61,987 nucleotides of DNA from an uncultured Desulfurococcaceae archaeon (GCA_964598805.1 CAZRDH010000071.1:1-61987); one strand, 5' to 3'. Positions 1 through 61,987 are shown, numbered from the stretch's first letter. A program made the numbers and translations. The notes: generated by a model not told the origin, from the letters alone.

Positions 1-141
1 GCGTTCGAGAACCCGGATATCGCTGACTACTACGGGGTGTCTACGGTACCCGTCGTCGCGATCAACGGTCGCGTCGTGTTCGTGGGGCCGCCAACCGAAG
101 AGCAGTTGCTACTCGCGTTGCTGAGGGAAGTAGGTTCTTGA
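1..141 (+). CDS. Thioredoxin/glutaredoxin-fold protein, C-terminal fragment (5' end outside window)
   Basis: Frame 1 is open from the window edge and reads AFENPDIADYYGVSTVPVVAINGRVVFVGPPTEEQLLLALLREVGS*. The V-S-T-V-P cis-Pro loop followed by a beta-alpha segment is typical of the Trx fold. Stop TGA at 139-141. Confidence 0.4.
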   Translation, partial: AFENPDIADYYGVSTVPVVAINGRVVFVGPPTEEQLLLALLREVGS

Positions 142-875
142 CTCGAGCCCTCTTCCTGTGCTGCGGTAGCTGGGTATCTCACCCAGTGCACGGAGGCGTT
201 TCGATAGCTATTCAATCCGATGACGGTAGCTACGCCCTTCTAGACTGCGGACCGGGAGCCCCACCCACTATGCTCACATGCGGGCTAGATCCATGCAGAC
301 TGAGCTTCGTCTTGATCACGCACGCGCACGGCGATCACGTTCTGGGGCTACCAACCTTAGTGATGTGGCGTAGATTCGTTTGCGGCAAGCCTACGAAGAT
401 CGTCGCCGCCGAGCCCGTGCTCAACTCCGTACGCACGCTACTCGCGGTAACGGGGTGCCCAACGTTTAGGGAGGTAGAGCTCGTACCCGCGCCTATTGGT
501 CGGGAAATCGAGGTCGACGAGTTCAAGGTGCTTCTAGAGGAGGCTAGGCACCCGGTGTTCACTACCATCGCTCGAATATGCGTTGACGGCGCTTGCGTAG
601 CTTATAGCGCCGATACCGCCCCAAACCCCAAGCTCATTGAGATTGCTAGGGGTTGCAACCTGCTAATTCACGAAGCTAGCGGGGTCGACTCCGAGACGAT
701 GCATAGGATAGGGCACTCGACTCCTCGCGACGCGATCGAGATAGCGCTAGCGAGCGGGGTGAAGAGGGTAGCGTTGATACACGCAGGGTTAGAACCCATA
801 TCTATAGAGGGGGCTCCAGAGGGTCTGAGGATACTCGTTCCGTACCCATGCTACGCAATCGACTTGAGGGGATGA
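138..875 (+). CDS. Metallo-beta-lactamase fold hydrolase (RNase Z-like size class)
   Basis: ITHAHGDHVLGLP carries the HxHxDH zinc motif, with later H and D ligands (EASGVD, HST). The TTG start overlaps the upstream stop as TTGA. Confidence 0.65.
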   Translation: MTRALFLCCGSWVSHPVHGGVSIAIQSDDGSYALLDCGPGAPPTMLTCGLDPCRLSFVLITHAHGDHVLGLPTLVMWRRFVCGKPTKIVAAEPVLNSVRTLLAVTGCPTFREVELVPAPIGREIEVDEFKVLLEEARHPVFTTIARICVDGACVAYSADTAPNPKLIEIARGCNLLIHEASGVDSETMHRIGHSTPRDAIEIALASGVKRVALIHAGLEPISIEGAPEGLRILVPYPCYAIDLRG

Positions 876-922
876 AGAGCCGCCTACACCCTCTGAGTAG
901 TGATGACCCTCGTGAGGCCCGA
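872..922 (+). ncRNA. Box C/D sRNA candidate
   Basis: AUGAAGA-[14 nt]-CUGA-GUA-GUGAUGA-CCCUCGUGAGGC-CCGA. The internal D'/C' boxes are perfect and the terminal C and D boxes are degenerate. The TGA stop of the upstream ORF lies inside the C box. Confidence 0.4.
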
Positions 923-929
923 CCCGTTG

Positions 930-1559
930 CTAAGGCGGTTTAGGGGGTGCTACGACCCTACTCAGCTCTAGCTCGACTAGGTTTTCCTCCCGCTTACCCT
1001 TCACGCTGTATATGCCGAACGACGGTATGTGGATGGAGGAAGGGTTCCTACCGCGGAAGAAATCCATTACGAGCGTGAAGATGCGGTTAGAGAACTCCTG
1101 TATGGCGTTGAATAGGGTGCGGTACTGAGAGTTCACGCTGTATAGCCTCCTATGCAGCTCCTCTACCTCCTCTTCGTTACTCACCGTAACCCTACCCAAG
1201 TTCTTAGCTATCACGAAGGCTATTACCAGCAGCGCTACGGCGACGGCTATCATGACTAGGGTTACGACCGTTCCCAGGGGGACGAAGCCGTTTAGGAATA
1301 TCAGGGCTATCGAGGCTAGGATCGTTGCTAGCAACCTAATCCTCCCCTTGACCCCCGTGAACGAGCTCGCGACGAGGAGTATAGCCATTCTGTACCCTAC
1401 GCTCTTACCCTCCGCCTTCCTCATGGATACGGATATGTAGACGTAGTTCTTGAACGAGTAGAAGTATGCCTTATCCTCGTCCCCAAGCGAGAACCTTATG
1501 CTCATTCTGTTAGCGCTCGAAATCGATTGGAATAGCCTTCTACAAGCTTCGAACATCAT
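930..1559 (-). CDS. Hypothetical membrane protein
   Basis: 209-aa ORF with two long hydrophobic helices (LLATILASIALIFLNGFVPLGTVVTLVMIAVAVALLVIAFVIA). No recognisable motif. Confidence 0.4.
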   Translation of the reverse strand: MMFEACRRLFQSISSANRMSIRFSLGDEDKAYFYSFKNYVYISVSMRKAEGKSVGYRMAILLVASSFTGVKGRIRLLATILASIALIFLNGFVPLGTVVTLVMIAVAVALLVIAFVIAKNLGRVTVSNEEEVEELHRRLYSVNSQYRTLFNAIQEFSNRIFTLVMDFFRGRNPSSIHIPSFGIYSVKGKREENLVELELSRVVAPPKPP

Positions 1560-1720
1560 TTCCTCGCTACCTATCTTAAGAACCCTCCTAGCCCATCACC
1601 CTCGCTAACCCGCTTACCGCGGGTAGGCTGTAGCTCAAGGAGGGTAAAACGCCTAGCGCTTCAACGCGATAGAGTGAGTTAATTACTTAGCGAAGTGCGT
1701 AGAGTCGCGAGGGCTACCCC

Positions 1721-3154
1721 ATGGATGTGCTGGTCAAGGCCGTCGACTACGCTCTCGAGCTTGGCGCTAGCTACGCTGAGGCTAGGTACCACGAGCTAAT
1801 GAGCTCAGCCATAGCCGTTAGGAACGATCAGCTCCTAGGGATTAGCAAGGGGGTTTCTAGGGGTATCGGCGTAAGGGTTATGTACAAGGGCGTCCTGTCC
1901 TTCGCATCCACGAACGATACCTCTTGGGAGGGCGTGAAGAGCGCCGTCGAGAAGGCTGTGGCTAGCGCGAGAGCGCTTAGCGAAGTGCTCGCTAAGCAGC
2001 CCGTGGATAGGCTTGCGCCCGCTAGGATTGGTAGGGCTAGGTACTCGGTAGTAGTCGCTAAGCCCTTCGATTCCCGAGCCCTAGACGAAAAGGCGACCGC
2101 GCTAAAGGAGCTCTACCGCGCTGCATCTCAAGCTACTCGCGACTGCAAGCTCGCGGCATTCGCGCTCGAGTATGTGGAGGAGGTGGAGAGGAAGATCGTG
2201 GTCAATAGCGATGGGGGCTTCGTAGAGAGTGAGGTACCGCGAGTTTACGCAATGCTGAACATCGTTTTAGTGCATCCACAGAGAGGCACCATCCAGAGGC
2301 TGATGGAGTTAGGGGGCTCGGGAGGGCTAGAGGTCGCGGATTCGTGGGGGTTAAGCGATAGGGTTTCGGAAGAGGTTCGAGCGCTAGACAACGTTCTTAG
2401 CAAGGGGGTTGAGCCCCCCAAAGAGCCCGTGCCCGTAGTTCTAGGGAGCGAGGTAGTCGGGCTAATCGTTCACGAGAGCTGCGGGCACCCTATGGAGGGC
2501 GATAGGGTTTGGGGTAGGGAAGCGGCTCAGGCCGGGGAGAGCTTCGTTAAGAAGATGAGGGTCGGGGACGTCATAGGCAACGAGCACGCTACGGTAGTAG
2601 ACGACCCGACGATACCCAAGAGCTTCGGCTTCTACCTCTACGACGATGAGTGCGTAGCCGCTAGACCTAGGTACCTATACCTCAACGGCAAGATCAACGA
2701 GTTTCTCCACAATAGGTGGAGCGCGGCTATATACGGCGTCGAGAGCAACGGCGCCGCTAGAGCTAGGAACTTCGGTAGCGAGCCCATACCGAGGATGTCC
2801 AATACCTACCTAGCCCCCGGTGACCATAGCTTCGAGGAGCTTCTAGAGGGGATTAAGCTGGGGCTCTACGTGAAGAACTACATGGAGTGGAACATAGATG
2901 ACGAGAGGTGGGGCCAGAGGTACGTGGGGCTCGAAGCCTACGTCATTAGGAACGGCGAGCTAGCCGAGCCCGTGCTAAACCCGGTGCTCGAGTTCACGAC
3001 TAGGAGCTTCTATAGCTTGATAGAGGCTAAGGGTAGGGAGCTAAGGTTCTACGCAGCCTTCTGCGGCAAGGGCGAGCCTCCGCAAGGAATCCCCGTGTGG
3101 ATGGGTGGACCCGACGTTAGGTTGAAGAAGATGGTTGTTGGTGTTACGCGATGA
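1721..3154 (+). CDS. tldD: TldD-type metalloprotease (peptidase U62)
   Basis: HESCGHPMEGD carries the HExxxH-like TldD motif. Length is 477 aa, and the gene overlaps a PmbA-like partner by 4 nt. Confidence 0.85.
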   Translation: MDVLVKAVDYALELGASYAEARYHELMSSAIAVRNDQLLGISKGVSRGIGVRVMYKGVLSFASTNDTSWEGVKSAVEKAVASARALSEVLAKQPVDRLAPARIGRARYSVVVAKPFDSRALDEKATALKELYRAASQATRDCKLAAFALEYVEEVERKIVVNSDGGFVESEVPRVYAMLNIVLVHPQRGTIQRLMELGGSGGLEVADSWGLSDRVSEEVRALDNVLSKGVEPPKEPVPVVLGSEVVGLIVHESCGHPMEGDRVWGREAAQAGESFVKKMRVGDVIGNEHATVVDDPTIPKSFGFYLYDDECVAARPRYLYLNGKINEFLHNRWSAAIYGVESNGAARARNFGSEPIPRMSNTYLAPGDHSFEELLEGIKLGLYVKNYMEWNIDDERWGQRYVGLEAYVIRNGELAEPVLNPVLEFTTRSFYSLIEAKGRELRFYAAFCGKGEPPQGIPVWMGGPDVRLKKMVVGVTR

Positions 3155-4482
3155 TCGAGCCCCTAGAGATAAGGAATTGCGTTGCGTCCAAGCTTAAGGA
3201 GCTTGGGGTAAGCGAGTGGATTGCCGTCGTTAGGAGAGACGATAGGACTATGGTCAAGTTCGCGAACAACGTCGTTACGGTGGTTCAGCAATGGAGTAGG
3301 ACTAGCCTAGAGCTATTCATCGCTAAGGACGGTAGGGTAGCTCATTCCCAAGCCTTCGTAGAGACCCTAGACGACTGCGCAAAGCTCGTGGCATCGGTTT
3401 ACGAATCCCTAGAGAGGAGCTCGCCCTCCCCACTCTACGCCCCCGTGCCCCAGCCCAACGGCAAGCCCCTGCCGGGCACGGTCGATGAGAGAGTTAGGAG
3501 CGATAGGGAGGACCTAGTCAAGTCGGTTACGAACCTGATAGACTCGGCGATTAGGGCTGGAGCCGAGAGGGTAGCGGGAACCCTAGAGCTTGGATACATC
3601 GAGAGATACGTCTATACGAGCCGCGGATTCGAGGGAGTGCAGCCCATCACGTTCGTCAAGGCGTATGCTAGGGCGTTTAGGGGCGAGGTAAGCGGTCACT
3701 GGGCGTGGGGCTCGACTCGCTTCGATCAGGGGGCTATCGAGGAGGTGGGTAGGTTAGCGGGAGAGTACGCCGCTACGAACCTACCGTTTATGGATGTCGA
3801 GCCCGGCGAATACCAAGCGATTCTATCACCGCTCGTAGTTGGGAACCTCGTAAACAACCTAGCGCTCATGGCCTCGGCGATGATGGTGATCATGGGCGCC
3901 TCGATGTTCGCCAAGGTGAAGCCCGGGGAGAAGGTGTTTTCAGACGAGCTAACGATCATCGATGCACCCCTAGAAACGGAGCTACCCAACGCTAGCGGCT
4001 TCGACGACGAGGGTATCCAGTGCTTCAACAAGCCCATCGTAGAGAAGGGCGTGTTCAAAACCCTTCTCCACAACTCCAGAACCGCTAAGATGATGAACGC
4101 TAGTAGCACGGGGAACGCCGGGCTATTCAACCCAGTTCCCTGGAATATAATCGTGGAGCCCGGGCGGGAATCCCTCGACTCGCTAATTAAGGAGGTTAGG
4201 CGTGGATTCCTCGTGCTAAACAATTGGTATACTAGGATGCAGAACTGGGTCGAGGGCATGTTCTCTACCGTCACTAGAGACGCATTGATATACATAGAGG
4301 GCGGAGAGCCCAAGGCACTGTGCCGCAAGCTTAGAATCGCCGATACGTTTAGGAGGGTGTTCTCGAGCGTTAAGGCAGCTACGAAGGATAGCTACAGCGT
4401 TTGGTGGTGGGAAGTAGAGGTGCCCACGAAGGCGCCTTACATACTCGTTGAGAAGGCTAGGTTCACGAAACCCGAGGTGTAG
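3151..4482 (+). CDS. pmbA: PmbA/TldE-type protein (U62 family partner of TldD)
   Basis: 443 aa, translationally coupled to tldD through an ATGA overlap. It has the family-typical C-terminal region and lacks the HExxxH motif. Confidence 0.7.
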   Translation: MIEPLEIRNCVASKLKELGVSEWIAVVRRDDRTMVKFANNVVTVVQQWSRTSLELFIAKDGRVAHSQAFVETLDDCAKLVASVYESLERSSPSPLYAPVPQPNGKPLPGTVDERVRSDREDLVKSVTNLIDSAIRAGAERVAGTLELGYIERYVYTSRGFEGVQPITFVKAYARAFRGEVSGHWAWGSTRFDQGAIEEVGRLAGEYAATNLPFMDVEPGEYQAILSPLVVGNLVNNLALMASAMMVIMGASMFAKVKPGEKVFSDELTIIDAPLETELPNASGFDDEGIQCFNKPIVEKGVFKTLLHNSRTAKMMNASSTGNAGLFNPVPWNIIVEPGRESLDSLIKEVRRGFLVLNNWYTRMQNWVEGMFSTVTRDALIYIEGGEPKALCRKLRIADTFRRVFSSVKAATKDSYSVWWWEVEVPTKAPYILVEKARFTKPEV

Positions 4483-4487
4483 CACCG

Positions 4488-4492
4488 TTTTT
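4488..4492 (+). terminator. Oligo-T tract directly after the pmbA stop
   Basis: TTTTT lies 6 nt after the stop codon. Archaeal termination commonly uses oligo-T. Confidence 0.3.
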
Positions 4493-4524
4493 ACCCTCGT
4501 TAACAACCTTCCTCGCGGGGCTCT

Positions 4525-5244
4525 TTGACGGAGCTACTTTACCAGATAGATAGCTACGTAAAGGAGTTCGAGGCCCGCATAGTGAAAGTTGATGGGCCTA
4601 ACATCGTGCTCGATAAAACCGTTTTCAATCCCAGGGCTGGGGGGCTAGACCACGATACTGGGTACATCGAGGGCCCTAGCGGTAAGTTTAGGGTTGTAGA
4701 GGTTCTGCTAAATCGCGAAACCGGGGAGGTTATTCATAGACTCGATGTGGAGGATCACGGGTTGCAATCTGGAGATGTCATTGAGGGTGTTATAGATTGG
4801 GGTAGGAGATACAAGTTAATGAGGCTCCACACGGCTGCCCACATAATCTCCGCGATTATGTATCGAGACTACGGCACGCTGATAACGGGTGGCCACATAT
4901 CCCCGGATAAAGCATACGACGATTACAGCATTGAGAGGTTCGACCCTCAGATATTCGTCGACGCTATAAATAAGGCTAACGACATCGTGAAGAGGGGGCT
5001 AGACGTCGTCATTAAGTGGATGAAACGCGAGGAAGCCCTAAGGATCCCAGGGATGGTTAAGCTAGCTTCGCGAGCGCCTCCCAACGTCGAGGTGCTTAGA
5101 ATCGTGGAGATTCCCGGCGTGGATATCCAAGCCGATGGGGGTCCCCACGTAAGGAATACTAGGGAGATAGGGGAGATAGTGATGCTGAAAGCAGTGAATA
5201 AGGGTAGGAAGCGCAAGAGGCTCTACTACACTGTCAAGCCCTAG
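4525..5244 (+). CDS. alaX: AlaX-type Ala-tRNA editing protein (Thr/Ala-tRNA synthetase second additional domain)
   Basis: RLHTAAHIISAIM carries the HxxxH motif. The second zinc motif reads ADGGPHV. Length is 239 aa, with a TTG start. Confidence 0.7.
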   Translation: MTELLYQIDSYVKEFEARIVKVDGPNIVLDKTVFNPRAGGLDHDTGYIEGPSGKFRVVEVLLNRETGEVIHRLDVEDHGLQSGDVIEGVIDWGRRYKLMRLHTAAHIISAIMYRDYGTLITGGHISPDKAYDDYSIERFDPQIFVDAINKANDIVKRGLDVVIKWMKREEALRIPGMVKLASRAPPNVEVLRIVEIPGVDIQADGGPHVRNTREIGEIVMLKAVNKGRKRKRLYYTVKP

Positions 5245-5258
5245 ACCCGTTTACTCAG

Positions 5259-5307
5259 GTGATGATAGGGTAGGTTGCTGAACCGTGATGAGTAGCCTCA
5301 TCACTGA
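5259..5307 (+). ncRNA. Box C/D sRNA
   Basis: GUGAUGA-UAGGGUAGGUUG-CUGA-ACC-GUGAUGA-GUAGCCUCAUCA-CUGA. This is the canonical 49-nt layout with 12-nt guides. It starts 14 nt after the alaX stop, and its 3' end overlaps the stop of the convergent M20 gene. Confidence 0.85.
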
Positions 5308-6539
5308 AGCTCTTTAAAGAGCTCACTGTATATCGCTATGAACCTCCTTAGCTCCTCAATAGGCACGTACTCATTAGGCGCGTGAGCAACGCCCTCGGCT
5401 CCCGGACCGTAGATGGCGCATGACGCACCCCTTAATGCGTAGTACACGGAGTCGTATCGCCCACTATTAACGAATAACCGGGGTTCGACATCGATTACGC
5501 GCTTAGCTATCGAAACCAGTGTCTTCACGAGATCGCTATCTGGATGCGTAACCGAGGCGGGTATGCACGTCGTTATCTCTACCTCGATACGGGCTCGCGA
5601 TTCCCTTGAGCACTCCTTAGCTACCTCAAGTATCTTCCTCTTAGCTAGTTCCACGTCTAGCTCTGGCACGATCCTTGCATCGAAGCTGAACATGAATTCC
5701 CCAGGAATTACGTTCTCCTTCTCCGTAGAAACCTTAGCGACTCCTCCTAAGGATATAGTACTGAACTTAGCTTCATCGCATTCATAGGGGTAGCTAGACC
5801 TATACCTCGAGAAAACGCTCTTAACTTCGCTAAGGAACTTCGTAGCGAACTTGCAACCCTCCTCGAACGCATTAATGAATCTCCAAGGTGCTGCAGCATG
5901 TCCTTGAGTACCAACAATCCTTATGAAGCCCCTAACAACGCCCTTATGACCAATAGCTATTCTCTCACTAGTCGTGGGCTCGGTAATCAGCACCCTACTG
6001 GGTTTAATCCTAATCTCTTCAACGAGGTACCTCGTCCCAATACCGCCACTCTCCTCGTCGGGAACAAACGCTACTTCAACGCGAGGCTCAACTCCTTCAT
6101 CAATTAGCTTCTTCAAACTAGCAATTGCACACGCTATCCCTGCTTTATCATCTGAGGCACCCCTACCAAACACCTTACCGTCCTCGATGACTGGGGTAAA
6201 GGGTTCGTACTTCCATCCAACGCCTGGGGGCACAACGTCATAGTGAGCATTAACGTGGAGAACACACGAACGCGAAAATCTAGCGAATACAATGAGTCTC
6301 TTACGCCCATGGTGTGCTGGAGCATAGGGATAATGCTTATCGAGGTAGTCTTCGGGAACTTCGATAAGCTCAACGCTCGCACCCAAGTCCTCAAGCACTC
6401 TCTTCAAGAAACTTGCAGCTTCTTCATAGCCCTCGCCAGGAGGATTTACCGTGGGGATCGAGATGAGCTTCTTTAAAACATCTAGGGCGTAGCTAAGGTA
6501 GCGCTCCATCGACGCCCAGTACTTAAAGCACATTAACAA
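5301..6539 (-). CDS. M20 family metallopeptidase / deacylase (ArgE/DapE/LysK-like)
   Basis: HVNAHYDVVP, GRGASDDKAG and VPDEESGG are the M20 metal and catalytic motifs. Length is 412 aa. Confidence 0.75.
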   Translation of the reverse strand: MLMCFKYWASMERYLSYALDVLKKLISIPTVNPPGEGYEEAASFLKRVLEDLGASVELIEVPEDYLDKHYPYAPAHHGRKRLIVFARFSRSCVLHVNAHYDVVPPGVGWKYEPFTPVIEDGKVFGRGASDDKAGIACAIASLKKLIDEGVEPRVEVAFVPDEESGGIGTRYLVEEIRIKPSRVLITEPTTSERIAIGHKGVVRGFIRIVGTQGHAAAPWRFINAFEEGCKFATKFLSEVKSVFSRYRSSYPYECDEAKFSTISLGGVAKVSTEKENVIPGEFMFSFDARIVPELDVELAKRKILEVAKECSRESRARIEVEITTCIPASVTHPDSDLVKTLVSIAKRVIDVEPRLFVNSGRYDSVYYALRGASCAIYGPGAEGVAHAPNEYVPIEELRRFIAIYSELFKELQ

Positions 6540-6552
6540 GCTTTAATCGGTC

Positions 6553-6765
6553 ATGCAGTCTTATATAATTCCTCTGCCTAAAGCAATTTTAGGCGATAGC
6601 CTAAGGGTGGGGGTCGTGGCTCGAGAGAGCGTGGGTAGTAAGAAGAAGAGGATTCTCGAGATACTAGAGGAGCTAAACATGCTTGTAAGTGAGTTAGAGC
6701 CTAGGCTTAAGGCTAGAATATCCTCGAGGTTGAGCGAGCTCTACTCCTTGATAATGTCTAGCTAA
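6553..6765 (+). CDS. Small hypothetical coiled-coil protein (doubtful)
   Basis: 70-aa ORF filling the gap between the M20 gene and cdvC. No motif. Confidence 0.2.
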   Translation: MQSYIIPLPKAILGDSLRVGVVARESVGSKKKRILEILEELNMLVSELEPRLKARISSRLSELYSLIMSS

Positions 6766-6771
6766 CGAGCT

Positions 6772-7914
6772 TTATATCGAGCTACCAAACCTTTTACTCC
6801 ACTCTTCGTATAGCCTAACCATTTCGGGCGTTATGCTAGGTCTCTTCCTAGCTAGCACCTTCCTGAAGTCGTCCATGGTGACGGGCCTAGGGTCTTGATC
6901 GAGCCTACCGCTCCTGAATAGCTCCCTAACGGTTATTAGGTACGCCTCCATGACCACGTCCCTAATGTCGCTAGCCGAGAACCCTTCGGTCGCCCTAGCC
7001 AGCTCATCGAAATCAACATCGCTAGCGAGCCTAATTGCCTTAGTGTAGTGCTCGAAGAGCATTCTCCTAGCCTCGAGGTTCGGAGGCGGTACGTAAACCC
7101 TTCTTTGGAACCTTCGTAGGAACCCCATATCTAGCTTCCACGGCTTGTTTGTTGCCGCAATGACGTACACCATGACGTCCCGACCTTTCGTTGCGAGGCC
7201 ATCCATCTCCTTGAGGAACTGGTTCCTAACCCTAGCCTCGCCGCCGAGCTCATGCTCGTATACTCCCAGCAACGCGTCCGCTTCATCCATGAATATTATC
7301 ACTGGCTTACGCTCTTCAGCGCTCCTCTTCCTAGCATACCTGAATATCGCTGCGACCCTCTTCTCCGCATCGCCAAGCCACTTAGACATTATGTTAGCCG
7401 CATCCACCTGCATAAATATGCAGTCGATTTCGTTAGCAACGGCTGCTGCAAGCATCGTCTTACCACAGCCCGGAGGACCGTATAGGAGTATTCCCCTAGG
7501 CCACCCCAGGGGAAAGAGATCGGGTCTCTTGCTTGGGTAAACGATGCAGTCGAATAGAGCTTGCTTAGCCTCTTCGAGCCCCACGATATCGTCGAAAGTC
7601 ACCGGGGGCTTCTCCTCGAGAACGAACTCCTTAGCGATACGCTCGTAATCCTCCTCCTCACCACCCTTCACTGCGATCTTCGTCTCTCCCTCTAGCCTCC
7701 TCTCTAGGGCATCGGCCTTCTTCCTCAAGCTCTCAGCTATCTCCCTATACATTGGTGCTAGGGGATCGCTCGGATGGTTGTTAACTATCGTAAAGAGTAT
7801 TTCCGCGGCCTTTCGATAAGCTTTTGCAGCCTCGGTTAAGTTACCTGCCTTCTCGTGTATGAGCGCTTCATCTATGTACTTCTTAGCTATCGACTCTAGG
7901 TAGGCTCTACTCAA
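6772..7914 (-). CDS. cdvC: Vps4-like AAA+ ATPase CdvC
   Basis: N-terminal MIT-like helices, Walker A GPPGCGKT, Walker B IIFMDEAD and an AAA second region of homology. It is the last gene of the cdvABC order. Confidence 0.9.
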   Translation of the reverse strand: MSRAYLESIAKKYIDEALIHEKAGNLTEAAKAYRKAAEILFTIVNNHPSDPLAPMYREIAESLRKKADALERRLEGETKIAVKGGEEEDYERIAKEFVLEEKPPVTFDDIVGLEEAKQALFDCIVYPSKRPDLFPLGWPRGILLYGPPGCGKTMLAAAVANEIDCIFMQVDAANIMSKWLGDAEKRVAAIFRYARKRSAEERKPVIIFMDEADALLGVYEHELGGEARVRNQFLKEMDGLATKGRDVMVYVIAATNKPWKLDMGFLRRFQRRVYVPPPNLEARRMLFEHYTKAIRLASDVDFDELARATEGFSASDIRDVVMEAYLITVRELFRSGRLDQDPRPVTMDDFRKVLARKRPSITPEMVRLYEEWSKRFGSSI

Positions 7915-7969
7915 AACGCAACACCAGTAGAAGAGCTTGTACCGCTATTCCAAGCGTTAAAAAGGAGCT

Positions 7970-8866
7970 CTACCTAACCAGCTTAATCAAGCCCCTCCTC
8001 TCCAAGCTCTTGAGAGCCGAAATAACTTCAGCCTTGCTAACCCCTAGGGACCTAGCGCAGTCCTCGATATTCAGTATGCCTCCATGGCTAACGATGTAGT
8101 CGAGCACGGCCTTCTCTAGATCCACCCTATCAACCCTAAACGACGTCGGCACTGCTTCCGCAACTCTCGGAACCCTAAGCAGGTCTATAGCCTTAGGCAT
8201 GCCATAGCTAGTAACGTTTAGAGCACTCCTACCTTCCTCCACCATCCTCTCGACTTCTACGGCCTTATCCATCGGTATCCTCTTGTTCTCTAGCACGACC
8301 TTGACCTTCTCCCTCATTCTCTTCTCAGCCTCTTCCTCAATCTCCTTCATGACCTCCTCGATCTCCCTAGTGCTCTCCACGAGCTTCACGTTAACGTCCT
8401 GAGCCTGAGAAGTAGCTATGAACGTATTGACGTTAGTGACAATGTTGTCTATTAGCGATGCTAGCTCGGGCATCTCGTTCAGCATCTTCATCTTTAGCTC
8501 GTTGAGTATGCCCACGATCGATGCGAGGCCCTTAATGTCCCTAACGATGTCCATGGTCTTTAGCCTCTCTATGACCCTCTCGACGGCTAGGTCCGCTACC
8601 GAAACGATCTTCATCAACTTCTTAACGTTGTGAACCTCCGAAGCGTAGATCTTCACCTTCTCCAAGTCGTGCCTCTCGTGACTCTGAATAGCCTTGAGCA
8701 TAAGCTCCTCGTATCTCTGCATTAACCTCTTGTGAATGCTCTCAAGGCGGGACTTTAGCTCCTGGAGGGATTGTATCGTGTATATCAGGGGCGTAGATCT
8801 ATCCTTCTTCGAGACTATGCCTAGGAGCTTTGCAAAAGAGTCTAGTATTCCAGCGTCTACGCTCAT
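7970..8866 (-). CDS. cdvB: ESCRT-III homologue CdvB with C-terminal winged helix
   Basis: Snf7-like coiled-coil core plus a C-terminal wH (ILNIEDCARSLGVSKAEVISALKSLERRGLI). It lies between cdvA and cdvC. Confidence 0.8.
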   Translation of the reverse strand: MSVDAGILDSFAKLLGIVSKKDRSTPLIYTIQSLQELKSRLESIHKRLMQRYEELMLKAIQSHERHDLEKVKIYASEVHNVKKLMKIVSVADLAVERVIERLKTMDIVRDIKGLASIVGILNELKMKMLNEMPELASLIDNIVTNVNTFIATSQAQDVNVKLVESTREIEEVMKEIEEEAEKRMREKVKVVLENKRIPMDKAVEVERMVEEGRSALNVTSYGMPKAIDLLRVPRVAEAVPTSFRVDRVDLEKAVLDYIVSHGGILNIEDCARSLGVSKAEVISALKSLERRGLIKLVR

Positions 8867-8889
8867 AGCTATCCCTTCTATTGATTAGG

Positions 8890-9582
8890 TTAGAGGCCCT
8901 CCATCACCTTCACTACCATGGGGCTCGGTAGGCTAGCCGTTATGTCCGCTGCCTCCTCGCTCTTCTCGAGCATGCTGTTAACCTCCTCGAGCAGCTTCGT
9001 TATCATATCGACGTGCTTCTCGACATCCTTCTTCTCCTCTTGCGCGTTCTGCTTAGCGTACCTCATGTAGTTCATCGAAGCTTCAAACCCTTGTTGCGGG
9101 AGCTCGCCCGCCGTGTAGCTAACCATTAGGTGGGTCATGGCCTTCTCTATCCTAAGTATGAAGTTCTCAAGCTCGTAGATCCTCTTCCTCAGGACCTCCT
9201 TGAGCTCCTTAGCCTCGTTCTTAGCCTTCTCAAGCTCGCGACTAAGCTTCTCCTTTAGCTCCTTGTACGCGTGCTCGGGTATCTGCCCCCTCGAGAATAG
9301 GTCCTCTAGCGCCTTAACCCTCTTCCTCAGTATGTCGAGCTTTCGCTCGACTAGCTTCGCCTTAGCTAGCCACTCCGGCTTAACCCTAAGACCATCGGAG
9401 CAGCACTCGAGCCTTGAAGCATCTATTGTTTCGTACACCTCGTCGTTCTTGGACACCTCTATGGCCGTAACGGTCCCATCGACCTCGCTGTATATCGCCA
9501 CAAGAGTCCCGATCCTCCTACCGTAAACATCGTGAATTACTTGCCCTAGATACTGCGAAACATCCTCGAGCTTGAGAGCCAT
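8890..9582 (-). CDS. cdvA: CdvA (PRC-barrel plus coiled coil)
   Basis: N-terminal PRC-barrel-like segment (VYGRRIGTLVAIYSEVDGTVTAIEV) followed by a long coiled coil. It is the first gene of the cdv operon. Confidence 0.75.
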   Translation of the reverse strand: MALKLEDVSQYLGQVIHDVYGRRIGTLVAIYSEVDGTVTAIEVSKNDEVYETIDASRLECCSDGLRVKPEWLAKAKLVERKLDILRKRVKALEDLFSRGQIPEHAYKELKEKLSRELEKAKNEAKELKEVLRKRIYELENFILRIEKAMTHLMVSYTAGELPQQGFEASMNYMRYAKQNAQEEKKDVEKHVDMITKLLEEVNSMLEKSEEAADITASLPSPMVVKVMEGL

Positions 9583-9621
9583 GGTCTGACCCTCGGTTAG
9601 GTGAGCTTAGCTCCATAACCT

Positions 9622-11316
9622 CTATAAAAGGTGTACCGCTCGAAGTACCGCGTACATAGCGCCAAAGACGTTGAATAGTATGGTCCACAACTTGATCCCC
9701 CCAAGCATTACGTCGCCAACGCTTTCCGCTACCCTAAGCATCCTAAACGCGTTATCGCCTAGAACCCGGGTCCTAATGCTCATCCTAGCGTAGCGCGCGA
9801 TAGCCGGAGCTAGGTTGTTGAGGGCCCTCCTCGCGGCTCTCACTATAGCGTCTACGAGGGGCTGCGCGAGTTCGACTGCATAGTACGGCGCGTCGAAGGT
9901 AGTCGCCGTACACAGGTGGTCGTCGGCCGTAATCACCTCCGCATCGTCGAAGCCTAGCTCCACGAGCGCTTTCCTAAGGCTCTCCCTAACGCCTACATCC
10001 GCGTTGTTCCCGTATATGTACACAACTCCAAGCCTCTTGCCATCGCATTGAAGCGCGAGCACCTTTACTCGAGGGCTGCAGAGCCCCCTTACGTGCCCCT
10101 TAACCTCCTCGGTAGCTATAGAGGCCTTAAACTCGCTACACGGCTTCGAGGTCTTGCTCAGTGCTTCGCGCAGTAGCTTGGTGAAGCTACTAGCGTTCAT
10201 CTCCCTAGGCCCCTCGAGGTTGTGACAATCCACGATCGCGACATCGACGCCGAGGTACCTGCGAGCCATCTCCTCGGCGAGCTTCTGAACGTCCTCGGGC
10301 AGGTCGTCTCCGCCAGTAAGCGGGCTGCTTATCGCGACTATGTAGAGGCGGCTAGTGGGTATGACCAGCGCTTCGCGCCTACCGTCGCTAACCCTAAACG
10401 GCTCGAAGACCTCGACTCGCGGATGGCTATCGCTCGCTAGGAACTTAGCGATCGTCGATGCGACCCTCCTAGACTCTTCGGAAGTCACTATGTCTAGCTC
10501 GTGGCTACCAGCACCGTGGAGCACCAGCGCTTCGTATCCCGCGCGCCGGAGCTCTTCGTCGAGCACGTGGGGGAACGGCGAGCTACCTAGCTCCCTAAAG
10601 GGCCCGAAGTGGACTCCGGGAACGATTACCGCAGCCCTCTGCTTACCGCAGTCGATTAGCAGGGCTCTAGCGCTAACCTCGCGCTCAACTCCGCACTTCT
10701 CGAAGAGCGACTCTAGGTCGCTAGGATCCCGAACAAGGATGAACTTCGCCCACGCGTTAGCTAGGCCCAGCACGTCGATGCCGTTGCCTATGTTCATACC
10801 CTTAAGCTTCCTCAGCATGGCGAGCGCGAATACCGTGGATCCGAAGACTATGAACTCCCTGATCGCGAGCCCTACGAGGCTGCATATGATGTGCACGGCG
10901 TAGAAGGCTAGCTGCGTAAACGCTGCTACGGCTACGCACACTACGAACCTCTTAGCGTTCCTAATGATGCCCTTGGCCACGAGGGTCGTTAGAAAGGGTA
11001 GGGACGCGAACGACACTCCGTATAGCCCAAAGACGTCGCAAACTATCTCGGCGGGCAAGCCCATGGTTATCGACGCAGCCGCTAGACCCACGCTCTTCTT
11101 GAAGTCGAAGTACGGTACCGCTAACCTCACTGCAATCACGTAGACGAGGCCTACGCTCGCATAGAGCGCGATAACCATCGGGTTCGCGCTCGTGGAGAAC
11201 GCTATCACCGCGTAGATCGCTAGGATCGCGCAGTACGCCGCTACTAACCCCTTCCCGCTCCTAGGGAAGTAGGAGAAAAGCGTATAGTACTGAAACGCTC
11301 TGCTATCCCCAGCCAT
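9622..11316 (-). CDS. Large polytopic membrane protein with a soluble C-terminal half (DUF2070-like, tentative)
   Basis: 564 aa with about 6 N-terminal TM helices, a soluble domain and a terminal TM helix. The family assignment is from memory only. Confidence 0.45.
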   Translation of the reverse strand: MAGDSRAFQYYTLFSYFPRSGKGLVAAYCAILAIYAVIAFSTSANPMVIALYASVGLVYVIAVRLAVPYFDFKKSVGLAAASITMGLPAEIVCDVFGLYGVSFASLPFLTTLVAKGIIRNAKRFVVCVAVAAFTQLAFYAVHIICSLVGLAIREFIVFGSTVFALAMLRKLKGMNIGNGIDVLGLANAWAKFILVRDPSDLESLFEKCGVEREVSARALLIDCGKQRAAVIVPGVHFGPFRELGSSPFPHVLDEELRRAGYEALVLHGAGSHELDIVTSEESRRVASTIAKFLASDSHPRVEVFEPFRVSDGRREALVIPTSRLYIVAISSPLTGGDDLPEDVQKLAEEMARRYLGVDVAIVDCHNLEGPREMNASSFTKLLREALSKTSKPCSEFKASIATEEVKGHVRGLCSPRVKVLALQCDGKRLGVVYIYGNNADVGVRESLRKALVELGFDDAEVITADDHLCTATTFDAPYYAVELAQPLVDAIVRAARRALNNLAPAIARYARMSIRTRVLGDNAFRMLRVAESVGDVMLGGIKLWTILFNVFGAMYAVLRAVHLL

Positions 11317-11325
11317 CTCTGATCT

Positions 11326-11670
11326 ATGCTAGGCTACGGGGGGAGGGTTAGAGAAAAGGGTTGCGGGGGTCGAGGCATGCTCAGCCCCTCCGAGGTTAGG
11401 GAGCACTTACTTAGCGCGGGAGCCTCGAAGGTCGTCGTGGTAAGCGAGGAACCCGAATGCATTTCCTTTCTACTCGAGTTCAGCGGGCGAAGATTCGTCG
11501 TAGGCGTTTACCAGGGAGAGCGCGCGCTATTCGCTAAGATAGCGCCAGAGCACGCGCCATTGACGTGCAGGGAGCTTCTACTCGAGCCGCGCGGGCTATA
11601 CGTGTTCTCGAACTCTCTTAGGGGGCTCTGCGAGGGAATAATTAGCAAAGCTAGGGTGCTCAAGGCTTGA
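11326..11670 (+). CDS. Hypothetical protein
   Basis: 114-aa ORF overlapping the next gene by 4 nt. The real start may be the internal MLSPSEV. Confidence 0.35.
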   Translation: MLGYGGRVREKGCGGRGMLSPSEVREHLLSAGASKVVVVSEEPECISFLLEFSGRRFVVGVYQGERALFAKIAPEHAPLTCRELLLEPRGLYVFSNSLRGLCEGIISKARVLKA

Positions 11671-12473
11671 CCACGATAAGCGAAATAGATTGCAGGCGCT
11701 TAAGGCTAATCGCAGAGCTCGTAGCCGTTAGGCTAGGGGATAAGCTCCTAGAGGCGTCTAAGAAGTTCGTTGGCGAGAAGCGCGGAGACTTCGTATGGAG
11801 CTTCGACATAGACATAGAGAAGAAAGCTATAGAGTTGATAAGGCTCCTCCTACCCAACTCCATCGTGATTACCGAGGAGAAGGGCGTGGTTAGGCTAAGC
11901 GACAACCCTAAGTACGCAGTGATCCTCGACCCCGTGGACGGAAGCAATAACTATGCCCACGACATTCCGTGGTTCTGCACCTGCGTAGCGATAGCCCCTA
12001 TCGATGCGCAGAGCCTCGACGATGTAGTCGCTAGCGCTATCTACGCCCCCGCGATCTCGAAGCTATTCTCGTACTCGCTAAGCGACGGCGCTTTAGTCGA
12101 TGGGAAGCCGTTTCAGCGCGCTAAGCCGATGAAGATCGTGTCGGCGTACTTCGATACCTCCTCGCAATTCGCAGTAATCGAGAGGTACTGCGAGCTCCGG
12201 GGCGGCGGGCTCAAGGTAAGGAGCTTGGGGAGCATAGCGCTCGAGCTAAGCTACGTTGCTTGGGGTAAGCTCGAGGGCGTCATAGATTTGAGGAAGAGGC
12301 TTAGGAACACAGATATCGCTGCTCCGTACCCAATACTAAAGAGCGTTGGCGCGGACATAGTGATTGAGAAGCCGATTCCCGCAACCGAATTCGTTCAGGG
12401 ATTCGAGTTCGCTGCTCTATACGATAGCGAACTCGGAGCGCTTTATAGAAAGGCTAGAGGGGTAGCAACGTAA
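11667..12473 (+). CDS. Inositol monophosphatase / FBPase family protein
   Basis: ITEEKG, DPVDGSNNY and TDIAAP are the IMPase signature motifs. Confidence 0.8.
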   Translation: MTTISEIDCRRLRLIAELVAVRLGDKLLEASKKFVGEKRGDFVWSFDIDIEKKAIELIRLLLPNSIVITEEKGVVRLSDNPKYAVILDPVDGSNNYAHDIPWFCTCVAIAPIDAQSLDDVVASAIYAPAISKLFSYSLSDGALVDGKPFQRAKPMKIVSAYFDTSSQFAVIERYCELRGGGLKVRSLGSIALELSYVAWGKLEGVIDLRKRLRNTDIAAPYPILKSVGADIVIEKPIPATEFVQGFEFAALYDSELGALYRKARGVAT

Positions 12474-13410
12474 AGCCTCTGCCCGGCTCTATCTCGACCC
12501 TAAAGGCGTGCCTCGCGTGGTTCGTCATCCTCATCTTCTTTATTATGAAGTACCTCCTAACCTCCTTAGCCCTCTCAACGTCGTCCATCCACAGGTGGAA
12601 CACGCCGTCGGCTATGTGCTCTAGCCCGAATCCGAAGGTGCTCTTGGTCGTCATCGCGTACTGGGACACTAGGTAGGCCGTAACGTTCTCCCTATGCGTA
12701 GCCACCTTCAGCTCGTAGCTGTACTTCCTAGCCATAGCGGGCTTGTCCGCCCAGAAAGCGCTTAGCGAGTCTATGACTAGCCTAACGTGGCGGTACGGAG
12801 CCTTGCTCTTCTCGCTCTTCAACACCCCTAGGATCCTGTAGGCTTCCCTAATCGCGGCTACGAGGGTCTGTATGTCTAGCGCCGCGAACCTCCTCTTCCT
12901 AACCGCCTCCGCATCCATGCTCGCTTCGCTCATCTGCCTAGCTATCTTGAGCAAGCCGAAGATGTCTATAACCACTATCTGCGGGGGCTCGCTAGGCTCC
13001 TCCCTAGACGATATGTCGTAGATCCTGTACCTCTCGAAGTCCATGCCGAACTGCTTAGCCTGCCTAACCACGTCCCTAAACTCCGCCTCGGTAGTTACGT
13101 ACACAACCGGGTCGCCAGCTTGGAGCCCAGCCCAAGCGAAGTGCATGCAGAGAATGGACTTCCCAGTTCCCGGCTCCCCGGTTACGGCAACCCAGCTACC
13201 CTTGGGAACCCCGCCCTCCAAAGCCTTGTCCAGCTCCGGAACCCCCGTCGAAATCCTAACGATGTCCCCGCCCGCCCTCCTCCTAGCAACTTGCTGAGCT
13301 ACTTGCTGGATCCTCCTAGCGCTGGGCCTCTCCACGCGCTCCGTCTCCCCCATGAGCTCCCTCTCGAGCTCCGCGATTTCCTCCTCGCTAATCTCGAGCT
13401 CCTCCTCCAT
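12454..13410 (-). CDS. KaiC/RecA-superfamily single-domain ATPase
   Basis: Walker A GEPGTGKS and Walker B VVIDIF, with an acidic coiled N-terminus. Confidence 0.7.
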   Translation of the reverse strand: MEEELEISEEEIAELERELMGETERVERPSARRIQQVAQQVARRRAGGDIVRISTGVPELDKALEGGVPKGSWVAVTGEPGTGKSILCMHFAWAGLQAGDPVVYVTTEAEFRDVVRQAKQFGMDFERYRIYDISSREEPSEPPQIVVIDIFGLLKIARQMSEASMDAEAVRKRRFAALDIQTLVAAIREAYRILGVLKSEKSKAPYRHVRLVIDSLSAFWADKPAMARKYSYELKVATHRENVTAYLVSQYAMTTKSTFGFGLEHIADGVFHLWMDDVERAKEVRRYFIIKKMRMTNHARHAFRVEIEPGRGFTLLPL

Positions 13411-13516
13411 ACCCTAACCCCTCCGCATTTCGCTAGAAGCCTTTTATCCCATTCGCAAATCCTTGACTACCTAGCTGCATAAAACTGCTTGGATTCGATA
13501 AGTAGTTGAAAAAGCC

Positions 13517-15226
13517 TTAGAATATCTCGGGAGCCCTCCACTCGCCCCAAACATCTCGTAGTGTAGCGGATATCTCTCCAAGCGTTGCGCCGCTCCTAAC
13601 AGCCTCCATAATCGCGGGAACGATGTTCTCATCCTCCTTCTCCGCTACCCTCCTAACGTTATCTAGGGCCCTCTCGACCTTCACCTTATCCCTCTTCTCG
13701 CGGTACTCCCTAAGCCTATTGATTACCCGCTCCCTAACGGCTGGATCGACCTTTAGAACCTCTATCTTCGGGACCTCCGGTTCGACGAAGATGTTAACGC
13801 CGACTATCAGCACCTCGCCCCTCTCGACCTTGAGCTGATACTCGTAAGCAGCCCTCGCGATTTCAGCCCTAGGCCACCCGCTCTCGACGGCCTTGGTCAT
13901 GCCACCCATTCTCTCTATCCTGTCGATGATCTTCCAAGCCTCTTCCTCTAGAGCGTCTGTTAGCCACTCAACGTAGTAGGCACCACCTAGGGGGTCTATG
14001 GTGTCCGCAACGCCCGTTTCGTAGAGTAGCACTTGCTGAACCCTAATCGACAACTTGACCGCTTCCTCCGTGGGTAGGCATAGAGCCTCGTCGTACGAAT
14101 TAACGTGTAGGCTCTGGGTCCCTCCAAGCACGGCGGCTAGGGCTTGTATAGTGGTTCTTATCAAGTTGACGAGGGGTTGCTGAGCCGTTAGCTGAACACC
14201 GGCTGTCTGCGTGTGGAACCTAAGCATCATGGACCTAGGCTTCTGCGCCCCGAACCATTCCTTCATTATCTTGGCCCACATCCTCCTAGCTGCTCTAAAC
14301 TTCGCTACCTGCTCGAAGAGATTCGTTCTAGCGGCGAAGAAGAAGCTCAGGCGGGGCGCGAAATCGTCAACGCTCTTAGGCCATCCCTGGACCTTACCCC
14401 TGTTGAGCACCCACCTAACGTACTCAATGCCGTCAGCGAGAGTAAACGCTATTTCCTGCGCGGGTGTAGCCCCCGCTTCCTCGAAGTGGTACCCCGATAT
14501 CGAGATGCTGTTCCACTTAGGCATTTCCTTAGCGCACCAAATGATGAGGTCCGTAGCGTAGCGCATCGATGGGTACGGCGGGTATATGTAGTTGTTCCTA
14601 GCTATGAACTCCTTCAGTATGTCGTTCTGCACGGTCCCTCCAAGCACGTGCCTTGGGATCCCCCTGCTCTCTGCTACGAGTACGTACATCGATAGGATCT
14701 CTATCGCCGTGGCGTTGATGGTCATGGACGTGGTTATCTTATCCATCGGTATGTCGCGGAAGATTATATCCATCTCGACGGGCGTTGGACACGAAACGCC
14801 TACCTTACCAACCTCGTAGTAAGCAAGGGGGTGATCAGGGTCTAAACCGAGCTGGGTCGGCAAGTCGAAAGCCATCGATAAGCCCGTTTGCCCTATGCTA
14901 AGCAGGTACTTGTACCTCTTATTCGTTTCCTCCGCCGAGCCGAATCCCGCGTACTGCCTAATGGTCCAAGGCCTACCCCGGTACATCGTTGGGTAGACTC
15001 CTCGAGTGAAGGGGTAGGCTCCTGGGAACCCCAGCTTCGATAGGTAATCCCATCCACGCTCGGCTAGGTCTAGCGGTGTGTAGAACCTCTTTATCTCGAA
15101 TCCTTGCTCTGTTAGGAACTTCTGCTTCCTCTCGGGCAGCTTCTTTAGGATTGGCTGAAGGACTTCCCGCTCCCACTCCTCGAGTTTCTCACGTAGCTTC
15201 TCCAAGTACTTTGGATCCCACATCAC
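13517..15226 (-). CDS. Methylmalonyl-CoA mutase, catalytic (N-terminal) subunit
   Basis: 569 aa with PFTRGVYPTMYRGRPWTIRQYAGFG and the TIQALAAVLGGTQSL MCM motifs. It sits in an operon with the epimerase and the B12-binding subunit. Confidence 0.9.
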   Translation of the reverse strand: MMWDPKYLEKLREKLEEWEREVLQPILKKLPERKQKFLTEQGFEIKRFYTPLDLAERGWDYLSKLGFPGAYPFTRGVYPTMYRGRPWTIRQYAGFGSAEETNKRYKYLLSIGQTGLSMAFDLPTQLGLDPDHPLAYYEVGKVGVSCPTPVEMDIIFRDIPMDKITTSMTINATAIEILSMYVLVAESRGIPRHVLGGTVQNDILKEFIARNNYIYPPYPSMRYATDLIIWCAKEMPKWNSISISGYHFEEAGATPAQEIAFTLADGIEYVRWVLNRGKVQGWPKSVDDFAPRLSFFFAARTNLFEQVAKFRAARRMWAKIMKEWFGAQKPRSMMLRFHTQTAGVQLTAQQPLVNLIRTTIQALAAVLGGTQSLHVNSYDEALCLPTEEAVKLSIRVQQVLLYETGVADTIDPLGGAYYVEWLTDALEEEAWKIIDRIERMGGMTKAVESGWPRAEIARAAYEYQLKVERGEVLIVGVNIFVEPEVPKIEVLKVDPAVRERVINRLREYREKRDKVKVERALDNVRRVAEKEDENIVPAIMEAVRSGATLGEISATLRDVWGEWRAPEIF

Positions 15227-15633
15227 TTCCCCACCTCCTCTACAAGCTCTAGAAGCACGCCGTGAAGCTCCTTCGGATGCACGAAGTTAATCCTGCGCTT
15301 TCCACCCGCAACCAACTTCGGCTCGGGGTACACGAGCTTGAACCCTTTTTGCGAAAGCTCCTTGCACGCCTCGTCAACGCTCTCTACAGCTATGGCTATG
15401 TGGTGAATGCCCTCGCCTCGCTTCTCAACGAATTTAGTAACTGCGCTCTCGGGATCCGTACCCTGGAGAACCTCGATCTTTGCATTGCCTAAGTCTATCA
15501 TCGCTATCCTAACCTTTTCCTCGGGAACTTCCTCGACTACGGGCTCGATCCCTAAAACCTCCTTGAACTTCCTAATCGCTTCGTCTAGGTTCTTAACGGC
15601 TATAGCTATGTGGTGAATGCCCTTAACCCTCAC
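15223..15633 (-). CDS. mce: Methylmalonyl-CoA epimerase (glyoxalase/VOC fold)
   Basis: Duplicated IHHIAIAV modules, 136 aa, with 4-nt overlaps to both MCM genes. Confidence 0.85.
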
Positions 15634-16067
15634 CCTCTCCCACCCTCCTTCTTCTTCCTATACTCTTCCGCTAGCTTCGTGTAAACCTCAACGACCTTCG
15701 ACAAGGGGGTTCCCGGCCCCATCACCTCGACGACGCCTAGCTTCTTGAGCTCATCGTAATCCTGAGGAGGTATCACTCCCCCGACTATCACCGGCACGTC
15801 TAGCCCGTGCTCGCGAAGCTTCTTCATCAAGTCCGAGATGAGCTCTATGTGCGAGCCCGAGAGAATGCTTATCCCTATGACGTCTACGTCCTCCTCGATA
15901 GCCGTTCTAACGACGTTTTCGGGGGTTTGGTGAACTCCTAGGTAGACAACGTCTAGACCAGCGTCTCTAAGCGCTCGCGCAACTACCTTAGCCCCCCTAT
16001 CATGCCCATCGAGGCCGAGCTTAGCTACGAGAACCTTTAGTTTCCTCCTTTGTTGGAGCTGGGACAT
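15630..16067 (-). CDS. Methylmalonyl-CoA mutase, B12-binding (C-terminal) subunit
   Basis: [12 protein letters not shown] carries the DxHxxG cobalamin-binding motif. Length is 145 aa. Confidence 0.9.
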
Positions 16068-16103
16068 GATCGACTTCGCCAGCTATGTGAAGCTCTTAGC
16101 TAG

Positions 16104-16110
16104 ATATAAA
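16104..16110 (+). promoter_or_regulatory. TATA-like box for meaB in the divergent 75-bp intergenic region
   Basis: ATATAAA lies 33-39 nt upstream of the GTG start at 16143. Confidence 0.35.
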
Positions 16111-16142
16111 CGTTCCGTGCCCTATGGGTGTAGGGAAGGAAC

Positions 16143-17084
16143 GTGAGTGCACGAGCCGTAGTGTTAAAGGCTATCGAGTCGAAGGATAGAAAGCTCATTG
16201 CTAGGGCCTTAACGTTGATAGAGGAGGGTCTATTCCACGAATTCTCGGATCTGATATTCGGCGAGCCTCACGCGCACGTAGTCGGGATTACGGGTTCTCC
16301 CGGCGTCGGCAAGAGTAGCTTGATAAACAAGTTGATACAGTTTCTTCGCAAGCTCGGTAAGAGCGTTGCTGTAATAGCGATAGACCCTGCTAGCCCGATA
16401 AGCGGCGCCGCGTTGATGGGTGATAGAGTGAGGGTGAGGACTCTAGATAGCGAAACGTTCTTTCGAAGCATTAGCACGCCTCCGGAGAAGGCCCTTCCGT
16501 TACACGCTGTGTTAATGGTGGAGTTCCTAGATAGGCTAGGCTTCGACTACATACTCATAGAGACCCCGGGGATTGGGCAAGTTAACGTCGATGTAACTAG
16601 GATAGCCCACACAACCGTCGTCGTGCTCCAGCCTGCAGCGGGAGACGAAATTCAGGCGCTTAAAAGCGGGATCATGGAGGTAGGGGATGTCTATGTGGTT
16701 AACAAGGCGGATATGCCTCACGCCGAGATAGCGGCTCTTCAGCTAGAAGCGATATTTGGAGGGGTCAAGAGGGGTGGTTGGAGCGTTAGGATCATAAAGA
16801 CGTGCACCTTTAGTGGTCGAGGCGTTGACGAGCTCGTTAAGGTTCTAGAGGAGCGATTGAACTACCTAAGGGAGAGCAACGAGTTTATGCGACGAGTAGC
16901 AGAGAGGAGGTGGTTCATAGTTGAGAGGCTGGTTCTCGAAGGCATTATGGATGAGATTAGCGAGGTCCTGAACAAGGCTAGAGATGAGCTTTCGACGCGC
17001 AGCGATTTGAATCCTATCGAGTTAGGGCGAGAGCTTCGTGAAAGAGTTCTTGTACACCTATGCTCTAACGCAAAGCAGTTTTAG
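16143..17084 (+). CDS. meaB: MeaB/ArgK-type G3E GTPase (MCM chaperone)
   Basis: P-loop GSPGVGKSS, ETPGIGQ and NKAD motifs. It is divergent from the MCM operon. Confidence 0.85.
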   Translation: MSARAVVLKAIESKDRKLIARALTLIEEGLFHEFSDLIFGEPHAHVVGITGSPGVGKSSLINKLIQFLRKLGKSVAVIAIDPASPISGAALMGDRVRVRTLDSETFFRSISTPPEKALPLHAVLMVEFLDRLGFDYILIETPGIGQVNVDVTRIAHTTVVVLQPAAGDEIQALKSGIMEVGDVYVVNKADMPHAEIAALQLEAIFGGVKRGGWSVRIIKTCTFSGRGVDELVKVLEERLNYLRESNEFMRRVAERRWFIVERLVLEGIMDEISEVLNKARDELSTRSDLNPIELGRELRERVLVHLCSNAKQF

Positions 17085-17088
17085 CGGA

Positions 17089-17144
17089 TCAGGCGGCGGT
17101 TCCTCTAATCATCCCCGCGGTCATTCTGGTAGCCCAATCATCAC
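17089..17144 (-). ncRNA. Box C/D sRNA candidate
   Basis: GUGAUGA-UUGGGCUACCAGA-AUGA-CCGCGGGG-AUGAUUA-GAGGAACCGCCGC-CUGA. The terminal boxes are perfect and the internal ones degenerate. An A/T box (CTAAAACT) lies about 21 nt upstream. Confidence 0.5.
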
Positions 17145-17175
17145 CCTTAATAAGCAACGCTAGTTTTAGGGGCAC

Positions 17176-17658
17176 GTGGATAGGGTTAGAGGCCTGCTAA
17201 TTATTGGCGTGCTGATCCTTATAGGGTTCTTAGTGAATCACTTCGTGTTTCAAACGGGGTTTAGCGAAAAGCCCAAGCACAGCACGACCACGATATCCAT
17301 GGAGACTCCCCAGCTTGTTGTAACGCGTGTTAAGCTAGGTAACGTATCCGTAGTTAATTACTTCGCTGGCATCGTAACGCTAAACCCCTTAACTCCGTTC
17401 GTAAAGCCGCTCGTACTAAACGAGCCGCGCAGAGTCGTTATAGTTGTTCGCGGCGCCAACGCATCCTCGATAAGGATCTTCATAGCTATCGAGAGCGGTG
17501 GAAGCGTATCGATCGAGTCCCCTCAGCTGTATCGAGTTAGCGGTAGCGACCTCGTGTTTAGCTCGATGTTACCCCCTGGACTGGTCTCGGTGATCGTATT
17601 GAACGCTTCTAGCCACCCCCTAACGCTGGGCTTGGAGATAAGGGTTGAAGAAGCTTAA
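17176..17658 (+). CDS. Hypothetical secreted/membrane-anchored protein
   Basis: N-terminal TM/signal helix (LLIIGVLILIGFLV) followed by a beta-rich domain. Confidence 0.4.
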   Translation: MDRVRGLLIIGVLILIGFLVNHFVFQTGFSEKPKHSTTTISMETPQLVVTRVKLGNVSVVNYFAGIVTLNPLTPFVKPLVLNEPRRVVIVVRGANASSIRIFIAIESGGSVSIESPQLYRVSGSDLVFSSMLPPGLVSVIVLNASSHPLTLGLEIRVEEA

Positions 17659-17684
17659 CCGCATATCCGTAGCTAGGCGAAGGT

Positions 17685-18383
17685 ATGCGCGAGAAGCTCG
17701 TTGAGGCCGCTCGGGATCTACGCTACCTCCTAGACCGAGGCTATCGAAGGGAGAGAGTTCTAGACATAATCGTTGAGAGGTACATGCTTAACAGTAAGGA
17801 GAGGTCCGCCCTCTATAGGTGCATTCACTCGGCTAGCGAAGCGCTAGAGGTGGTGAGAAAGCTCGTTCTCACGTGTAAGCGCTTAGCGGTAGACCTATTC
17901 AACTGCTTGATAACCGCCATAGCCATCGTGAAGGGCGAGGAGGTTTACGTATGTGACGACTGTCTCGTTAGGGATGTCCGCGGGTCGAAGATTAGGAGAA
18001 GCGATGAGCCGTACCTACCCATAGCCATGGAGCTCGTCGCTAAAGCGATACACTTAGCTAGCCCTCTAAGCGTAGCGATTGTCGCCGAGAGGCAGGTTAG
18101 TAATAGCGCGGTGTACGCGCATACGCTAGCTAAATCCCTCGGCTTACATAGCCTCATAGCTATCGTTGATCGCGTCGATACCTACCTAACGGGGTTGTGC
18201 AGGGATGGATACGCGGTCGCGACGACGGATATAGTCGTCGTGCGCGAATGCGATTCCGTGTACCCGCTTACCTCCATAGTGCTAGCCCTAGCTAAACGCG
18301 TACCAACAATCGATTTCTCCATGGCCTTACGAAGCCCTTGCCCCGTACCCACCCTTACGCATCGTGGAAACGAGCTTGTATAA
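17685..18383 (+). CDS. Hypothetical protein (DUF434-like N-terminus, PIN-like C-terminal half; tentative)
   Basis: The helical N-terminus resembles archaeal DUF434. LAVDLFNCL ... VATTDIVVV resembles the first and last acidic PIN motifs. Confidence 0.35.
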   Translation: MREKLVEAARDLRYLLDRGYRRERVLDIIVERYMLNSKERSALYRCIHSASEALEVVRKLVLTCKRLAVDLFNCLITAIAIVKGEEVYVCDDCLVRDVRGSKIRRSDEPYLPIAMELVAKAIHLASPLSVAIVAERQVSNSAVYAHTLAKSLGLHSLIAIVDRVDTYLTGLCRDGYAVATTDIVVVRECDSVYPLTSIVLALAKRVPTIDFSMALRSPCPVPTLTHRGNELV

Positions 18384-18767
18384 AGCCCAGCAAGCTACTA
18401 CGAATGCCGTTGCTAAGGGTACGCTAATTTCGTACGCCGAGTAGTGATCGCATAGAGCTCTATACCCCTGAGCGCACGTAATTACGAAAACGAATGGCGG
18501 TATCAACTTCGTTTCGACGCCAACGAACCTCCAAGTCTCAACGAGTACGCCTGTATAGCTAGAGATTAGCAAGAGGGTCATGCACGCTATGCCTACGTGG
18601 GGGATTCTCTTGAGGGAGCTGACTATGTATAGCCCTATGGCTATGTACAGGAGCAGAAGGTGTAAAACGTTGATTTTCTCGACGACGCTAGTAGCCATAT
18701 CGATGCGAATACCCATCGCTGCAAGGGCGTAGACCCCCAGCGATAGGATTAGAAACGCTACGTACAC
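18327..18767 (-). CDS. Hypothetical 4-TM membrane protein (start moved to GTG 18767)
   Basis: The ORF track extends it to 18839. The first 24 codons coincide with a four-box C/D sRNA, and hydrophobic sequence begins right after the GTG at 18767. Confidence 0.4.
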   Translation of the reverse strand: MYVAFLILSLGVYALAAMGIRIDMATSVVEKINVLHLLLLYIAIGLYIVSSLKRIPHVGIACMTLLLISSYTGVLVETWRFVGVETKLIPPFVFVITCAQGYRALCDHYSAYEISVPLATAFVVACWALYKLVSTMRKGGYGARAS

Positions 18768-18772
18768 GACTT

Positions 18773-18839
18773 TCAGCAAAGGCTCGCGCTCATCACCTAC
18801 CCTACCCTCTCTATCCTCAGAGCCGGTCCACTTCATCAC
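18773..18839 (-). ncRNA. Box C/D sRNA candidate (long D'-C' spacer)
   Basis: GUGAUGA-AGUGGACCGGCU-CUGA-[20 nt]-GUGAUGA-GCGCGAGCCUUUG-CUGA. All four boxes are perfect. It begins 1 nt after the preceding sRNA. Confidence 0.45.
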
Positions 18840-18840
18840 C

Positions 18841-18895
18841 TCAGCAAAGGGGGAGGCTTCCTCACCCCCTTCGGATGGGGACAGCAGCTCATCAC
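18841..18895 (-). ncRNA. Box C/D sRNA candidate
   Basis: GUGAUGA-GCUGCUGUCCCCAU-CCGA-AGGGG-GUGAGGA-AGCCUCCCCCUUUG-CUGA. It lies 37 nt downstream of the tRNA on the same strand. Confidence 0.45.
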
Positions 18896-18932
18896 CTAGG
18901 TAGGTCGTGTAGTGATGCCGGGGAGAAAAGCT

Positions 18933-19009
18933 TGGTGGGCCCGCGGGGATTCGAACCCCGGACCACCCGGTTATGAGCCGGGCGCTCTACCGGGCTGAGC
19001 TACGGGCCC
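18933..19009 (-). tRNA. tRNA with CAU anticodon (elongator Met, or Ile2 if C34 is modified), genomically encoded CCA
   Basis: The reverse complement folds as a cloverleaf: GGGCCCG/CGGGCCC acceptor, GCUC/GAGC D stem, CCCGG-CUCAUAA-CCGGG anticodon arm, CGGGG-UUCGAAU-CCCCG T arm, then ACCA. Confidence 0.95.
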
Positions 19010-19030
19010 ACGAACTCCGTAGGATTCTGG

Positions 19031-19174
19031 TTATCGGCGGCGCCTATTAGCTTTAATCCTCTTGCGCCCTCTATTCGACGAACGAACTCCGCTGCCATTG
19101 ATCCCCTCTAGTATGTGCCTAATGTACGCGCGCCACGATCGGAATACCCTACCGCACCTAGGGCATCGATACAT
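19031..19174 (-). CDS. Small C2H2-type zinc-finger protein with a basic tail (47 aa)
   Basis: MYRCPRCGRVFRSWRAYIRHI... fits CxxC-x12-HxxxH, with an RRRR tail. The longer 122-aa track ORF would overlap the divergent PAC2 gene and the TATA box. Confidence 0.5.
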   Translation of the reverse strand: MYRCPRCGRVFRSWRAYIRHILEGINGSGVRSSNRGRKRIKANRRRR

Positions 19175-19195
19175 TCGCGCCCCGTAGCTACCTAC

Positions 19196-19205
19196 GTATT
19201 TAAAA
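19196..19205. promoter_or_regulatory. Possible bidirectional TATA box
   Basis: TATTTAAAAG reads CTTTTAAATA on the other strand. It lies about 25 nt upstream of the Zn-finger ATG (19174) and about 50 nt upstream of the PAC2 ATG (19251). Confidence 0.35.
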
Positions 19206-19250
19206 GGTGTGAACAGTAAGTATCTGCCCGACACGCGGAGGGAATCTTCG

Positions 19251-20006
19251 ATGATAAAGATCGTGCTTTTTGAGGAGCATCCACCGAGGGGCTCGCTCGC
19301 GATAGCGGGTTTCCCCGGCATGGGGTTGGTGGGTAAGACTGTTGCGGAGTACCTCATAAGGAAGTTCAATGCTAAACACATAGCTAGCGTATTCTGCACG
19401 GGGTTTCCAGCGCACTTAATCGTTAGGAGCGGGGGCTCGACATCGCTAATAAAGGTAGACGTCTACTACGTGGATGGGGTCAGCGACGGCATATTCATCG
19501 TTACGAGCGACGCGCAGCCCATGGAGGACGTGTATCAGAACGAGCTTAGCCATACGATAGTCGCGTTCCTAAAGGAGCGGGGGGTTAAGGAAGTTCTAGC
19601 GGGAGCGGCATACGTTACGGAGTCTATCGTCGCGTCTAGGAGAGTATTCGTAGCGGGATCCCAAGGACTCGTTAGGATGTTCATGGAGAGAGTTAGGGCT
19701 ATACCCTTAGAGGATGGGGTTATCAGCGGGATGAACGGCGTTATCGTTGGATGGGCGCAGGTAGAGGGGCTATCAGCTGCATGCATACTTGGCGAGACGT
19801 GGAGGAGCATCGTCGAGTTCGAGTACGTTGACTACGGCGCCGCTAAGGTAGTGCTAGACGCCATAAACGCCGTGTACGACCTTAACCTGGATACTAGCGA
19901 GCTCGCCGACTACGCTAGTAGGATAGAGAGCGAGGTTATGCAAAAACTCGGTAGGTTAGCCAAAGCCTCTCCCGAGGATAGGGGGAGGTCATACTACATA
20001 ACGTAG
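19251..20006 (+). CDS. PAC2 family (proteasome assembly chaperone-like) protein
   Basis: GFPGMGLVGKTVAEYLI is the family-typical N-terminal motif. ATG 19251 is preceded by GGAGGG, and the GTG 19209 in the track is too close to the TATA box. Confidence 0.65.
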   Translation: MIKIVLFEEHPPRGSLAIAGFPGMGLVGKTVAEYLIRKFNAKHIASVFCTGFPAHLIVRSGGSTSLIKVDVYYVDGVSDGIFIVTSDAQPMEDVYQNELSHTIVAFLKERGVKEVLAGAAYVTESIVASRRVFVAGSQGLVRMFMERVRAIPLEDGVISGMNGVIVGWAQVEGLSAACILGETWRSIVEFEYVDYGAAKVVLDAINAVYDLNLDTSELADYASRIESEVMQKLGRLAKASPEDRGRSYYIT

Positions 20007-20028
20007 CCTAGCGTGCAAGTCAAGGACC

Positions 20029-21033
20029 TTAACTAAGCCCTAGCGTGCGCCTTATCTCGCCCTCCATGTTGTTAACGAAGCTTTTGTATGACGCGATGCT
20101 CTTCGTTGCTAAGGGGTCTATACCCACTATCTCAGCTATCTTAACGCTTGCTAGCCCCGCAACGAGAGATCCGTAGAGTGTTCGAGGAACGACGCCGTCG
20201 CCTATGAGCCTAAGCATCTCGACCTCGAACCCCGCATCCGTGAGGATCTCCGTGTAGAGCTTAAGGTACTCGATTTCGTACGGCACATCCGACTCGACGA
20301 CTACCGCCCTATCGCTATAGAGCTTGCGCTCCCAACCAACGATATCGTTATGGAATAGCTCTGGCGCTATCTCAACCTTCGCCGGCATCTTCGCATTCTC
20401 GTTCAACTCGTTCTTTATCCTAACTGCTAGCACTGCGTACCTACTGCTAGCGACAATCAATGGCATGCGGGCCTTCCTTAGGAACGAGGCTAGGCTAGAC
20501 GCATCGAATTCAGCTTTCCTAACCTCTCGAAGAACCCCAAACCACTTCTCCAGCAACCCCTTGTTACCTAGTTCAACACCAACACTCCACAGACCGTTCA
20601 TCGCCGCTGCGTATAGTGCTGGTAGCGCCGTTCTAGGCGCTAGCCCTCTTCGAACCTTTACGAAGGGTATCCCCCTCTTTACTGCGTATTCCTCTAGCAA
20701 TCCGCCGGAGCTCACGGCAACTAGCTTACTCGTCTTCTTAGCGCAGATCTCTAGGGATATCAGGGTTTCGCGAGTATTCCCAGAGTAGCTAATGGCTAGA
20801 ACAAGCGTATTTTCGTCGACTAGGTTCCTCGGAACGTAGAAGTCCTTAACGACCATAACGAGCATCGAGCCTAGCTCCATGCTGGTTAAAGCTACTAGGT
20901 CCCCCGCAATACCGCTCCCACCCATTCCGAGCACGAGCACTTTCTCAACGTCCTTGTACTCGCGAGCGTTCACGACTTCCTGCCTAAGGGCTTCGAGAGC
21001 AAGCTCGTACCACCCGAGGTAAACCTCCTTCAC
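20029..21033 (-). CDS. Bifunctional phosphoglucose/phosphomannose isomerase (SIS domains)
   Basis: GMGGSGIAGD and SYSGNTRET motifs. The 334-aa length is typical of crenarchaeal PGI/PMI. Confidence 0.8.
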   Translation of the reverse strand: MKEVYLGWYELALEALRQEVVNAREYKDVEKVLVLGMGGSGIAGDLVALTSMELGSMLVMVVKDFYVPRNLVDENTLVLAISYSGNTRETLISLEICAKKTSKLVAVSSGGLLEEYAVKRGIPFVKVRRGLAPRTALPALYAAAMNGLWSVGVELGNKGLLEKWFGVLREVRKAEFDASSLASFLRKARMPLIVASSRYAVLAVRIKNELNENAKMPAKVEIAPELFHNDIVGWERKLYSDRAVVVESDVPYEIEYLKLYTEILTDAGFEVEMLRLIGDGVVPRTLYGSLVAGLASVKIAEIVGIDPLATKSIASYKSFVNNMEGEIRRTLGLS

Positions 21034-21081
21034 GATCCCACCAGAGCGCCCTTTCCTCGCGTCTCGAAGCGCGGTAAGACC

Positions 21082-21088
21082 TTATATA
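21082..21088 (+). promoter_or_regulatory. TATA-like box for rpl38e
   Basis: TTATATA lies 35-41 nt upstream of the ATG at 21123. Confidence 0.35.
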
Positions 21089-21122
21089 GTCCGAGGGATA
21101 TGGTGGCGTAGCGGGGATCAAT

Positions 21123-21332
21123 ATGCCTATATTCGTAAGCGACGAGCAGAAATTCCTAGAGGTGGCTAAGAGGGCTATCGAGTGCAGGGTTAAGCGCTTA
21201 GAGAAGGAGGGTAGGGCTAAGATAAAGGCTAGGACTAAGAGGTACCTATATACGTACGTAGTTCCGCTAGATAAGCTCGAGGAGGTGCTGAGCAAGGTTA
21301 GGGAGGTTTGCAAGAACATCGTTGAGGTGTGA
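21123..21332 (+). CDS. rpl38e: Ribosomal protein eL38 (L38e)
   Basis: KARTKRYLYTYVV matches the eukaryotic RPL38 core (KVRCSRYLYTLVI). Length is 69 aa. Confidence 0.85.
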   Translation: MPIFVSDEQKFLEVAKRAIECRVKRLEKEGRAKIKARTKRYLYTYVVPLDKLEEVLSKVREVCKNIVEV

Positions 21333-21391
21333 TGACTTTACAACCCCGGCTGAAGCCTCAATCGCTAGATGATGAGGGCTGGCGCTTCTGA
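21329..21391 (+). ncRNA. Box C/D sRNA candidate
   Basis: GUGAUGA-CUUUACAACCCCGG-CUGA-[15 nt]-AUGAUGA-GGGCUGGCGCUU-CUGA. The C box contains the rpl38e TGA stop. The 3' half is antisense to the last 34 nt of the ferredoxin gene. Confidence 0.5.
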
Positions 21392-21642
21392 ACATACTTT
21401 TCTAACCCTAGGCCAACGCCCGTAACCTCTACGATTCTAAACGAGTCCCTAGCTATCTCGACCCTAATTGCTTTCGCGGGGCACACGACTACGCACCCCA
21501 TACACGCCATGCAGTAGCCCTTCTGCTCAACCCTACCGCCTTCAATGCCCAGGGCTCCGCACGGACATAGCTCAACGCATTTTCCGCAAAGCGTGCACTT
21601 CCCGTGATCCACGATTACCCTACCGGATATGGGGCCCACCAA
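21358..21642 (-). CDS. 2x[4Fe-4S] ferredoxin-domain protein
   Basis: CTLCGKCVELCP and CMACMGCVVVCP motifs. Confidence 0.75.
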   Translation of the reverse strand: MVGPISGRVIVDHGKCTLCGKCVELCPCGALGIEGGRVEQKGYCMACMGCVVVCPAKAIRVEIARDSFRIVEVTGVGLGLEKYVQKRQPSSSSD

Positions 21643-21702
21643 ATCGCTTACCCATTAAGCGCTACTTTCCTACACCTTAATACCTAGGCGCGGTAAAACA
21701 CC

Positions 21703-22401
21703 GTGAATAGTATGGAAGGTGGTACCATGGTGCTCCGCTTGCTGAAGGGGAGAGGTAAGGAGCCAGACCCATTCGCTAAGCTAGCTATGCACATAGCGCT
21801 CAGCATAGAGGCTGCCGAACTCGTAGAGCAAGCGCTTTCCCACGCTACTGATATTCACGAAGTTGAGAGGCTAGCGGCTCAGGTAATAGCCTTAGAGAAG
21901 CGTGGTGACGAGCTAGCCGCGGAGATCACGAAGCTACTTGCTAAGAGCACGCTGCCCCTAACCATGCATGGAGAGCTAGAGAGGATCCTCGATCTAGTCG
22001 ACGACATACTCGACGACCTCTACTTCATTTCGCAGGAAGTCGCTAGAGGTAAGAGACATGGGCTACTAGATAACGATAAGGTTCGAGAACTCTACCGAGA
22101 CTTAGCGAGCATGAGCTCCGTCGCTAAGCTGGCAATTCAGAAGCTTAGGGAGCTAGCCTACACGGCTCCTCGAGACCTTAGCAAGGCTAGCGAGCTAAAC
22201 ATCGAGATCGATGCCTTTGAGGATAGGGTTGATGAAATGCGCAACTCCGTGCTAAACCGCGTTTACGAATACCGGGAGTTCCTCGACCCCCTATCGCTGT
22301 ACCACGTTATCGAGGTTGCGCGAGCCATAGATAGGGTCGTGGATACGTGCAAGGACGTAGCGCACCTAATTATAAGCGTCGTTAGCGGCGCCCTAGGCTA
22401 A
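21703..22401 (+). CDS. DUF47 / PhoU-like phosphate-transport regulator homologue
   Basis: Helical-bundle protein of 232 aa sitting directly upstream of a PiT-like permease, the usual DUF47-PitA pairing. Confidence 0.6.
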   Translation: MNSMEGGTMVLRLLKGRGKEPDPFAKLAMHIALSIEAAELVEQALSHATDIHEVERLAAQVIALEKRGDELAAEITKLLAKSTLPLTMHGELERILDLVDDILDDLYFISQEVARGKRHGLLDNDKVRELYRDLASMSSVAKLAIQKLRELAYTAPRDLSKASELNIEIDAFEDRVDEMRNSVLNRVYEYREFLDPLSLYHVIEVARAIDRVVDTCKDVAHLIISVVSGALG

Positions 22402-22412
22402 GGTGCGAGCGT

Positions 22413-23300
22413 ATGGCACTATCATCCCTGGTTTCGCTCGTATTAGTATCGATAATCGCGTTCTTCTCGAGCGCATCCCATGTAGGTATATGCGTAGGTC
22501 CTGCGGTGGGAACGGGATTGCTGCGAAGAAACCTAGCTCTAGCTCTATACGTGTCGATGGTGCTCCTAGGGGCTTTTACTCAAGGGGTTGCGATGTCTAA
22601 GGCCGTATTCAATCCCTCTATCTGCAGCTTAACGACTACGACTGCCGTAGCCGTAGTGCCATCGATTCTAGGCATACCGCTATCGCTAAACTTCGCGCTG
22701 TATACATCGCAGATAGGGTGCTCGTTAGGGCTAGGGATAGAGCGCTTGGCTTACGCATCGATGTGCTGGATTGCGTTACTGACCTTAACTGCGATGCTAT
22801 CCACCGCAACAATGAGCTTCTCTCGCGCATGGGCTTCGGGCACGGGCTCCATCCTCAAGGCGTTGAGGAAGTGCTCAACCCTCCTATTCATCCTCACTAC
22901 GGCCATGTGCTTCGTAGTGGGCGCAAACACTTTCGGGTTCATAATCCAGTTCGTGCGCGGATCGCTCCTAGGTCAGCTACTCGCGATCGCCTCAATGGTA
23001 CTTGGGTCGATCACACTGTACAGGAAGAGCTTGGAGCGCGTTGCATATCGCTTCTATAGGATCGGGGTGCTCCACGCTATTACCTGCTACGCTGTCTCCG
23101 TCGTAGTCGTGGAGGTAGCGACCCTCTTGTCCCTACCGCTACCCGCATCGTTAACCGTGGTAACAGCGCTCTATTTCTCGGGATTTATAGCGCCGTTCAG
23201 AATGATTAGCTGCAAGAGCTATGTTAGCTATGTTGCTGTACAAATCGTTTCGATACCCATAGCTCTATCGATTGGCTTCGCGCTGTCGGCAATTAATTAG
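22413..23300 (+). CDS. PiT-like permease with divergent signature motifs
   Basis: About 9 TM helices. SASHVGICVGPAVGTG and VVGANTFGFII align with the two GANDVAN...G repeats of PiT, but the N/D residues are replaced. Confidence 0.45.
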   Translation: MALSSLVSLVLVSIIAFFSSASHVGICVGPAVGTGLLRRNLALALYVSMVLLGAFTQGVAMSKAVFNPSICSLTTTTAVAVVPSILGIPLSLNFALYTSQIGCSLGLGIERLAYASMCWIALLTLTAMLSTATMSFSRAWASGTGSILKALRKCSTLLFILTTAMCFVVGANTFGFIIQFVRGSLLGQLLAIASMVLGSITLYRKSLERVAYRFYRIGVLHAITCYAVSVVVVEVATLLSLPLPASLTVVTALYFSGFIAPFRMISCKSYVSYVAVQIVSIPIALSIGFALSAIN

Positions 23301-23381
23301 CGATTCTGAGCGATTCTTGGCATCTACGAAATACGCTTAATAGGTACGCCGGAGAATGAACCGATACTAGGGATTCAAGTC

Positions 23382-24116
23382 GTGGTTGAGAACATCGCTA
23401 AGCAGTTCATAGACTACATACCAGATGAGCTAGTTAACGCACCATCGATCTGGTACGCCGCTAAGGAAGCTACGATACCGAGAGATCTCGCGCTTAAATA
23501 CGTAGACATGTATCAAGACGAAGTGATTAAGGATCTACGCAGGCGAGGGATTAAGCCTCTAGATGCTCGCGAACTAGAGGAGCGCGTTTACGCGCTTTAC
23601 GAGGGCGGCGTAGCGTACGTGGGTAAGGGGATTGCTGGAGAGCTCTATCTAGAGAAGCTCGTTCCCTCGTCGATGCTTAAGAACGCCATAGCGTTCCTCC
23701 ATACTCACCCCATACCCCTACCCGTACCCACCCCCGAGGATCTAGCTAGCGCAGCGAACCTCGGGTATAGAGTTGAGTGCGTAGCGTCTAGGATAGGCTG
23801 CGATAGGGCTAGGATAACATGCGTAGAGCCCAAGAGGGATTGGGATAGCTTGATAGAAGCTTGTTCCGGGATCTCTAAGGTCGTTCTCAGCGTGAGCGAA
23901 TTCATTGTAGTTGCCAACGACGACAGCGTGTTCTTCGTACCGCTGCCAACTGAGAACGAATTGAACGAGATAACCAAGCGCTTTGTAAAGGCTCTCAAGC
24001 CCATAGCTCGAGTAAGCATTGTCGATGTTTGGGCCCCACGCTCATCCCCCGGTATTCAAACCGGCGTCGCGTGGGGGTCGCGGGCTCGAGAGGAATTTCG
24101 TTGTCTAGCCCTATAA
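23382..24116 (+). CDS. Hypothetical protein with a JAB/MPN+ (JAMM)-like metal motif
   Basis: HTHPIPLPVPTPED fits HxHx7(S/T)xxD, as in RadC-like HNHPSGxPxPSxxD. Confidence 0.4.
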   Translation: MVENIAKQFIDYIPDELVNAPSIWYAAKEATIPRDLALKYVDMYQDEVIKDLRRRGIKPLDARELEERVYALYEGGVAYVGKGIAGELYLEKLVPSSMLKNAIAFLHTHPIPLPVPTPEDLASAANLGYRVECVASRIGCDRARITCVEPKRDWDSLIEACSGISKVVLSVSEFIVVANDDSVFFVPLPTENELNEITKRFVKALKPIARVSIVDVWAPRSSPGIQTGVAWGSRAREEFRCLAL

Positions 24117-25487
24117 CCCCTTAACCTTTTCGAATAACGCGTAGAAGAATCCCAGCGTTTCGTGCTTGTGGGGCCACGCTCTCATGGTTCCAGGAAGGAA
24201 CCCGGGGTCGAAGGGTCCTTTCAGTGGGACGAGCCTTATCACGCCCTCGAACTCGCGTAGTATCTTGGACACGACCTCCTCGTTCTCCTCCTTAAACAGC
24301 GAGCACGTCGTGTACAGAATCCTTCCTCCAGGCTTAGCTAGCCTCACGGCAACTCTAAGCAACTCGAGCTGTAGCTGAGCCATCTCGTAAATCTTCTTCT
24401 CTTGAATCCTCCACCTCAACTCGTGGTTCTTAGCTATCGTCCCGCTAGACGTACACGGCGCGTCGAGTAGAACCCTATCAGCTACCTCCTCGCCTATTAT
24501 CTTCGGCGCTTTCCTAACATCCTCCTTGAAGATCTTCACTATCGTTATCCCAGCCCTCTTTAGAAGGGTTTTCATCCTCCGAATCCTCACATCGTCTATA
24601 TCGAACGCATATATCGTTCCGCTATTCCTCATTAGCTCGCCCATGTGCTCGGTCTTACCTCCAGGAGCTGCGCACATATCGACAACTACCTCGCCAGGCT
24701 TGGGATCGAGGATTATCGACGCTAGTGCCGCAGCTTCATCCTGTATAATGATCTTCCCGCTCTTGTACAGCTCCGACTTATCGAAGTCGTAAGGCCCCTT
24801 GAACTTGACAACTGTATCCACATACCTACCCCTAACGGGTTCAACGCCTTCTCTACGCAGCTCGTTAATTACCTCGTCTACGGTAGCCTTCAACACATTT
24901 ACGCGTACGCTTATTAGCGGAACCTTGTTGAAGGCCCTTAGAATTTTCTTCGTTTCGTCCTTCCCCACGAGCTCTATCAGCTTCCTTATTATCGTTCCCG
25001 ATATGAGGTATCTATACTCCCAGCGCTCTATCAAGTCCTTTGGCTCGAACTTGTATTGAGCTATCTTGTCGACTAAGTCCCAGAAGTACATGCTTACGTA
25101 CGGGTGCGTTACATCGGATAGGAACTTGCATACCCTTCCCTTTAGGTACTTCACTATCAGGCTCTTGGCATCGCGAGCACTGCTCTTGATATGCCTCTCG
25201 AATATCAGTAGTTCTATAGCGACCCTTAGCGCTGCCCTAAGCCAAGGGTCTAATATAGCAACGTTGTGAACCCCTACGAGCTCGGCGGCGATGCGATCTA
25301 TGATGCCGATCCTCTTCCACAAATCGTAGTATATCGCCGTGAGGACCCTGTCCTTGTACGTCCCGGTAATGCCGTACTCATCGAATACGTCTCTCTTAGC
25401 CTGCTGGCTAGGCTTGATTTCCTCGCCTAGCTTAACCGCCTTTACCAGAGCCTCGATATCCCTCGCCGTAATCGTTAGGTAGCTCAT
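24111..25487 (-). CDS. NOL1/NOP2/Sun family RNA m5C methyltransferase (RsmB-like with NusB-like N-domain)
   Basis: DMCAAPGGKT (SAM motif I), DAPCTSSG (motif IV PC) and YTTCS (motif VI TC). Confidence 0.85.
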   Translation of the reverse strand: MSYLTITARDIEALVKAVKLGEEIKPSQQAKRDVFDEYGITGTYKDRVLTAIYYDLWKRIGIIDRIAAELVGVHNVAILDPWLRAALRVAIELLIFERHIKSSARDAKSLIVKYLKGRVCKFLSDVTHPYVSMYFWDLVDKIAQYKFEPKDLIERWEYRYLISGTIIRKLIELVGKDETKKILRAFNKVPLISVRVNVLKATVDEVINELRREGVEPVRGRYVDTVVKFKGPYDFDKSELYKSGKIIIQDEAAALASIILDPKPGEVVVDMCAAPGGKTEHMGELMRNSGTIYAFDIDDVRIRRMKTLLKRAGITIVKIFKEDVRKAPKIIGEEVADRVLLDAPCTSSGTIAKNHELRWRIQEKKIYEMAQLQLELLRVAVRLAKPGGRILYTTCSLFKEENEEVVSKILREFEGVIRLVPLKGPFDPGFLPGTMRAWPHKHETLGFFYALFEKVKGL

Positions 25488-25508
25488 AGCGCCACCCTTC
25501 GCATCGCT

Positions 25509-26912
25509 GTGTCTATGCTAAGCAACTTAAAGGGTTTGAATAGTGTAACTATTGGGTACCCCTCTTTGAGCACGTTGCTTAGGAACTACAAGATAGTTAA
25601 GGACCCGATCTACGGCTACGTTAGGATCTACGACTGCGAGCTACCGATAGTTGACACCCTAGCTTTTCAAAGGCTTCGAAGAATTAAGCAGCTCGCAGTT
25701 GCCGACCTCGTTTACCCAGGCGCTGTGCATACGAGGTTTAGCCACTGCCTAGGAGTTGCACACTTAACGCAGGTATTCGTAGAGGAAGCCCTTCGCAAGA
25801 GTGGAGTCCCTCAAAGCGATATCGAGAGGTACGTCGTGTTCATGAGGCTCCTAGCGCTCCTACACGACGTTGGGCACGGTCCTTACAGCCACATTTTCGA
25901 GGACTTCGTAATGATTAGGAGGGGGGTAAGTCACGAGCTAGTGGGCTCTAGGCTAGTGCTAGAGATACCGGAGCTTGCGAACCCCCTAGAGAAAGCCCTT
26001 GCTGAAGCAGGCTTCGATTTAAAGACTTTGTCGAGAGCTCTAGAGAGCATTACCCCGGATCGATGGCCCCTCAAGCAAAGCCTTGGGGAAGGGTCTGAGG
26101 AAGCGCTATTCTACGTGCTTCGAGGAGCCTTTAGCACGGATATAATCGATTACCTGCTTAGGGATTCGTACTATACGGGCGTTGGGTATGGAAGGGGCAT
26201 AGACTGGATGCGCATTGCTCACTGCATATCGATTCGAGGCGATAAGCTCGTTATCGAGAGCAAGGCTGCAGAGGTACTCGACCAGCTGATTATGGCTAGG
26301 CTATGGATGTTCTCAACGGTTTACTACCACAAGACCGTTAGGGCCGCTACTAGGTACGTAGGAAACATGCTTCAGAGAATAGATAGCGAGAAGGTAATCG
26401 ACTTCGACGAGGCTTTCAACGACCTATCCAAGTACTTAATGCTTAACGACGAGTACGTGCTGATGAAGGCTCTAGAGCACGGATTCGAAGAGGCTAGGGA
26501 CTTAGCTTCGCGTAGGATACCGTACAAGACCGTAGCTGAGCACAGGATATCCATGCCCAACGTCGCTAGGCCTCTAGAGGTGCTTCTCTCCATGAGCAGC
26601 TCGCTGATAGAGGAAGGGATAGAGGAGGTTCTTAGGAGGAAGGGGCTCGATCTAGCTCGAGGAAGGGATTACTTTGTCGATACACCGAAGCTACCCTTAA
26701 ACCCGATGCTAGCCGACGATACTATATACGTGCAGAACCCCCTTGGGGAGGTGATTAGGAAGAGCGTATTGGAGCTCACGTGGTTCCACATCCCGAAGAC
26801 CGTGGCCGTTATAAGGCTCTACGTTGATAGAAGGAGAGTTAGCGATGTGCAAGTGCTGATCAACGCATTTAAGGAGGTTATAGAGGGTAGCGAGCTAAGG
26901 TCTTTCTACTAG
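25509..26912 (+). CDS. HD-domain phosphohydrolase (dNTPase/SAMHD1-like)
   Basis: RFSHCLGVAHL and LLHDVGHGPYSH motifs, plus DIIDYLLRDSYYTG. Confidence 0.8.
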   Translation: MSMLSNLKGLNSVTIGYPSLSTLLRNYKIVKDPIYGYVRIYDCELPIVDTLAFQRLRRIKQLAVADLVYPGAVHTRFSHCLGVAHLTQVFVEEALRKSGVPQSDIERYVVFMRLLALLHDVGHGPYSHIFEDFVMIRRGVSHELVGSRLVLEIPELANPLEKALAEAGFDLKTLSRALESITPDRWPLKQSLGEGSEEALFYVLRGAFSTDIIDYLLRDSYYTGVGYGRGIDWMRIAHCISIRGDKLVIESKAAEVLDQLIMARLWMFSTVYYHKTVRAATRYVGNMLQRIDSEKVIDFDEAFNDLSKYLMLNDEYVLMKALEHGFEEARDLASRRIPYKTVAEHRISMPNVARPLEVLLSMSSSLIEEGIEEVLRRKGLDLARGRDYFVDTPKLPLNPMLADDTIYVQNPLGEVIRKSVLELTWFHIPKTVAVIRLYVDRRRVSDVQVLINAFKEVIEGSELRSFY

Positions 26913-26916
26913 TGGT

Positions 26917-26972
26917 TCAGACGATCGCGGCCTCTTCATCGCTTAGGGCTCGGCATATAGCCCGCTCATCAC
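26917..26972 (-). ncRNA. Box C/D sRNA candidate
   Basis: GUGAUGA-GCGGGCUAUAUG-CCGA-[10 nt]-AUGAAGA-GGCCGCGAUCGU-CUGA. The C box starts on the nucleotide after the stop of the upstream minus-strand ORF. Confidence 0.55.
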
Positions 26973-27608
26973 CTACACGAGGAACGCGTCGTAGAGCGTT
27001 ATCAGTACCTCGGCTGTTTGAGGCGTTAGTTCGTACACCTTAGACTTAGCGATATCGAAGATCATTATCGAGTGCACGCATGCATTTCTAAGGAGCTCGA
27101 TGCTCTCCATCTCTTTCGGAAAGTACTTCCTAGCTACGTATATGAGTTCCCTAAGCCTATCTAGGTTCCTAGAGCTAGGAGGTCTAAGCAACTCTATGGG
27201 TACGGATGGCACGCAGTACCTCGGGTATGCAAAGGATAGCATTAGGTTTGGGCACGAGGCTAGGGATAGAACCTTCTTGACGTGGCGAGCAACGAGGTAC
27301 TCACTAGCTTCGGATGCGTATTGAGGAGGCACGAAGTTGAACTCTATCTCTACGCATATCCTAAGCGCTCCGCTCTCCGCATAAACGTCGCAGCTATGCT
27401 TGTTAATGCTCTTCTCTATGTCTACTCTCTCAAACCCCCTCTCGAACTTTAGGTAGTGAGCTATTAGCGCCTCGGCCAGAACGTGGTTTAGGGGTATCCC
27501 CTTCCTTTGGTGGAGGGCTATCGCTCTAGAAACTATGTACCCATCCTTAGGACATCCCAGCCTGGACACGATGCTATCTATATCCAGCTTTATGCTGTCG
27601 TGGGCCAA
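26973..27608 (-). CDS. Hypothetical protein (possible degenerate PD-(D/E)xK-like core)
   Basis: 211 aa, 6 nt downstream of aCPSF2 on the same strand. CDVYAESGALRICVEIEF is only weakly nuclease-like. Confidence 0.45.
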   Translation of the reverse strand: MAHDSIKLDIDSIVSRLGCPKDGYIVSRAIALHQRKGIPLNHVLAEALIAHYLKFERGFERVDIEKSINKHSCDVYAESGALRICVEIEFNFVPPQYASEASEYLVARHVKKVLSLASCPNLMLSFAYPRYCVPSVPIELLRPPSSRNLDRLRELIYVARKYFPKEMESIELLRNACVHSIMIFDIAKSKVYELTPQTAEVLITLYDAFLV

Positions 27609-27614
27609 CGCCTC

Positions 27615-28895
27615 TTAAACCTCTATCGCTTCGCCGTTACTAGGTACGTGCACTTCTAGACCTAGCTCCTCCTTAATCCTATACGCTAGATCGTACGCGA
27701 CCGCGTCGTTACCGTGAACGATAATCACCTTCTCTAGCCCCTTAACCTGCTTAACGAGCTTCATCAACCCCGATACCCCAGCGTGGCTACTAAAGTCGAA
27801 CCAGTACAGCTTCGCCTTGATCCTGGGAGTCCCCTCCTCGATAACCCCTTCGCTCAAGAGCTTGCGACCCGGGGTTGACGGTGCTTGGTAGCTAACGAGG
27901 AACACAGCGCTCTTCCTATCGTCCCAAATCCTCTTTAAGTAGTATAGCGACGGACCTCCCTTTAGCATTCCTGCAGGAGTGACTATCACGGCTCCGCGCT
28001 CCTTAAGCACCTTTCTGCGCATGCCCGTTCCCTGCACTGGCGTGAACACCTGAGCCGCCTTCTTGAGCAAGTCGATTCTGTTTATGTACTTTGGGTACGC
28101 TAGCATTATCTCGAGCATCTTCCTAGACATGCCGTCGTAGTACACGTCAGCGTAAGGCATTCTCTCCGCTAGGAGAGCGAGAATCTCTTGGGATCTGCCT
28201 AAGGCGAACGCGGGTATCAGCACGTTGCCTCCATCCTCTATCACGCTCTTTACGGCCTCAATGAACTTCTCCTCAACTAGCTTCCTATCCGGGTGGTCAA
28301 CGTTTCCATACGTAGACTCGATTATTAGCACGTTCGCTTCCACGCCGCTTAAGTCCGCGCCCTTAACGAGCCTAGTGTCTATGGTATTCACGTCGCCGGT
28401 ATAGAGTATGGTCTTTCCGTCAACGTCTAGCTTAACCATGACGCTGCCCGGTATGTGCCCAGCGTTTATGAACTCCATCCTTATTCCGTCTAGCTGGACC
28501 TCCGAGCCTATGCTAACCTCCTTAGTGTTAGCGAGCATCGTCTCGAGCTCGGGGTGCTCGAAGGGTAGGTAGTACCCGGCGAGCTTCATCATGTCCTCTA
28601 TGAGCAGCTTCGCGAACTCCTTGGTTAGCTCGGTCATTATCACGGGCCTTCGAATCGAAGCGAATAGCATTGGGACTGCGCCAACGTGGTCTAGATGCGC
28701 GTGCGTAACCGCTATCGCCTTCAGCTTGCTGGGCCTAACGCTGAGCGGGAATACCGGTATGTCGGACTCATCGAATGCGACGCCGTAGTCTAGCAACACT
28801 GCTTCGCCGCTCCGCGATTCCACTAGTATCGCAGCTCTCCCAACCTCCTGACCGGCTCCCAACACGGTTATCCTTACGCTCACGGCTTTCACCAC
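27615..28895 (-). CDS. beta-CASP/MBL ribonuclease, aCPSF2 type (no KH domains)
   Basis: VTHAHLDHVGAVP (HxHxDH), the beta-CASP insert, and C-terminal FSSHAG and VHGN motifs. Length is 426 aa. Confidence 0.85.
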   Translation of the reverse strand: MVKAVSVRITVLGAGQEVGRAAILVESRSGEAVLLDYGVAFDESDIPVFPLSVRPSKLKAIAVTHAHLDHVGAVPMLFASIRRPVIMTELTKEFAKLLIEDMMKLAGYYLPFEHPELETMLANTKEVSIGSEVQLDGIRMEFINAGHIPGSVMVKLDVDGKTILYTGDVNTIDTRLVKGADLSGVEANVLIIESTYGNVDHPDRKLVEEKFIEAVKSVIEDGGNVLIPAFALGRSQEILALLAERMPYADVYYDGMSRKMLEIMLAYPKYINRIDLLKKAAQVFTPVQGTGMRRKVLKERGAVIVTPAGMLKGGPSLYYLKRIWDDRKSAVFLVSYQAPSTPGRKLLSEGVIEEGTPRIKAKLYWFDFSSHAGVSGLMKLVKQVKGLEKVIIVHGNDAVAYDLAYRIKEELGLEVHVPSNGEAIEV

Positions 28896-28933
28896 CCCTT
28901 TTTACGTACCGCATCTATTGCTGTGCTTAGGAG

Positions 28934-29338
28934 GTGGTTATGCTCCCTATAAATCCTAGAGACCTTCAACGCCAGCTACGCCAGTTAAAGAGGCTAGGCA
29001 TAAAGATGGAGCCCATCGAGGGCGTAGAGAGAGTAGTTTTAGAGACTAAGGATAAGGCGATAATCCTCGAAGCGCCGCAGGTCGTATCCATGGAGTTCGG
29101 GGGCCAGAGAATGTTCTACATCGCGGCGCAGTCCGTTCGCGAAGAGCCTCTTGAGAGAATTCGCGAGGTACCGGCGGAGAGCGCTGCCACTACCCTAGCC
29201 GCCTCGATATCGGAGGACGACGTGAAGTTCGTTGCTGAGTACGCTAGCGTTGACGAGGAGCGCGCGCGTCGAGCGCTAGAGCGTGCTGGGGGAGACATAG
29301 CTAAGGCTATAGAGCTCATCCAGAAGGGAGAGGTTTAA
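28934..29338 (+). CDS. nac: Nascent polypeptide-associated complex protein (NAC plus UBA domains)
   Basis: NAC beta-barrel segment (IEGVERVVLETKDKAIILEAPQV) and a C-terminal UBA (EERARRALERAGGDIAKAIELI). Confidence 0.85.
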   Translation: MVMLPINPRDLQRQLRQLKRLGIKMEPIEGVERVVLETKDKAIILEAPQVVSMEFGGQRMFYIAAQSVREEPLERIREVPAESAATTLAASISEDDVKFVAEYASVDEERARRALERAGGDIAKAIELIQKGEV

Positions 29339-29651
29339 CGAGCTTAGCAACGCGATCACAAAGCTCCTTTAGGAGCCTAGCTAGCTCGGCGAGCTCCAAC
29401 TCCCCGTACCTACCATCCTCGACGAGCCTCGCTACCTCGAAAGCTCTTTCCAGCCCGTCGACGCGAAGCTCTGTAGCCTTTAAGCACTTAACGAGCCCCA
29501 GCAGGATGTAGCCAAGCCAGTACCTGCGCTGATACCCTTCCTCGCTGAGAACCTCGTAGCATGCCCGCAGGTACATCCGTAGGCGCTGCAGCGCTAGTTC
29601 TGCCGATGGTTCGCAAGGGGCTAAGTCGCGTTTAGCCATATGCTTACCCAA
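29316..29651 (-). CDS. Hypothetical helical protein
   Basis: 111-aa ORF overlapping the nac 3' end convergently by 23 nt. No motif. Confidence 0.3.
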   Translation of the reverse strand: MGKHMAKRDLAPCEPSAELALQRLRMYLRACYEVLSEEGYQRRYWLGYILLGLVKCLKATELRVDGLERAFEVARLVEDGRYGELELAELARLLKELCDRVAKLVKPLPSG

Positions 29652-29674
29652 GCTGTGTAGGGGGCTCGAGCTAT

Positions 29675-30646
29675 ATGCTGATAGTGAAGAGGTTGTTCGT
29701 GCAACCCAAGCTGGAGATCGCTAGGAAGACCACGTTGCTAAAGCTAGGCTTGTTCGGGGAGCGCGAAATCTCCGTAGTGCTACACGTTGTTAAGGATGCT
29801 GATTTCGAGTTGCTATGCTTAGCGAATTCGGAGATCGTTAGGCTGCGTAGAGGGGATAGAGTGAGGTTCAGGAAGCCCGTCGCGTTATACCGTAGCTGCG
29901 GAGGCGAGGTAGTGCTATCAATCGTTAGGAGGAACGATCTCATCGAAGTTTCGTCGATTCGAGAGCTATGCTCTAGAAAAGCGCTTAGCGATGGCTTTTG
30001 CGCTGTGCATAGGCATAGCGAGTACCGTTCGTACCTAAGGATGGTGTTCGGGATCACGAATACTGCTCCCAGCGGCGTTCCCCTCGCTCAAGTACCCCAC
30101 ATGGTCTACGCGATGTACGTTGGGGGATCGGCGCTTAAGGTGGGCATAGCCAACGGGTTAAAGAACGTTGGTCGCCTCTACGAGCAGCTATTCCTACTAT
30201 CCTCGATACTAGCGTTCGTTAGCGATGCAAACGCCGCTCGCCGATTAGAGGTAGCGCTAAGCAATGCAAAGCACGGAGTGTACGAGAGGTTAACCGTTAA
30301 AGAGAGGCTAGAACACATCACCTCGTTTAGGGACATCGACGCCAGCTTGAGGATCTTCGTATCTAGGCTCTACACGCACGTGCTCCCCAAGCTCAAGCGC
30401 TTCGTATCGATAAAGGATTCGAAGCCCCTGCCGGTAATCGCGTTTAGCGAGGAAATGCTCTCACGAATCGAGTCATCAACGCGAATATGTTCAGAGAAGG
30501 ATCTGGATAACTTAGAGGGGTGCTTCGAGATTACGAGCTATGCCCCGGGAGGCATCGTGCTCGAGGAGTGCTCGGGTAGGCAACGCGTTTACGTACCTTA
30601 TCAGCTACTACGCAACCTAGCTATGAACGCTGCGTTGGTGGGCTAG
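29675..30646 (+). CDS. Hypothetical protein with a GIY-YIG/DUF2797-like 'YxxYVGgsxLKVGIa' segment (tentative)
   Basis: 323 aa. HMVYAMYVGGSALKVGIANGLKNVGRLYEQ resembles the beta-hairpin of T5orf172/DUF2797-type domains. Confidence 0.4.
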   Translation: MLIVKRLFVQPKLEIARKTTLLKLGLFGEREISVVLHVVKDADFELLCLANSEIVRLRRGDRVRFRKPVALYRSCGGEVVLSIVRRNDLIEVSSIRELCSRKALSDGFCAVHRHSEYRSYLRMVFGITNTAPSGVPLAQVPHMVYAMYVGGSALKVGIANGLKNVGRLYEQLFLLSSILAFVSDANAARRLEVALSNAKHGVYERLTVKERLEHITSFRDIDASLRIFVSRLYTHVLPKLKRFVSIKDSKPLPVIAFSEEMLSRIESSTRICSEKDLDNLEGCFEITSYAPGGIVLEECSGRQRVYVPYQLLRNLAMNAALVG

Positions 30647-31769
30647 CCACGTTTTTCGCTGGAACGACCTTAATCACCGTGAACTCGCCGTACCCCGTCA
30701 AAACCCTGTAGTACCCGCTCAACCTCTCGTCGAGAAGCTCGTCGCCGGTATCGATGATTAGGTACCGGAGCTTCGAGATTTTGCGCGGCGTAGATACTAT
30801 GAGAATCTCGCCCTTATCGAATAACCGCAGTATATCGGGAGTAAGCTGCTTATTCCCACGCCCTATCAAGAACCCTTGGCCCCCGATGGGGGTTAGCACC
30901 AACATCTTTCTATCCCTATAAGCCTCCACGAGCCTCTTGAACTCTCCGCCCCATAGATCGCGCGCAACGAGCCTACCGTTCAGAACCGCATCGAACCCTA
31001 GGAGCGTCTTCTCCACGCCGAGCTCCTCGGCTATAGCCTTAACGGTCGATCCCGGGCCCAGTATGAGCAGCTTATTCGGGTCGTACATCTGCTCGACGAA
31101 GTACCGCGCAATAGCCTTCTTAGCCTCTTCCTCACCCGCGCTAACCTCCTTGGACGGCGTTAAGAGGTTCTCTACGCAAACAGTCTTCGCAACGCCGTAG
31201 AGCCTCACGCTCAGTACGTCGCGTCGAAACGCCTCCTCATCGATATCCGCAACCTCGGCTTCGCAAACGCGGGCTTCGCCCCTTAGAAACGAGCATACTA
31301 TGCTAGCAGCAGCTTCGGGCGATACCGCGAAAACGCCGCTATACATCTTAACCCCCGATGGAACGCCCAGTACGGGCACGCTATCCCCAACCACCGAAAC
31401 AACGTCTCTCGCCGTACCGTCGCCGCCAACGAACACAACTAGCTCTACGCCTAAACCCAGCATCTCCTTAACGCATTTCCTCGTATCCTCAGCCGTAGTG
31501 GGGCTACCTATCGAGATTCCTACAACCTCGTACCCGATGCCTAGCTGCTTAACGTAGTCCTCACCCATCACCCCCGGAGCGACCAGTAGCTTCCCGTCGA
31601 CGAGGTTTCGGCATAGGGATGCCAATGCGGTAAGGAATCTCCGGGCTATGGTCGGTGAAACGGGCTTAGCGCCCCTTCTCAAAGCCTCGAAATAAGCATT
31701 GCCATCAGTGCCCTTCAGCCCTACCGCACCCCCCATCCCTGCTATGGGGTTGACTAGAAAGCCTATCAA
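30621..31769 (-). CDS. ATP-NAD kinase-like protein (GGDGT family)
   Basis: VVFVGGDGTARD motif, with N-terminal NPIAGMGG. Length is 382 aa. Confidence 0.7.
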   Translation of the reverse strand: MIGFLVNPIAGMGGAVGLKGTDGNAYFEALRRGAKPVSPTIARRFLTALASLCRNLVDGKLLVAPGVMGEDYVKQLGIGYEVVGISIGSPTTAEDTRKCVKEMLGLGVELVVFVGGDGTARDVVSVVGDSVPVLGVPSGVKMYSGVFAVSPEAAASIVCSFLRGEARVCEAEVADIDEEAFRRDVLSVRLYGVAKTVCVENLLTPSKEVSAGEEEAKKAIARYFVEQMYDPNKLLILGPGSTVKAIAEELGVEKTLLGFDAVLNGRLVARDLWGGEFKRLVEAYRDRKMLVLTPIGGQGFLIGRGNKQLTPDILRLFDKGEILIVSTPRKISKLRYLIIDTGDELLDERLSGYYRVLTGYGEFTVIKVVPAKNVASPPTQRS

Positions 31770-31796
31770 ACTAATCCCTAGGGCTAATAAGCAACG

Positions 31797-32573
31797 GTGT
31801 CTAAAGACTTAACGCGTTCGAGGGCACCAACATTGCGAGTAGGCGTTCTAGGCGATGTGCATGGAGGCGTAAGCACTTTGCGCAAGGCTCTAAACTGGCT
31901 TAGCGGAGAGGGTGTTGAGGCAATTCTATGCGTAGGGGATTTCGCTACGCTCTCTAAGGATCCCCTACGGGATCTAGAGCTAGTGCGCAACGAGCTTCAA
32001 CTCCTTAACGACCTAGGCATTCCCGTGCTCTACGTCTGGGGCAATAGGGATCTAGAGCTGTTCTCCGCAATAATACTGCTCGATGATGCGCTGCGTAGGG
32101 AGGCTCAGTCGTTGGTACACGAAATCCTCGAGATGAAGAACCTAATCGAGGTACCTCGAGATGCGCGGATCAAGCTCTTCGACGGCGTGTACGTTACCCG
32201 CAACCCTCTACTCCTAAACGATAGAACCATATACCTAACCCACTACGACGAGGTCGTTAGGTCGTGCTACCTACACATAGAGGGACACGTACACTACGGT
32301 CAGGTATCTACGAGGAGGTACCTAAACGCGGGCTTCGTACACCGCGACGAGCTCCACGGTTCGGAGCCCCTCGACGGAGTGGTTATGGCGCTGCACCTCG
32401 ATCCGGAGAGCGTTCTTAGGGTGGTTGTCAAGCCCTTGGGGAGCGTTAAGCCCTTGGTGTGCCCTATACACATCGAGGAAGGCGTGTTCTTTGTTCCAGA
32501 AACGTGGCGCCGATGCCCCGTATGCTACGATTGGGCTAGGGCTAGGCTTTCGAGAGCTTTGCCGCACCCCTAA
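31797..32573 (+). CDS. Calcineurin-like metallophosphoesterase with a C-terminal Cys4 ribbon
   Basis: GDVHG, VGDF, GNRD and GHVH motifs, plus CPIH...CPVC. Confidence 0.7.
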   Translation: MSKDLTRSRAPTLRVGVLGDVHGGVSTLRKALNWLSGEGVEAILCVGDFATLSKDPLRDLELVRNELQLLNDLGIPVLYVWGNRDLELFSAIILLDDALRREAQSLVHEILEMKNLIEVPRDARIKLFDGVYVTRNPLLLNDRTIYLTHYDEVVRSCYLHIEGHVHYGQVSTRRYLNAGFVHRDELHGSEPLDGVVMALHLDPESVLRVVVKPLGSVKPLVCPIHIEEGVFFVPETWRRCPVCYDWARARLSRALPHP

Positions 32574-32602
32574 AAATACGCGAGAGGGATAAAACCGCGT
32601 GG

Positions 32603-32983
32603 ATGAGCCTCGTGGGGATGACGAAGATTAAGCGCCTATTGAAGCGCATCTTAGCGGAGTACGGTCCGAGCCTAGGTATATCGTACGCGCTACTCTACAA
32701 ACCCTACCGCAGCTCGAACCACGTGCTCATACTTAGGTTTAGGGACGGCGTATCGAGGGAGTGCGCCTTCGAGATAAGGATGGACTTCGCAACACTATTA
32801 CCGCCGCTTAGGCTCGATATATACGACGCGCGCGACATTCCTAGCGAGCTCCTTAAGCACGTGTTTAAGTACGGCGAGCTACTCTATGTTGGTAACTACG
32901 AGGAGTACGTTAGGGACCTAGAAACGTCGTTTACATCTCGAGCCAGCGAGTGGAGGCAAGCTGAGCTAGTGGGATACGCTTAG
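32603..32983 (+). CDS. Hypothetical protein
   Basis: 126-aa ORF with no confident motif. Confidence 0.35.
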   Translation: MSLVGMTKIKRLLKRILAEYGPSLGISYALLYKPYRSSNHVLILRFRDGVSRECAFEIRMDFATLLPPLRLDIYDARDIPSELLKHVFKYGELLYVGNYEEYVRDLETSFTSRASEWRQAELVGYA

Positions 32984-33396
32984 GAACCGCTCTTTGCGCT
33001 CTCCACGAGCTTCTTAACCTTAGCGATGAACTTCTCCCTATCGACTATGAACCTCTCGTGAATGCCCTCCCCAACGAGTACGTTCCCCCACTTAGCCTTA
33101 ACCTCGAATACTAGCTTCCTACCCTCTTGCCCAACGAGCTTAGCCTCAACCTCAACCTCCTCGCCTACGGGAACGGGGTTCAAGTGCTTTACGTCGACTC
33201 TCGTCCCTACGGTCGTTAGGTTTGGCGGTAGGTACTTCTGCGCTAGCTCGAGAGCGGTGGCCTCCATGAACAGTATCATGCTGGGTGTCGAAAGCACTTC
33301 AACTTCGCCGCTTCCAACGTGCTTAGCCGCATGCTCGCTCGTTACCACGAACTTCTTCACATGCACAACACCCTTAGGGAGCTCTACCGACGACAT
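32980..33396 (-). CDS. Hotdog-fold thioesterase (FlK/COG5496-like)
   Basis: VGSGEVEVLSTPSMILFME...VGTRVDVKHLNPVPVG matches the family pattern. Confidence 0.6.
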   Translation of the reverse strand: MSSVELPKGVVHVKKFVVTSEHAAKHVGSGEVEVLSTPSMILFMEATALELAQKYLPPNLTTVGTRVDVKHLNPVPVGEEVEVEAKLVGQEGRKLVFEVKAKWGNVLVGEGIHERFIVDREKFIAKVKKLVESAKSGS

Positions 33397-33438
33397 AGCC
33401 CAGCACCTAGCTAAGCATGTAAGGCAAAGGCTATAAAC

Positions 33439-33969
33439 TCACCATGGAACCTCCTTGAGCTTCAACTTGTAGGCAACAACGTTAGTTGCGTAGTGGATTA
33501 CGGGGGTTATCGCGACTAGGAATAGCGCTTGGCCTAAGCTTAGGGTATACGCGTGGCCTAGGTAGGCGAACGCCATTGCGAAGAGTAGGAACGTTAGCTG
33601 GTCGAGCAAAGGCATCGGCTTGCCAGGAGCTAAGCCCATCCTTCGCTTAATGAATGAGCCTACGCAGTCCCCCACCATAGCCCCTACGGACAGTAGCAAG
33701 CCCCTCCACGTCCATAGCGAGGGGTTTCCGAACACAATGCCCTCGACGAACCCCGTAAGCGTACCTGTAGCCACTCCGCAGACGAACCCCTCGATGCTCT
33801 TGCTATCCCCTAGAACCCTCCTGCCGTCAACGAACTTCTTCCCGAAGTCTATTGGGTGCCTACGCTTAACGATCCTAGCCATCACCACGGGCGATCCGTT
33901 AGCTACGTAGGCCGGGAGTACGAATAGTACTGCCGATGCTAGCCACGAAGCCACGTTCATGAGCAGCAC
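33439..33969 (-). CDS. carS: CDP-archaeol synthase
   Basis: 176-aa 5-TM protein with PAYVANGSPV and GDSKSIEG motifs, typical of CarS (DUF46). Confidence 0.8.
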   Translation of the reverse strand: MLLMNVASWLASAVLFVLPAYVANGSPVVMARIVKRRHPIDFGKKFVDGRRVLGDSKSIEGFVCGVATGTLTGFVEGIVFGNPSLWTWRGLLLSVGAMVGDCVGSFIKRRMGLAPGKPMPLLDQLTFLLFAMAFAYLGHAYTLSLGQALFLVAITPVIHYATNVVAYKLKLKEVPW

Positions 33970-34053
33970 CCGCTAGCCCTTCGGGCTTCTCGACGGAGTC
34001 GATAATAGATAATATTAGCCGCCTACACGGGTAACCCTAATGGATGGTGGGGG

Positions 34054-34671
34054 TTGGAATCCTCCTCTAGACGGAGGAGGCTTAGGATTAGGATGAGCTT
34101 CTCGGAGATAAGGAGGTTCTTCATAGACGAGAACGTTAAGAGCGTCGCTAGGAGGCTCTTCGTGACCAACGCCGTGGACTCCCTACTAGCTTACGCTGGA
34201 GCAATCGTAGGCAACTACGCTTCGGGGAATACGAATCCCTATAGCTACATAGCCACGGGCATAGGGTTGGCGCTCTCAATAAGCTTGCTAAGCAACTTCC
34301 TAGCGGTATTCTTCGTTGAGGAAGCCGAGCGGCGCGTCGAGCTAGTCTTCGTTTCTAAGCACATGCTGCGCGACCTAAACAACTCCGTGCTGGGCAAGGC
34401 GCCGAGAATTGTCGCCCTCTACGTAGCGATGTGGTCCGCCATAGGCGCTTTCTCGTTCCCATCGCTAGCGTCGCTAGCATTCATACCCGCGCTACTCTCG
34501 TTAGCATCGATACACGCGTGCGTAATCGCTTCGCTCGCGATAGTCGTAGGGATAATGTTCGGCTTGGGTATGTACCTAGGGAGGCTAATAGGTCGGGGTG
34601 CAAGTGGTTGGGGTGCGAGGTTCGCGCTGATAGGCGTAATTCCACTCTTACTAAGCTTAGTGATGAGGTAG
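34054..34671 (+). CDS. Membrane protein, VIT1/CCC1-like (tentative)
   Basis: RRLFVTNAVDSLLAYAGAIVG resembles the VIT-family first helix. It has 4-5 TM helices. Confidence 0.35.
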   Translation: MESSSRRRRLRIRMSFSEIRRFFIDENVKSVARRLFVTNAVDSLLAYAGAIVGNYASGNTNPYSYIATGIGLALSISLLSNFLAVFFVEEAERRVELVFVSKHMLRDLNNSVLGKAPRIVALYVAMWSAIGAFSFPSLASLAFIPALLSLASIHACVIASLAIVVGIMFGLGMYLGRLIGRGASGWGARFALIGVIPLLLSLVMR

Positions 34672-34675
34672 GGGG

Positions 34676-34724
34676 TCAGCCGAAACCTCCGCGATCACCA
34701 ATCACCTCACTACGAGGTCATCAC
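34676..34724 (-). ncRNA. Box C/D sRNA candidate
   Basis: GUGAUGA-CCUCGUAGUGAG-GUGA-UUG-GUGAUCG-CGGAGGUUUCGG-CUGA. It has the 49-nt 12/3/12 layout with perfect terminal boxes and degenerate internal ones. Confidence 0.5.
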
Positions 34725-34733
34725 CCCCTAGCA

Positions 34734-35369
34734 TTGCTGGTATCGGCGTTGTTAAGGGTTTACCACCTCGCGAAGCCGCTGACCGTAGCCCGATTCGCGG
34801 GGCTAAGGCTTTGCATACCCCGAGGCGTTTTCGATCCCCGGATCTCGATCTCAACGTCGCTAGTAATCGACTTCCTAACGAGGATCTCCCATCGGTTGAC
34901 AAAGGGCTTAGCGCTCGACATGGGGTGCGGCACTGGAGCCATAGGCATATTCATGGCTAAGTACCTCGGGTTTAGGGAAGTGCATTTCTTCGACGTAGAC
35001 CCGCGAGCCCTAGCGGTTACGAGGATAAACATCGATCTCAATGGCGTTAGCGATAGGGCTAAGGTTCTTAGGGAGCTAAACGACGATGTTCGCTACGATA
35101 TCGTTGTTACGAACCCCCCTTACCTCCCTCTAAGGCCTAGGGATCCGCTTGACTACTGCTGGTGCGGTGGAAGCGATTTAGAGATCTTCAAGCTGATGAT
35201 AGCGAGGGGAGTTCGCCTCCTCAGGAGGGGCGGGTTCCTAGTAACGACGTTCTCAACGCTATCTAGGTGCGCTTACTCCTACCTATCGACCATCTGTAGG
35301 AAGCTGGTTATCGGAGGCTCGCGTAGAACCCCCTTCGACGCTATATACGTAGCGATTTGCGTACCCTAG
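34734..35369 (+). CDS. NPPY-motif SAM-dependent methyltransferase (HemK/PrmC/Mtq2-like)
   Basis: DMGCGTGAIG (motif I) and VVTNPPYLP (motif IV). The track ORF starts at 34431, but that part overlaps the upstream gene and an sRNA. The TTG 34734 start is an estimate. Confidence 0.65.
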   Translation: MLVSALLRVYHLAKPLTVARFAGLRLCIPRGVFDPRISISTSLVIDFLTRISHRLTKGLALDMGCGTGAIGIFMAKYLGFREVHFFDVDPRALAVTRINIDLNGVSDRAKVLRELNDDVRYDIVVTNPPYLPLRPRDPLDYCWCGGSDLEIFKLMIARGVRLLRRGGFLVTTFSTLSRCAYSYLSTICRKLVIGGSRRTPFDAIYVAICVP

Positions 35370-36481
35370 CGTGAGGAAACAACAACTCTCCGCCTCGTCG
35401 CCTGCTTGAGGATTTCGAGCTCCTTCTCCCCGATGGTACCCGAGATAACCACCTTAACCCTATCGACTATTTCGCACTTAGCTCTAGAGCCTAGGAGCTC
35501 GAGGAGCTCGTTAACATCGCTCTCGCGAATCCTAGGCTCCTTGCTGTAGTCGCCGCAAGGTCCGTAGGAGCAAGCGGCGCAGTACTGCTCGTGGCTCCAC
35601 ACGTTGGCTTGGCAAGCTGATTCGAATACCGTAAATCCTAGGCTAGCAGCGTACTTCTCCACCATTCTCTTAATGTCTCCGCAGTTAATGGTTATCTGCT
35701 CTCGTGTGCTACGCGGTAGCCTAGGGGCTCGAGAAACTATTTTGGAAACGTCTATTCCGGCGCGACTCAGTCTCTCTAACACGCCCTTGGTTATTCTTAG
35801 CGAGCCCAGCACAACGCTCCTAATTCCCGCGCTCCACGCTCTCTCGAGGAGCTCCCTATACTCTTCCTCGATAATCCCCGGGATCAAGGGTCTTAGGAAT
35901 AGCGTTACCCTCAATCCGTGCTCAATGGCTATCCTAGCCCCTTCAAGCCTTTCGGTAGGTGGAGGAGCCCTAGGCTCGAGAACGCTGTGCCTCTTCATCG
36001 TAACTATCGTTACGAGAACGCTAAGTTCCTCGTCGCAACTCGCTAACCTGCTAGCGATTTCGTGGCTTAGAACCATCTTCGTCGATACTTGGCAAGGGAG
36101 TGATAGGTACCGTCGAATGAGCTTCATGCACTCGATCGTGTACGCCGCAGTGTTAGGGAGAAAGGGCTCTACGACCGATCCAAAGGCTGCAAAGGTGCGT
36201 TCGGGAACTACGTAGGGGTTGAGCGCTATCGCTAGAGCTAGCTCCGCCGGCTTGAGCTTGTACGGCGCGTCAATGCGCGGGAACCCCATGTCTATGGCGT
36301 AGCAGTAGAGGCACGCGTTAGTACAGCCTAGCCCCGTATGTATAGTCATTCCGCATGGACGGGGCTTGCGACGGCTATGGTGATCGCTTTTAGCGCGCAC
36401 GAACCCCTCTTCGCCTACTAGAGCCCTAAGCTCTTCAATAGCCTTGTTCTTCCTCTCGATGAGCGATGCAAGCCATCCCAA
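35366..36481 (-). CDS. Radical SAM protein (SplB/COG1533-like)
   Basis: GCTNACLYCYA carries the CxxxCxxC motif. TTG start, 371 aa. Confidence 0.75.
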   Translation of the reverse strand: MGWLASLIERKNKAIEELRALVGEEGFVRAKSDHHSRRKPRPCGMTIHTGLGCTNACLYCYAIDMGFPRIDAPYKLKPAELALAIALNPYVVPERTFAAFGSVVEPFLPNTAAYTIECMKLIRRYLSLPCQVSTKMVLSHEIASRLASCDEELSVLVTIVTMKRHSVLEPRAPPPTERLEGARIAIEHGLRVTLFLRPLIPGIIEEEYRELLERAWSAGIRSVVLGSLRITKGVLERLSRAGIDVSKIVSRAPRLPRSTREQITINCGDIKRMVEKYAASLGFTVFESACQANVWSHEQYCAACSYGPCGDYSKEPRIRESDVNELLELLGSRAKCEIVDRVKVVISGTIGEKELEILKQATRRRVVVSSR

Positions 36482-36486
36482 GGGAT

Positions 36487-36535
36487 TCAGCCTCGGGTTC
36501 CCTCATCACTTCTCAGAAGCGGACCTTCACATCAC
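36487..36535 (-). ncRNA. Box C/D sRNA
   Basis: GUGAUGU-GAAGGUCCGCUU-CUGA-GAA-GUGAUGA-GGGAACCCGAGG-CUGA, 49 nt with 12-nt guides. It ends 5 nt upstream of the radical SAM start codon. Confidence 0.8.
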
Positions 36536-36640
36536 CGAGTGTAATAAGGGACGCTAGAGGGTTATCAAGTATCTTGACCTCGAAACGCAATACTATTCAA
36601 CCTCTACCACCTTCGATAACCTAGGCGAAGCGTGTGAGCC

Positions 36641-37573
36641 ATGCTTTTCAAGGCGATCGAGCAAAAGCTCATTGATAGCGGGCTACTCGTCGAGAAGGAG
36701 TACGAGCTCAAGATGATAGTCGCTAGCTTGGTGGCTGAAGGCCACGTGCTGCTCGAAGGCGTGCCGGGGGTGGCTAAGACCTCCATGGCTAAAGCCGTGG
36801 CCAAGCTCCTTGACCTAGAGTTCAAGAGGATTCAGATGACCCCCGATCTCCTCCCCATGGACATCATAGGGTTCTACATGTACGATCAGCGCACCGGGGA
36901 ATTCAGGCTTAGGAAGGGCCCGATATTCACGAACATACTCCTTGCTGACGAGATAAACCGTGCGTCTCCACGAACTCAATCTGCTTTGCTAGAGGCTATG
37001 CAGGAGAGGCAGGTTACTATTGAGGGTAATACTCTTGTTTTGCCTAGGCCGTTCATGGTCATCGCTACGCAAAACCCAATAGAAATGGAAGGAACATTCC
37101 CACTACCAGAAGCACAACTAGATAGATTCCTAACGAAGATCGTTACGGGCTATCCGAGCCCAAAGGGATTTAGAGACTTGCTGAAGAGGATCGACGAGAT
37201 TGAGGCAGGTATAGAGAGCCTTAAGCCCGTTGTTTCGAGAGACGAAGTTCTTAAAGCTATCGAGGCCGCTAAGAGCGTTCGCGTAGACGATAGTATAATC
37301 GACTACATAGCGTCGATCGTAGAGGAAACGCGTAGCCACCCCGCAGTTAAGCTAGGTGGATCGCCACGAGCAGGCATAGCGATGCTGAGACTTGCTCGGG
37401 CATGGGCTTACCTAAGTGGTAGGAACTACGTTATTCCGGACGATGTGAAGGCCGTAGCTAAGCCAGCCCTGATACACCGAATAATACTGAAGCCAGAGTA
37501 CGAGATAGAGGGCGTTACTCCCGAACGCGTCATAGACGACATCCTCAAGAAGGTTCCGGTGCCCAAACCTTGA
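36641..37573 (+). CDS. moxR: MoxR-class AAA+ ATPase
   Basis: Walker A GVPGVAKT, Walker [10 protein letters not shown], plus [20 protein letters not shown]. Confidence 0.9.
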
Positions 37574-38616
37574 TGAAGGTTAAGCCCGTAGCGAAGATCT
37601 GCTCGGCGGTTGCGCTCCTAGTCACGATCTTAGCGACAACGCAATTAGTGTCGGTACTCGCTGAAGTTGACGAGGGGTGGCCATGGCCCTTTCCAAGGCA
37701 TAGCATAGGGTTTCCGCAAATCCTTAATGAGTCTATGCTTAACGAACTCGTGAAGTACTTGGAGGTACGGGGAGCACGGGTTTCGCCGCTGAACGCATCT
37801 ACTTCGGGCGCTGGGTACATACCTAAGGAGCTGGTATCGGAGGTAGCGTCTAGGCTAGGCGTTTCGCCTAGCTACATAGAATCCGTAATCAAGTCCGTGA
37901 ACGACGAAGAAACTAGGAGAATGCTTATCACCTTGCTACGTAGCTACGCTAATGGTCAGTTAAGCGTTAGCCAGCTACTTCAATTCCTCAAGCAGCTAGG
38001 CTCCAGAGCTTCGTCTGGGCAGCTTAGTGTTAGCGCTTACGAAGCCACGCTAGACTTAGTGAAGAGAATTAGCGAGTCGCTGAAGATAAACTTTAGCGAA
38101 GTTTATCAGCTAGCCCAAAAGAGCTGGTCCATACCTAGGTACCTATCGTCGCTATTGGGAGGCGCATCAATCGCTATGCCAACGGGCTTCTCATTGCCAT
38201 CGGCATCCCTCTACGGGCTTAAGGACGTTGGGATAGCCCTCGCCGCAACGTTTATAGCGATCGCGATAGCGATAGCCTTGATCGCGATCCTACGCAAGAT
38301 TAAGAGCGTTACGGCGCTGAGCTCGCGGTCCATACGCAGGGTCTTGGGGACGTACTTCGCTGAGGGCGTTGTGCGCGAATACTGGAGGGCTGTGCAATTA
38401 ATTAGCGCTAAGCTAGGGATATCGAGAATGGATTGGGAGACCCATTGGGAGTTCTTCGCTAAGGTCTCTAAGTACTTAGGTAGCGCTTCAGAGGCATTTC
38501 GAAGGCTAACCGAGCTATATGAGCTTCGGAGATTTGGAGGCGTTAAGCTTCGCGACATGGATGAGGAGGCTAGGAGATGTACCGAGGTGGTTAAACGGTG
38601 CCTAGAGTCAATGTGA
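37570..38616 (+). CDS. Membrane protein with a DUF4129-like C-terminal domain (tentative)
   Basis: Signal/TM helix, extracytoplasmic domain, TM helix ([20 protein letters not shown]), then REYWRAV...WETHWEF...[13 protein letters not shown] overlap with moxR. Confidence 0.45.
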
Positions 38617-39707
38617 GGCTACTCCTCGAGCTCGCTCCACGAATAATCGCGTTGCTCTTGCTCTGGAGCTACATACCCAGCTTACTCTCAATCGCGTCGA
38701 CTTTCACCCTCTACCTCACGCTCTCGCCACTTATCGTAAAGCCGTTGCTGACGCTCACGGTATCGATCCTAGCAGTGATAACCATAGCTACAGCGAGCCC
38801 CTTGCTGTACTCTGTTACCGTAGTGTTGTCGATGGTCTTAGCCCTCTACACGCACTCAATGCCATCCATAGCGATTTCGGTAGTTGGTCTTGTAGCGCTC
38901 CTAGCTCTAGACACTCTCAAGTTTACGTACCGGCCTAAGCAAGTAGTTCGGGGCCTTGACCTCAAGCGAATTCTAGCGTCTATTGCCGCGATCATGGTCG
39001 TAACGGCGGCGTTGTGCATCTTACCCTCGAGTTACGTAGCTACCTTAGTGAACGGGTTGGTGAAGTACCTTAGCGAAGCCCCGAGCATCGTGTTGAGGTT
39101 GCTGGGTAGCAACCCCATCTTCGTATTGATACTCTCGATAGCTATCACGATAGCCCTCTACAAGATCGTGACCAACATCTTCGACATCGTAGCCCTATTC
39201 GCGCTTCCCTCGAGGGAGCTAGCGTTACGCGCTTTAACGATGGATAAGGTGCTTAAGGCATCGATAGAGGCCCCCCTAAAGAACCTTAAGGTTCTCGTAT
39301 TGGCTAGCCTCATCGCCCCACCCCTCTATGCCGTAGTCGCGAGAGTGTTGCTCCCCCTAGTAGTTAGCTACGTACCGTTCCTAGCGACCTTGCTATACAC
39401 TAAGTTAGGGACTATAGCCCTCATCATCATAATGTACCTTCTCTCCATAGCGATCGTGAGGCCCATCGTAACGCAGCTATCGGTTAATCCAGGGCGCGTA
39501 CTAGCATTATCGCTAACACTACTAGCGCTAATCTACGTCAGCGGGGTCGTGTTATCGCTGTACGTAACTAACGACCTGTGGTTCTCAATTACGCATCCCC
39601 GACTAGATCTCGTGGGCAACGAGATGGCGAGAGTCTACGTAGGTTTCTACACCCAATTCTTCTATATACTCGAGGACCTAATGCGTATGATAGGTGCAGC
39701 GCCTTGA
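38598..39707 (+). CDS. Polytopic membrane protein (about 9-10 TM)
   Basis: 369 aa, almost entirely hydrophobic helices, overlapping the upstream gene. Confidence 0.5.
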   Translation: MPRVNVRLLLELAPRIIALLLLWSYIPSLLSIASTFTLYLTLSPLIVKPLLTLTVSILAVITIATASPLLYSVTVVLSMVLALYTHSMPSIAISVVGLVALLALDTLKFTYRPKQVVRGLDLKRILASIAAIMVVTAALCILPSSYVATLVNGLVKYLSEAPSIVLRLLGSNPIFVLILSIAITIALYKIVTNIFDIVALFALPSRELALRALTMDKVLKASIEAPLKNLKVLVLASLIAPPLYAVVARVLLPLVVSYVPFLATLLYTKLGTIALIIIMYLLSIAIVRPIVTQLSVNPGRVLALSLTLLALIYVSGVVLSLYVTNDLWFSITHPRLDLVGNEMARVYVGFYTQFFYILEDLMRMIGAAP

Positions 39708-39721
39708 AAACCTGGATAAAG

Positions 39722-39928
39722 ATGGTCGTGTACATGGCCGTGGGGACGGCACTATTCGCGCTATCCATACTGTTCTTCCTATGGAGCGTTGGATTCATGC
39801 AGCACGCAATGGTTGCATCCTCTCTGCTATCAGCGCTAATCGGATTCTCGCTACTTTCAGGCTCCCTGTACATGTTTAGGCTATCAGCCTACATCTACGG
39901 GGTAGAGAAGGGTGGTTCCAGAGAGTAA
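39722..39928 (+). CDS. Small 2-TM membrane protein
   Basis: MVVYMAVGTALFALSILFFLW... The ATG at 39722 is chosen because the longer track ORF overlaps the previous gene. Confidence 0.3.
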   Translation: MVVYMAVGTALFALSILFFLWSVGFMQHAMVASSLLSALIGFSLLSGSLYMFRLSAYIYGVEKGGSRE

Positions 39929-41339
39929 GGATGCGGACGTTAAGTACAAGCTCGTTTCGGGATCGATAATAGCGGTCTTAGTGCTAATAGCTTTGATAGC
40001 CCTCGTCGCTAAGGGACCTCCAGCAATCTACCTCTACACCGGACCTACACCGCTAAACCAAGCGGCGCTAGGAACATCGCAGCTAGTGATACTGCTTAGG
40101 CACGAATACCCATTAACCATACCCGTCGAGAGCCTAGAGGATTTAGCTAGGTACGCTCGCGGAGAGCACTGCCTATTCATAGTAGTATCTCCTCAAGTAG
40201 AGATTTCGCGTAGCGACGCACACGCGATCGTTAGCTACTTGAGGAACTGCAAGCACTACGCCTTGCTCATAGCCGACGAGTCTAGGTACTCAAATAACTT
40301 GATAGAGGCTTTCGGTGCTCACACCCTCGTCGAGGGATCGATAGTTCTGAACGCCTCTAGCAAGTCCCCTTACCCCTACGCCGTATTCAATTTGCGAGGC
40401 GAAGTCATTGAGGTGAGGCTGGATATAGCGTCATCCCTATCTACGTGCCCTACGCTCCTTGGCTACGTTAGCAACGCCCTAATCCTCTACCCCAACAAGC
40501 CCCCTACCCTATCGAGAAGGGCTTGCATAGCAACGTATGAAAAGCGGGGTTCTGGAACGATAATCGTTGTAGGGGACGGCTCTCTATTCCTAAACCAGGT
40601 TTTAACGAGCTCTAGCGGGTCTAAGTACCGAGAGCTAATACTAAAGCTAGTTTCGATGCTATGCAATAACGATAGAGCGTGTAGGATCTTCGTAGACGCC
40701 ATTCACTACAAGGCGATTTCCCCTATCGAGGTCCTTAGGAATCCATCCATTGCTAAGTACGTGGATCCCTTCTCCCTCGTTCCAGCGCTAATAGCGTACG
40801 TAGTTCACCCAGCTACGTGGCTACCCCCAGCCCTAGAGCTAGCTAATAGATTCGTTACCTTCGTGTTCTCTAACTACGCTACTGCCGCTCTAGCAGCGCT
40901 AATAGCGATACTCATTTCCTACGCCGTGGCCAAGAGGCTCCTAGGCTCCGGAAGGGATGTTAGATTAATGCCGCAGCTAGAGTACGGCTCCGTATTCTCA
41001 ACGGAGCTTCACGACGCTATCGCTAGGGGTAGATACGCGTTTACGAAGGAGGACTTCGTGAACCTGTACTCCCTCGTCGATGAAGCGCTGAGGTCCGTGC
41101 TAGGCATAAGCCTTTCGGATCCTCAATGCGTAGACATCTTGGCTAAGTACATTGGTTCGGAGCGCGCTCGCAGGTTCGTAAGTACAATGAATTCCTATCT
41201 AGCTAAGGCTAGGGGCGAGAGGTTTCTACCCTTGGTACTCTCGTGGAATAGAGTTGTGAAGCGTATGCTTAGGGAGTCCGAGGAGGTGCTCAACGCTCTA
41301 GGCTCATCAATTGCAGAAAGGAGGGCGGTTCGCCTATGA
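39912..41339 (+). CDS. Membrane-anchored protein, DUF4350-like (tentative)
   Basis: N-terminal TM helix, large external domain, second TM helix (ATAALAALIAILISYAVA) and a cytoplasmic tail. The position between MoxR and DUF58 is typical. Confidence 0.4.
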   Translation: MVPESKDADVKYKLVSGSIIAVLVLIALIALVAKGPPAIYLYTGPTPLNQAALGTSQLVILLRHEYPLTIPVESLEDLARYARGEHCLFIVVSPQVEISRSDAHAIVSYLRNCKHYALLIADESRYSNNLIEAFGAHTLVEGSIVLNASSKSPYPYAVFNLRGEVIEVRLDIASSLSTCPTLLGYVSNALILYPNKPPTLSRRACIATYEKRGSGTIIVVGDGSLFLNQVLTSSSGSKYRELILKLVSMLCNNDRACRIFVDAIHYKAISPIEVLRNPSIAKYVDPFSLVPALIAYVVHPATWLPPALELANRFVTFVFSNYATAALAALIAILISYAVAKRLLGSGRDVRLMPQLEYGSVFSTELHDAIARGRYAFTKEDFVNLYSLVDEALRSVLGISLSDPQCVDILAKYIGSERARRFVSTMNSYLAKARGERFLPLVLSWNRVVKRMLRESEEVLNALGSSIAERRAVRL

Positions 41340-42676
41340 GGGGCTTAACGGAGTTAACCCACGTAGAGCCTACCCATAGGCTAGCTGCGCTCACTCTACT
41401 TGCTTCAGCGTTCGTAGCGCTATCAATATTCAATCGCAACACGCTGGCTATAGGCATAGCTCTGTTCCTCTTGATAGCTTGTTGCCGCGGAATGGTGACT
41501 ATCGAGGCTAGCGCTATTACCCGATGCAGTTTTAGCATAGAGGTGGTTGGGCGTAGCGAGGACGAGGAGCTTAGGGTTAGGGTGCGCATCGAGAATCGTA
41601 GCTTAGCGATAATACCCTTCGCCGAGATCTCGATAGAGCACTCACCGCATTTAAGGCTCGTAAAGGGATCCAAAGTGGTTTTAGCGACGATACCGCCTAG
41701 GTCTAGCATAGTCGTAGAGCTCTCGTTCGATCCTAGGGTTGGTAAGCATTGGATAGGGCCCGTAACGATCGTAGTGCGCGATCCTCTAGGGCTCTTCCGA
41801 AGCCAACCGATTAAGGTAAACGTCGTTAAGGAGGTCATGATAACGCCTCGCGTTAGCGAAGCCCAGCTACGCAGGATACTCGTTAAGACTAGGAGTAGTG
41901 GGGTAGTACGAAGTAGGGAGCCGGGAACGGGCGTGGAGTTCTTTAGCGTTAGGGAGTATAGGCCTGGGGATGATTTGAGAAGAGTTGATTGGAAGCACTT
42001 CGCCGCAACCTCTAGGCTCGTCGTGAAGGAGCTCGAACGCGAGACTTTTCAAAGCGTGGCCTTCGTTATCGACGCTACCTCCCCTACGCTCCTAGGCCCC
42101 CGAAAGAGTACGCCGCTAGAGCACGTACTTAGGATAGTATCATCGCTATCGCTATACCTATCACGGCGCGGAGACCTGCAGATGGTTTTGGTATACAGCA
42201 AGCGTGGCGTTACGTGCTCTAGGCTTGTTCGCGGTAGGAGCGCGTTTAAGGAGGTTCTAGGGGTCTTATCCTCGATAGAGCTCGACACCGAGGAAACGAG
42301 TGAGGAGGATAGGTGTCGAGCTCTTAGTGAAGCCGTTAAGAAGCTCGTTTCTGCGCTACCTCGAGAGAGAAACGTCGTGTTCATGTTCACCGTTAGTGGA
42401 GGCGATAGGTATCTAGACGCGTTGGTGAAGGCGATAACCACGATCTCGTCGCTAGGAAATGTTGTGTACGTAGTGCTACCGCTAGCAACCCTCTACCAGG
42501 AGCAGGACTTGCCTAAGTGGGCTAGGCTCGTGTTTAGGGTTAAGGCGTACGAGGCGCTGAAGAGGGAGGAGAGCTTCGCTAGGAAGTTGAGGTCGAAGGG
42601 AGTGAAAGTAGTGGTATCGCTCCCGCAGTACATACCGATGACCATTGCGAGCATCATTGAGCGAATGGCTGCCTAA
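41336..42676 (+). CDS. DUF58 (vWA-like) protein, MoxR partner
   Basis: EFFSVREYRPGDDLRRVDWKHFA is the DUF58 signature. Two N-terminal TM helices and an ATGA overlap. Confidence 0.8.
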   Translation: MRGLTELTHVEPTHRLAALTLLASAFVALSIFNRNTLAIGIALFLLIACCRGMVTIEASAITRCSFSIEVVGRSEDEELRVRVRIENRSLAIIPFAEISIEHSPHLRLVKGSKVVLATIPPRSSIVVELSFDPRVGKHWIGPVTIVVRDPLGLFRSQPIKVNVVKEVMITPRVSEAQLRRILVKTRSSGVVRSREPGTGVEFFSVREYRPGDDLRRVDWKHFAATSRLVVKELERETFQSVAFVIDATSPTLLGPRKSTPLEHVLRIVSSLSLYLSRRGDLQMVLVYSKRGVTCSRLVRGRSAFKEVLGVLSSIELDTEETSEEDRCRALSEAVKKLVSALPRERNVVFMFTVSGGDRYLDALVKAITTISSLGNVVYVVLPLATLYQEQDLPKWARLVFRVKAYEALKREESFARKLRSKGVKVVVSLPQYIPMTIASIIERMAA

Positions 42677-42678
42677 CT

Positions 42679-43731
42679 CTATGTGCGCTCGAGTACGCAT
42701 AGGAAGAAGCCTTGCATACCGTGCTCGTGAGGCCAAATGCGTAGGCACTTCCTAACCTCGTTGCTAATCGGGAGGTTGGGTAGATCCGTTATCCCGGGGC
42801 GCCCGACGCCTAGCTCTATAGGCACGATCCTTACATCGTTGAACGCTTCGAGGATCTTGCTAACAACGTACTCGTTCTCCTCTGGGGCTATGCTACACGT
42901 TGAGTACACGACCCTACCCCCAGGGGTAGCTAGCTCTATTGCAGCGGCTAGGAGCTCTACCTCCCTAGCAACGAGCTTAGCTAGCTCCTGAACGCTTGTC
43001 TTCGTCTTCCTACTGGGGTCGAACATTATCCCTCCCTCAGCGCTACACGGTACATCAGCAACAACGTACTCAAACCTCTTGGGCAGAATCCTTGGGAGTA
43101 GCCTAGCATCCACGTTGGTAACGACGAAGGACTTGAACCCCATTCTAACCAAGTGCGAGACCAATATCGGTATCCTAGACCTAGCCTTGTCGTTAGCTAT
43201 CAGGAGCCCTTCATCCCTCATTAGCTGAAGTACGTGGGTTGCCTTGCCTCCAGGCGCTGCACATATGTCGATCGCTATGGATTCCGGCCTAGGGTTAAGG
43301 GCGATAGGGGGGATTGTGGGAGCTGGATCCCTATAGACGAAGTAGAGGCCCTTGAGATACTCATGCGTTGCGCCTATGGTCGGACTCCTAGGCGCCTCGA
43401 CTATCTCCAAGCAGTAGCTACACCAAGGTAGCTCCCTTAGCTTAAACCCGAGGCTCTCCAAGCGCTTAACTAAATCGCGGGTATCCACTCTCAACGTGTT
43501 TACGCGGATAACAGTTCTAAACCTGAAGTTCTCGAAGGCTTCTAGAAGTCTTTCAGTGCCTTCCCTACCGAGCATCTCCTCGTACCTACAGACCATGTAC
43601 TCCAAGTATCCGTACCTAGAAGCTGTTCGCTGAGCCCACTCGCTACACCTCCACCACGTAATCTCCTTAAGGACCTCGCTAGCACTAACCCTCATGCATT
43701 CACCGCGGCATACATATTCGAATAGCGGCAA
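42679..43731 (-). CDS. NOL1/NOP2/Sun family RNA m5C methyltransferase (second copy, Trm4-like)
   Basis: DICAAPGGKATH, DVPCSAEG and YSTCS motifs. Confidence 0.85.
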   Translation of the reverse strand: MPLFEYVCRGECMRVSASEVLKEITWWRCSEWAQRTASRYGYLEYMVCRYEEMLGREGTERLLEAFENFRFRTVIRVNTLRVDTRDLVKRLESLGFKLRELPWCSYCLEIVEAPRSPTIGATHEYLKGLYFVYRDPAPTIPPIALNPRPESIAIDICAAPGGKATHVLQLMRDEGLLIANDKARSRIPILVSHLVRMGFKSFVVTNVDARLLPRILPKRFEYVVADVPCSAEGGIMFDPSRKTKTSVQELAKLVAREVELLAAAIELATPGGRVVYSTCSIAPEENEYVVSKILEAFNDVRIVPIELGVGRPGITDLPNLPISNEVRKCLRIWPHEHGMQGFFLCVLERT

Positions 43732-43779
43732 TAACTTTAGATATCTCTACTCACAGCGCTATACAAAGGCAAGGAGTGC

Positions 43780-44889
43780 ATGAACTACAAACGCTGGCTA
43801 TGCATAGCGTTAACGCTTGCGCTAACAACCTTCAACTTCGCATACATAGCCAACTCGTCCATAGCATCGTTAATGCTTAAAGACTCCTTCTATCCATACA
43901 ATACCGTGCTCCCGCTCTACAACTTGACCCCGGCGTTCGTCGTTTCGCCGAACCGGACGGTGGTCGGGGTGCTGGTAGAGGCTCTCAGCTCTTCGCAGAA
44001 CCTCGTCTACGGAACGTTCGATATAGGGGTCGATGGCTGGCGGTATGGGGAGTACGATCCTCAGAACCTGCTGTACTGGGTTTGGGTAAACGATAGCGGG
44101 TACCTCGACTGGGGCTACGCCGGGTTCCTAGCCATCGACATACCGCAGAGCCCCACCGGCGCTACCTACGGCTACCAGGTCATGTACGTCAACTTCACGA
44201 CGCCTAAGGACGCGATCAACGCTTCGCTTAGCTTCGCCTACTACTTCTGGGTATCCACCTACGTCGCGCTCCCTAGCGCCGAGCTCGTGGTGGGGGTGTA
44301 CGACTGGTCGACGGGGAACCTCACTACCGTAGCGACCATACCCCTAAACGTGGCGAGCGGCTTAACGCCCCTACCCAGCGGCTCGTCCTCGTGGCTTACC
44401 TACAGCGTTAACCTCACTACCTACCTCCAGCCCGGCAAGACCTACGCCCTCGTCCTCGCGGCGATTTGGCCCGAGCAAGTGATCTCTACCTACAACGCGA
44501 CGCTGTTCTTCGACGACGTGGAGCTCACGGTGTTTAGGGAGCTCCGGGTTTTCAGCGGCGACGTGGTTTACGCTAACTACAGCTACAACTCGACGCTATC
44601 CGTGAGGATAACCCTAGCGAAGCTAGCGTGCCTCAACTCCTCGATAGGGATATCCCTCGTCACGGGGCTCCAGAGATCCGTTCCCGCGATAAACGTTACG
44701 AACTGCACCGTGTACCAAGCCAGTAGCGGGTGGGTAACTGTATCCAGCAACGCGCTACAAAACGAGCTATACGTAGAGGTTACCTACGAGAGCCCCGGAG
44801 GCTACCTAAACGCTACCCTACGCCTCGAAGCCGTTAGCGGAGGGCACCGCGTAGTCGAGACCATATACATCAACGCGAGCACTAGGTGA
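43780..44889 (+). CDS. Secreted protein rich in N-glycosylation sequons
   Basis: Signal/TM helix (LCIALTLALTTFNFAYIA) and many N-x-S/T sites (NLT, NRT, NDS, NFT, NAS, NLT, NAT, NYS, NST, NSS, NVT, NCT). Confidence 0.5.
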   Translation: MNYKRWLCIALTLALTTFNFAYIANSSIASLMLKDSFYPYNTVLPLYNLTPAFVVSPNRTVVGVLVEALSSSQNLVYGTFDIGVDGWRYGEYDPQNLLYWVWVNDSGYLDWGYAGFLAIDIPQSPTGATYGYQVMYVNFTTPKDAINASLSFAYYFWVSTYVALPSAELVVGVYDWSTGNLTTVATIPLNVASGLTPLPSGSSSWLTYSVNLTTYLQPGKTYALVLAAIWPEQVISTYNATLFFDDVELTVFRELRVFSGDVVYANYSYNSTLSVRITLAKLACLNSSIGISLVTGLQRSVPAINVTNCTVYQASSGWVTVSSNALQNELYVEVTYESPGGYLNATLRLEAVSGGHRVVETIYINASTR

Positions 44890-44935
44890 TGACTTAAGCC
44901 GTGAGCTGATTCGTGATGAGGGACTCCGTCACTGA
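44886..44935 (+). ncRNA. Box C/D sRNA
   Basis: GUGAUGA-CUUAAGCCGUGAG-CUGA-UUC-GUGAUGA-GGGACUCCGUCA-CUGA. The C box contains the TGA stop of the upstream ORF. The sRNA fills the whole 49-nt convergent gap. Confidence 0.85.
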
Positions 44936-44938
44936 TAC

Positions 44939-45475
44939 CTACCTTAAGCGCCTACGCAATCTTCTCCAAGGCTCGAAGCATGCAACCCTCCATACGTGCC
45001 TGAAAGCCCCTTCACTACGGTGTATAACTGCTAGGAGCTCGCGAAGCTCCATACCCTTGTAGAGAACTACCTCGTCCTCGAAAGCGCATAGCCCCATGAC
45101 CACGAGCTCCGCGGCGCGCTCATCGATTTCGGCTAGCTCGTATAGCGATACCTCCCTGTAACCCAAGGACTTGAATAACCTTCTAGACCTATCGTTATCG
45201 CTCGATGTCGAGGCCATGAACACGCTACATCCCCTCGCCTCTAAGAGCTCCTCTACGGAAAGCACGAGAGCCTTCCCCACTCCTCGACCTTCCACATCCC
45301 TCGAGATAGCGACGTAGTACACAACACCTATCTTAGGTCTCGAGGGTATCGCTAGCGCAACCGCTACCCCAACAACGCGTGAGTCTAGGCGCGCGCACAG
45401 CCAAGTCCCTACGCCGCTACTCGCTGCTTCCTTAGCGTAGTATCCATGCCACCAACCCATTCTTTCCTCAACCAA
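44939..45475 (-). CDS. GNAT family N-acetyltransferase
   Basis: VEGRGVGKALV carries the Q/RxxGxG/A acetyl-CoA motif. Confidence 0.75.
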   Translation of the reverse strand: MVEERMGWWHGYYAKEAASSGVGTWLCARLDSRVVGVAVALAIPSRPKIGVVYYVAISRDVEGRGVGKALVLSVEELLEARGCSVFMASTSSDNDRSRRLFKSLGYREVSLYELAEIDERAAELVVMGLCAFEDEVVLYKGMELRELLAVIHRSEGAFRHVWRVACFEPWRRLRRRLR

Positions 45476-45513
45476 CCTCGCAACGAAGTCTATATCGCAC
45501 TTCTCCTCGATGA

Positions 45514-45562
45514 TCAGCCTTGAAACACCTCATCACGGCTCAGCGTTCACAGCCAACATCAT
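45514..45562 (-). ncRNA. Box C/D sRNA
   Basis: AUGAUGU-UGGCUGUGAACG-CUGA-GCC-GUGAUGA-GGUGUUUCAAGG-CUGA, 49 nt. Confidence 0.8.
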
Positions 45563-45585
45563 CGCGATAGGAGTTTACTAGAGGG

Positions 45586-45593
45586 GTAAAAAC
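45586..45593 (-). promoter_or_regulatory. TATA-like box for the sRNA at 45514-45562
   Basis: The minus strand reads GCGTTTTTACCC, centred about 27 nt upstream of the C box. Confidence 0.4.
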
Positions 45594-45680
45594 GCCTCTC
45601 CACAAGCGGACCCTACGCGAAGCGCAAGCGAGGCAGCGACCATGAGCGCCATAGCGAGCCAGCGCTTGGTACGGCATGAA

Positions 45681-45730
45681 TCAGTCGCAGCAACGCTCAT
45701 CACTAATCAGGGGGTAGGCCAAGTCATCAT
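45681..45730 (-). ncRNA. Box C/D sRNA
   Basis: AUGAUGA-CUUGGCCUACCCC-CUGA-UUA-GUGAUGA-GCGUUGCUGCGA-CUGA, 50 nt. Confidence 0.8.
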
Positions 45731-45736
45731 CTGGGG

Positions 45737-45786
45737 TCGGTCAAATGCCTTCTCATCATTGCTCAGAGCCGGGAGTAACTCGTCAT
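45737..45786 (-). ncRNA. Box C/D sRNA candidate
   Basis: AUGACGA-GUUACUCCCGGCU-CUGA-GCA-AUGAUGA-GAAGGCAUUUGA-CCGA. It ends 6 nt upstream of the next sRNA. Confidence 0.6.
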
Positions 45787-45815
45787 TCCCAGCACCAGTA
45801 CCTCTTTCTAACGCC

Positions 45816-47006
45816 TTAATGCGTTTCGTATAGCTGAAGGTGCTTAAGCGCTATTCTATCCCAGCTAGTTTCCAGAGCGTACTTCCATACGGGCTCTAGC
45901 TCCTTTCGATAAGCCTCGAGATTCTCGATTAAGTTCATTAGCTTGTACGCAAACTCCATTACATCGCCTTGCCTCGCGCATAGCTCGGGAACCCTTTCGC
46001 AATACTCAACGAGTCGTGGAACCCTAGTGCATACCAGCGGCTTGAAGCTGCCCATCGCTAGGTGTAGAACCCCGCTAACCCCGATGAGCCCCGGAACCTC
46101 TCTATAGGGTAGGATCACGATGTCGCTTAAGGCGAAGAGCTTCAGCATCGTATCCCTATCAACGAACCTCTCTAGGAACACAACCTTGCTTCGCTTGCTA
46201 GCCATTTTCGCGAGCCGATCCCTTAGCTCGAGGGAATCCCTACCCTGCGGAGCTCCCCCTAGGACTAGGGCTATGTCGAACCTCCTCGAAACTATGTCGA
46301 ATACCTTTAGCGCGGTATCCAAGCCCTTATCGCTCCTAATGAACCCCGGGAGGAACACGATCAATTCGTTCTCTAGCGCTATTCCCAGCTCCATCAACTC
46401 GTTGATTAGCTCGCTACGCGTTTTAGAGCAGTATGGGTTTATCAGCGTTCCGTGGGGAACGATCTTCACCTTATCGATGTCCGCACCCTGGGACCACAGC
46501 TCGAATTCCTGGAGGTAGCTATGGACCACGACGACGTCGCTTAGCTCAACTAGCTTGCGCTGGAATAGAACTAGCTCAAAGTCTTCGCGAGCTCCATCCC
46601 TAAACGTCGTTACTCCCGCTACAGCCCTAGCGATGCCTATGGGCTTCTTCACCGTATGCATCGTCACTACTACCTTCCTGCAGACCTCCCTGCATTTCTC
46701 GAGAAACTTCAGGAACTCGACGTCCTGCGGAAAGAAGCTGTAATCGTGTTGGACGTGCACTACATCGGGTTTGGCACTACGTATCACCTCGAGTATCCCG
46801 CTATAATCGTTGCTCGCGCTAACGAAGGCTCTATGCACCTCGACGTCGCTTAGCCTGGGCTCGGTAGCTTCCTTCGGAACGTCCTTGTTCCCAATGACGA
46901 TGATGCTGGCTTTGCTAGCGTTTACGAGGCTCGATACTAGAAACCACGTGTACTCAGCTATACCGCATTCAGCGGGTGGATACCTAGAAACTATTGCGAG
47001 CTTCAT
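45816..47006 (-). CDS. GT4 (GT-B fold) glycosyltransferase
   Basis: 396 aa with an N-terminal CGIAEY segment and a C-terminal E-x7-E-like region (LPYREVPGLIGVSGVLHLAMGSFKP). Confidence 0.75.
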   Translation of the reverse strand: MKLAIVSRYPPAECGIAEYTWFLVSSLVNASKASIIVIGNKDVPKEATEPRLSDVEVHRAFVSASNDYSGILEVIRSAKPDVVHVQHDYSFFPQDVEFLKFLEKCREVCRKVVVTMHTVKKPIGIARAVAGVTTFRDGAREDFELVLFQRKLVELSDVVVVHSYLQEFELWSQGADIDKVKIVPHGTLINPYCSKTRSELINELMELGIALENELIVFLPGFIRSDKGLDTALKVFDIVSRRFDIALVLGGAPQGRDSLELRDRLAKMASKRSKVVFLERFVDRDTMLKLFALSDIVILPYREVPGLIGVSGVLHLAMGSFKPLVCTRVPRLVEYCERVPELCARQGDVMEFAYKLMNLIENLEAYRKELEPVWKYALETSWDRIALKHLQLYETH

Positions 47007-47063
47007 GCTTATCCCGCTAACGCACGCTTTCTCTAGCTGAGCTAATCTGCATTGAGTGGACGC

Positions 47064-47114
47064 TCAGAAGCACCGGGTTCATCACGATAATTCAGCGCTC
47101 AGCTATCTCAGCAC
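47064..47114 (-). ncRNA. Box C/D sRNA candidate with a non-canonical 5' box
   Basis: GUGCUGA-GAUAGCUGAGCG-CUGA-AUUAUC-GUGAUGA-ACCCGGUGCUU-CUGA. An A/T box (TTCAAAAC) is centred about 27 nt upstream. Confidence 0.4.
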
Positions 47115-47147
47115 CGGAATACAGTAGCGTGCTGAGGGTTTTGAACC

Positions 47148-47762
47148 ATGTTGTACAGAACCGCTACCCCCAGACCGTGGGATAAGGCATTCAATCTAAC
47201 GATCCTTAGGTACCTATGGAGGTTTCGCGATAGCATCCTAGGGGTTTACTACATACCTAAGCTCGGGAGCGTGGTCCCGGTTCTGAGGGTCGATACAGAG
47301 CTTCCGCCAAGGTTCTTCGTGAAGATCGATGAGTCCGTGCTTCGCAATAGCTATAGAATGGTGTGCTTGAGAGGATGCGGCGCGTGTTGCGAAGTGAATG
47401 CCGGCGTGTTCATGTTCGAGGAAGAGCTGGAGGAAGTGAGTAAGTTCGCTAAGCGCAGCGTTGTTCCATCGATGTGCGAAACCGTAACGCTACTCAATGG
47501 CGAGGTCGTGAAGGTATGTAGCTTGCCTAGGGGTAGGTGCCCATTCTACGACCCTCTCTCCCGATCGTGTACGATCAACGAGGTTAAGCCCATTATTTGT
47601 CGAGTGCATTACTGCACTCTCGTTGCTGAGCGCAACGGCGTTCTCTACTACAAGAAGCGCGGTCGGCGCGGAAAGCCGGTCTACGTTCCGTGGAGGGGGA
47701 GCGTTAGCGAGCTAACGGAGATCGTTAGGAAGAGCGTTTTGGCGCTAGCTAAGATAGCTTAG
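47148..47762 (+). CDS. YkgJ-family Cys-cluster (CxxCxxCC) protein
   Basis: CLRGCGACCEVN plus later Cys residues (RCPFYD, SCTIN, CRVHYC). Confidence 0.65.
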   Translation: MLYRTATPRPWDKAFNLTILRYLWRFRDSILGVYYIPKLGSVVPVLRVDTELPPRFFVKIDESVLRNSYRMVCLRGCGACCEVNAGVFMFEEELEEVSKFAKRSVVPSMCETVTLLNGEVVKVCSLPRGRCPFYDPLSRSCTINEVKPIICRVHYCTLVAERNGVLYYKKRGRRGKPVYVPWRGSVSELTEIVRKSVLALAKIA

Positions 47763-49303
47763 TCGATTTGGATGCCGAGGGCCTTGAGCATTAGCTCCTG
47801 TATCGATTCGTTGGATATGCTTAGCCCTAGCTCGTCGCTAGCTTCAGCAAGCTGGATGCGGCACGTTGGGCACGCGTGTGCGAGTACTTGGGCGTTAGGC
47901 GGTAAGTCCTTTCTAAGCCTCTCGACGCCAACAGCTAGCGATAGCCTCGGGTTGGCTATTCTGAGGTTGCCGCCGGCTCCGCAGCACTGAGCGTAATCGC
48001 GTCTTCGCTTCATCTCCTCGAATTCCTTAACTACGCTCTCTATGAGGAACCTAGGCTCCTCGTAAATCCCTTCGTGCCTACCCAGATCGCACGGGTCGTG
48101 GTACGTAGCGACTACGGGTAGCTTAGACTCGATGCGTATCACACCCTTGTTAACCAGCTCGTAGAGTAGTTGCGTAGCGTGAACGATCTCGATATCCCTG
48201 AACTCTACGCCGAGCTCGGGATAGATGGTCTTCATCATGCGGTAGCAGCTAGGGCACGGCGTAACGATCATTTCCACGCCTAGGGAGCGAATCTCCTCTA
48301 CATTCCTCTGGGCTACGCGTCGAGCTTCTTCGTGGGCTCCGGCTAGGTACAGCGGCATTCCGCAGCAATACTCCTTCTCACCTAGGACCACGTACTTAAT
48401 CCCCGCGACCTCGAGGAGCTTAGCTAGAGCCCTAACGCTCTGCTTATCGACGTAGCTAGCCATGCAGCCAGCGAATATCAGAACCTTACCCTCCCCACTA
48501 GGGGCTAAGCCCTTAACCCAATCCCCGCGCTCCTCCCTAGGCATCCACAAGGGGTTACCGTAGTCAGGGTCCATAACGCTCTCAACAGCATCCTTGATTT
48601 TCAGCGGGGCTAACCCCCTTCTCCAAGCCTCCTTGCGCAGCTCGATAACGGCCTTCCCAACATCGATTTCCTGAGGGCATACCGCGGTACAGGCGTCGCA
48701 CACCATGCACTCGTAGAGCCCTTCGTTAACGACCATTCCCAGCCTATCTAGGGAATCCCTAGGATCGAGCTCTCGCTCAGCAACCATCCTAAAGGCTAGA
48801 GCTCCACCAAACCTCCTATCCAATTGCTTTAGGGGGCACGTAGCTAAGCACGAAAGGCATAGAGAGCACTTTCGGTAGCTCATTACGTTTAGCGCATCGT
48901 CCTTCGAGAGCTTCTCGGGCGGTATGTACGGCTCACTGCGGTGGATCCAGTACCTATACCTATCGATTGCATCGAGTACGCGTGACCTATCTACGACTAG
49001 GTCCTTTAAGCGCGGAAGAAGCCATAGGGGCTTGATCACTAGCTCGTTACCGAGGCACTTCACGATCTTGAGCACGCTCGTAGAGCACGCCGGTAGAGCA
49101 ACATCGTTGACCATGACCGCGCACGAACCGCAAACGCCTCTACGGCAGCTATACGGAATGGCTATCGTCGGATCGAGCCTCTCTATCTGTATCAGCACGT
49201 CTAGGAGCGTACTCCTTTCATCGGCTTCCACCACAAACCACTCTATTCGAGGCTCCGTATCCTTAAGCGGATCGAACCTCTCTATACCTATCCTAAGCCT
49301 CAA
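47759..49303 (-). CDS. tfrB: TfrB-like subunit: SdhB-type FeS domain fused to an HdrD/GlcF-type double CCG domain
   Basis: 2Fe-2S CRRGVCGSCAVMVNDVALPAC, then CSLCLSCLATCP and CMVCDACTAVCP. Two CCG modules follow (YCCGMP...PCPSC, then DPCDLGRH...QCCGAGG...CPTC). The TTG at 49303 overlaps the tfrA stop as TTGA, and the track ORF extends to ATG 49387. Confidence 0.8.
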   Translation of the reverse strand: MRLRIGIERFDPLKDTEPRIEWFVVEADERSTLLDVLIQIERLDPTIAIPYSCRRGVCGSCAVMVNDVALPACSTSVLKIVKCLGNELVIKPLWLLPRLKDLVVDRSRVLDAIDRYRYWIHRSEPYIPPEKLSKDDALNVMSYRKCSLCLSCLATCPLKQLDRRFGGALAFRMVAERELDPRDSLDRLGMVVNEGLYECMVCDACTAVCPQEIDVGKAVIELRKEAWRRGLAPLKIKDAVESVMDPDYGNPLWMPREERGDWVKGLAPSGEGKVLIFAGCMASYVDKQSVRALAKLLEVAGIKYVVLGEKEYCCGMPLYLAGAHEEARRVAQRNVEEIRSLGVEMIVTPCPSCYRMMKTIYPELGVEFRDIEIVHATQLLYELVNKGVIRIESKLPVVATYHDPCDLGRHEGIYEEPRFLIESVVKEFEEMKRRRDYAQCCGAGGNLRIANPRLSLAVGVERLRKDLPPNAQVLAHACPTCRIQLAEASDELGLSISNESIQELMLKALGIQID

Positions 49304-50988
49304 GGTCTCAACCTCGTGATCCTCACGGGCTCGAAGAAGGTCTTTAGAACCCCGTTCTCGAGCTTTACCACTACGTGCTTTAGCCACTCGCTATCGTTTC
49401 TACTCGGGTAGTCCTCGCGGTAATGAGCACCCCTAGACTCCTTCCTAACGAGAGCGGAAATCGCTACGGATTTAGCGACTAGAACCATGTTCACGGTCTC
49501 TAAAGCCCTTAGAGCATCGATTGAAAAGCCCTTGCCCTGCTCCACCCCCATGCACTTAGCTAGCGCCTCAACCTTCTCGAGCTCCTTAACTAGCTCCTCG
49601 AGCTCGCACCCCCTCCTAATGACCCCCGCGTACCTCCACATGAACTTTCGGAGCCTCGACCTAACGACTTCGTACCCAATGACCCTCTCCCTATCCCTCG
49701 ATAGAATGCTTCGAACCCTATCGATAGCCCTCTCAACGGCTTCTCTATCAACGCCTCGAATCCCCGTACCCAGCGCGTAGCTAGAAGCGCTACTACCAGC
49801 CCTCCTACCGAAGACCAGTCCATCGGCTAGCGAATTCCCTCCAACCCTATTGGCCCCGTGGACTCCTCCAGCAACCTCGCCGCACGCGTAAACTCCCTTA
49901 ACGCTCGTCGACGCATTGACGTCTATAGAGATGCCGCCCATGAAGTAGTGAGCCGTTGGAGCTACCTCTATGGGTTCTCGACAAATGTCTATGCCTAGCC
50001 TCTTTAGGAACCTGTAGGTGGACTCCAAGCGCTCGCGAATCCTTTCGCAAGGCACGTGGGTGATATCTAAGTAGACACCCCCGTGGGGAGTACCCCTACC
50101 CTCGCTAACTTCTCGCCATATGGCGCGCGCAACGACATCCCTACCAGCGAGCTCCATTTCCTTAGGCGCGTAGCGCTTCATGAACCTCTCGCCGCGGGAA
50201 TTGAGTAGGATACCGCCCTCGCCCCTCACGGCCTCGGTTATTAGCAGGCCTCGAGCCGATTCTGGGTACGCTAAGCCCGTTGGGTGGAACTGCACCATCT
50301 CCATGTCCTTCAGCTCGAGGCCTAGCCTAAGGGCGAGGGCGTACCCATCACCCGTAGACTCCATTGGAACCGTGTTCACCTCGTATATCTGCGCGGCGCC
50401 GCCCGTAGCCAGGATCACTGCCTTGCACCGATATACTTCGGGCTCCCAGCTCTTCGTATTCCAAGCCACTACGGCTGCAGCCGAGGAGCCTACGGAGTCC
50501 TTAATCACGTCGCTAACGAACCTATTCTCCACTATCTGCACGCCTAGGCTCTTAGCAACGCTTAGGAGCGTCGTAACGATTTCGTGCCCAGTCCTATCAG
50601 AGGCGAAGCACGTTCTCCTCCGGCTCTGCTTACCGAACGCCCTTTGCGCGATAAGCCCTTCGTCAGTTCGAGAGAATACCGCTCCCCACTCCTCGAGCTC
50701 GTACACGCGATCAATGATCTCCTTGCAGAGCACCTCGACTAGATCCTGATCGTTTAGGAAGGCGCCAGCCGTAACGGTGTCCACGAAGTGCCTTTCCCAA
50801 CTATCATCCTTATCCACGTTGCATAGAGCCGCGTTAACGCCTCCTTCAGCCATGATCGAGGCGCTACACGTAGCCCGCGTCTTGGTTAGGATGACGACCT
50901 CGAGACCGCGCTGCGCTACCTCTATGGCTGCTCGTAACCCAGCTACCCCGCTACCAATAACGACAACGTCTGTAGAGATCCACTCCAT
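49300..50988 (-). CDS. tfrA: Fumarate reductase/succinate dehydrogenase flavoprotein, TfrA-like
   Basis: VVVIGSGVAGLRAA (FAD), HPTG, RGEGG, AHYFMGGI and GANRVGGNSL motifs. The covalent-FAD histidine position reads TCSASIMAEGG (Ala in place of His). Confidence 0.9.
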   Translation of the reverse strand: MEWISTDVVVIGSGVAGLRAAIEVAQRGLEVVILTKTRATCSASIMAEGGVNAALCNVDKDDSWERHFVDTVTAGAFLNDQDLVEVLCKEIIDRVYELEEWGAVFSRTDEGLIAQRAFGKQSRRRTCFASDRTGHEIVTTLLSVAKSLGVQIVENRFVSDVIKDSVGSSAAAVVAWNTKSWEPEVYRCKAVILATGGAAQIYEVNTVPMESTGDGYALALRLGLELKDMEMVQFHPTGLAYPESARGLLITEAVRGEGGILLNSRGERFMKRYAPKEMELAGRDVVARAIWREVSEGRGTPHGGVYLDITHVPCERIRERLESTYRFLKRLGIDICREPIEVAPTAHYFMGGISIDVNASTSVKGVYACGEVAGGVHGANRVGGNSLADGLVFGRRAGSSASSYALGTGIRGVDREAVERAIDRVRSILSRDRERVIGYEVVRSRLRKFMWRYAGVIRRGCELEELVKELEKVEALAKCMGVEQGKGFSIDALRALETVNMVLVAKSVAISALVRKESRGAHYREDYPSRNDSEWLKHVVVKLENGVLKTFFEPVRITRLRP

Positions 50989-50991
50989 GAA

Positions 50992-51426
50992 CTACCTTCC
51001 CTTCTTAACCCCCCTCCTCCTAATGTCCTCCTCCATCCTCTTCAACGCCTCGGAACCCGTCACTAAACCCTTCAACCCTTCCTCTAGGTTCGAAGGCCTT
51101 AACCTAGCTATCCACGATCCGTATGGATCCCTGTTTATCAGCACGGGCCTACGAATAACGTCCTGGTTTATCTCAACGATGGTTCCATCGAGTGGGGATG
51201 GTAGGGGCCCTACCCACTTAACGGATTCCAGCATAGCGACGGGCTCGCCCTTCTTAACGAAGGTTCCCGGGGGCTTCGGCTTGACGAACACTATCCTCCT
51301 CGCTAGGTACTGCCCCACGTCGTCTAGCCCGATTAAGACCTCCGAATCAACTACCTTGACCCACACGTGGTTATCGACATCGTAGTACAGATCCTCGCGA
51401 ATTTCGAATCCCTCGATTATAGCCAC
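50992..51426 (-). CDS. gcvH: GcvH-family lipoyl-carrier protein
   Basis: VAMLESVKWVGPLPSPLDGTIVEINQDV...INRDPYGSWIARL matches the GcvH core, including the ESVK lipoyl-lysine. GTG start. Its stop lies 3 nt before the tfrA start. Confidence 0.8.
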   Translation of the reverse strand: MAIIEGFEIREDLYYDVDNHVWVKVVDSEVLIGLDDVGQYLARRIVFVKPKPPGTFVKKGEPVAMLESVKWVGPLPSPLDGTIVEINQDVIRRPVLINRDPYGSWIARLRPSNLEEGLKGLVTGSEALKRMEEDIRRRGVKKGR

Positions 51427-51462
51427 GCTCTACACCTTGCCTAGAAATGATTTAGGCGGGAT

Positions 51463-51470
51463 CTTTTAAG
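51463..51470 (-). promoter_or_regulatory. TATA-like box upstream of gcvH-tfrA-tfrB
   Basis: The minus strand reads CTTAAAAG, 37-44 nt upstream of the GTG start at 51426. Confidence 0.3.
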
Positions 51471-51486
51471 GTAGCCCTCGAGAAAG

Positions 51487-52626
51487 CTAGCGATAATCTA
51501 GAACGCTTTCTATGACAGACCTCAGCAACCTCGTTGAATCCGGGGGTAGCCACGCACCAGAGCTAGGTATAACCTCCTTGAACGCTATACACGGTATTCC
51601 GAACCTAGCTCCAGCACCTCTCTTACTCACGATAACGTCGCAGAGCTCTGCTCCCACGCTCGTCGCGAGCTCGTTCACGTAGTTAACTAGCTGCGGTAAC
51701 CGATCGAGTCTCCAAAAAGCATTCACCATTAAGTAGCTAGTGGATAGCGATATCCCTACAGCCCCCACTAGCGGGTGCATAACGAGAGCCTTGCCCAGCT
51801 TCACGATCCTAGAGTCCCTACCGCTAATAACGAAGAGCACCGATACGTCCGTTAACTCCCTTAACCTACCTATGTACAGAATCCTCAAGCCCTTCACGAA
51901 TGACGAGCACTGATTCGAGACATGTATCGCTAATCTACGCGCATTGCTTTCATCTACGCTAGCACCTCCCGCCCTCATTTCCTTCATGAAGAAGCTCACT
52001 ACCTCGCTCATCTTAGGCAGCGGATTGTTCTCGTATTGAGAGAGGAAGAGCAGGAGCTCGTACGAAATACTTCCTCCGTACCCCTTAGTCTCTATAGTAC
52101 TATCCACTCTATCTAGGTACTCGCTAAGAATCTTCTCTAGCGACTCCGTAGTAACGAAGTACTCTGGCTTGCTTAGAACCTCCTTTATGTACCTCCAAAG
52201 CTCAAATCTATTCTTCAACTTGTACTCGACAATGTATAGGCCCTCGCCCACGAGCTCGCGAGGTACATCACCTACTCGAGGAAGATACAGCGTGATCGCT
52301 ACGCCCCTGGGCATTAAGGGGGCTATGCTCCTAACGAAGGGAGGAGCCCGAGGAAGGCTAACGTTCTTAAGCTTGGCGTTGCGGAGTACAGCTATAGCTA
52401 GCTGCAACCTTAGCGCAGGGAGATCGAGTTCCGCGGTTAGCTTCATTATGCGTTGCATCGCTAGCTCTCGAATCTTCTCTAGGTAGCGTCGAGCGTTGCT
52501 AAGCGTTGTGCCTAGAGCCTTAGAGAGCTCGCGGCATGCCTTAGCGAACACGATGTTCTTAATCTCGTAGATGTGCTGAAGGATTCTAGTTACGCTAAGT
52601 AGCGAGCTAACGTCGTTCTTAGCCAT
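51487..52626 (-). CDS. Hypothetical protein with an N-terminal HTH-like segment
   Basis: ACRELSKALGTTLSNARRYLEKI looks like a helix-turn-helix. 379 aa with no other motif. Confidence 0.4.
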   Translation of the reverse strand: MAKNDVSSLLSVTRILQHIYEIKNIVFAKACRELSKALGTTLSNARRYLEKIRELAMQRIMKLTAELDLPALRLQLAIAVLRNAKLKNVSLPRAPPFVRSIAPLMPRGVAITLYLPRVGDVPRELVGEGLYIVEYKLKNRFELWRYIKEVLSKPEYFVTTESLEKILSEYLDRVDSTIETKGYGGSISYELLLFLSQYENNPLPKMSEVVSFFMKEMRAGGASVDESNARRLAIHVSNQCSSFVKGLRILYIGRLRELTDVSVLFVISGRDSRIVKLGKALVMHPLVGAVGISLSTSYLMVNAFWRLDRLPQLVNYVNELATSVGAELCDVIVSKRGAGARFGIPCIAFKEVIPSSGAWLPPDSTRLLRSVIESVLDYR

Positions 52627-52697
52627 GGTCGAGTGCCTCAGCAGTCTCCATACTCATCACTGCGCTAACGGTATTAAGGTGTAGCGATAGACAGCGG

Positions 52698-53939
52698 TTA
52701 GCCGACTTGGTAGAGCAGTACGTATATACCTATCAGCACGAGTAGGATCCCCGAAACTACTGAGAGCTTATCGCTGTTCTCAATGATGAATCTCTGTACC
52801 GCCTCGAGCTTAGAGATCGATGCTACTGCTAGGAGTATGGCTATCATCGGCGATACGAATACTAGGTTGTATAGTAGTACTAGCGGAATGAATGACTCTA
52901 GCCCTAGGTTTCTAGCAATCGATACGAAGACTACGTAGGGTCCCGCTGAACATGGTAGGAGGGTGAATGTTACGAGTAGTCCTAGGGCGAAGGATAGGGT
53001 CGCGGACGTAGCTGCTCTAGGCACGTAGTTGAATACGAAGCCCTTCCCCAAGATCCTACTCTTCCTAGCGAGCCCCGAGGCTATGGTCCAAGCGCCGAAC
53101 CCTATGGCTATGGCCGCCGCTATCCTCGAGTAGATGGGTACCATCGACAGCGCCTTCAGCAAGCCGAAGCCGAGCGCTACGTAGCCTACGTAGACTGCCG
53201 ATATGAATGCTAGCCCAACCGCAACTACGTTGCGAAGCGCCGAAGGCTCGCTACGCGTGAAGGAGTAGGCGGAGAGGGCTGCCGCTAGTAGGAGAACTAC
53301 GTAGAGGTACAGTGCGCACGGGTTTATCGAGTCGCTTAGCGCTAAAGCAATGACTAGGGGTATTACGGAGGTGGTTTCACCTAGCTGCGTACCGATGATA
53401 TTGGCACCGCTCTTGAGCTTTACGACGCGCCCCTCGAATACGATGCTAGAGCCGCTAGCATTGAATAACTCGGGTGCGACACTCACCGTGAATCGCTTTA
53501 GCGCGGTTTCGTTGCTGAACTCGAGGTACTCAATCAAGCTGGTTCCCGCGTAGACGGGCACCCTCAGGCTCGCATTGCTCTTAACTAGCTCGATCCAGAA
53601 CTTAGGGGAATCCACCTCTCCAACGACCACCGCTTTAACGCAGTTTCCGCATATTACGAGCGTTAGGGGAACTACGGGCGTTAACCCGATGATTCGGTAT
53701 ATCGCTAGCAACCTCTCCCGACACTCATTGCAAACCCTAACGTTGCAGAAGTACACGCTTTTACAGCCAAAGGTTTCGTCGAGTAGCTTGTGCAGAGCGC
53801 TGCAGTGCGGGCACGTATCCATGCCGTACATGTACAGCACGACGCTGCCTCTCGACGACGCGTGCAGCGCTACGCTCGTGGCGCACAGCGTGAGCACTAT
53901 CGTCGCCAGAAGCATTATCGCTAGGCAACGCCTCTGCAA
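52698..53939 (-). CDS. Thioredoxin-like (CPHC) ectodomain fused to a CcdA/DsbD-type thiol-disulfide transporter
   Basis: Signal helix, MDTCPHCSALHKLL, a middle domain, then 6 TM helices carrying DSINPCALY and LLPCSAGPY (the conserved CcdA Cys pair). Confidence 0.7.
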   Translation of the reverse strand: MQRRCLAIMLLATIVLTLCATSVALHASSRGSVVLYMYGMDTCPHCSALHKLLDETFGCKSVYFCNVRVCNECRERLLAIYRIIGLTPVVPLTLVICGNCVKAVVVGEVDSPKFWIELVKSNASLRVPVYAGTSLIEYLEFSNETALKRFTVSVAPELFNASGSSIVFEGRVVKLKSGANIIGTQLGETTSVIPLVIALALSDSINPCALYLYVVLLLAAALSAYSFTRSEPSALRNVVAVGLAFISAVYVGYVALGFGLLKALSMVPIYSRIAAAIAIGFGAWTIASGLARKSRILGKGFVFNYVPRAATSATLSFALGLLVTFTLLPCSAGPYVVFVSIARNLGLESFIPLVLLYNLVFVSPMIAILLAVASISKLEAVQRFIIENSDKLSVVSGILLVLIGIYVLLYQVG

Positions 53940-54041
53940 GGAGTCCTACCCCGAGCTAGTTCCCATTGGAAGAGCTTATAGCTGGTATCCACCCCGACTA
54001 CCTAACGGCTTAGGTACCTCGAAAGGAAATGCGGTGGTTAC

Positions 54042-55151
54042 ATGGAGCCTAGGATCAGCATCGTAGTTCCAACGTACTGCGAATCCGAGAACATCCCAAG
54101 GCTCTTAAGGGAGCTTATCGAATCCCTTGGGAGGGACTTCGAGATCGTTATCGTCGATGATGATAGCCCCGACAAAACGTGGCTAGTAGCGATCGAGTGC
54201 ATGGTTAAGATGGGCGTTAGGGGAGTGGTTGTTCGCAGGCTCGGACTTAGGGGGCTCGCTACGGCTGTTGTCGACGGAATGGCTTTCGCGCGAGGCGAGG
54301 ACATTACCGTAATGGACGCCGACCTCCAACACCCTCCGAGCTACGTCGGGAAGCTCGTTAAGGCGCTAGAGGATAGCGGGTGCGATATAGCGATAGCTAG
54401 CAGGTACATACCTGGAGGAGGCGTCGTTGGGTGGAGCGTCGTTAGGAAGGTTATATCCAAGCTCGCTACGCTCATAGCGAAGCTCCTCCTTCCCGAGGCT
54501 AGGAGGATAAGCGACCCTATGAGCGGGTTCTTCGCCGTTAAGAGGGAGTTGATTAGCGATAGCAGGAACTCGCTAAAACCCCTTGGCTACAAGATACTCC
54601 TAGAGATCATAGCGAAGACGAGGCCTAAGTGCGTAGTAGAGGTTCCATACGTCTTTCGCCCGCGCGCAGCGGGGAAGAGCAAGCTGGGGATTAAGCAAAT
54701 CGTTTACTTCGTGATACACGTGCTCACACTCAGTGGCTGGAGACCCTTTAAGTTCGCTCTCGTCGGCATAGCGGGAACAGTCGTGAATCTCTCCACGCTG
54801 GCACTGCTATCGCTAGCAATCCCAGCGCTGACAACGAGGCTCTTCGTAATAGGTAGCGCGATCGCCATAGAGATCAGCACTCTATTCAACTTCTCCCTGC
54901 ATGAACGGTGGACCTTTAGGGATCGAAGATCGGGCAAGTTGATTAGTAGGTTGATGCGTTTTCACCTCTCCGTAGCCCCAGCAGTCCTAACGCAGTACGC
55001 TGTAGCGAACTTCCTTAGGTACGCACTAAGCGTTGAAGCCCTTCTAGCTCAGTTCATAGGCATAGCCCTCGGATTCCTAGTTAACTACGTACTCAGCGAG
55101 CTAAAGGTTTGGAGGGGTAGGAAGCTCAACGTAATCAAGGTTCGTGGATGA
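54042..55151 (+). CDS. GT2 polyprenol-phosphate glycosyltransferase (DPM1-like) fused to a GtrA-like 4-TM domain
   Basis: SIVVPTYCESENI, VIVDDDSPD and MDADLQHPP motifs. The C-terminus has FALVGIAGTVVNL...HERWTFR (GtrA). Confidence 0.8.
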   Translation: MEPRISIVVPTYCESENIPRLLRELIESLGRDFEIVIVDDDSPDKTWLVAIECMVKMGVRGVVVRRLGLRGLATAVVDGMAFARGEDITVMDADLQHPPSYVGKLVKALEDSGCDIAIASRYIPGGGVVGWSVVRKVISKLATLIAKLLLPEARRISDPMSGFFAVKRELISDSRNSLKPLGYKILLEIIAKTRPKCVVEVPYVFRPRAAGKSKLGIKQIVYFVIHVLTLSGWRPFKFALVGIAGTVVNLSTLALLSLAIPALTTRLFVIGSAIAIEISTLFNFSLHERWTFRDRRSGKLISRLMRFHLSVAPAVLTQYAVANFLRYALSVEALLAQFIGIALGFLVNYVLSELKVWRGRKLNVIKVRG

Positions 55152-55287
55152 ATAGCCCTAGGAAAGTGTTTCAACCCTAAACGCTCGTATACTGCTATGA
55201 GAGTAAGTAACTAAACATCTGAACATTGCTACATAGCGAAGCGCCTATTCACTTCCGGAGGACTACCGCTCATGGAGGCTCGAAGCT

Positions 55288-55644
55288 ATGGATCAACTAG
55301 ACGTAGTTAAAACCCTGGGCTTCGCGCTAGCCTCCAAGCAACTTAGGGATGGTATTTACCGAGCCGAAGCCTGTACAAATAATGGGGGTTGCTTCAGGTT
55401 CTGGTTCAGGATTTCGAACTCTGAGCTAGCCACGATATACGTTAAGTACGTAAATGGCGATACCGCGATAGAGCTCGAGCCCTTTGAGATACGCTATGCG
55501 CTCCTACACCTGCTAGCGCTCGATATAGACAACGTCCATAGGCTGAACTTCGATATTCGGGACGTCGGTTGGTACGCCCCTACGAAAGAGGATCTCGTAT
55601 TCGCACTACGGTGCTTCAAAGAGATTTCGAGTGCCTCGACATAG
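55288..55644 (+). CDS. Hypothetical protein
   Basis: 118-aa ORF in a locally A/T-richer stretch. No motif. Confidence 0.3.
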   Translation: MDQLDVVKTLGFALASKQLRDGIYRAEACTNNGGCFRFWFRISNSELATIYVKYVNGDTAIELEPFEIRYALLHLLALDIDNVHRLNFDIRDVGWYAPTKEDLVFALRCFKEISSAST

Positions 55645-55698
55645 CATCACCACTCAATGCCGGCCCAGCATCATCATCCGTGCTCAGTGGGGCGGGAG

Positions 55699-55719
55699 CC
55701 GAAAACTCCGTGTTTTCGG
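55699..55719. terminator. Hairpin with T-tracts on both strands between convergent ORFs
   Basis: CCGAAAAC-TCCGT-GTTTTCGG forms a perfect 8-bp stem and gives a TTTT run on either strand. Confidence 0.35.
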
Positions 55720-55722
55720 GAC

Positions 55723-56037
55723 CTAATAACCTACGTAAGCTTCTTCCCAGCACTGCGTGGAGCTCTTAACGATATCCACGTGAACTCGCTTAATACTCGG
55801 AAAGACGTATCTTCCTTCTCGAACTAGGCTAGCGATGCTAACGTTCATTTCTATCATTGCGAGTAAGCAACTGGTATCCTCTATGCACGGGCAGAAGTAC
55901 TCCCTAACCAACATCGCTGTCTCGAAGAGCGTTGCAATAAAGCTCTCTAAACCCGTGTCTACGGCGATACACGCAACCTCTATTCCAAAGCTACACAGCT
56001 TTTTCAAAAACTCTTCGAGCTCGAGATGCTCTCCCAA
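55723..56037 (-). CDS. Hypothetical Cys-rich protein
   Basis: 104-aa ORF with no motif. Confidence 0.3.
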   Translation of the reverse strand: MGEHLELEEFLKKLCSFGIEVACIAVDTGLESFIATLFETAMLVREYFCPCIEDTSCLLAMIEMNVSIASLVREGRYVFPSIKRVHVDIVKSSTQCWEEAYVGY

Positions 56038-56189
56038 TAGGTTCTAGTCCCTCCATGTTCTTTCGCGGAATTGACTAATATTCGCACTACTTAATAGCTA
56101 TCAAGCTTCATCGTCATCGTCTACGCCTCGCATGGGGGGCAAAGGTATATATTCTATCGAATAGCGATTATGCTTGGGAAAGAGGTCTC

Positions 56190-57536
56190 TTGGAGAGAGT
56201 TCCTACAGGTATAAGGTATCTAGATGAAGTGCTTGGAGGAGGGTTTCCTAGGGGCGCATCGATTCTACTAGCCGGGAACCCGGGTGCGGGCAAAACTACG
56301 TTTGCAGCAACGTATCTATACAAGGGCGCTACGGAGTTTGGTGAAGCGGGTCTCTACGTTAGTTTCGTCGAGGATAAGAAGAGCTTCCTGGGGTACATGA
56401 AGGAGCTCGGAATGGACTTTGAAGCCCTCGAGAAGGACGGGTTGTTCACGTTCATGGGCATTCCGTACGTCGATATTTCTAGGAGCCTCGAAACCATCGT
56501 CTTTAGGATCCTACAGCTAGCTAGAGAGAAGAAGGTTAAGAGGGTCGTCATAGATAGCGTATCCGCTATAGCGCAAGCCCTTAAATCGCAGGAAAGGGTA
56601 CGGGCGTTCCTCCACAATACGTTCATATACGGTTTGAGGAAGGCTGGCGACGTTACAACGATACTCGTTGCAGACCTCCCCTACGGCGCTTCAACGATAG
56701 GGCTAGGCGTTGAAGAGTTCGTTGTCGACGGCGTGTTGGTGCTGAAGGTAGAGCGCATTAAGGGGCTCGTACTTAGGTACCTCGAGCTATGGAAGATGCG
56801 CGGAGTTGAAGTCGGTAGGTCGATAATACCCTTCACGATAAGCAAGGGAGGGTTCGTGCCGGTGCTATTCTCGAAGTGCTTTAAGTGTCATAGCGGGTTA
56901 ACGAGCCTAAAACCCTTGACCACGACTCTAAGGAGGATCTTCACGGCGGTTCCGACGGGGGCTACGATACTAATTACTGGGACCCCGGGCTCTGGAAAGA
57001 GCGTATTAGCATCCGAGCTCTCGGTGAATACCGCTATCCAAGGGCATAACGTGCTCTACATATCGATAGAGGAGCGCGAGGAAGCCGTTCGAGAGCGCAT
57101 GTACTACGTTGCTAAGAAGTGCTTCGGCAAGACCACTCCTGAGGTTGTAGAGAATATCCACGTTATATCGATAGACCCGTATCAGTACGAGATAACGGAC
57201 GTATGCTCGTCGATTATGAATTACGTGGCTAAGCTCGATCCACTACTCATAGTCCTTGACGGAGGTGACGCGCTCGAGCCGCTATCCGATAGCTCGGCCT
57301 TTCTATCCATAATACGTAGCTTCGTCGAGGCCATTAGGAACTTCGGTAGGATAGCCGTAGTCACTAAGACGAAGAGGCACCGGAACTTGGATAGGCCTAG
57401 GGGTTTCGATGGGCTAGCCGATATCCTCATCGCGACTTCGCATGATTGGCGAAATCCGGAGAGGCGAATCGTTAAAGTCTTAAAGACGCGAATAGGGTTC
57501 GTAAAGGAATTCCACGCGGTGATGGGGATTGGTTAG
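56190..57536 (+). CDS. Tandem-domain KaiC-like RecA-superfamily ATPase
   Basis: Domain 1 has GNPGAGKTTFA and VVIDSV. Domain 2 has GTPGSGKSVLA and LIVLDGG. TTG start, with GTATATATT about 40 nt upstream. Confidence 0.75.
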   Translation: MERVPTGIRYLDEVLGGGFPRGASILLAGNPGAGKTTFAATYLYKGATEFGEAGLYVSFVEDKKSFLGYMKELGMDFEALEKDGLFTFMGIPYVDISRSLETIVFRILQLAREKKVKRVVIDSVSAIAQALKSQERVRAFLHNTFIYGLRKAGDVTTILVADLPYGASTIGLGVEEFVVDGVLVLKVERIKGLVLRYLELWKMRGVEVGRSIIPFTISKGGFVPVLFSKCFKCHSGLTSLKPLTTTLRRIFTAVPTGATILITGTPGSGKSVLASELSVNTAIQGHNVLYISIEEREEAVRERMYYVAKKCFGKTTPEVVENIHVISIDPYQYEITDVCSSIMNYVAKLDPLLIVLDGGDALEPLSDSSAFLSIIRSFVEAIRNFGRIAVVTKTKRHRNLDRPRGFDGLADILIATSHDWRNPERRIVKVLKTRIGFVKEFHAVMGIG

Positions 57537-57879
57537 GGGGGTTACTAATCGGGGTAGGCTATGGCGAATAGTTATCGCTAGGTTGCGCAAGAAGGGCTTC
57601 TCCTTCGTAATCGAGCCCTTCGCCAGCTACGTAATCAACATCAAGAACCTCGACCCGGGCGAGTGCCTAGAGGGTTCACCATGCGCATTCTACAAGATCG
57701 CCATGGAGTACTTCGGGAGCGATCGAGAGGCGGTAAGGTTCTTCCTAGACTACATACTCTCGACCGTAGCCCCGGACAAGTTCTCGCTTAGAATGGAGAT
57801 CGTTCAGAGCATGGAGGAGTGCGACGATGAAAAAGCTAAGGATTTGATTAGGAGGCTCCTAGAGTCCATCATAACTTGA
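57529..57879 (+). CDS. Hypothetical small protein overlapping the KaiC-like gene
   Basis: 116-aa ORF with an 8-nt overlap. The start is uncertain (TTG). Confidence 0.3.
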   Translation: MVRGVTNRGRLWRIVIARLRKKGFSFVIEPFASYVINIKNLDPGECLEGSPCAFYKIAMEYFGSDREAVRFFLDYILSTVAPDKFSLRMEIVQSMEECDDEKAKDLIRRLLESIIT

Positions 57880-60133
57880 TTTCCGCTATTTCCTTCCACG
57901 TCGATGCGTTGAACACCTTTATTGAGTTCGGTGATACCGCGAACACGTTGTTTCCTATCCACACGCTCCTCACTGCATGAGGAGCTTCGAGGATCTTAAC
58001 CATTGTTAGAGAGTTCCCAGCGTAGCTAATTACCGCGATGCCTACCCCCTTCCACGTTATCGACACCGGCATCATGAACAGCTTTCTCTCGGTCCAGAAC
58101 GTTATTGCGTGGTAATCGTATAGCGCTAAGCTCCACCCCTTCTCGATAACAAGCTTCGATACCTCCTTAATGTTCCTAAGGTCCGATACGTTGAATAGCT
58201 CTATCTTGAGGTTGCCCTTCTCCACCCCTATGCCCAGCAGTATGTCCTTGGATATGGGGTGCAGGTACGTTAAGTACCCTGGTAGCTTAACGAAGCCTAC
58301 GATCCTAGGCTTAAGCGGATTGCTTAGGTCTATTGCGAATAGCGGGTCGACAGCTCTGTTGGTTACTAGGAATAGCGTTGTGCCTACGAGTCTAGCTCCG
58401 TAAACATACTGATTCCTTATTACGGTGGGTATAGATGCTGCGATCCTAAGCTTATCTATGTCTATTACGTACACGCCCACGCTGTTGAGCTCTATCCTTG
58501 GGTACACGAAGTACTTGCTTACGGGTGGCGCAACAGTCTTCGGGTAGCTAACGGTTAAGTAGCTAACGCTCGTCGTCATACTACCGTTAACCCACTTGCA
58601 TATCGTTATCGTTATCCTGCTAGGTCCCGTAGTCGCGGTGTACGTTGGCGGCTTGTACACGACGAACCTGATGCTGTACCTAACCGTCGCGAGTACTAGG
58701 TACTTACCGAGCTGATTTATAGCGAATTGCTTGGTTAAAGTTCCCGGCACATCTACGTAACCCTCAACTTCGACGCTAAGACCCTTTACCCTAAGCACGT
58801 ACACCCTCACGTACGCACCCTCCTTGCCGACAGCCGTCTCTAGGTACTTCACGAAGTCCCTAACCCTATCGTAGTCCTTAGAAACCCAGTTAAGCAACTC
58901 GTAGTACGCGCTCATCATCTTGCCTTGCTTAACCAACTCGCTTAGCTTCTTCCTTAGATCGGAGGGCACGATGCTTAGGTACTTCTGAATGAGCTCTGGT
59001 ATCACCCTCTTGATTCCGAACATGTTGGAGGCTACGTATAGATGGTCGTGGGTCATGTAGACGATGCTAGCCCTGTTTATTAGGTACGCGTAGGCCTTGC
59101 CCTTGAGGTTCGTAACGTTTAGCGCTAGTAGCACTAAGTACGTATCTCCGGGGGATAGTACTTGGATATTGCTAGGCTTAGCGATTGTGTTGCCCACTAT
59201 TGGTAGCGATACCTGGCCTCGCTCTAGGTATGCTGGGCTCTGAGTTAGTATGTAGAGAACGCCGTTCACCATTCTAGACGATAGGTAGTACCCCGAAATC
59301 GATACGTTCGCTAGTAGCTCTGGCTTGTAGAGGTTCGTCACATTGTATACTAGTACACGGGTAGCAACCGGCGCGACTACCGCGGGTAACAAGGTGGTAG
59401 ACCTCTCTATGTGTAGAATCCTTATCGGAGGGCCTCCGCATACGACGACTAACCTACCATTCCATACGTACAGCCCCCTAGCATAGCTACCAACCTTAAT
59501 CACTGAAGCTAGCCTAAGGTTCTTAGCGTCGACGATGTAGACGTACTTATCCTTGGAGTAGTACACGGCTCGCCCATCGGTCTTCACAATGTCGAGCTCG
59601 TCCACACCACTAACCTGTACATTCGTAGTCGAGTAAGGTACTGCGGGCTGCGCTACACTAGCCTTGTACACTAGGGGCGCTACGGTCGTTGCAGTAGCGT
59701 AGGTAGTCTCTACTGCCTTAGCTAGCAGAGCGTAAGCGTAGGAGTATGGCGAGGAGGGTACTAGCTGCGCCATCTCGATAACCTTCGTTAGGTTCTGTAG
59801 GGATTCAGCTCCGCGCGATGCAAACTCTATTTCTACGCTAGGACGCTGGGGCGCTACGTGCGTTGTCGTAGTGGTAGTGGCTAGACTGGCCGTGTGCGTG
59901 ATCAACTCGGTCGTGGTGCTGTACACAGTCTTAGTCATCTCCACGGTCTTCGTAACGGTCTTGGTGATGGTCTCGAAAGTCGTTACCGTGGGCGTCACGA
60001 ACTTAGTTACAGTCGTTGTTACGAGGGTAGGACTCGTTGTCGGAGCTCCTAAGTTTGTTAGTACGACGTAGCCTATGATCGATGCCGCGACGAACGTGAC
60101 TACGGCTATGGCCGCGAGGAACCTACGATCCAT
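57869..60133 (-). CDS. Secreted beta-propeller domain protein (PF09826-like) with a Thr-rich stalk
   Basis: N-terminal TM helix and a T/V-rich linker. NVQVSGVDELDIVKTDGRAVYY is the family-typical start of the propeller. Length is 754 aa. Confidence 0.6.
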   Translation of the reverse strand: MDRRFLAAIAVVTFVAASIIGYVVLTNLGAPTTSPTLVTTTVTKFVTPTVTTFETITKTVTKTVEMTKTVYSTTTELITHTASLATTTTTTHVAPQRPSVEIEFASRGAESLQNLTKVIEMAQLVPSSPYSYAYALLAKAVETTYATATTVAPLVYKASVAQPAVPYSTTNVQVSGVDELDIVKTDGRAVYYSKDKYVYIVDAKNLRLASVIKVGSYARGLYVWNGRLVVVCGGPPIRILHIERSTTLLPAVVAPVATRVLVYNVTNLYKPELLANVSISGYYLSSRMVNGVLYILTQSPAYLERGQVSLPIVGNTIAKPSNIQVLSPGDTYLVLLALNVTNLKGKAYAYLINRASIVYMTHDHLYVASNMFGIKRVIPELIQKYLSIVPSDLRKKLSELVKQGKMMSAYYELLNWVSKDYDRVRDFVKYLETAVGKEGAYVRVYVLRVKGLSVEVEGYVDVPGTLTKQFAINQLGKYLVLATVRYSIRFVVYKPPTYTATTGPSRITITICKWVNGSMTTSVSYLTVSYPKTVAPPVSKYFVYPRIELNSVGVYVIDIDKLRIAASIPTVIRNQYVYGARLVGTTLFLVTNRAVDPLFAIDLSNPLKPRIVGFVKLPGYLTYLHPISKDILLGIGVEKGNLKIELFNVSDLRNIKEVSKLVIEKGWSLALYDYHAITFWTERKLFMMPVSITWKGVGIAVISYAGNSLTMVKILEAPHAVRSVWIGNNVFAVSPNSIKVFNASTWKEIAEIKL

Positions 60134-60235
60134 TCCGCCTCACCCAGCCACTCCCTACCTAAGCAAGAAGGAATATAGGGAAAGTGTTGGTATGATCTCG
60201 CTAAGCCTCTTTGAACGCATCATAGAATTGATTTC

Positions 60236-60284
60236 TCAGTGCCGCCTAACTTCATCACCTTTCAGACGTCGGACTCCTCAGCAC
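60236..60284 (-). ncRNA. Box C/D sRNA candidate with a non-canonical 5' box
   Basis: GUGCUGA-GGAGUCCGACGU-CUGA-AAG-GUGAUGA-AGUUAGGCGGCA-CUGA, with the 49-nt 12/3/12 layout. An A/T box lies about 30 nt upstream. Confidence 0.55.
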
Positions 60285-60310
60285 ACCCGCTCCGGAAACC
60301 TTCTTACACC

Positions 60311-60319
60311 CTAAAAGAG
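60311..60319. promoter_or_regulatory. Possible bidirectional TATA box (Lrp gene and the sRNA at 60236-60284)
   Basis: CTAAAAGAG reads CTCTTTTAG on the other strand. It lies about 33 nt upstream of the TTG start at 60350 and about 30 nt upstream of the sRNA 5' box. Confidence 0.4.
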
Positions 60320-60349
60320 TACGTTACGCGGCTACCTAGGGGGAGAGCC

Positions 60350-60799
60350 TTGACTCAGAACCCTATACTGGATGACAAGGATTGGACCATACTCAAGCTG
60401 CTAGCGACGAACGCTAGGATGCCCTATACGGAAATCGCTAAGAAGGTCGGGCTTAGCGACGTAGCTGTGATTAAGAGAGTTCGAAAGCTCGAGAACGCTG
60501 GCGTGATAAGGGGGTATACGGTAGTCGTCGACCCGAGCAAGCTAGGTTTTCGAAGCGTATCGATAACGGGAGTTGATGTCGAGCCCGAGCATTTATTCGA
60601 TGTAGTTTCCAAGCTTCGGGAGCTCGATTGCGTTAAGTACCTAGCGATGACGAGCGGCGACCACTCGCTCATGGCGATCATATGGGCTAGGGACGGCGCC
60701 GACATGGCTAGGATCCACGAGGCTATAGCTAAGCTACCCGGCGTAAAGAGGGTTTGCCCAGCCGTCGTGCTAGAGGTGTTTAAGGACGAGAAAGTGTAG
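60350..60799 (+). CDS. Lrp/AsnC family transcriptional regulator
   Basis: LDDKDWTILKLLATNARMPYTEIAKKVGLSDVAVIKRVRKLENAGVIRGY (HTH) plus a RAM/ACT-like C-domain. The 149-aa length is typical. The track start at 60239 would run through the sRNA. Confidence 0.85.
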   Translation: MTQNPILDDKDWTILKLLATNARMPYTEIAKKVGLSDVAVIKRVRKLENAGVIRGYTVVVDPSKLGFRSVSITGVDVEPEHLFDVVSKLRELDCVKYLAMTSGDHSLMAIIWARDGADMARIHEAIAKLPGVKRVCPAVVLEVFKDEKV

Positions 60800-60846
60800 C
60801 CTAGCTTAAGACCCTTTCAACCGCTTTAGGTTGATCCTAGGGAGCT

Positions 60847-61987
60847 GTGAAGCTGTTAGGCTACGTGCTGAGCGGCTCGACAACGCGCACTGCATACGCT
60901 CAGCTTACTAAGGATGGTGAGGAGCGCGTACGCGAGGGTCAACTAGTGGGGATTAGGAGCGTTCGCGATGATTCAGCGCTTCTCCTAGCTAGGGTGGACA
61001 AGCTTCAGTACGAATCCAACGCATTTAGGGTAGGGGATGCATGGGCGCTTGCGCGTAGAGAAGGTGTTGATGTTAGGGAGGTAGCGGAGGTCTTAGGATC
61101 CTTCTGCATTGCCGAGCTAACGATCTTAGGTAGAGTTACGAGCCGAGGCCTAGCCGAGGTAACGACCCCTCCAAGGCCTGGCGACGAGGTAGTGGATTTA
61201 AGTGGTGTCGACGCTAAGACGCTATTCGGCGTCGATAGGGACTTCGGCATCGTATGGATAGAGAGCTTAGCTGGATACTCTTCGCTGCCCATACCCATAG
61301 ACGTAGAGGCTCTGACCATGCACTTAGGGGTTTTCGGGGAAACGGGTAGTGGTAAGAGCTATACCGTTGGTTATCTCCTCGAAAAGCTAAGCGAAATCCC
61401 GACGCCTAGAGGTCCCCGAGCGCTTCCGGCAATAGTAATTGATGCTAATGGCGATTACCTCGATCTTTACGAGGAGTACCTACGCAGGGGATCCCTAGGC
61501 GCGTACGCAAGCGTATTGAGAATGGTGTTCCCAACGTCTAGGTTCGTCAACGAGCCTATGGCTAGGCCCATCACCATGGACCTGGACGAGCTCGAGCCTC
61601 GAGAGCTAGCAACCCTAATAATATCGTATAGGTTCGGCACTCCGGAGTCGAGTGAACTTCAGTTACATGCATTAACGAGGATATTGGAGTTCGCGAGAAG
61701 CCGCGGGCTTAGCTTCAACACGCTATTCAATAATGACAACTACCTAGAATCGCTAATCGGCGAAGTATCTGAGGAGCTCGAGCTACATACGCAAACTATC
61801 AGAGCCGTGCGCTCAGCCATAGCTAAGTTCAAGCACGATGTTGTTACCAAGTACAAGCTCGTATCGCGAAGTCCAACGCTATCCAAAGAATTCATCGATT
61901 ACATCACCAAGAGACCTACGCTCACAATAATAGACTTTTCACCCGATGGAGCTCCGGGAGTGCCCCTAATAGTCAAGCAGCTAGTCA
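60847..61987 (+). CDS. herA: HerA-like (DUF87/FtsK-HerA superfamily) ATPase, N-terminal 380 aa (3' end outside window)
   Basis: Not in the ORF track because it runs off the end. A GTG start follows an in-frame TAG. It has a HAS-barrel-like N-terminus (GYVLSGSTTRTAYAQL...LLARVDKL), HLGVFGETGSGKSYTV (Walker A) and AIVIDANGDY, comparable to Sulfolobus HerA (HLAILAATGSGKSNTV...LIFDYHGEY). Confidence 0.7.
   Translation, partial: MKLLGYVLSGSTTRTAYAQLTKDGEERVREGQLVGIRSVRDDSALLLARVDKLQYESNAFRVGDAWALARREGVDVREVAEVLGSFCIAELTILGRVTSRGLAEVTTPPRPGDEVVDLSGVDAKTLFGVDRDFGIVWIESLAGYSSLPIPIDVEALTMHLGVFGETGSGKSYTVGYLLEKLSEIPTPRGPRALPAIVIDANGDYLDLYEEYLRRGSLGAYASVLRMVFPTSRFVNEPMARPITMDLDELEPRELATLIISYRFGTPESSELQLHALTRILEFARSRGLSFNTLFNNDNYLESLIGEVSEELELHTQTIRAVRSAIAKFKHDVVTKYKLVSRSPTLSKEFIDYITKRPTLTIIDFSPDGAPGVPLIVKQLV

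Follow-up and report, generated by a model that had tools for sequence, protein, structure and literature searches.

An LbpA-like lipoyl carrier gene packed with a TfrAB-type fumarate reductase in an uncultured archaeal clade suggests protein-bound lipoate as electron donor

Introduction

What reduces a soluble archaeal fumarate reductase? According to PMC12794621, the natural redox partner of the archaeal enzyme in the reductive C4 branch is not known; Pyrobaculum neutrophilum has a gene for a putative nucleotide-disulfide oxidoreductase after FrdAB. The question is raised again by a 61,987-nucleotide stretch of DNA from an uncultured, heat-loving Desulfurococcaceae archaeon (here called the window), in which a GcvH-like gene stands directly ahead of two genes for a TfrAB-type enzyme, which can be likened to the C4-branch reductase by description, not by sequence. 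No earlier report of an operon combining a lipoyl carrier with TfrAB was found in the literature. The packing of a lipoyl carrier into one operon with a soluble fumarate reductase suggests that protein-bound lipoic acid may be the electron donor.

Organization of the gene trio

The three genes lie on the minus strand. The gcvH-like gene (50992-51426) has a GTG start and encodes a single-domain lipoyl carrier of 144 amino acids (Pfam GCV_H, 1.2e-32). Its TAG stop is followed, after only 3 nt (ttc), by the ATG at 50988 of tfrA (49300-50988, minus strand), which encodes the 562-amino-acid TfrA-type fumarate reductase flavoprotein. The TGA of tfrA (49302-49300) overlaps, as TTGA, the TTG start (49303-49301) of tfrB (47759-49303, minus strand; 514 amino acids), giving gaps of 3 nt and -4 nt, compared with -4 to +34 nt in relatives. 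For tfrB, a public record holds exactly the 514-amino-acid product starting at TTG, no public record was found for a longer 542-amino-acid open reading frame with a GTG start, and the Pfam domain Fer2_3 starts 4 residues past the TTG.

A TATA-like element, cTTAAAAGa (51462..51470, minus strand; TTAAAAG at 51469-51463), is located ca. 40 nt upstream of the gcvH-like GTG, and a Shine-Dalgarno-like GGTG (51436-51433, minus strand) lies 6 nt ahead of that start. A/T-rich hexamers of a similar kind appear ca. 38 to 45 nt upstream in four relatives (L001, L003, L172, and L173), and no TATA-like element was found in the 70 nt ahead of tfrA or tfrB. The element presumably acts as the promoter, and the trio would be transcribed together. 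No SdhC/D-like membrane-anchor gene adjoins the trio, and neither the GcvH-like protein nor TfrB contains a hydrophobic segment. Three packed genes, a TATA-like box before the first one only, and the lack of an adjacent anchor gene were all features of the original prediction, and all three hold.

Conservation and genomic context

The trio was found at all seven loci examined from one uncultured Thermoprotei-like clade, all of whose members are MAGs (the window, L001, L003, L171, L172, L173, and L176). TfrB is 43 to 68% identical within this clade and at most 36% identical to TfrB from outside it. None of 22 full-length TfrB loci from outside the clade, among them Methanobrevibacter, Methanomethylicia, and Bathyarchaeia, had a gcvH-like gene, and the trio was also missing at the nearest outgroup, the Nezhaarchaeota loci L174 and L175. 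The conservation of the adjacency that had been put forward for checking is thus confirmed within one clade, but it does not extend to other TfrAB-bearing archaea, and no cultured Thermoproteales or Desulfurococcales were named among the close homologues.

The adjacency exceeds what chance would produce. The hypergeometric probability (7/7 against 0/22) is about 6e-7, a naive value that ignores shared ancestry, and every case may go back to one ancestral event; the better argument is that the trio has been kept while the flanking genes were wholly reshuffled, with six different and unrelated contexts among the seven loci. Nearly every pair of loci shows higher identity for the GcvH-like protein (51 to 83%) than for TfrB (43 to 63%), and across pairs the identity of the carrier correlates with that of TfrA (r = 0.75) and of TfrB (r = 0.56).

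The flanks examined were the 62-kb window and 7 to 8 kb around the trio in six relatives. Locus L176 carries a gene for the lipoate-protein ligase LplA directly after tfrB, with a class I fumarase and a malic enzyme nearby, and a fumarase gene also adjoins the trio in L173. This LplA is the only one near the trio (1/7 loci), and no lipoylation gene was found in the 62-kb window, so the proposed search for lipoate ligase or LipS genes was answered positively in one relative and negatively in the window. In L172, an OsmC gene overlaps the 3' end of tfrB; OsmC/Ohr enzymes are lipoyl-dependent peroxidases. H4MPT or methyltransferase genes adjoin the trio in two clade members, namely, C1-carrier genes MTD and MCH in L171 and MtrH in L176.

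The TfrAB subunits

TfrA contains the Pfam domains FAD_binding_2 (8.7e-104) and Succ_DH_flav_C and passes TIGR01812, its best NCBIfam match being TfrA NF004900 (638.2 bits against a cut-off of 718). Alignment with E. coli SdhA (1nek_A) places Ala43 (codon 50862-50860) at the position of the covalent-FAD histidine ("TCSASI" versus "TRSHTV"), confirming the replacement first proposed from the window. This alanine is present in 16 of 16 clade TfrA sequences, whereas the nearest outgroups retain the histidine, as do 73 other close homologues; methanogen-type TfrA, e.g., that of Methanopyrus (RSGCT), also lacks it. The fumarate-site residues aligned with E. coli SdhA are all there (QFHPTG, TEAVRGEGG, LAGRD, PTAHY, and HGANR). 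E. coli FrdA that has lost its covalent FAD no longer oxidizes succinate but still reduces fumarate. Since alanine replaces the histidine and the fumarate-site residues are present, the flavoprotein is predicted to favor fumarate reduction.

The N-terminal half of TfrB (48629..49303, minus strand; Pfam Fer2_3 and Fer4_8) is SdhB/FrdB-like, with PDB matches of such proteins to residues 1 to 226 at 1e-25 to 1e-17. It holds a [2Fe-2S] motif (C53/C58/C61/C73) and two four-cysteine motifs (C146/C149/C152/C156 and C199/C202/C205/C209), all invariant in two alignments. The C-terminal half consists, as originally described, of two fused CCG modules. The first (48245..48466, minus strand; Pfam CCG; YCCG ... 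PCPSC) contains C280, C313, C314, C350, and C353, invariant in the clade; the second (47861..48091, minus strand; Pfam CCG; YHDPC ... QCCGAGG ... ACPTC) contains the equally invariant C405, C440, C441, C478, and C481 and aligns with HdrB (5odc_B and 9sfi_C).

The best solved-structure match to this C-terminal half is mycobacterial EtfD (PDB 9OJN; 7e-40), with a match that spans Fer4 and both CCG domains. EtfD is a membrane-bound protein with haem, in which the first CCG domain is one cysteine short and binds a linear [3Fe-4S] cluster, while a histidine blocks the catalytic iron (PMC13083937). By the criteria of the same study for catalytic versus electron-wire modules, the window TfrB differs, as the first CCG domain retains the CC doublet and has serine where EtfD has His583 (CPSC versus CPHC). 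The catalytic signature occurs at all clade loci, both EtfD-type changes being missing, and judged by its cysteines (5 + 5) the TfrB module is of the catalytic HdrB type. CCG modules can also be plain electron wires, the role that they have in EtfD.

Membership of the type-E succinate dehydrogenases was also considered. There the fused CCG domains would dock to the membrane and deliver electrons to quinone, with the GcvH-like gene as an unrelated neighbor. CCG subunits do occur in type-E enzymes and in the quinone-reducing EtfD, and the flavoprotein and the Fe-S half both have the features usual in Sdh/Frd enzymes. However, the covalent-FAD histidine, without which studied enzymes do not oxidize succinate, is absent from all 16 clade flavoproteins, the CCG domains are fused to the Fe-S subunit and have the catalytic Hdr signature, and neither an SdhF/SdhD-like partner, a hydrophobic segment, nor a further conserved subunit gene was seen. 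As the conserved carrier gene would also be left unexplained, we regard this assignment as highly improbable.

Among the closest described systems is the methanogen thiol:fumarate reductase TfrAB (Methanothermobacter, EC 1.3.4.1), also a soluble two-subunit enzyme with a TfrA devoid of the covalent-FAD histidine and a TfrB in which an SdhB-like [2Fe-2S] domain and two four-cysteine motifs are fused to two CCG domains. The domains, the missing histidine, and the best NCBIfam matches of both subunits (for TfrB, NF004898 with 296.9 bits against a cut-off of 385) bear out the original assignment to this architecture. The differences are that both window subunits fall below the equivalog cut-offs, that a lipoyl-carrier gene shares the operon, and that the proposed donor is an intramolecular dithiol bound to a protein, where the methanogen enzyme uses two free coenzymes.

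The family matches would also suit a TfrAB that uses CoM-SH/CoB-SH, another low-molecular-weight thiol, or ferredoxin, the GcvH-like protein being there for lipoyl relay, regulation, or redox buffering. For archaeal fumarate reductases, a ferredoxin donor has been hypothesized (PMC12794621), and the earlier statement that crenarchaea do not make CoM/CoB proved too general, since methanogens occur among the Thermoproteota (PMC6421429). Two clade members also have H4MPT or methyltransferase genes beside the trio. Nevertheless, such a donor appears unlikely here given the subthreshold scores of both subunits, the confinement of the GcvH-like gene to the clade among the full-length TfrB loci, and the lack of any CoM, CoB, or mcr gene seen in the window. 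That the carrier gene has been kept in tight coupling in all six contexts, and varies less in sequence than TfrB, also speaks against it.

The lipoyl carrier

Lys70 of the carrier (codon 51219-51217), in the sequence ESVK, aligns with the lipoyl-lysine of the solved H-proteins 1onl and 1dxm and is invariant across 18 relatives, in agreement with its earlier reading as the lipoyl-lysine, and would be lipoylated. The surrounding motif is ESVKWVGP (K-W-V-G-P), versus K-A-x-S-D (ESVKAxSD) in canonical GcvH. The carrier scores below both NCBIfam GcvH cut-offs (NF002270, 109.3 versus 117; TIGR00527, 68.9 versus 115.85), as do the clade carriers P0021 and P0016, whereas canonical P0041 and the second L007 gcvH exceed them. 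With a pI of 7.9 (6.6 to 9.3 in the clade), the carrier is neutral to basic, unlike the acidic canonical GcvH (4.3 to 4.6). On both missed thresholds, this motif, and this pI, identification as canonical GcvH was rejected. In a neighbor-joining tree the sister of the carrier is the Caldarchaeum LbpA (P0025) from an sHdr cluster (bootstrap, 85%), so that the placement suggested as a check came out with LbpA-type carriers. The K[WYF]xG motif and subthreshold GcvH scores are common to the carrier and the LbpAs of this group.

Relatives from outside the clade have genes for CCG proteins or a ligase as neighbors: P0025 lies within a DsrE-LbpA-LplA-TusA/Hdr-like cluster, P0028 directly after HdrA-like and HdrB-like genes, and P0027 next to LplA. 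In L007, a relative 59% identical to the carrier stands beside a separate canonical gcvH; LbpA-like and canonical GcvH types therefore coexist as distinct paralogues. Taken at the level of sequence, the carrier is LbpA-like rather than an ordinary H-protein.

In the sHdr-LbpA system of Hyphomicrobium denitrificans and other organisms, HdrB-like Fe-S proteins with CCG domains have a lipoate-binding protein of the GcvH-like type as partner, and LbpA has two conserved cysteines near its N and C termini, some archaeal LbpAs excepted (PMC6067878). The window system resembles it in the pairing of a GcvH-like carrier with a CCG partner, in phylogeny, the carrier being nearest to such an LbpA, and in the K[WYF]xG motif, but it has no HdrA/C, DsrE, or TusA genes. 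By the LbpA criterion of PMC6067878 both typical cysteines are missing, the window carrier having no cysteine at all and the clade no conserved one.

An sHdr-like sulfur oxidation, in which the CCG site would receive sulfane sulfur from the carrier and fumarate would take up the electrons in the absence of oxygen, would fit this ancestry, since the sister and the nearest relatives of the carrier belong to sHdr systems, and the samples come, judged by record names, from hydrothermal settings. According to PMC11094781, however, sulfur-transferase genes always go with sHdr-LbpA systems, and DsrE, TusA, rhodanese, HdrA-like, or HdrC-like genes were found at none of the seven trio loci. We consider sulfur oxidation very unlikely; with a fumarate reductase as partner, the lipoyl group is probably a carrier of electrons and not of sulfur.

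A role of the carrier in glycine cleavage is also conceivable. The H-protein and L-protein of that system provide a close analogy, with a single lipoyl domain, a swinging-arm lysine, and a flavoenzyme that re-oxidizes dihydrolipoyl, although the L-protein is a disulfide flavoprotein that passes electrons to NAD+, while here the oxidant would be fumarate via Fe-S clusters. The GcvH-like protein might accordingly act as H-protein in a glycine cleavage system whose genes lie elsewhere, with TfrAB in place of the L-protein. The Pfam GCV_H domain with an intact lipoyl-lysine and the C1-carrier genes near two clade loci favor this idea, and so strongly exergonic a step would pull glycine cleavage forward. 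The scores, motif, and pI given above all depart from the co-sampled or canonical GcvH, though, and the L007 relative has its own canonical gcvH beside it. Moreover, no gcvT, gcvP, or lpd was found in the 62-kb window or the 7- to 8-kb flanks of the six relatives, and bacterial LbpAs cannot replace GcvH (PMC6067878). An H-protein role is hence improbable. Fumarate-dependent glycine cleavage would be a special case of lipoyl-driven fumarate reduction that also names the reductant.

Proposed mechanism

We propose, with a probability of roughly 55% based on gene order and sequence, that the three genes form one operon for a soluble dihydrolipoyl-protein:fumarate oxidoreductase, as the original prediction had suggested; the clade-wide trio, the LbpA-like carrier, the catalytic CCG modules, and the alanine in 16/16 TfrA sequences support it. 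The GcvH-like protein would carry lipoate on Lys70 and interact physically with TfrB, its swinging arm reaching, as the reduced dithiol, into an HdrB-like active site that the two CCG domains build together. There two noncubane [4Fe-4S] clusters would oxidize the dithiol to a cyclic disulfide, with the chemistry by which methanogen TfrB oxidizes CoM-SH plus CoB-SH. Two electrons would then travel along TfrB's SdhB-like clusters and reach the noncovalently bound FAD of TfrA, which would reduce fumarate to succinate. With potentials of ca. +30 mV for fumarate/succinate and ca. -290 mV for lipoamide, the reaction would run only toward succinate.

The lipoyl group might be re-reduced by the glycine cleavage P/T proteins, by an NAD(P)H-dependent enzyme resembling dihydrolipoamide dehydrogenase, or by another enzyme. 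None of the flanks examined encodes a reductant for it, which counts against our reading, as does a GcvH-like protein (P0023; 59% identity) found without TfrAB. The lack of lipoylation genes in the 62-kb window, with LplA near just one of the seven loci, and the electron-wire role of the CCG modules in EtfD, the best structural match, are further points against it. Energetically, a soluble enzyme that passes electrons from a -290 mV dithiol to fumarate would lose about 60 kJ/mol, which makes its physiological purpose hard to see and also counts against our reading.

Bacterial parallels and implications

Anaerobic bacteria offer an independent parallel: of 138 loci with HdrD/GlcF-like CCG proteins, 36 had a GcvH-like gene on the same strand, frequently accompanied by LplA, a LipS2-like gene, and a gene for a GlcD-like flavoprotein. 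Such loci (e.g., L044 of Sporomusa silvacetica) share with the window a flavoprotein, a pair of CCG domains of the catalytic type, and a GcvH-like carrier with the K[WYF]xG motif, and the best NCBIfam match of the bacterial CCG protein is the C-terminal part of TfrB. They differ in having their own LplA and LipS2-like genes and a flavoprotein of the FAD_binding_4 (2-hydroxyacid oxidase) type, and because of this flavoprotein the bacterial system probably runs in the opposite direction, from substrate to lipoyl.

Much more tentatively, catalytic CCG modules could quite generally be the places where GcvH-like lipoyl proteins of the K[WYF]xG type dock and are oxidized or reduced, and protein-bound lipoate a widespread, overlooked two-electron carrier in anaerobes, a generalization that we hold to be possible but rather doubtful. 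If true, lipoate would connect flavoprotein reductases and dehydrogenases across three systems, namely, the TfrA of this archaeal clade, the GlcD-like enzymes of Chloroflexota, Desulfobacterota, and Sporomusa, and the sHdr of sulfur oxidizers. In this archaeon, protein-bound lipoate would be the missing source of electrons with which the soluble enzyme reduces fumarate in the reductive C4 branch.

Gene organization and conservation

The gcvH-like gene (50992-51426; 144 aa, GTG start, GCV_H family), tfrA (49300-50988; 562 aa, an Sdh/Frd-type flavoprotein) and tfrB (47759-49303; 514 aa, an Fe-S protein) follow each other on the minus strand. Only 3 nt separate the stop codon of the first from the ATG of tfrA, and the TGA of tfrA overlaps the TTG start of tfrB as TTGA, a start that is also used in the public data record for TfrB and agrees with the beginning of its Fer2_3 domain. 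A TTAAAAG element lies ~40 nt upstream of the gcvH-like gene and a GGTG sequence 6 nt ahead of its GTG, and no TATA-like element was seen upstream of tfrA or tfrB. The sequence observations of the original prediction regarding these three genes (gene packing, starts, promoter-like element, motifs and domains) were thus all borne out. An artefactual origin of the open reading frames (ORFs) could be ruled out, as the exact products of all three are found in public data and the carrier is strongly conserved.

For each of the three proteins, the homologues group in a tight clade, outside of which identity falls sharply, from 59 to 100% inside the clade to ≤47% outside for the GcvH-like protein, from 58 to 78% to ≤52% for TfrA and from 45 to 68% to ≤36% for TfrB. 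All close relatives are metagenome-assembled genomes (MAGs) labelled Crenarchaeota or Thermoprotei archaeon, with no cultured organism among the close homologues. The prediction had been drawn from gene order, and the adjacency proved to be conserved: all seven clade loci examined (the window, L001/L002, L003/L004, L171, L172, L173 and L176) have gcvH-like, tfrA and tfrB in this order, spaced by -4 to +34 nt, and TfrBs from these loci are down to 43% identical. This includes L176, which had been picked as a potential counterexample since none of the GcvHs listed came from a contig of its length. The flanking genes differ among all of these loci except for the window and L001, which are syntenic. 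Control and outgroup loci were collected by contig profile searches with a broad TfrB alignment (genomes; YHDPC[DHF]L[GN][RK]; relatives of ≤36% identity among the matches listed) and with a clade-only TfrB alignment (metagenomes). No gcvH was present at the nearest outgroup loci (Nezhaarchaeota, L174 and L175), where tfrA-tfrB adjoin malic enzyme, nor was a gcvH-like gene found in any of 22 further full-length TfrB loci among the matches listed (Methanobrevibacter, Methanomethylicia, Bathyarchaeia, Promethearchaeota and Nitrososphaeria). The carrier is better conserved than TfrB in nearly all pairwise comparisons and its identities track those of TfrA and TfrB, indicating that it is a selected, co-inherited part of the operon. 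On these comparisons, the trio is confined to one uncultured clade, and the comparative genomics is well supported.

The carrier resembles LbpA

Lys70, the predicted lipoyl-lysine, is invariant in the alignment of relatives. The window carrier fell under both curated GcvH thresholds (109 versus 117 and 69 versus 116), as did two other clade carriers and two LbpAs from sHdr clusters; canonical GcvHs from the same search cleared them easily. The motif after the lysine is K-W-V-G-P, compared to K-A-x-S-D in canonical GcvH, and the K[WYF]xG pattern is common to the carrier and its sHdr-linked, Asgard LplA-linked and bacterial CCG-linked relatives. Clade carriers have isoelectric points of 6.6 to 9.3 and a basic C-terminal tail, versus 4.3 to 4.6 in canonical GcvH. 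In a neighbor-joining tree (141 columns, 300 bootstraps), the TfrAB-linked carriers formed a clade with 85% support, and the connection to LbpA raised in the prediction was supported by placement: P0025, a protein found in a Caldarchaeum DsrE-LbpA-LplA-TusA/Hdr-like cluster, was sister (85%) to the TfrAB-linked clade plus P0023. Another carrier relative, P0028, is encoded directly downstream of HdrA- and HdrB-like genes.

P0023 (59% identical to the window carrier and of the K-W-V-G-P type) has no TfrAB beside it. At L007:4985-5832 and L008:1170-2017, two GCV_H genes are arranged tail to tail beside an NAD kinase gene, one being P0023 and the other being of the canonical K-A-V-S-D type and clearing the GcvH thresholds. 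As P0023 adjoins a separate canonical gcvH, the two GcvH types coexist as distinct paralogues. With membership in the GCV_H family on one side, and the subthreshold scores and these separate paralogues on the other, we regard a function in glycine cleavage, in which TfrAB would act as the L-protein, as improbable. Most LbpAs have conserved cysteines (PMC6067878), and none is conserved in the clade carriers, which makes sulfur transport less likely as their role and favors simple dithiol/disulfide chemistry. The carrier is LbpA-like but devoid of both the sHdr context and the LbpA cysteines, and an sHdr-like sulfur oxidation with fumarate as the acceptor, which the kinship with LbpA might evoke, seems very unlikely.

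TfrB and TfrA

The N-terminal half of TfrB contains a [2Fe-2S] motif and two four-cysteine motifs, followed in the C-terminal half by two five-cysteine CCG domains. The closest solved relative of the C-terminal half is mycobacterial EtfD (9OJN, 7e-40), the CCG clusters of which are non-catalytic, with a single cysteine left of the first CC doublet and the second cluster capped by His583 (PMC13083937). In contrast, the CC doublet is intact in the window TfrB and Ser occupies the His583 position, as in HdrB, a signature found in all clade TfrBs. In the first CCG domain of the Nezhaarchaeota outgroup TfrBs, C-C is replaced by D-C, recalling the cysteine loss of EtfD. These Nezhaarchaeota-type TfrABs (L174:5290-8641 and L175:1875-5204), adjacent to malic enzyme, retain the covalent-FAD histidine and, judging from these features, may be a kind of enzyme apart, distinct from methanogen Tfr as well as from that of the present clade. 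Hydrophobic segments are lacking in TfrB and in the carrier, and no conserved membrane-anchor gene was found nearby, so the enzyme is predicted to be soluble.

The best family match of TfrA is methanogen TfrA, and the residues of the fumarate site are all present. The position of the covalent-FAD histidine is occupied by alanine (Ala43) in the window protein and in 16/16 clade TfrAs, versus histidine in 73 other close homologues, nearest outgroups included; methanogen-type TfrAs (RSGCT) likewise lack this histidine. In Escherichia coli FrdA, loss of the covalent FAD bond lowers the flavin potential and abolishes succinate oxidation while fumarate reduction is kept. We give hardly any credence to a type-E succinate dehydrogenase, for which the Sdh/Frd-type flavoprotein could be invoked, in view of this clade-wide alanine. 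TfrA and TfrB score below the equivalog thresholds of methanogen TfrAB and would resemble it in their working, with a protein-bound dithiol partner as the acquired, new element. Besides, 14 TfrA homologues of ~517 aa from Bathyarchaeota-like MAGs (P0194, P0216 to P0220, P0224 and others) align only from the MAEGG motif on and lack ~45 N-terminal residues, including the dinucleotide-binding GxGxxG segment; wrongly called starts or splitting of the gene may lie behind this.

A putative lipoyl-protein-dependent fumarate reductase

Taken together, we favor, with a probability slightly better than even (about 55%), the dihydrolipoyl-protein:fumarate oxidoreductase put forward from the gene order. 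The reduced lipoyl arm of the carrier would be oxidized at the HdrB-like site of TfrB, and the electrons would pass along the Fe-S chain of TfrB to the non-covalent FAD of TfrA, which would reduce fumarate. Several neighboring genes are consistent with the reductive C4 branch having a step that depends on lipoate. In L176, a gene for an LplA-B_cat lipoate-protein ligase is found convergently and directly after tfrB, with class I fumarase subunits and malic enzyme within a few kilobases (8567-9700 and 13692-15548), and a fumarase is also near the trio in L173 (2311-3826). In L172, an OsmC-family gene (8526-9020) on the same strand overlaps the 3' end of tfrB. OsmC/Ohr peroxidases take dihydrolipoyl groups as reductant, and this OsmC may be a second client of the carrier. 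L171 and L176 each also have a Flavin_Reduct gene close to the trio.

The search for lipoylation genes suggested in the original prediction was answered in part, by the LplA beside the trio in L176, with none found in the 62-kb window. Radical-SAM genes (window, 35366-36481; also beside the trio in L171 and L173) were considered as LipS1/LipS2 and rejected on testing. Immediately upstream of the gcvH-like gene, after a 60-nt gap, a 379-aa ORF (51487-52626, minus strand) matched no Pfam or NCBIfam family, and its synteny extends only to L001, the closest relative. The second gene upstream of the trio, on the same strand, encodes a 413-aa protein (52698-53939), also without a Pfam or NCBIfam match. 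A thioredoxin-like C-P-H-C motif near its N terminus and ~7 hydrophobic segments containing PC motifs recall CcdA/DsbD thiol:disulfide transporters. It is kept in L001 and absent from the other clade loci. No reductant for the carrier was found among the genes flanking the trio. This and the lack of lipoylation genes in the window count against the lipoyl-dependent reading, as does the energy that a soluble enzyme would waste in so exergonic a reaction. In view of the co-inheritance of the carrier, we consider it doubtful that small thiols or ferredoxin are the donors of TfrAB.

Other genes of the contig

The window is the complete 61,987-bp contig of a MAG and also encodes CdvA with a Vps4-type ATPase (6772-9582) and a CDP-archaeol synthase (33439-33969), which mark the genome as one of the Thermoproteota (crenarchaeal). 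The large subunit of methylmalonyl-CoA mutase, methylmalonyl-CoA epimerase (glyoxalase fold), the B12-binding small subunit and a MeaB GTPase are clustered at 13517-17084, connecting succinyl-CoA and propionyl-CoA in the genome that also encodes the fumarate reductase and offering a way onward from succinyl-CoA. A plus-strand cluster (36641-42676) of a MoxR-type AAA_3 ATPase with DUF4129, DUF4350 and DUF58 proteins is a typical MoxR/DUF58 module. A tRNA-Met (CAT; 18933-19009, minus strand) was the sole Rfam or ARAGORN match on the contig.

Bacterial parallels and significance

Profile searches of genome and metagenome contigs provided a comparison set of 138 HdrD/GlcF-like CCG loci among the matches listed, 36 of which had a same-strand GcvH-like gene, within 300 nt in 20 cases. 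Such clusters, from anaerobic bacteria including Chloroflexota, Deltaproteobacteria/Desulfobacterales and Sporomusa, combine a GlcD-like flavoprotein of the FAD_binding_4 type, a Fer4 plus 2×CCG protein of ~400 aa when separate and ~820 to 880 aa when fused, and one or two GcvH-like proteins of the K[WYF]xG type. LplA, a GGR-family flavoprotein and a LipS2-like radical SAM protein are often encoded there as well. The best family match of the CCG protein is the C-terminal part of TfrB. In Sporomusa silvacetica DSM 10669 (NZ_CP155573.1, L044:3238-11848), the order is two LplA-type genes, GcvH-like, GlcD-like flavoprotein, Fer4 plus 2×CCG, GcvH-like, LplA, GGR-family flavoprotein and LipS2-like radical SAM; further cases are L017, L046, L050, L063, L097, L107, L108, L110 and others. 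LplA was enriched beside gcvH-like genes (9 to 10 of 36 loci with one versus 3/124 without, among the matches listed). The catalytic CCG signature had no discriminating power as a predictor of gcvH adjacency among the bacterial CCG proteins listed, as it was present in 31/32 adjacent cases but also in 115, i.e., most, of the non-adjacent ones. A layout in which a flavoprotein and a catalytic CCG protein go together with a lipoyl carrier has thus recurred independently, which strengthens the function proposed for the trio and suggests a principle of wider scope.

In 2025, the natural redox partner was still described as not known for the soluble fumarate reductases of archaea, those of the dicarboxylate/4-hydroxybutyrate CO2-fixation cycle among them (PMC12794621). 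We found no literature linking GcvH or LbpA to TfrAB or fumarate reductase in a search largely confined to non-subscription journals. The operon points to a directly testable candidate donor, the lipoylated carrier protein, and all three genes for such a test are in hand. Protein-bound lipoate is so far known from 2-oxoacid dehydrogenases, from glycine cleavage and from sHdr sulfur oxidation. Should the proposed function be correct, it would also serve an Fe-S/flavin reductase simply as an electron donor and, together with the bacterial loci, this would point to a partnership of CCG domains with lipoyl proteins that extends far beyond sulfur oxidation.
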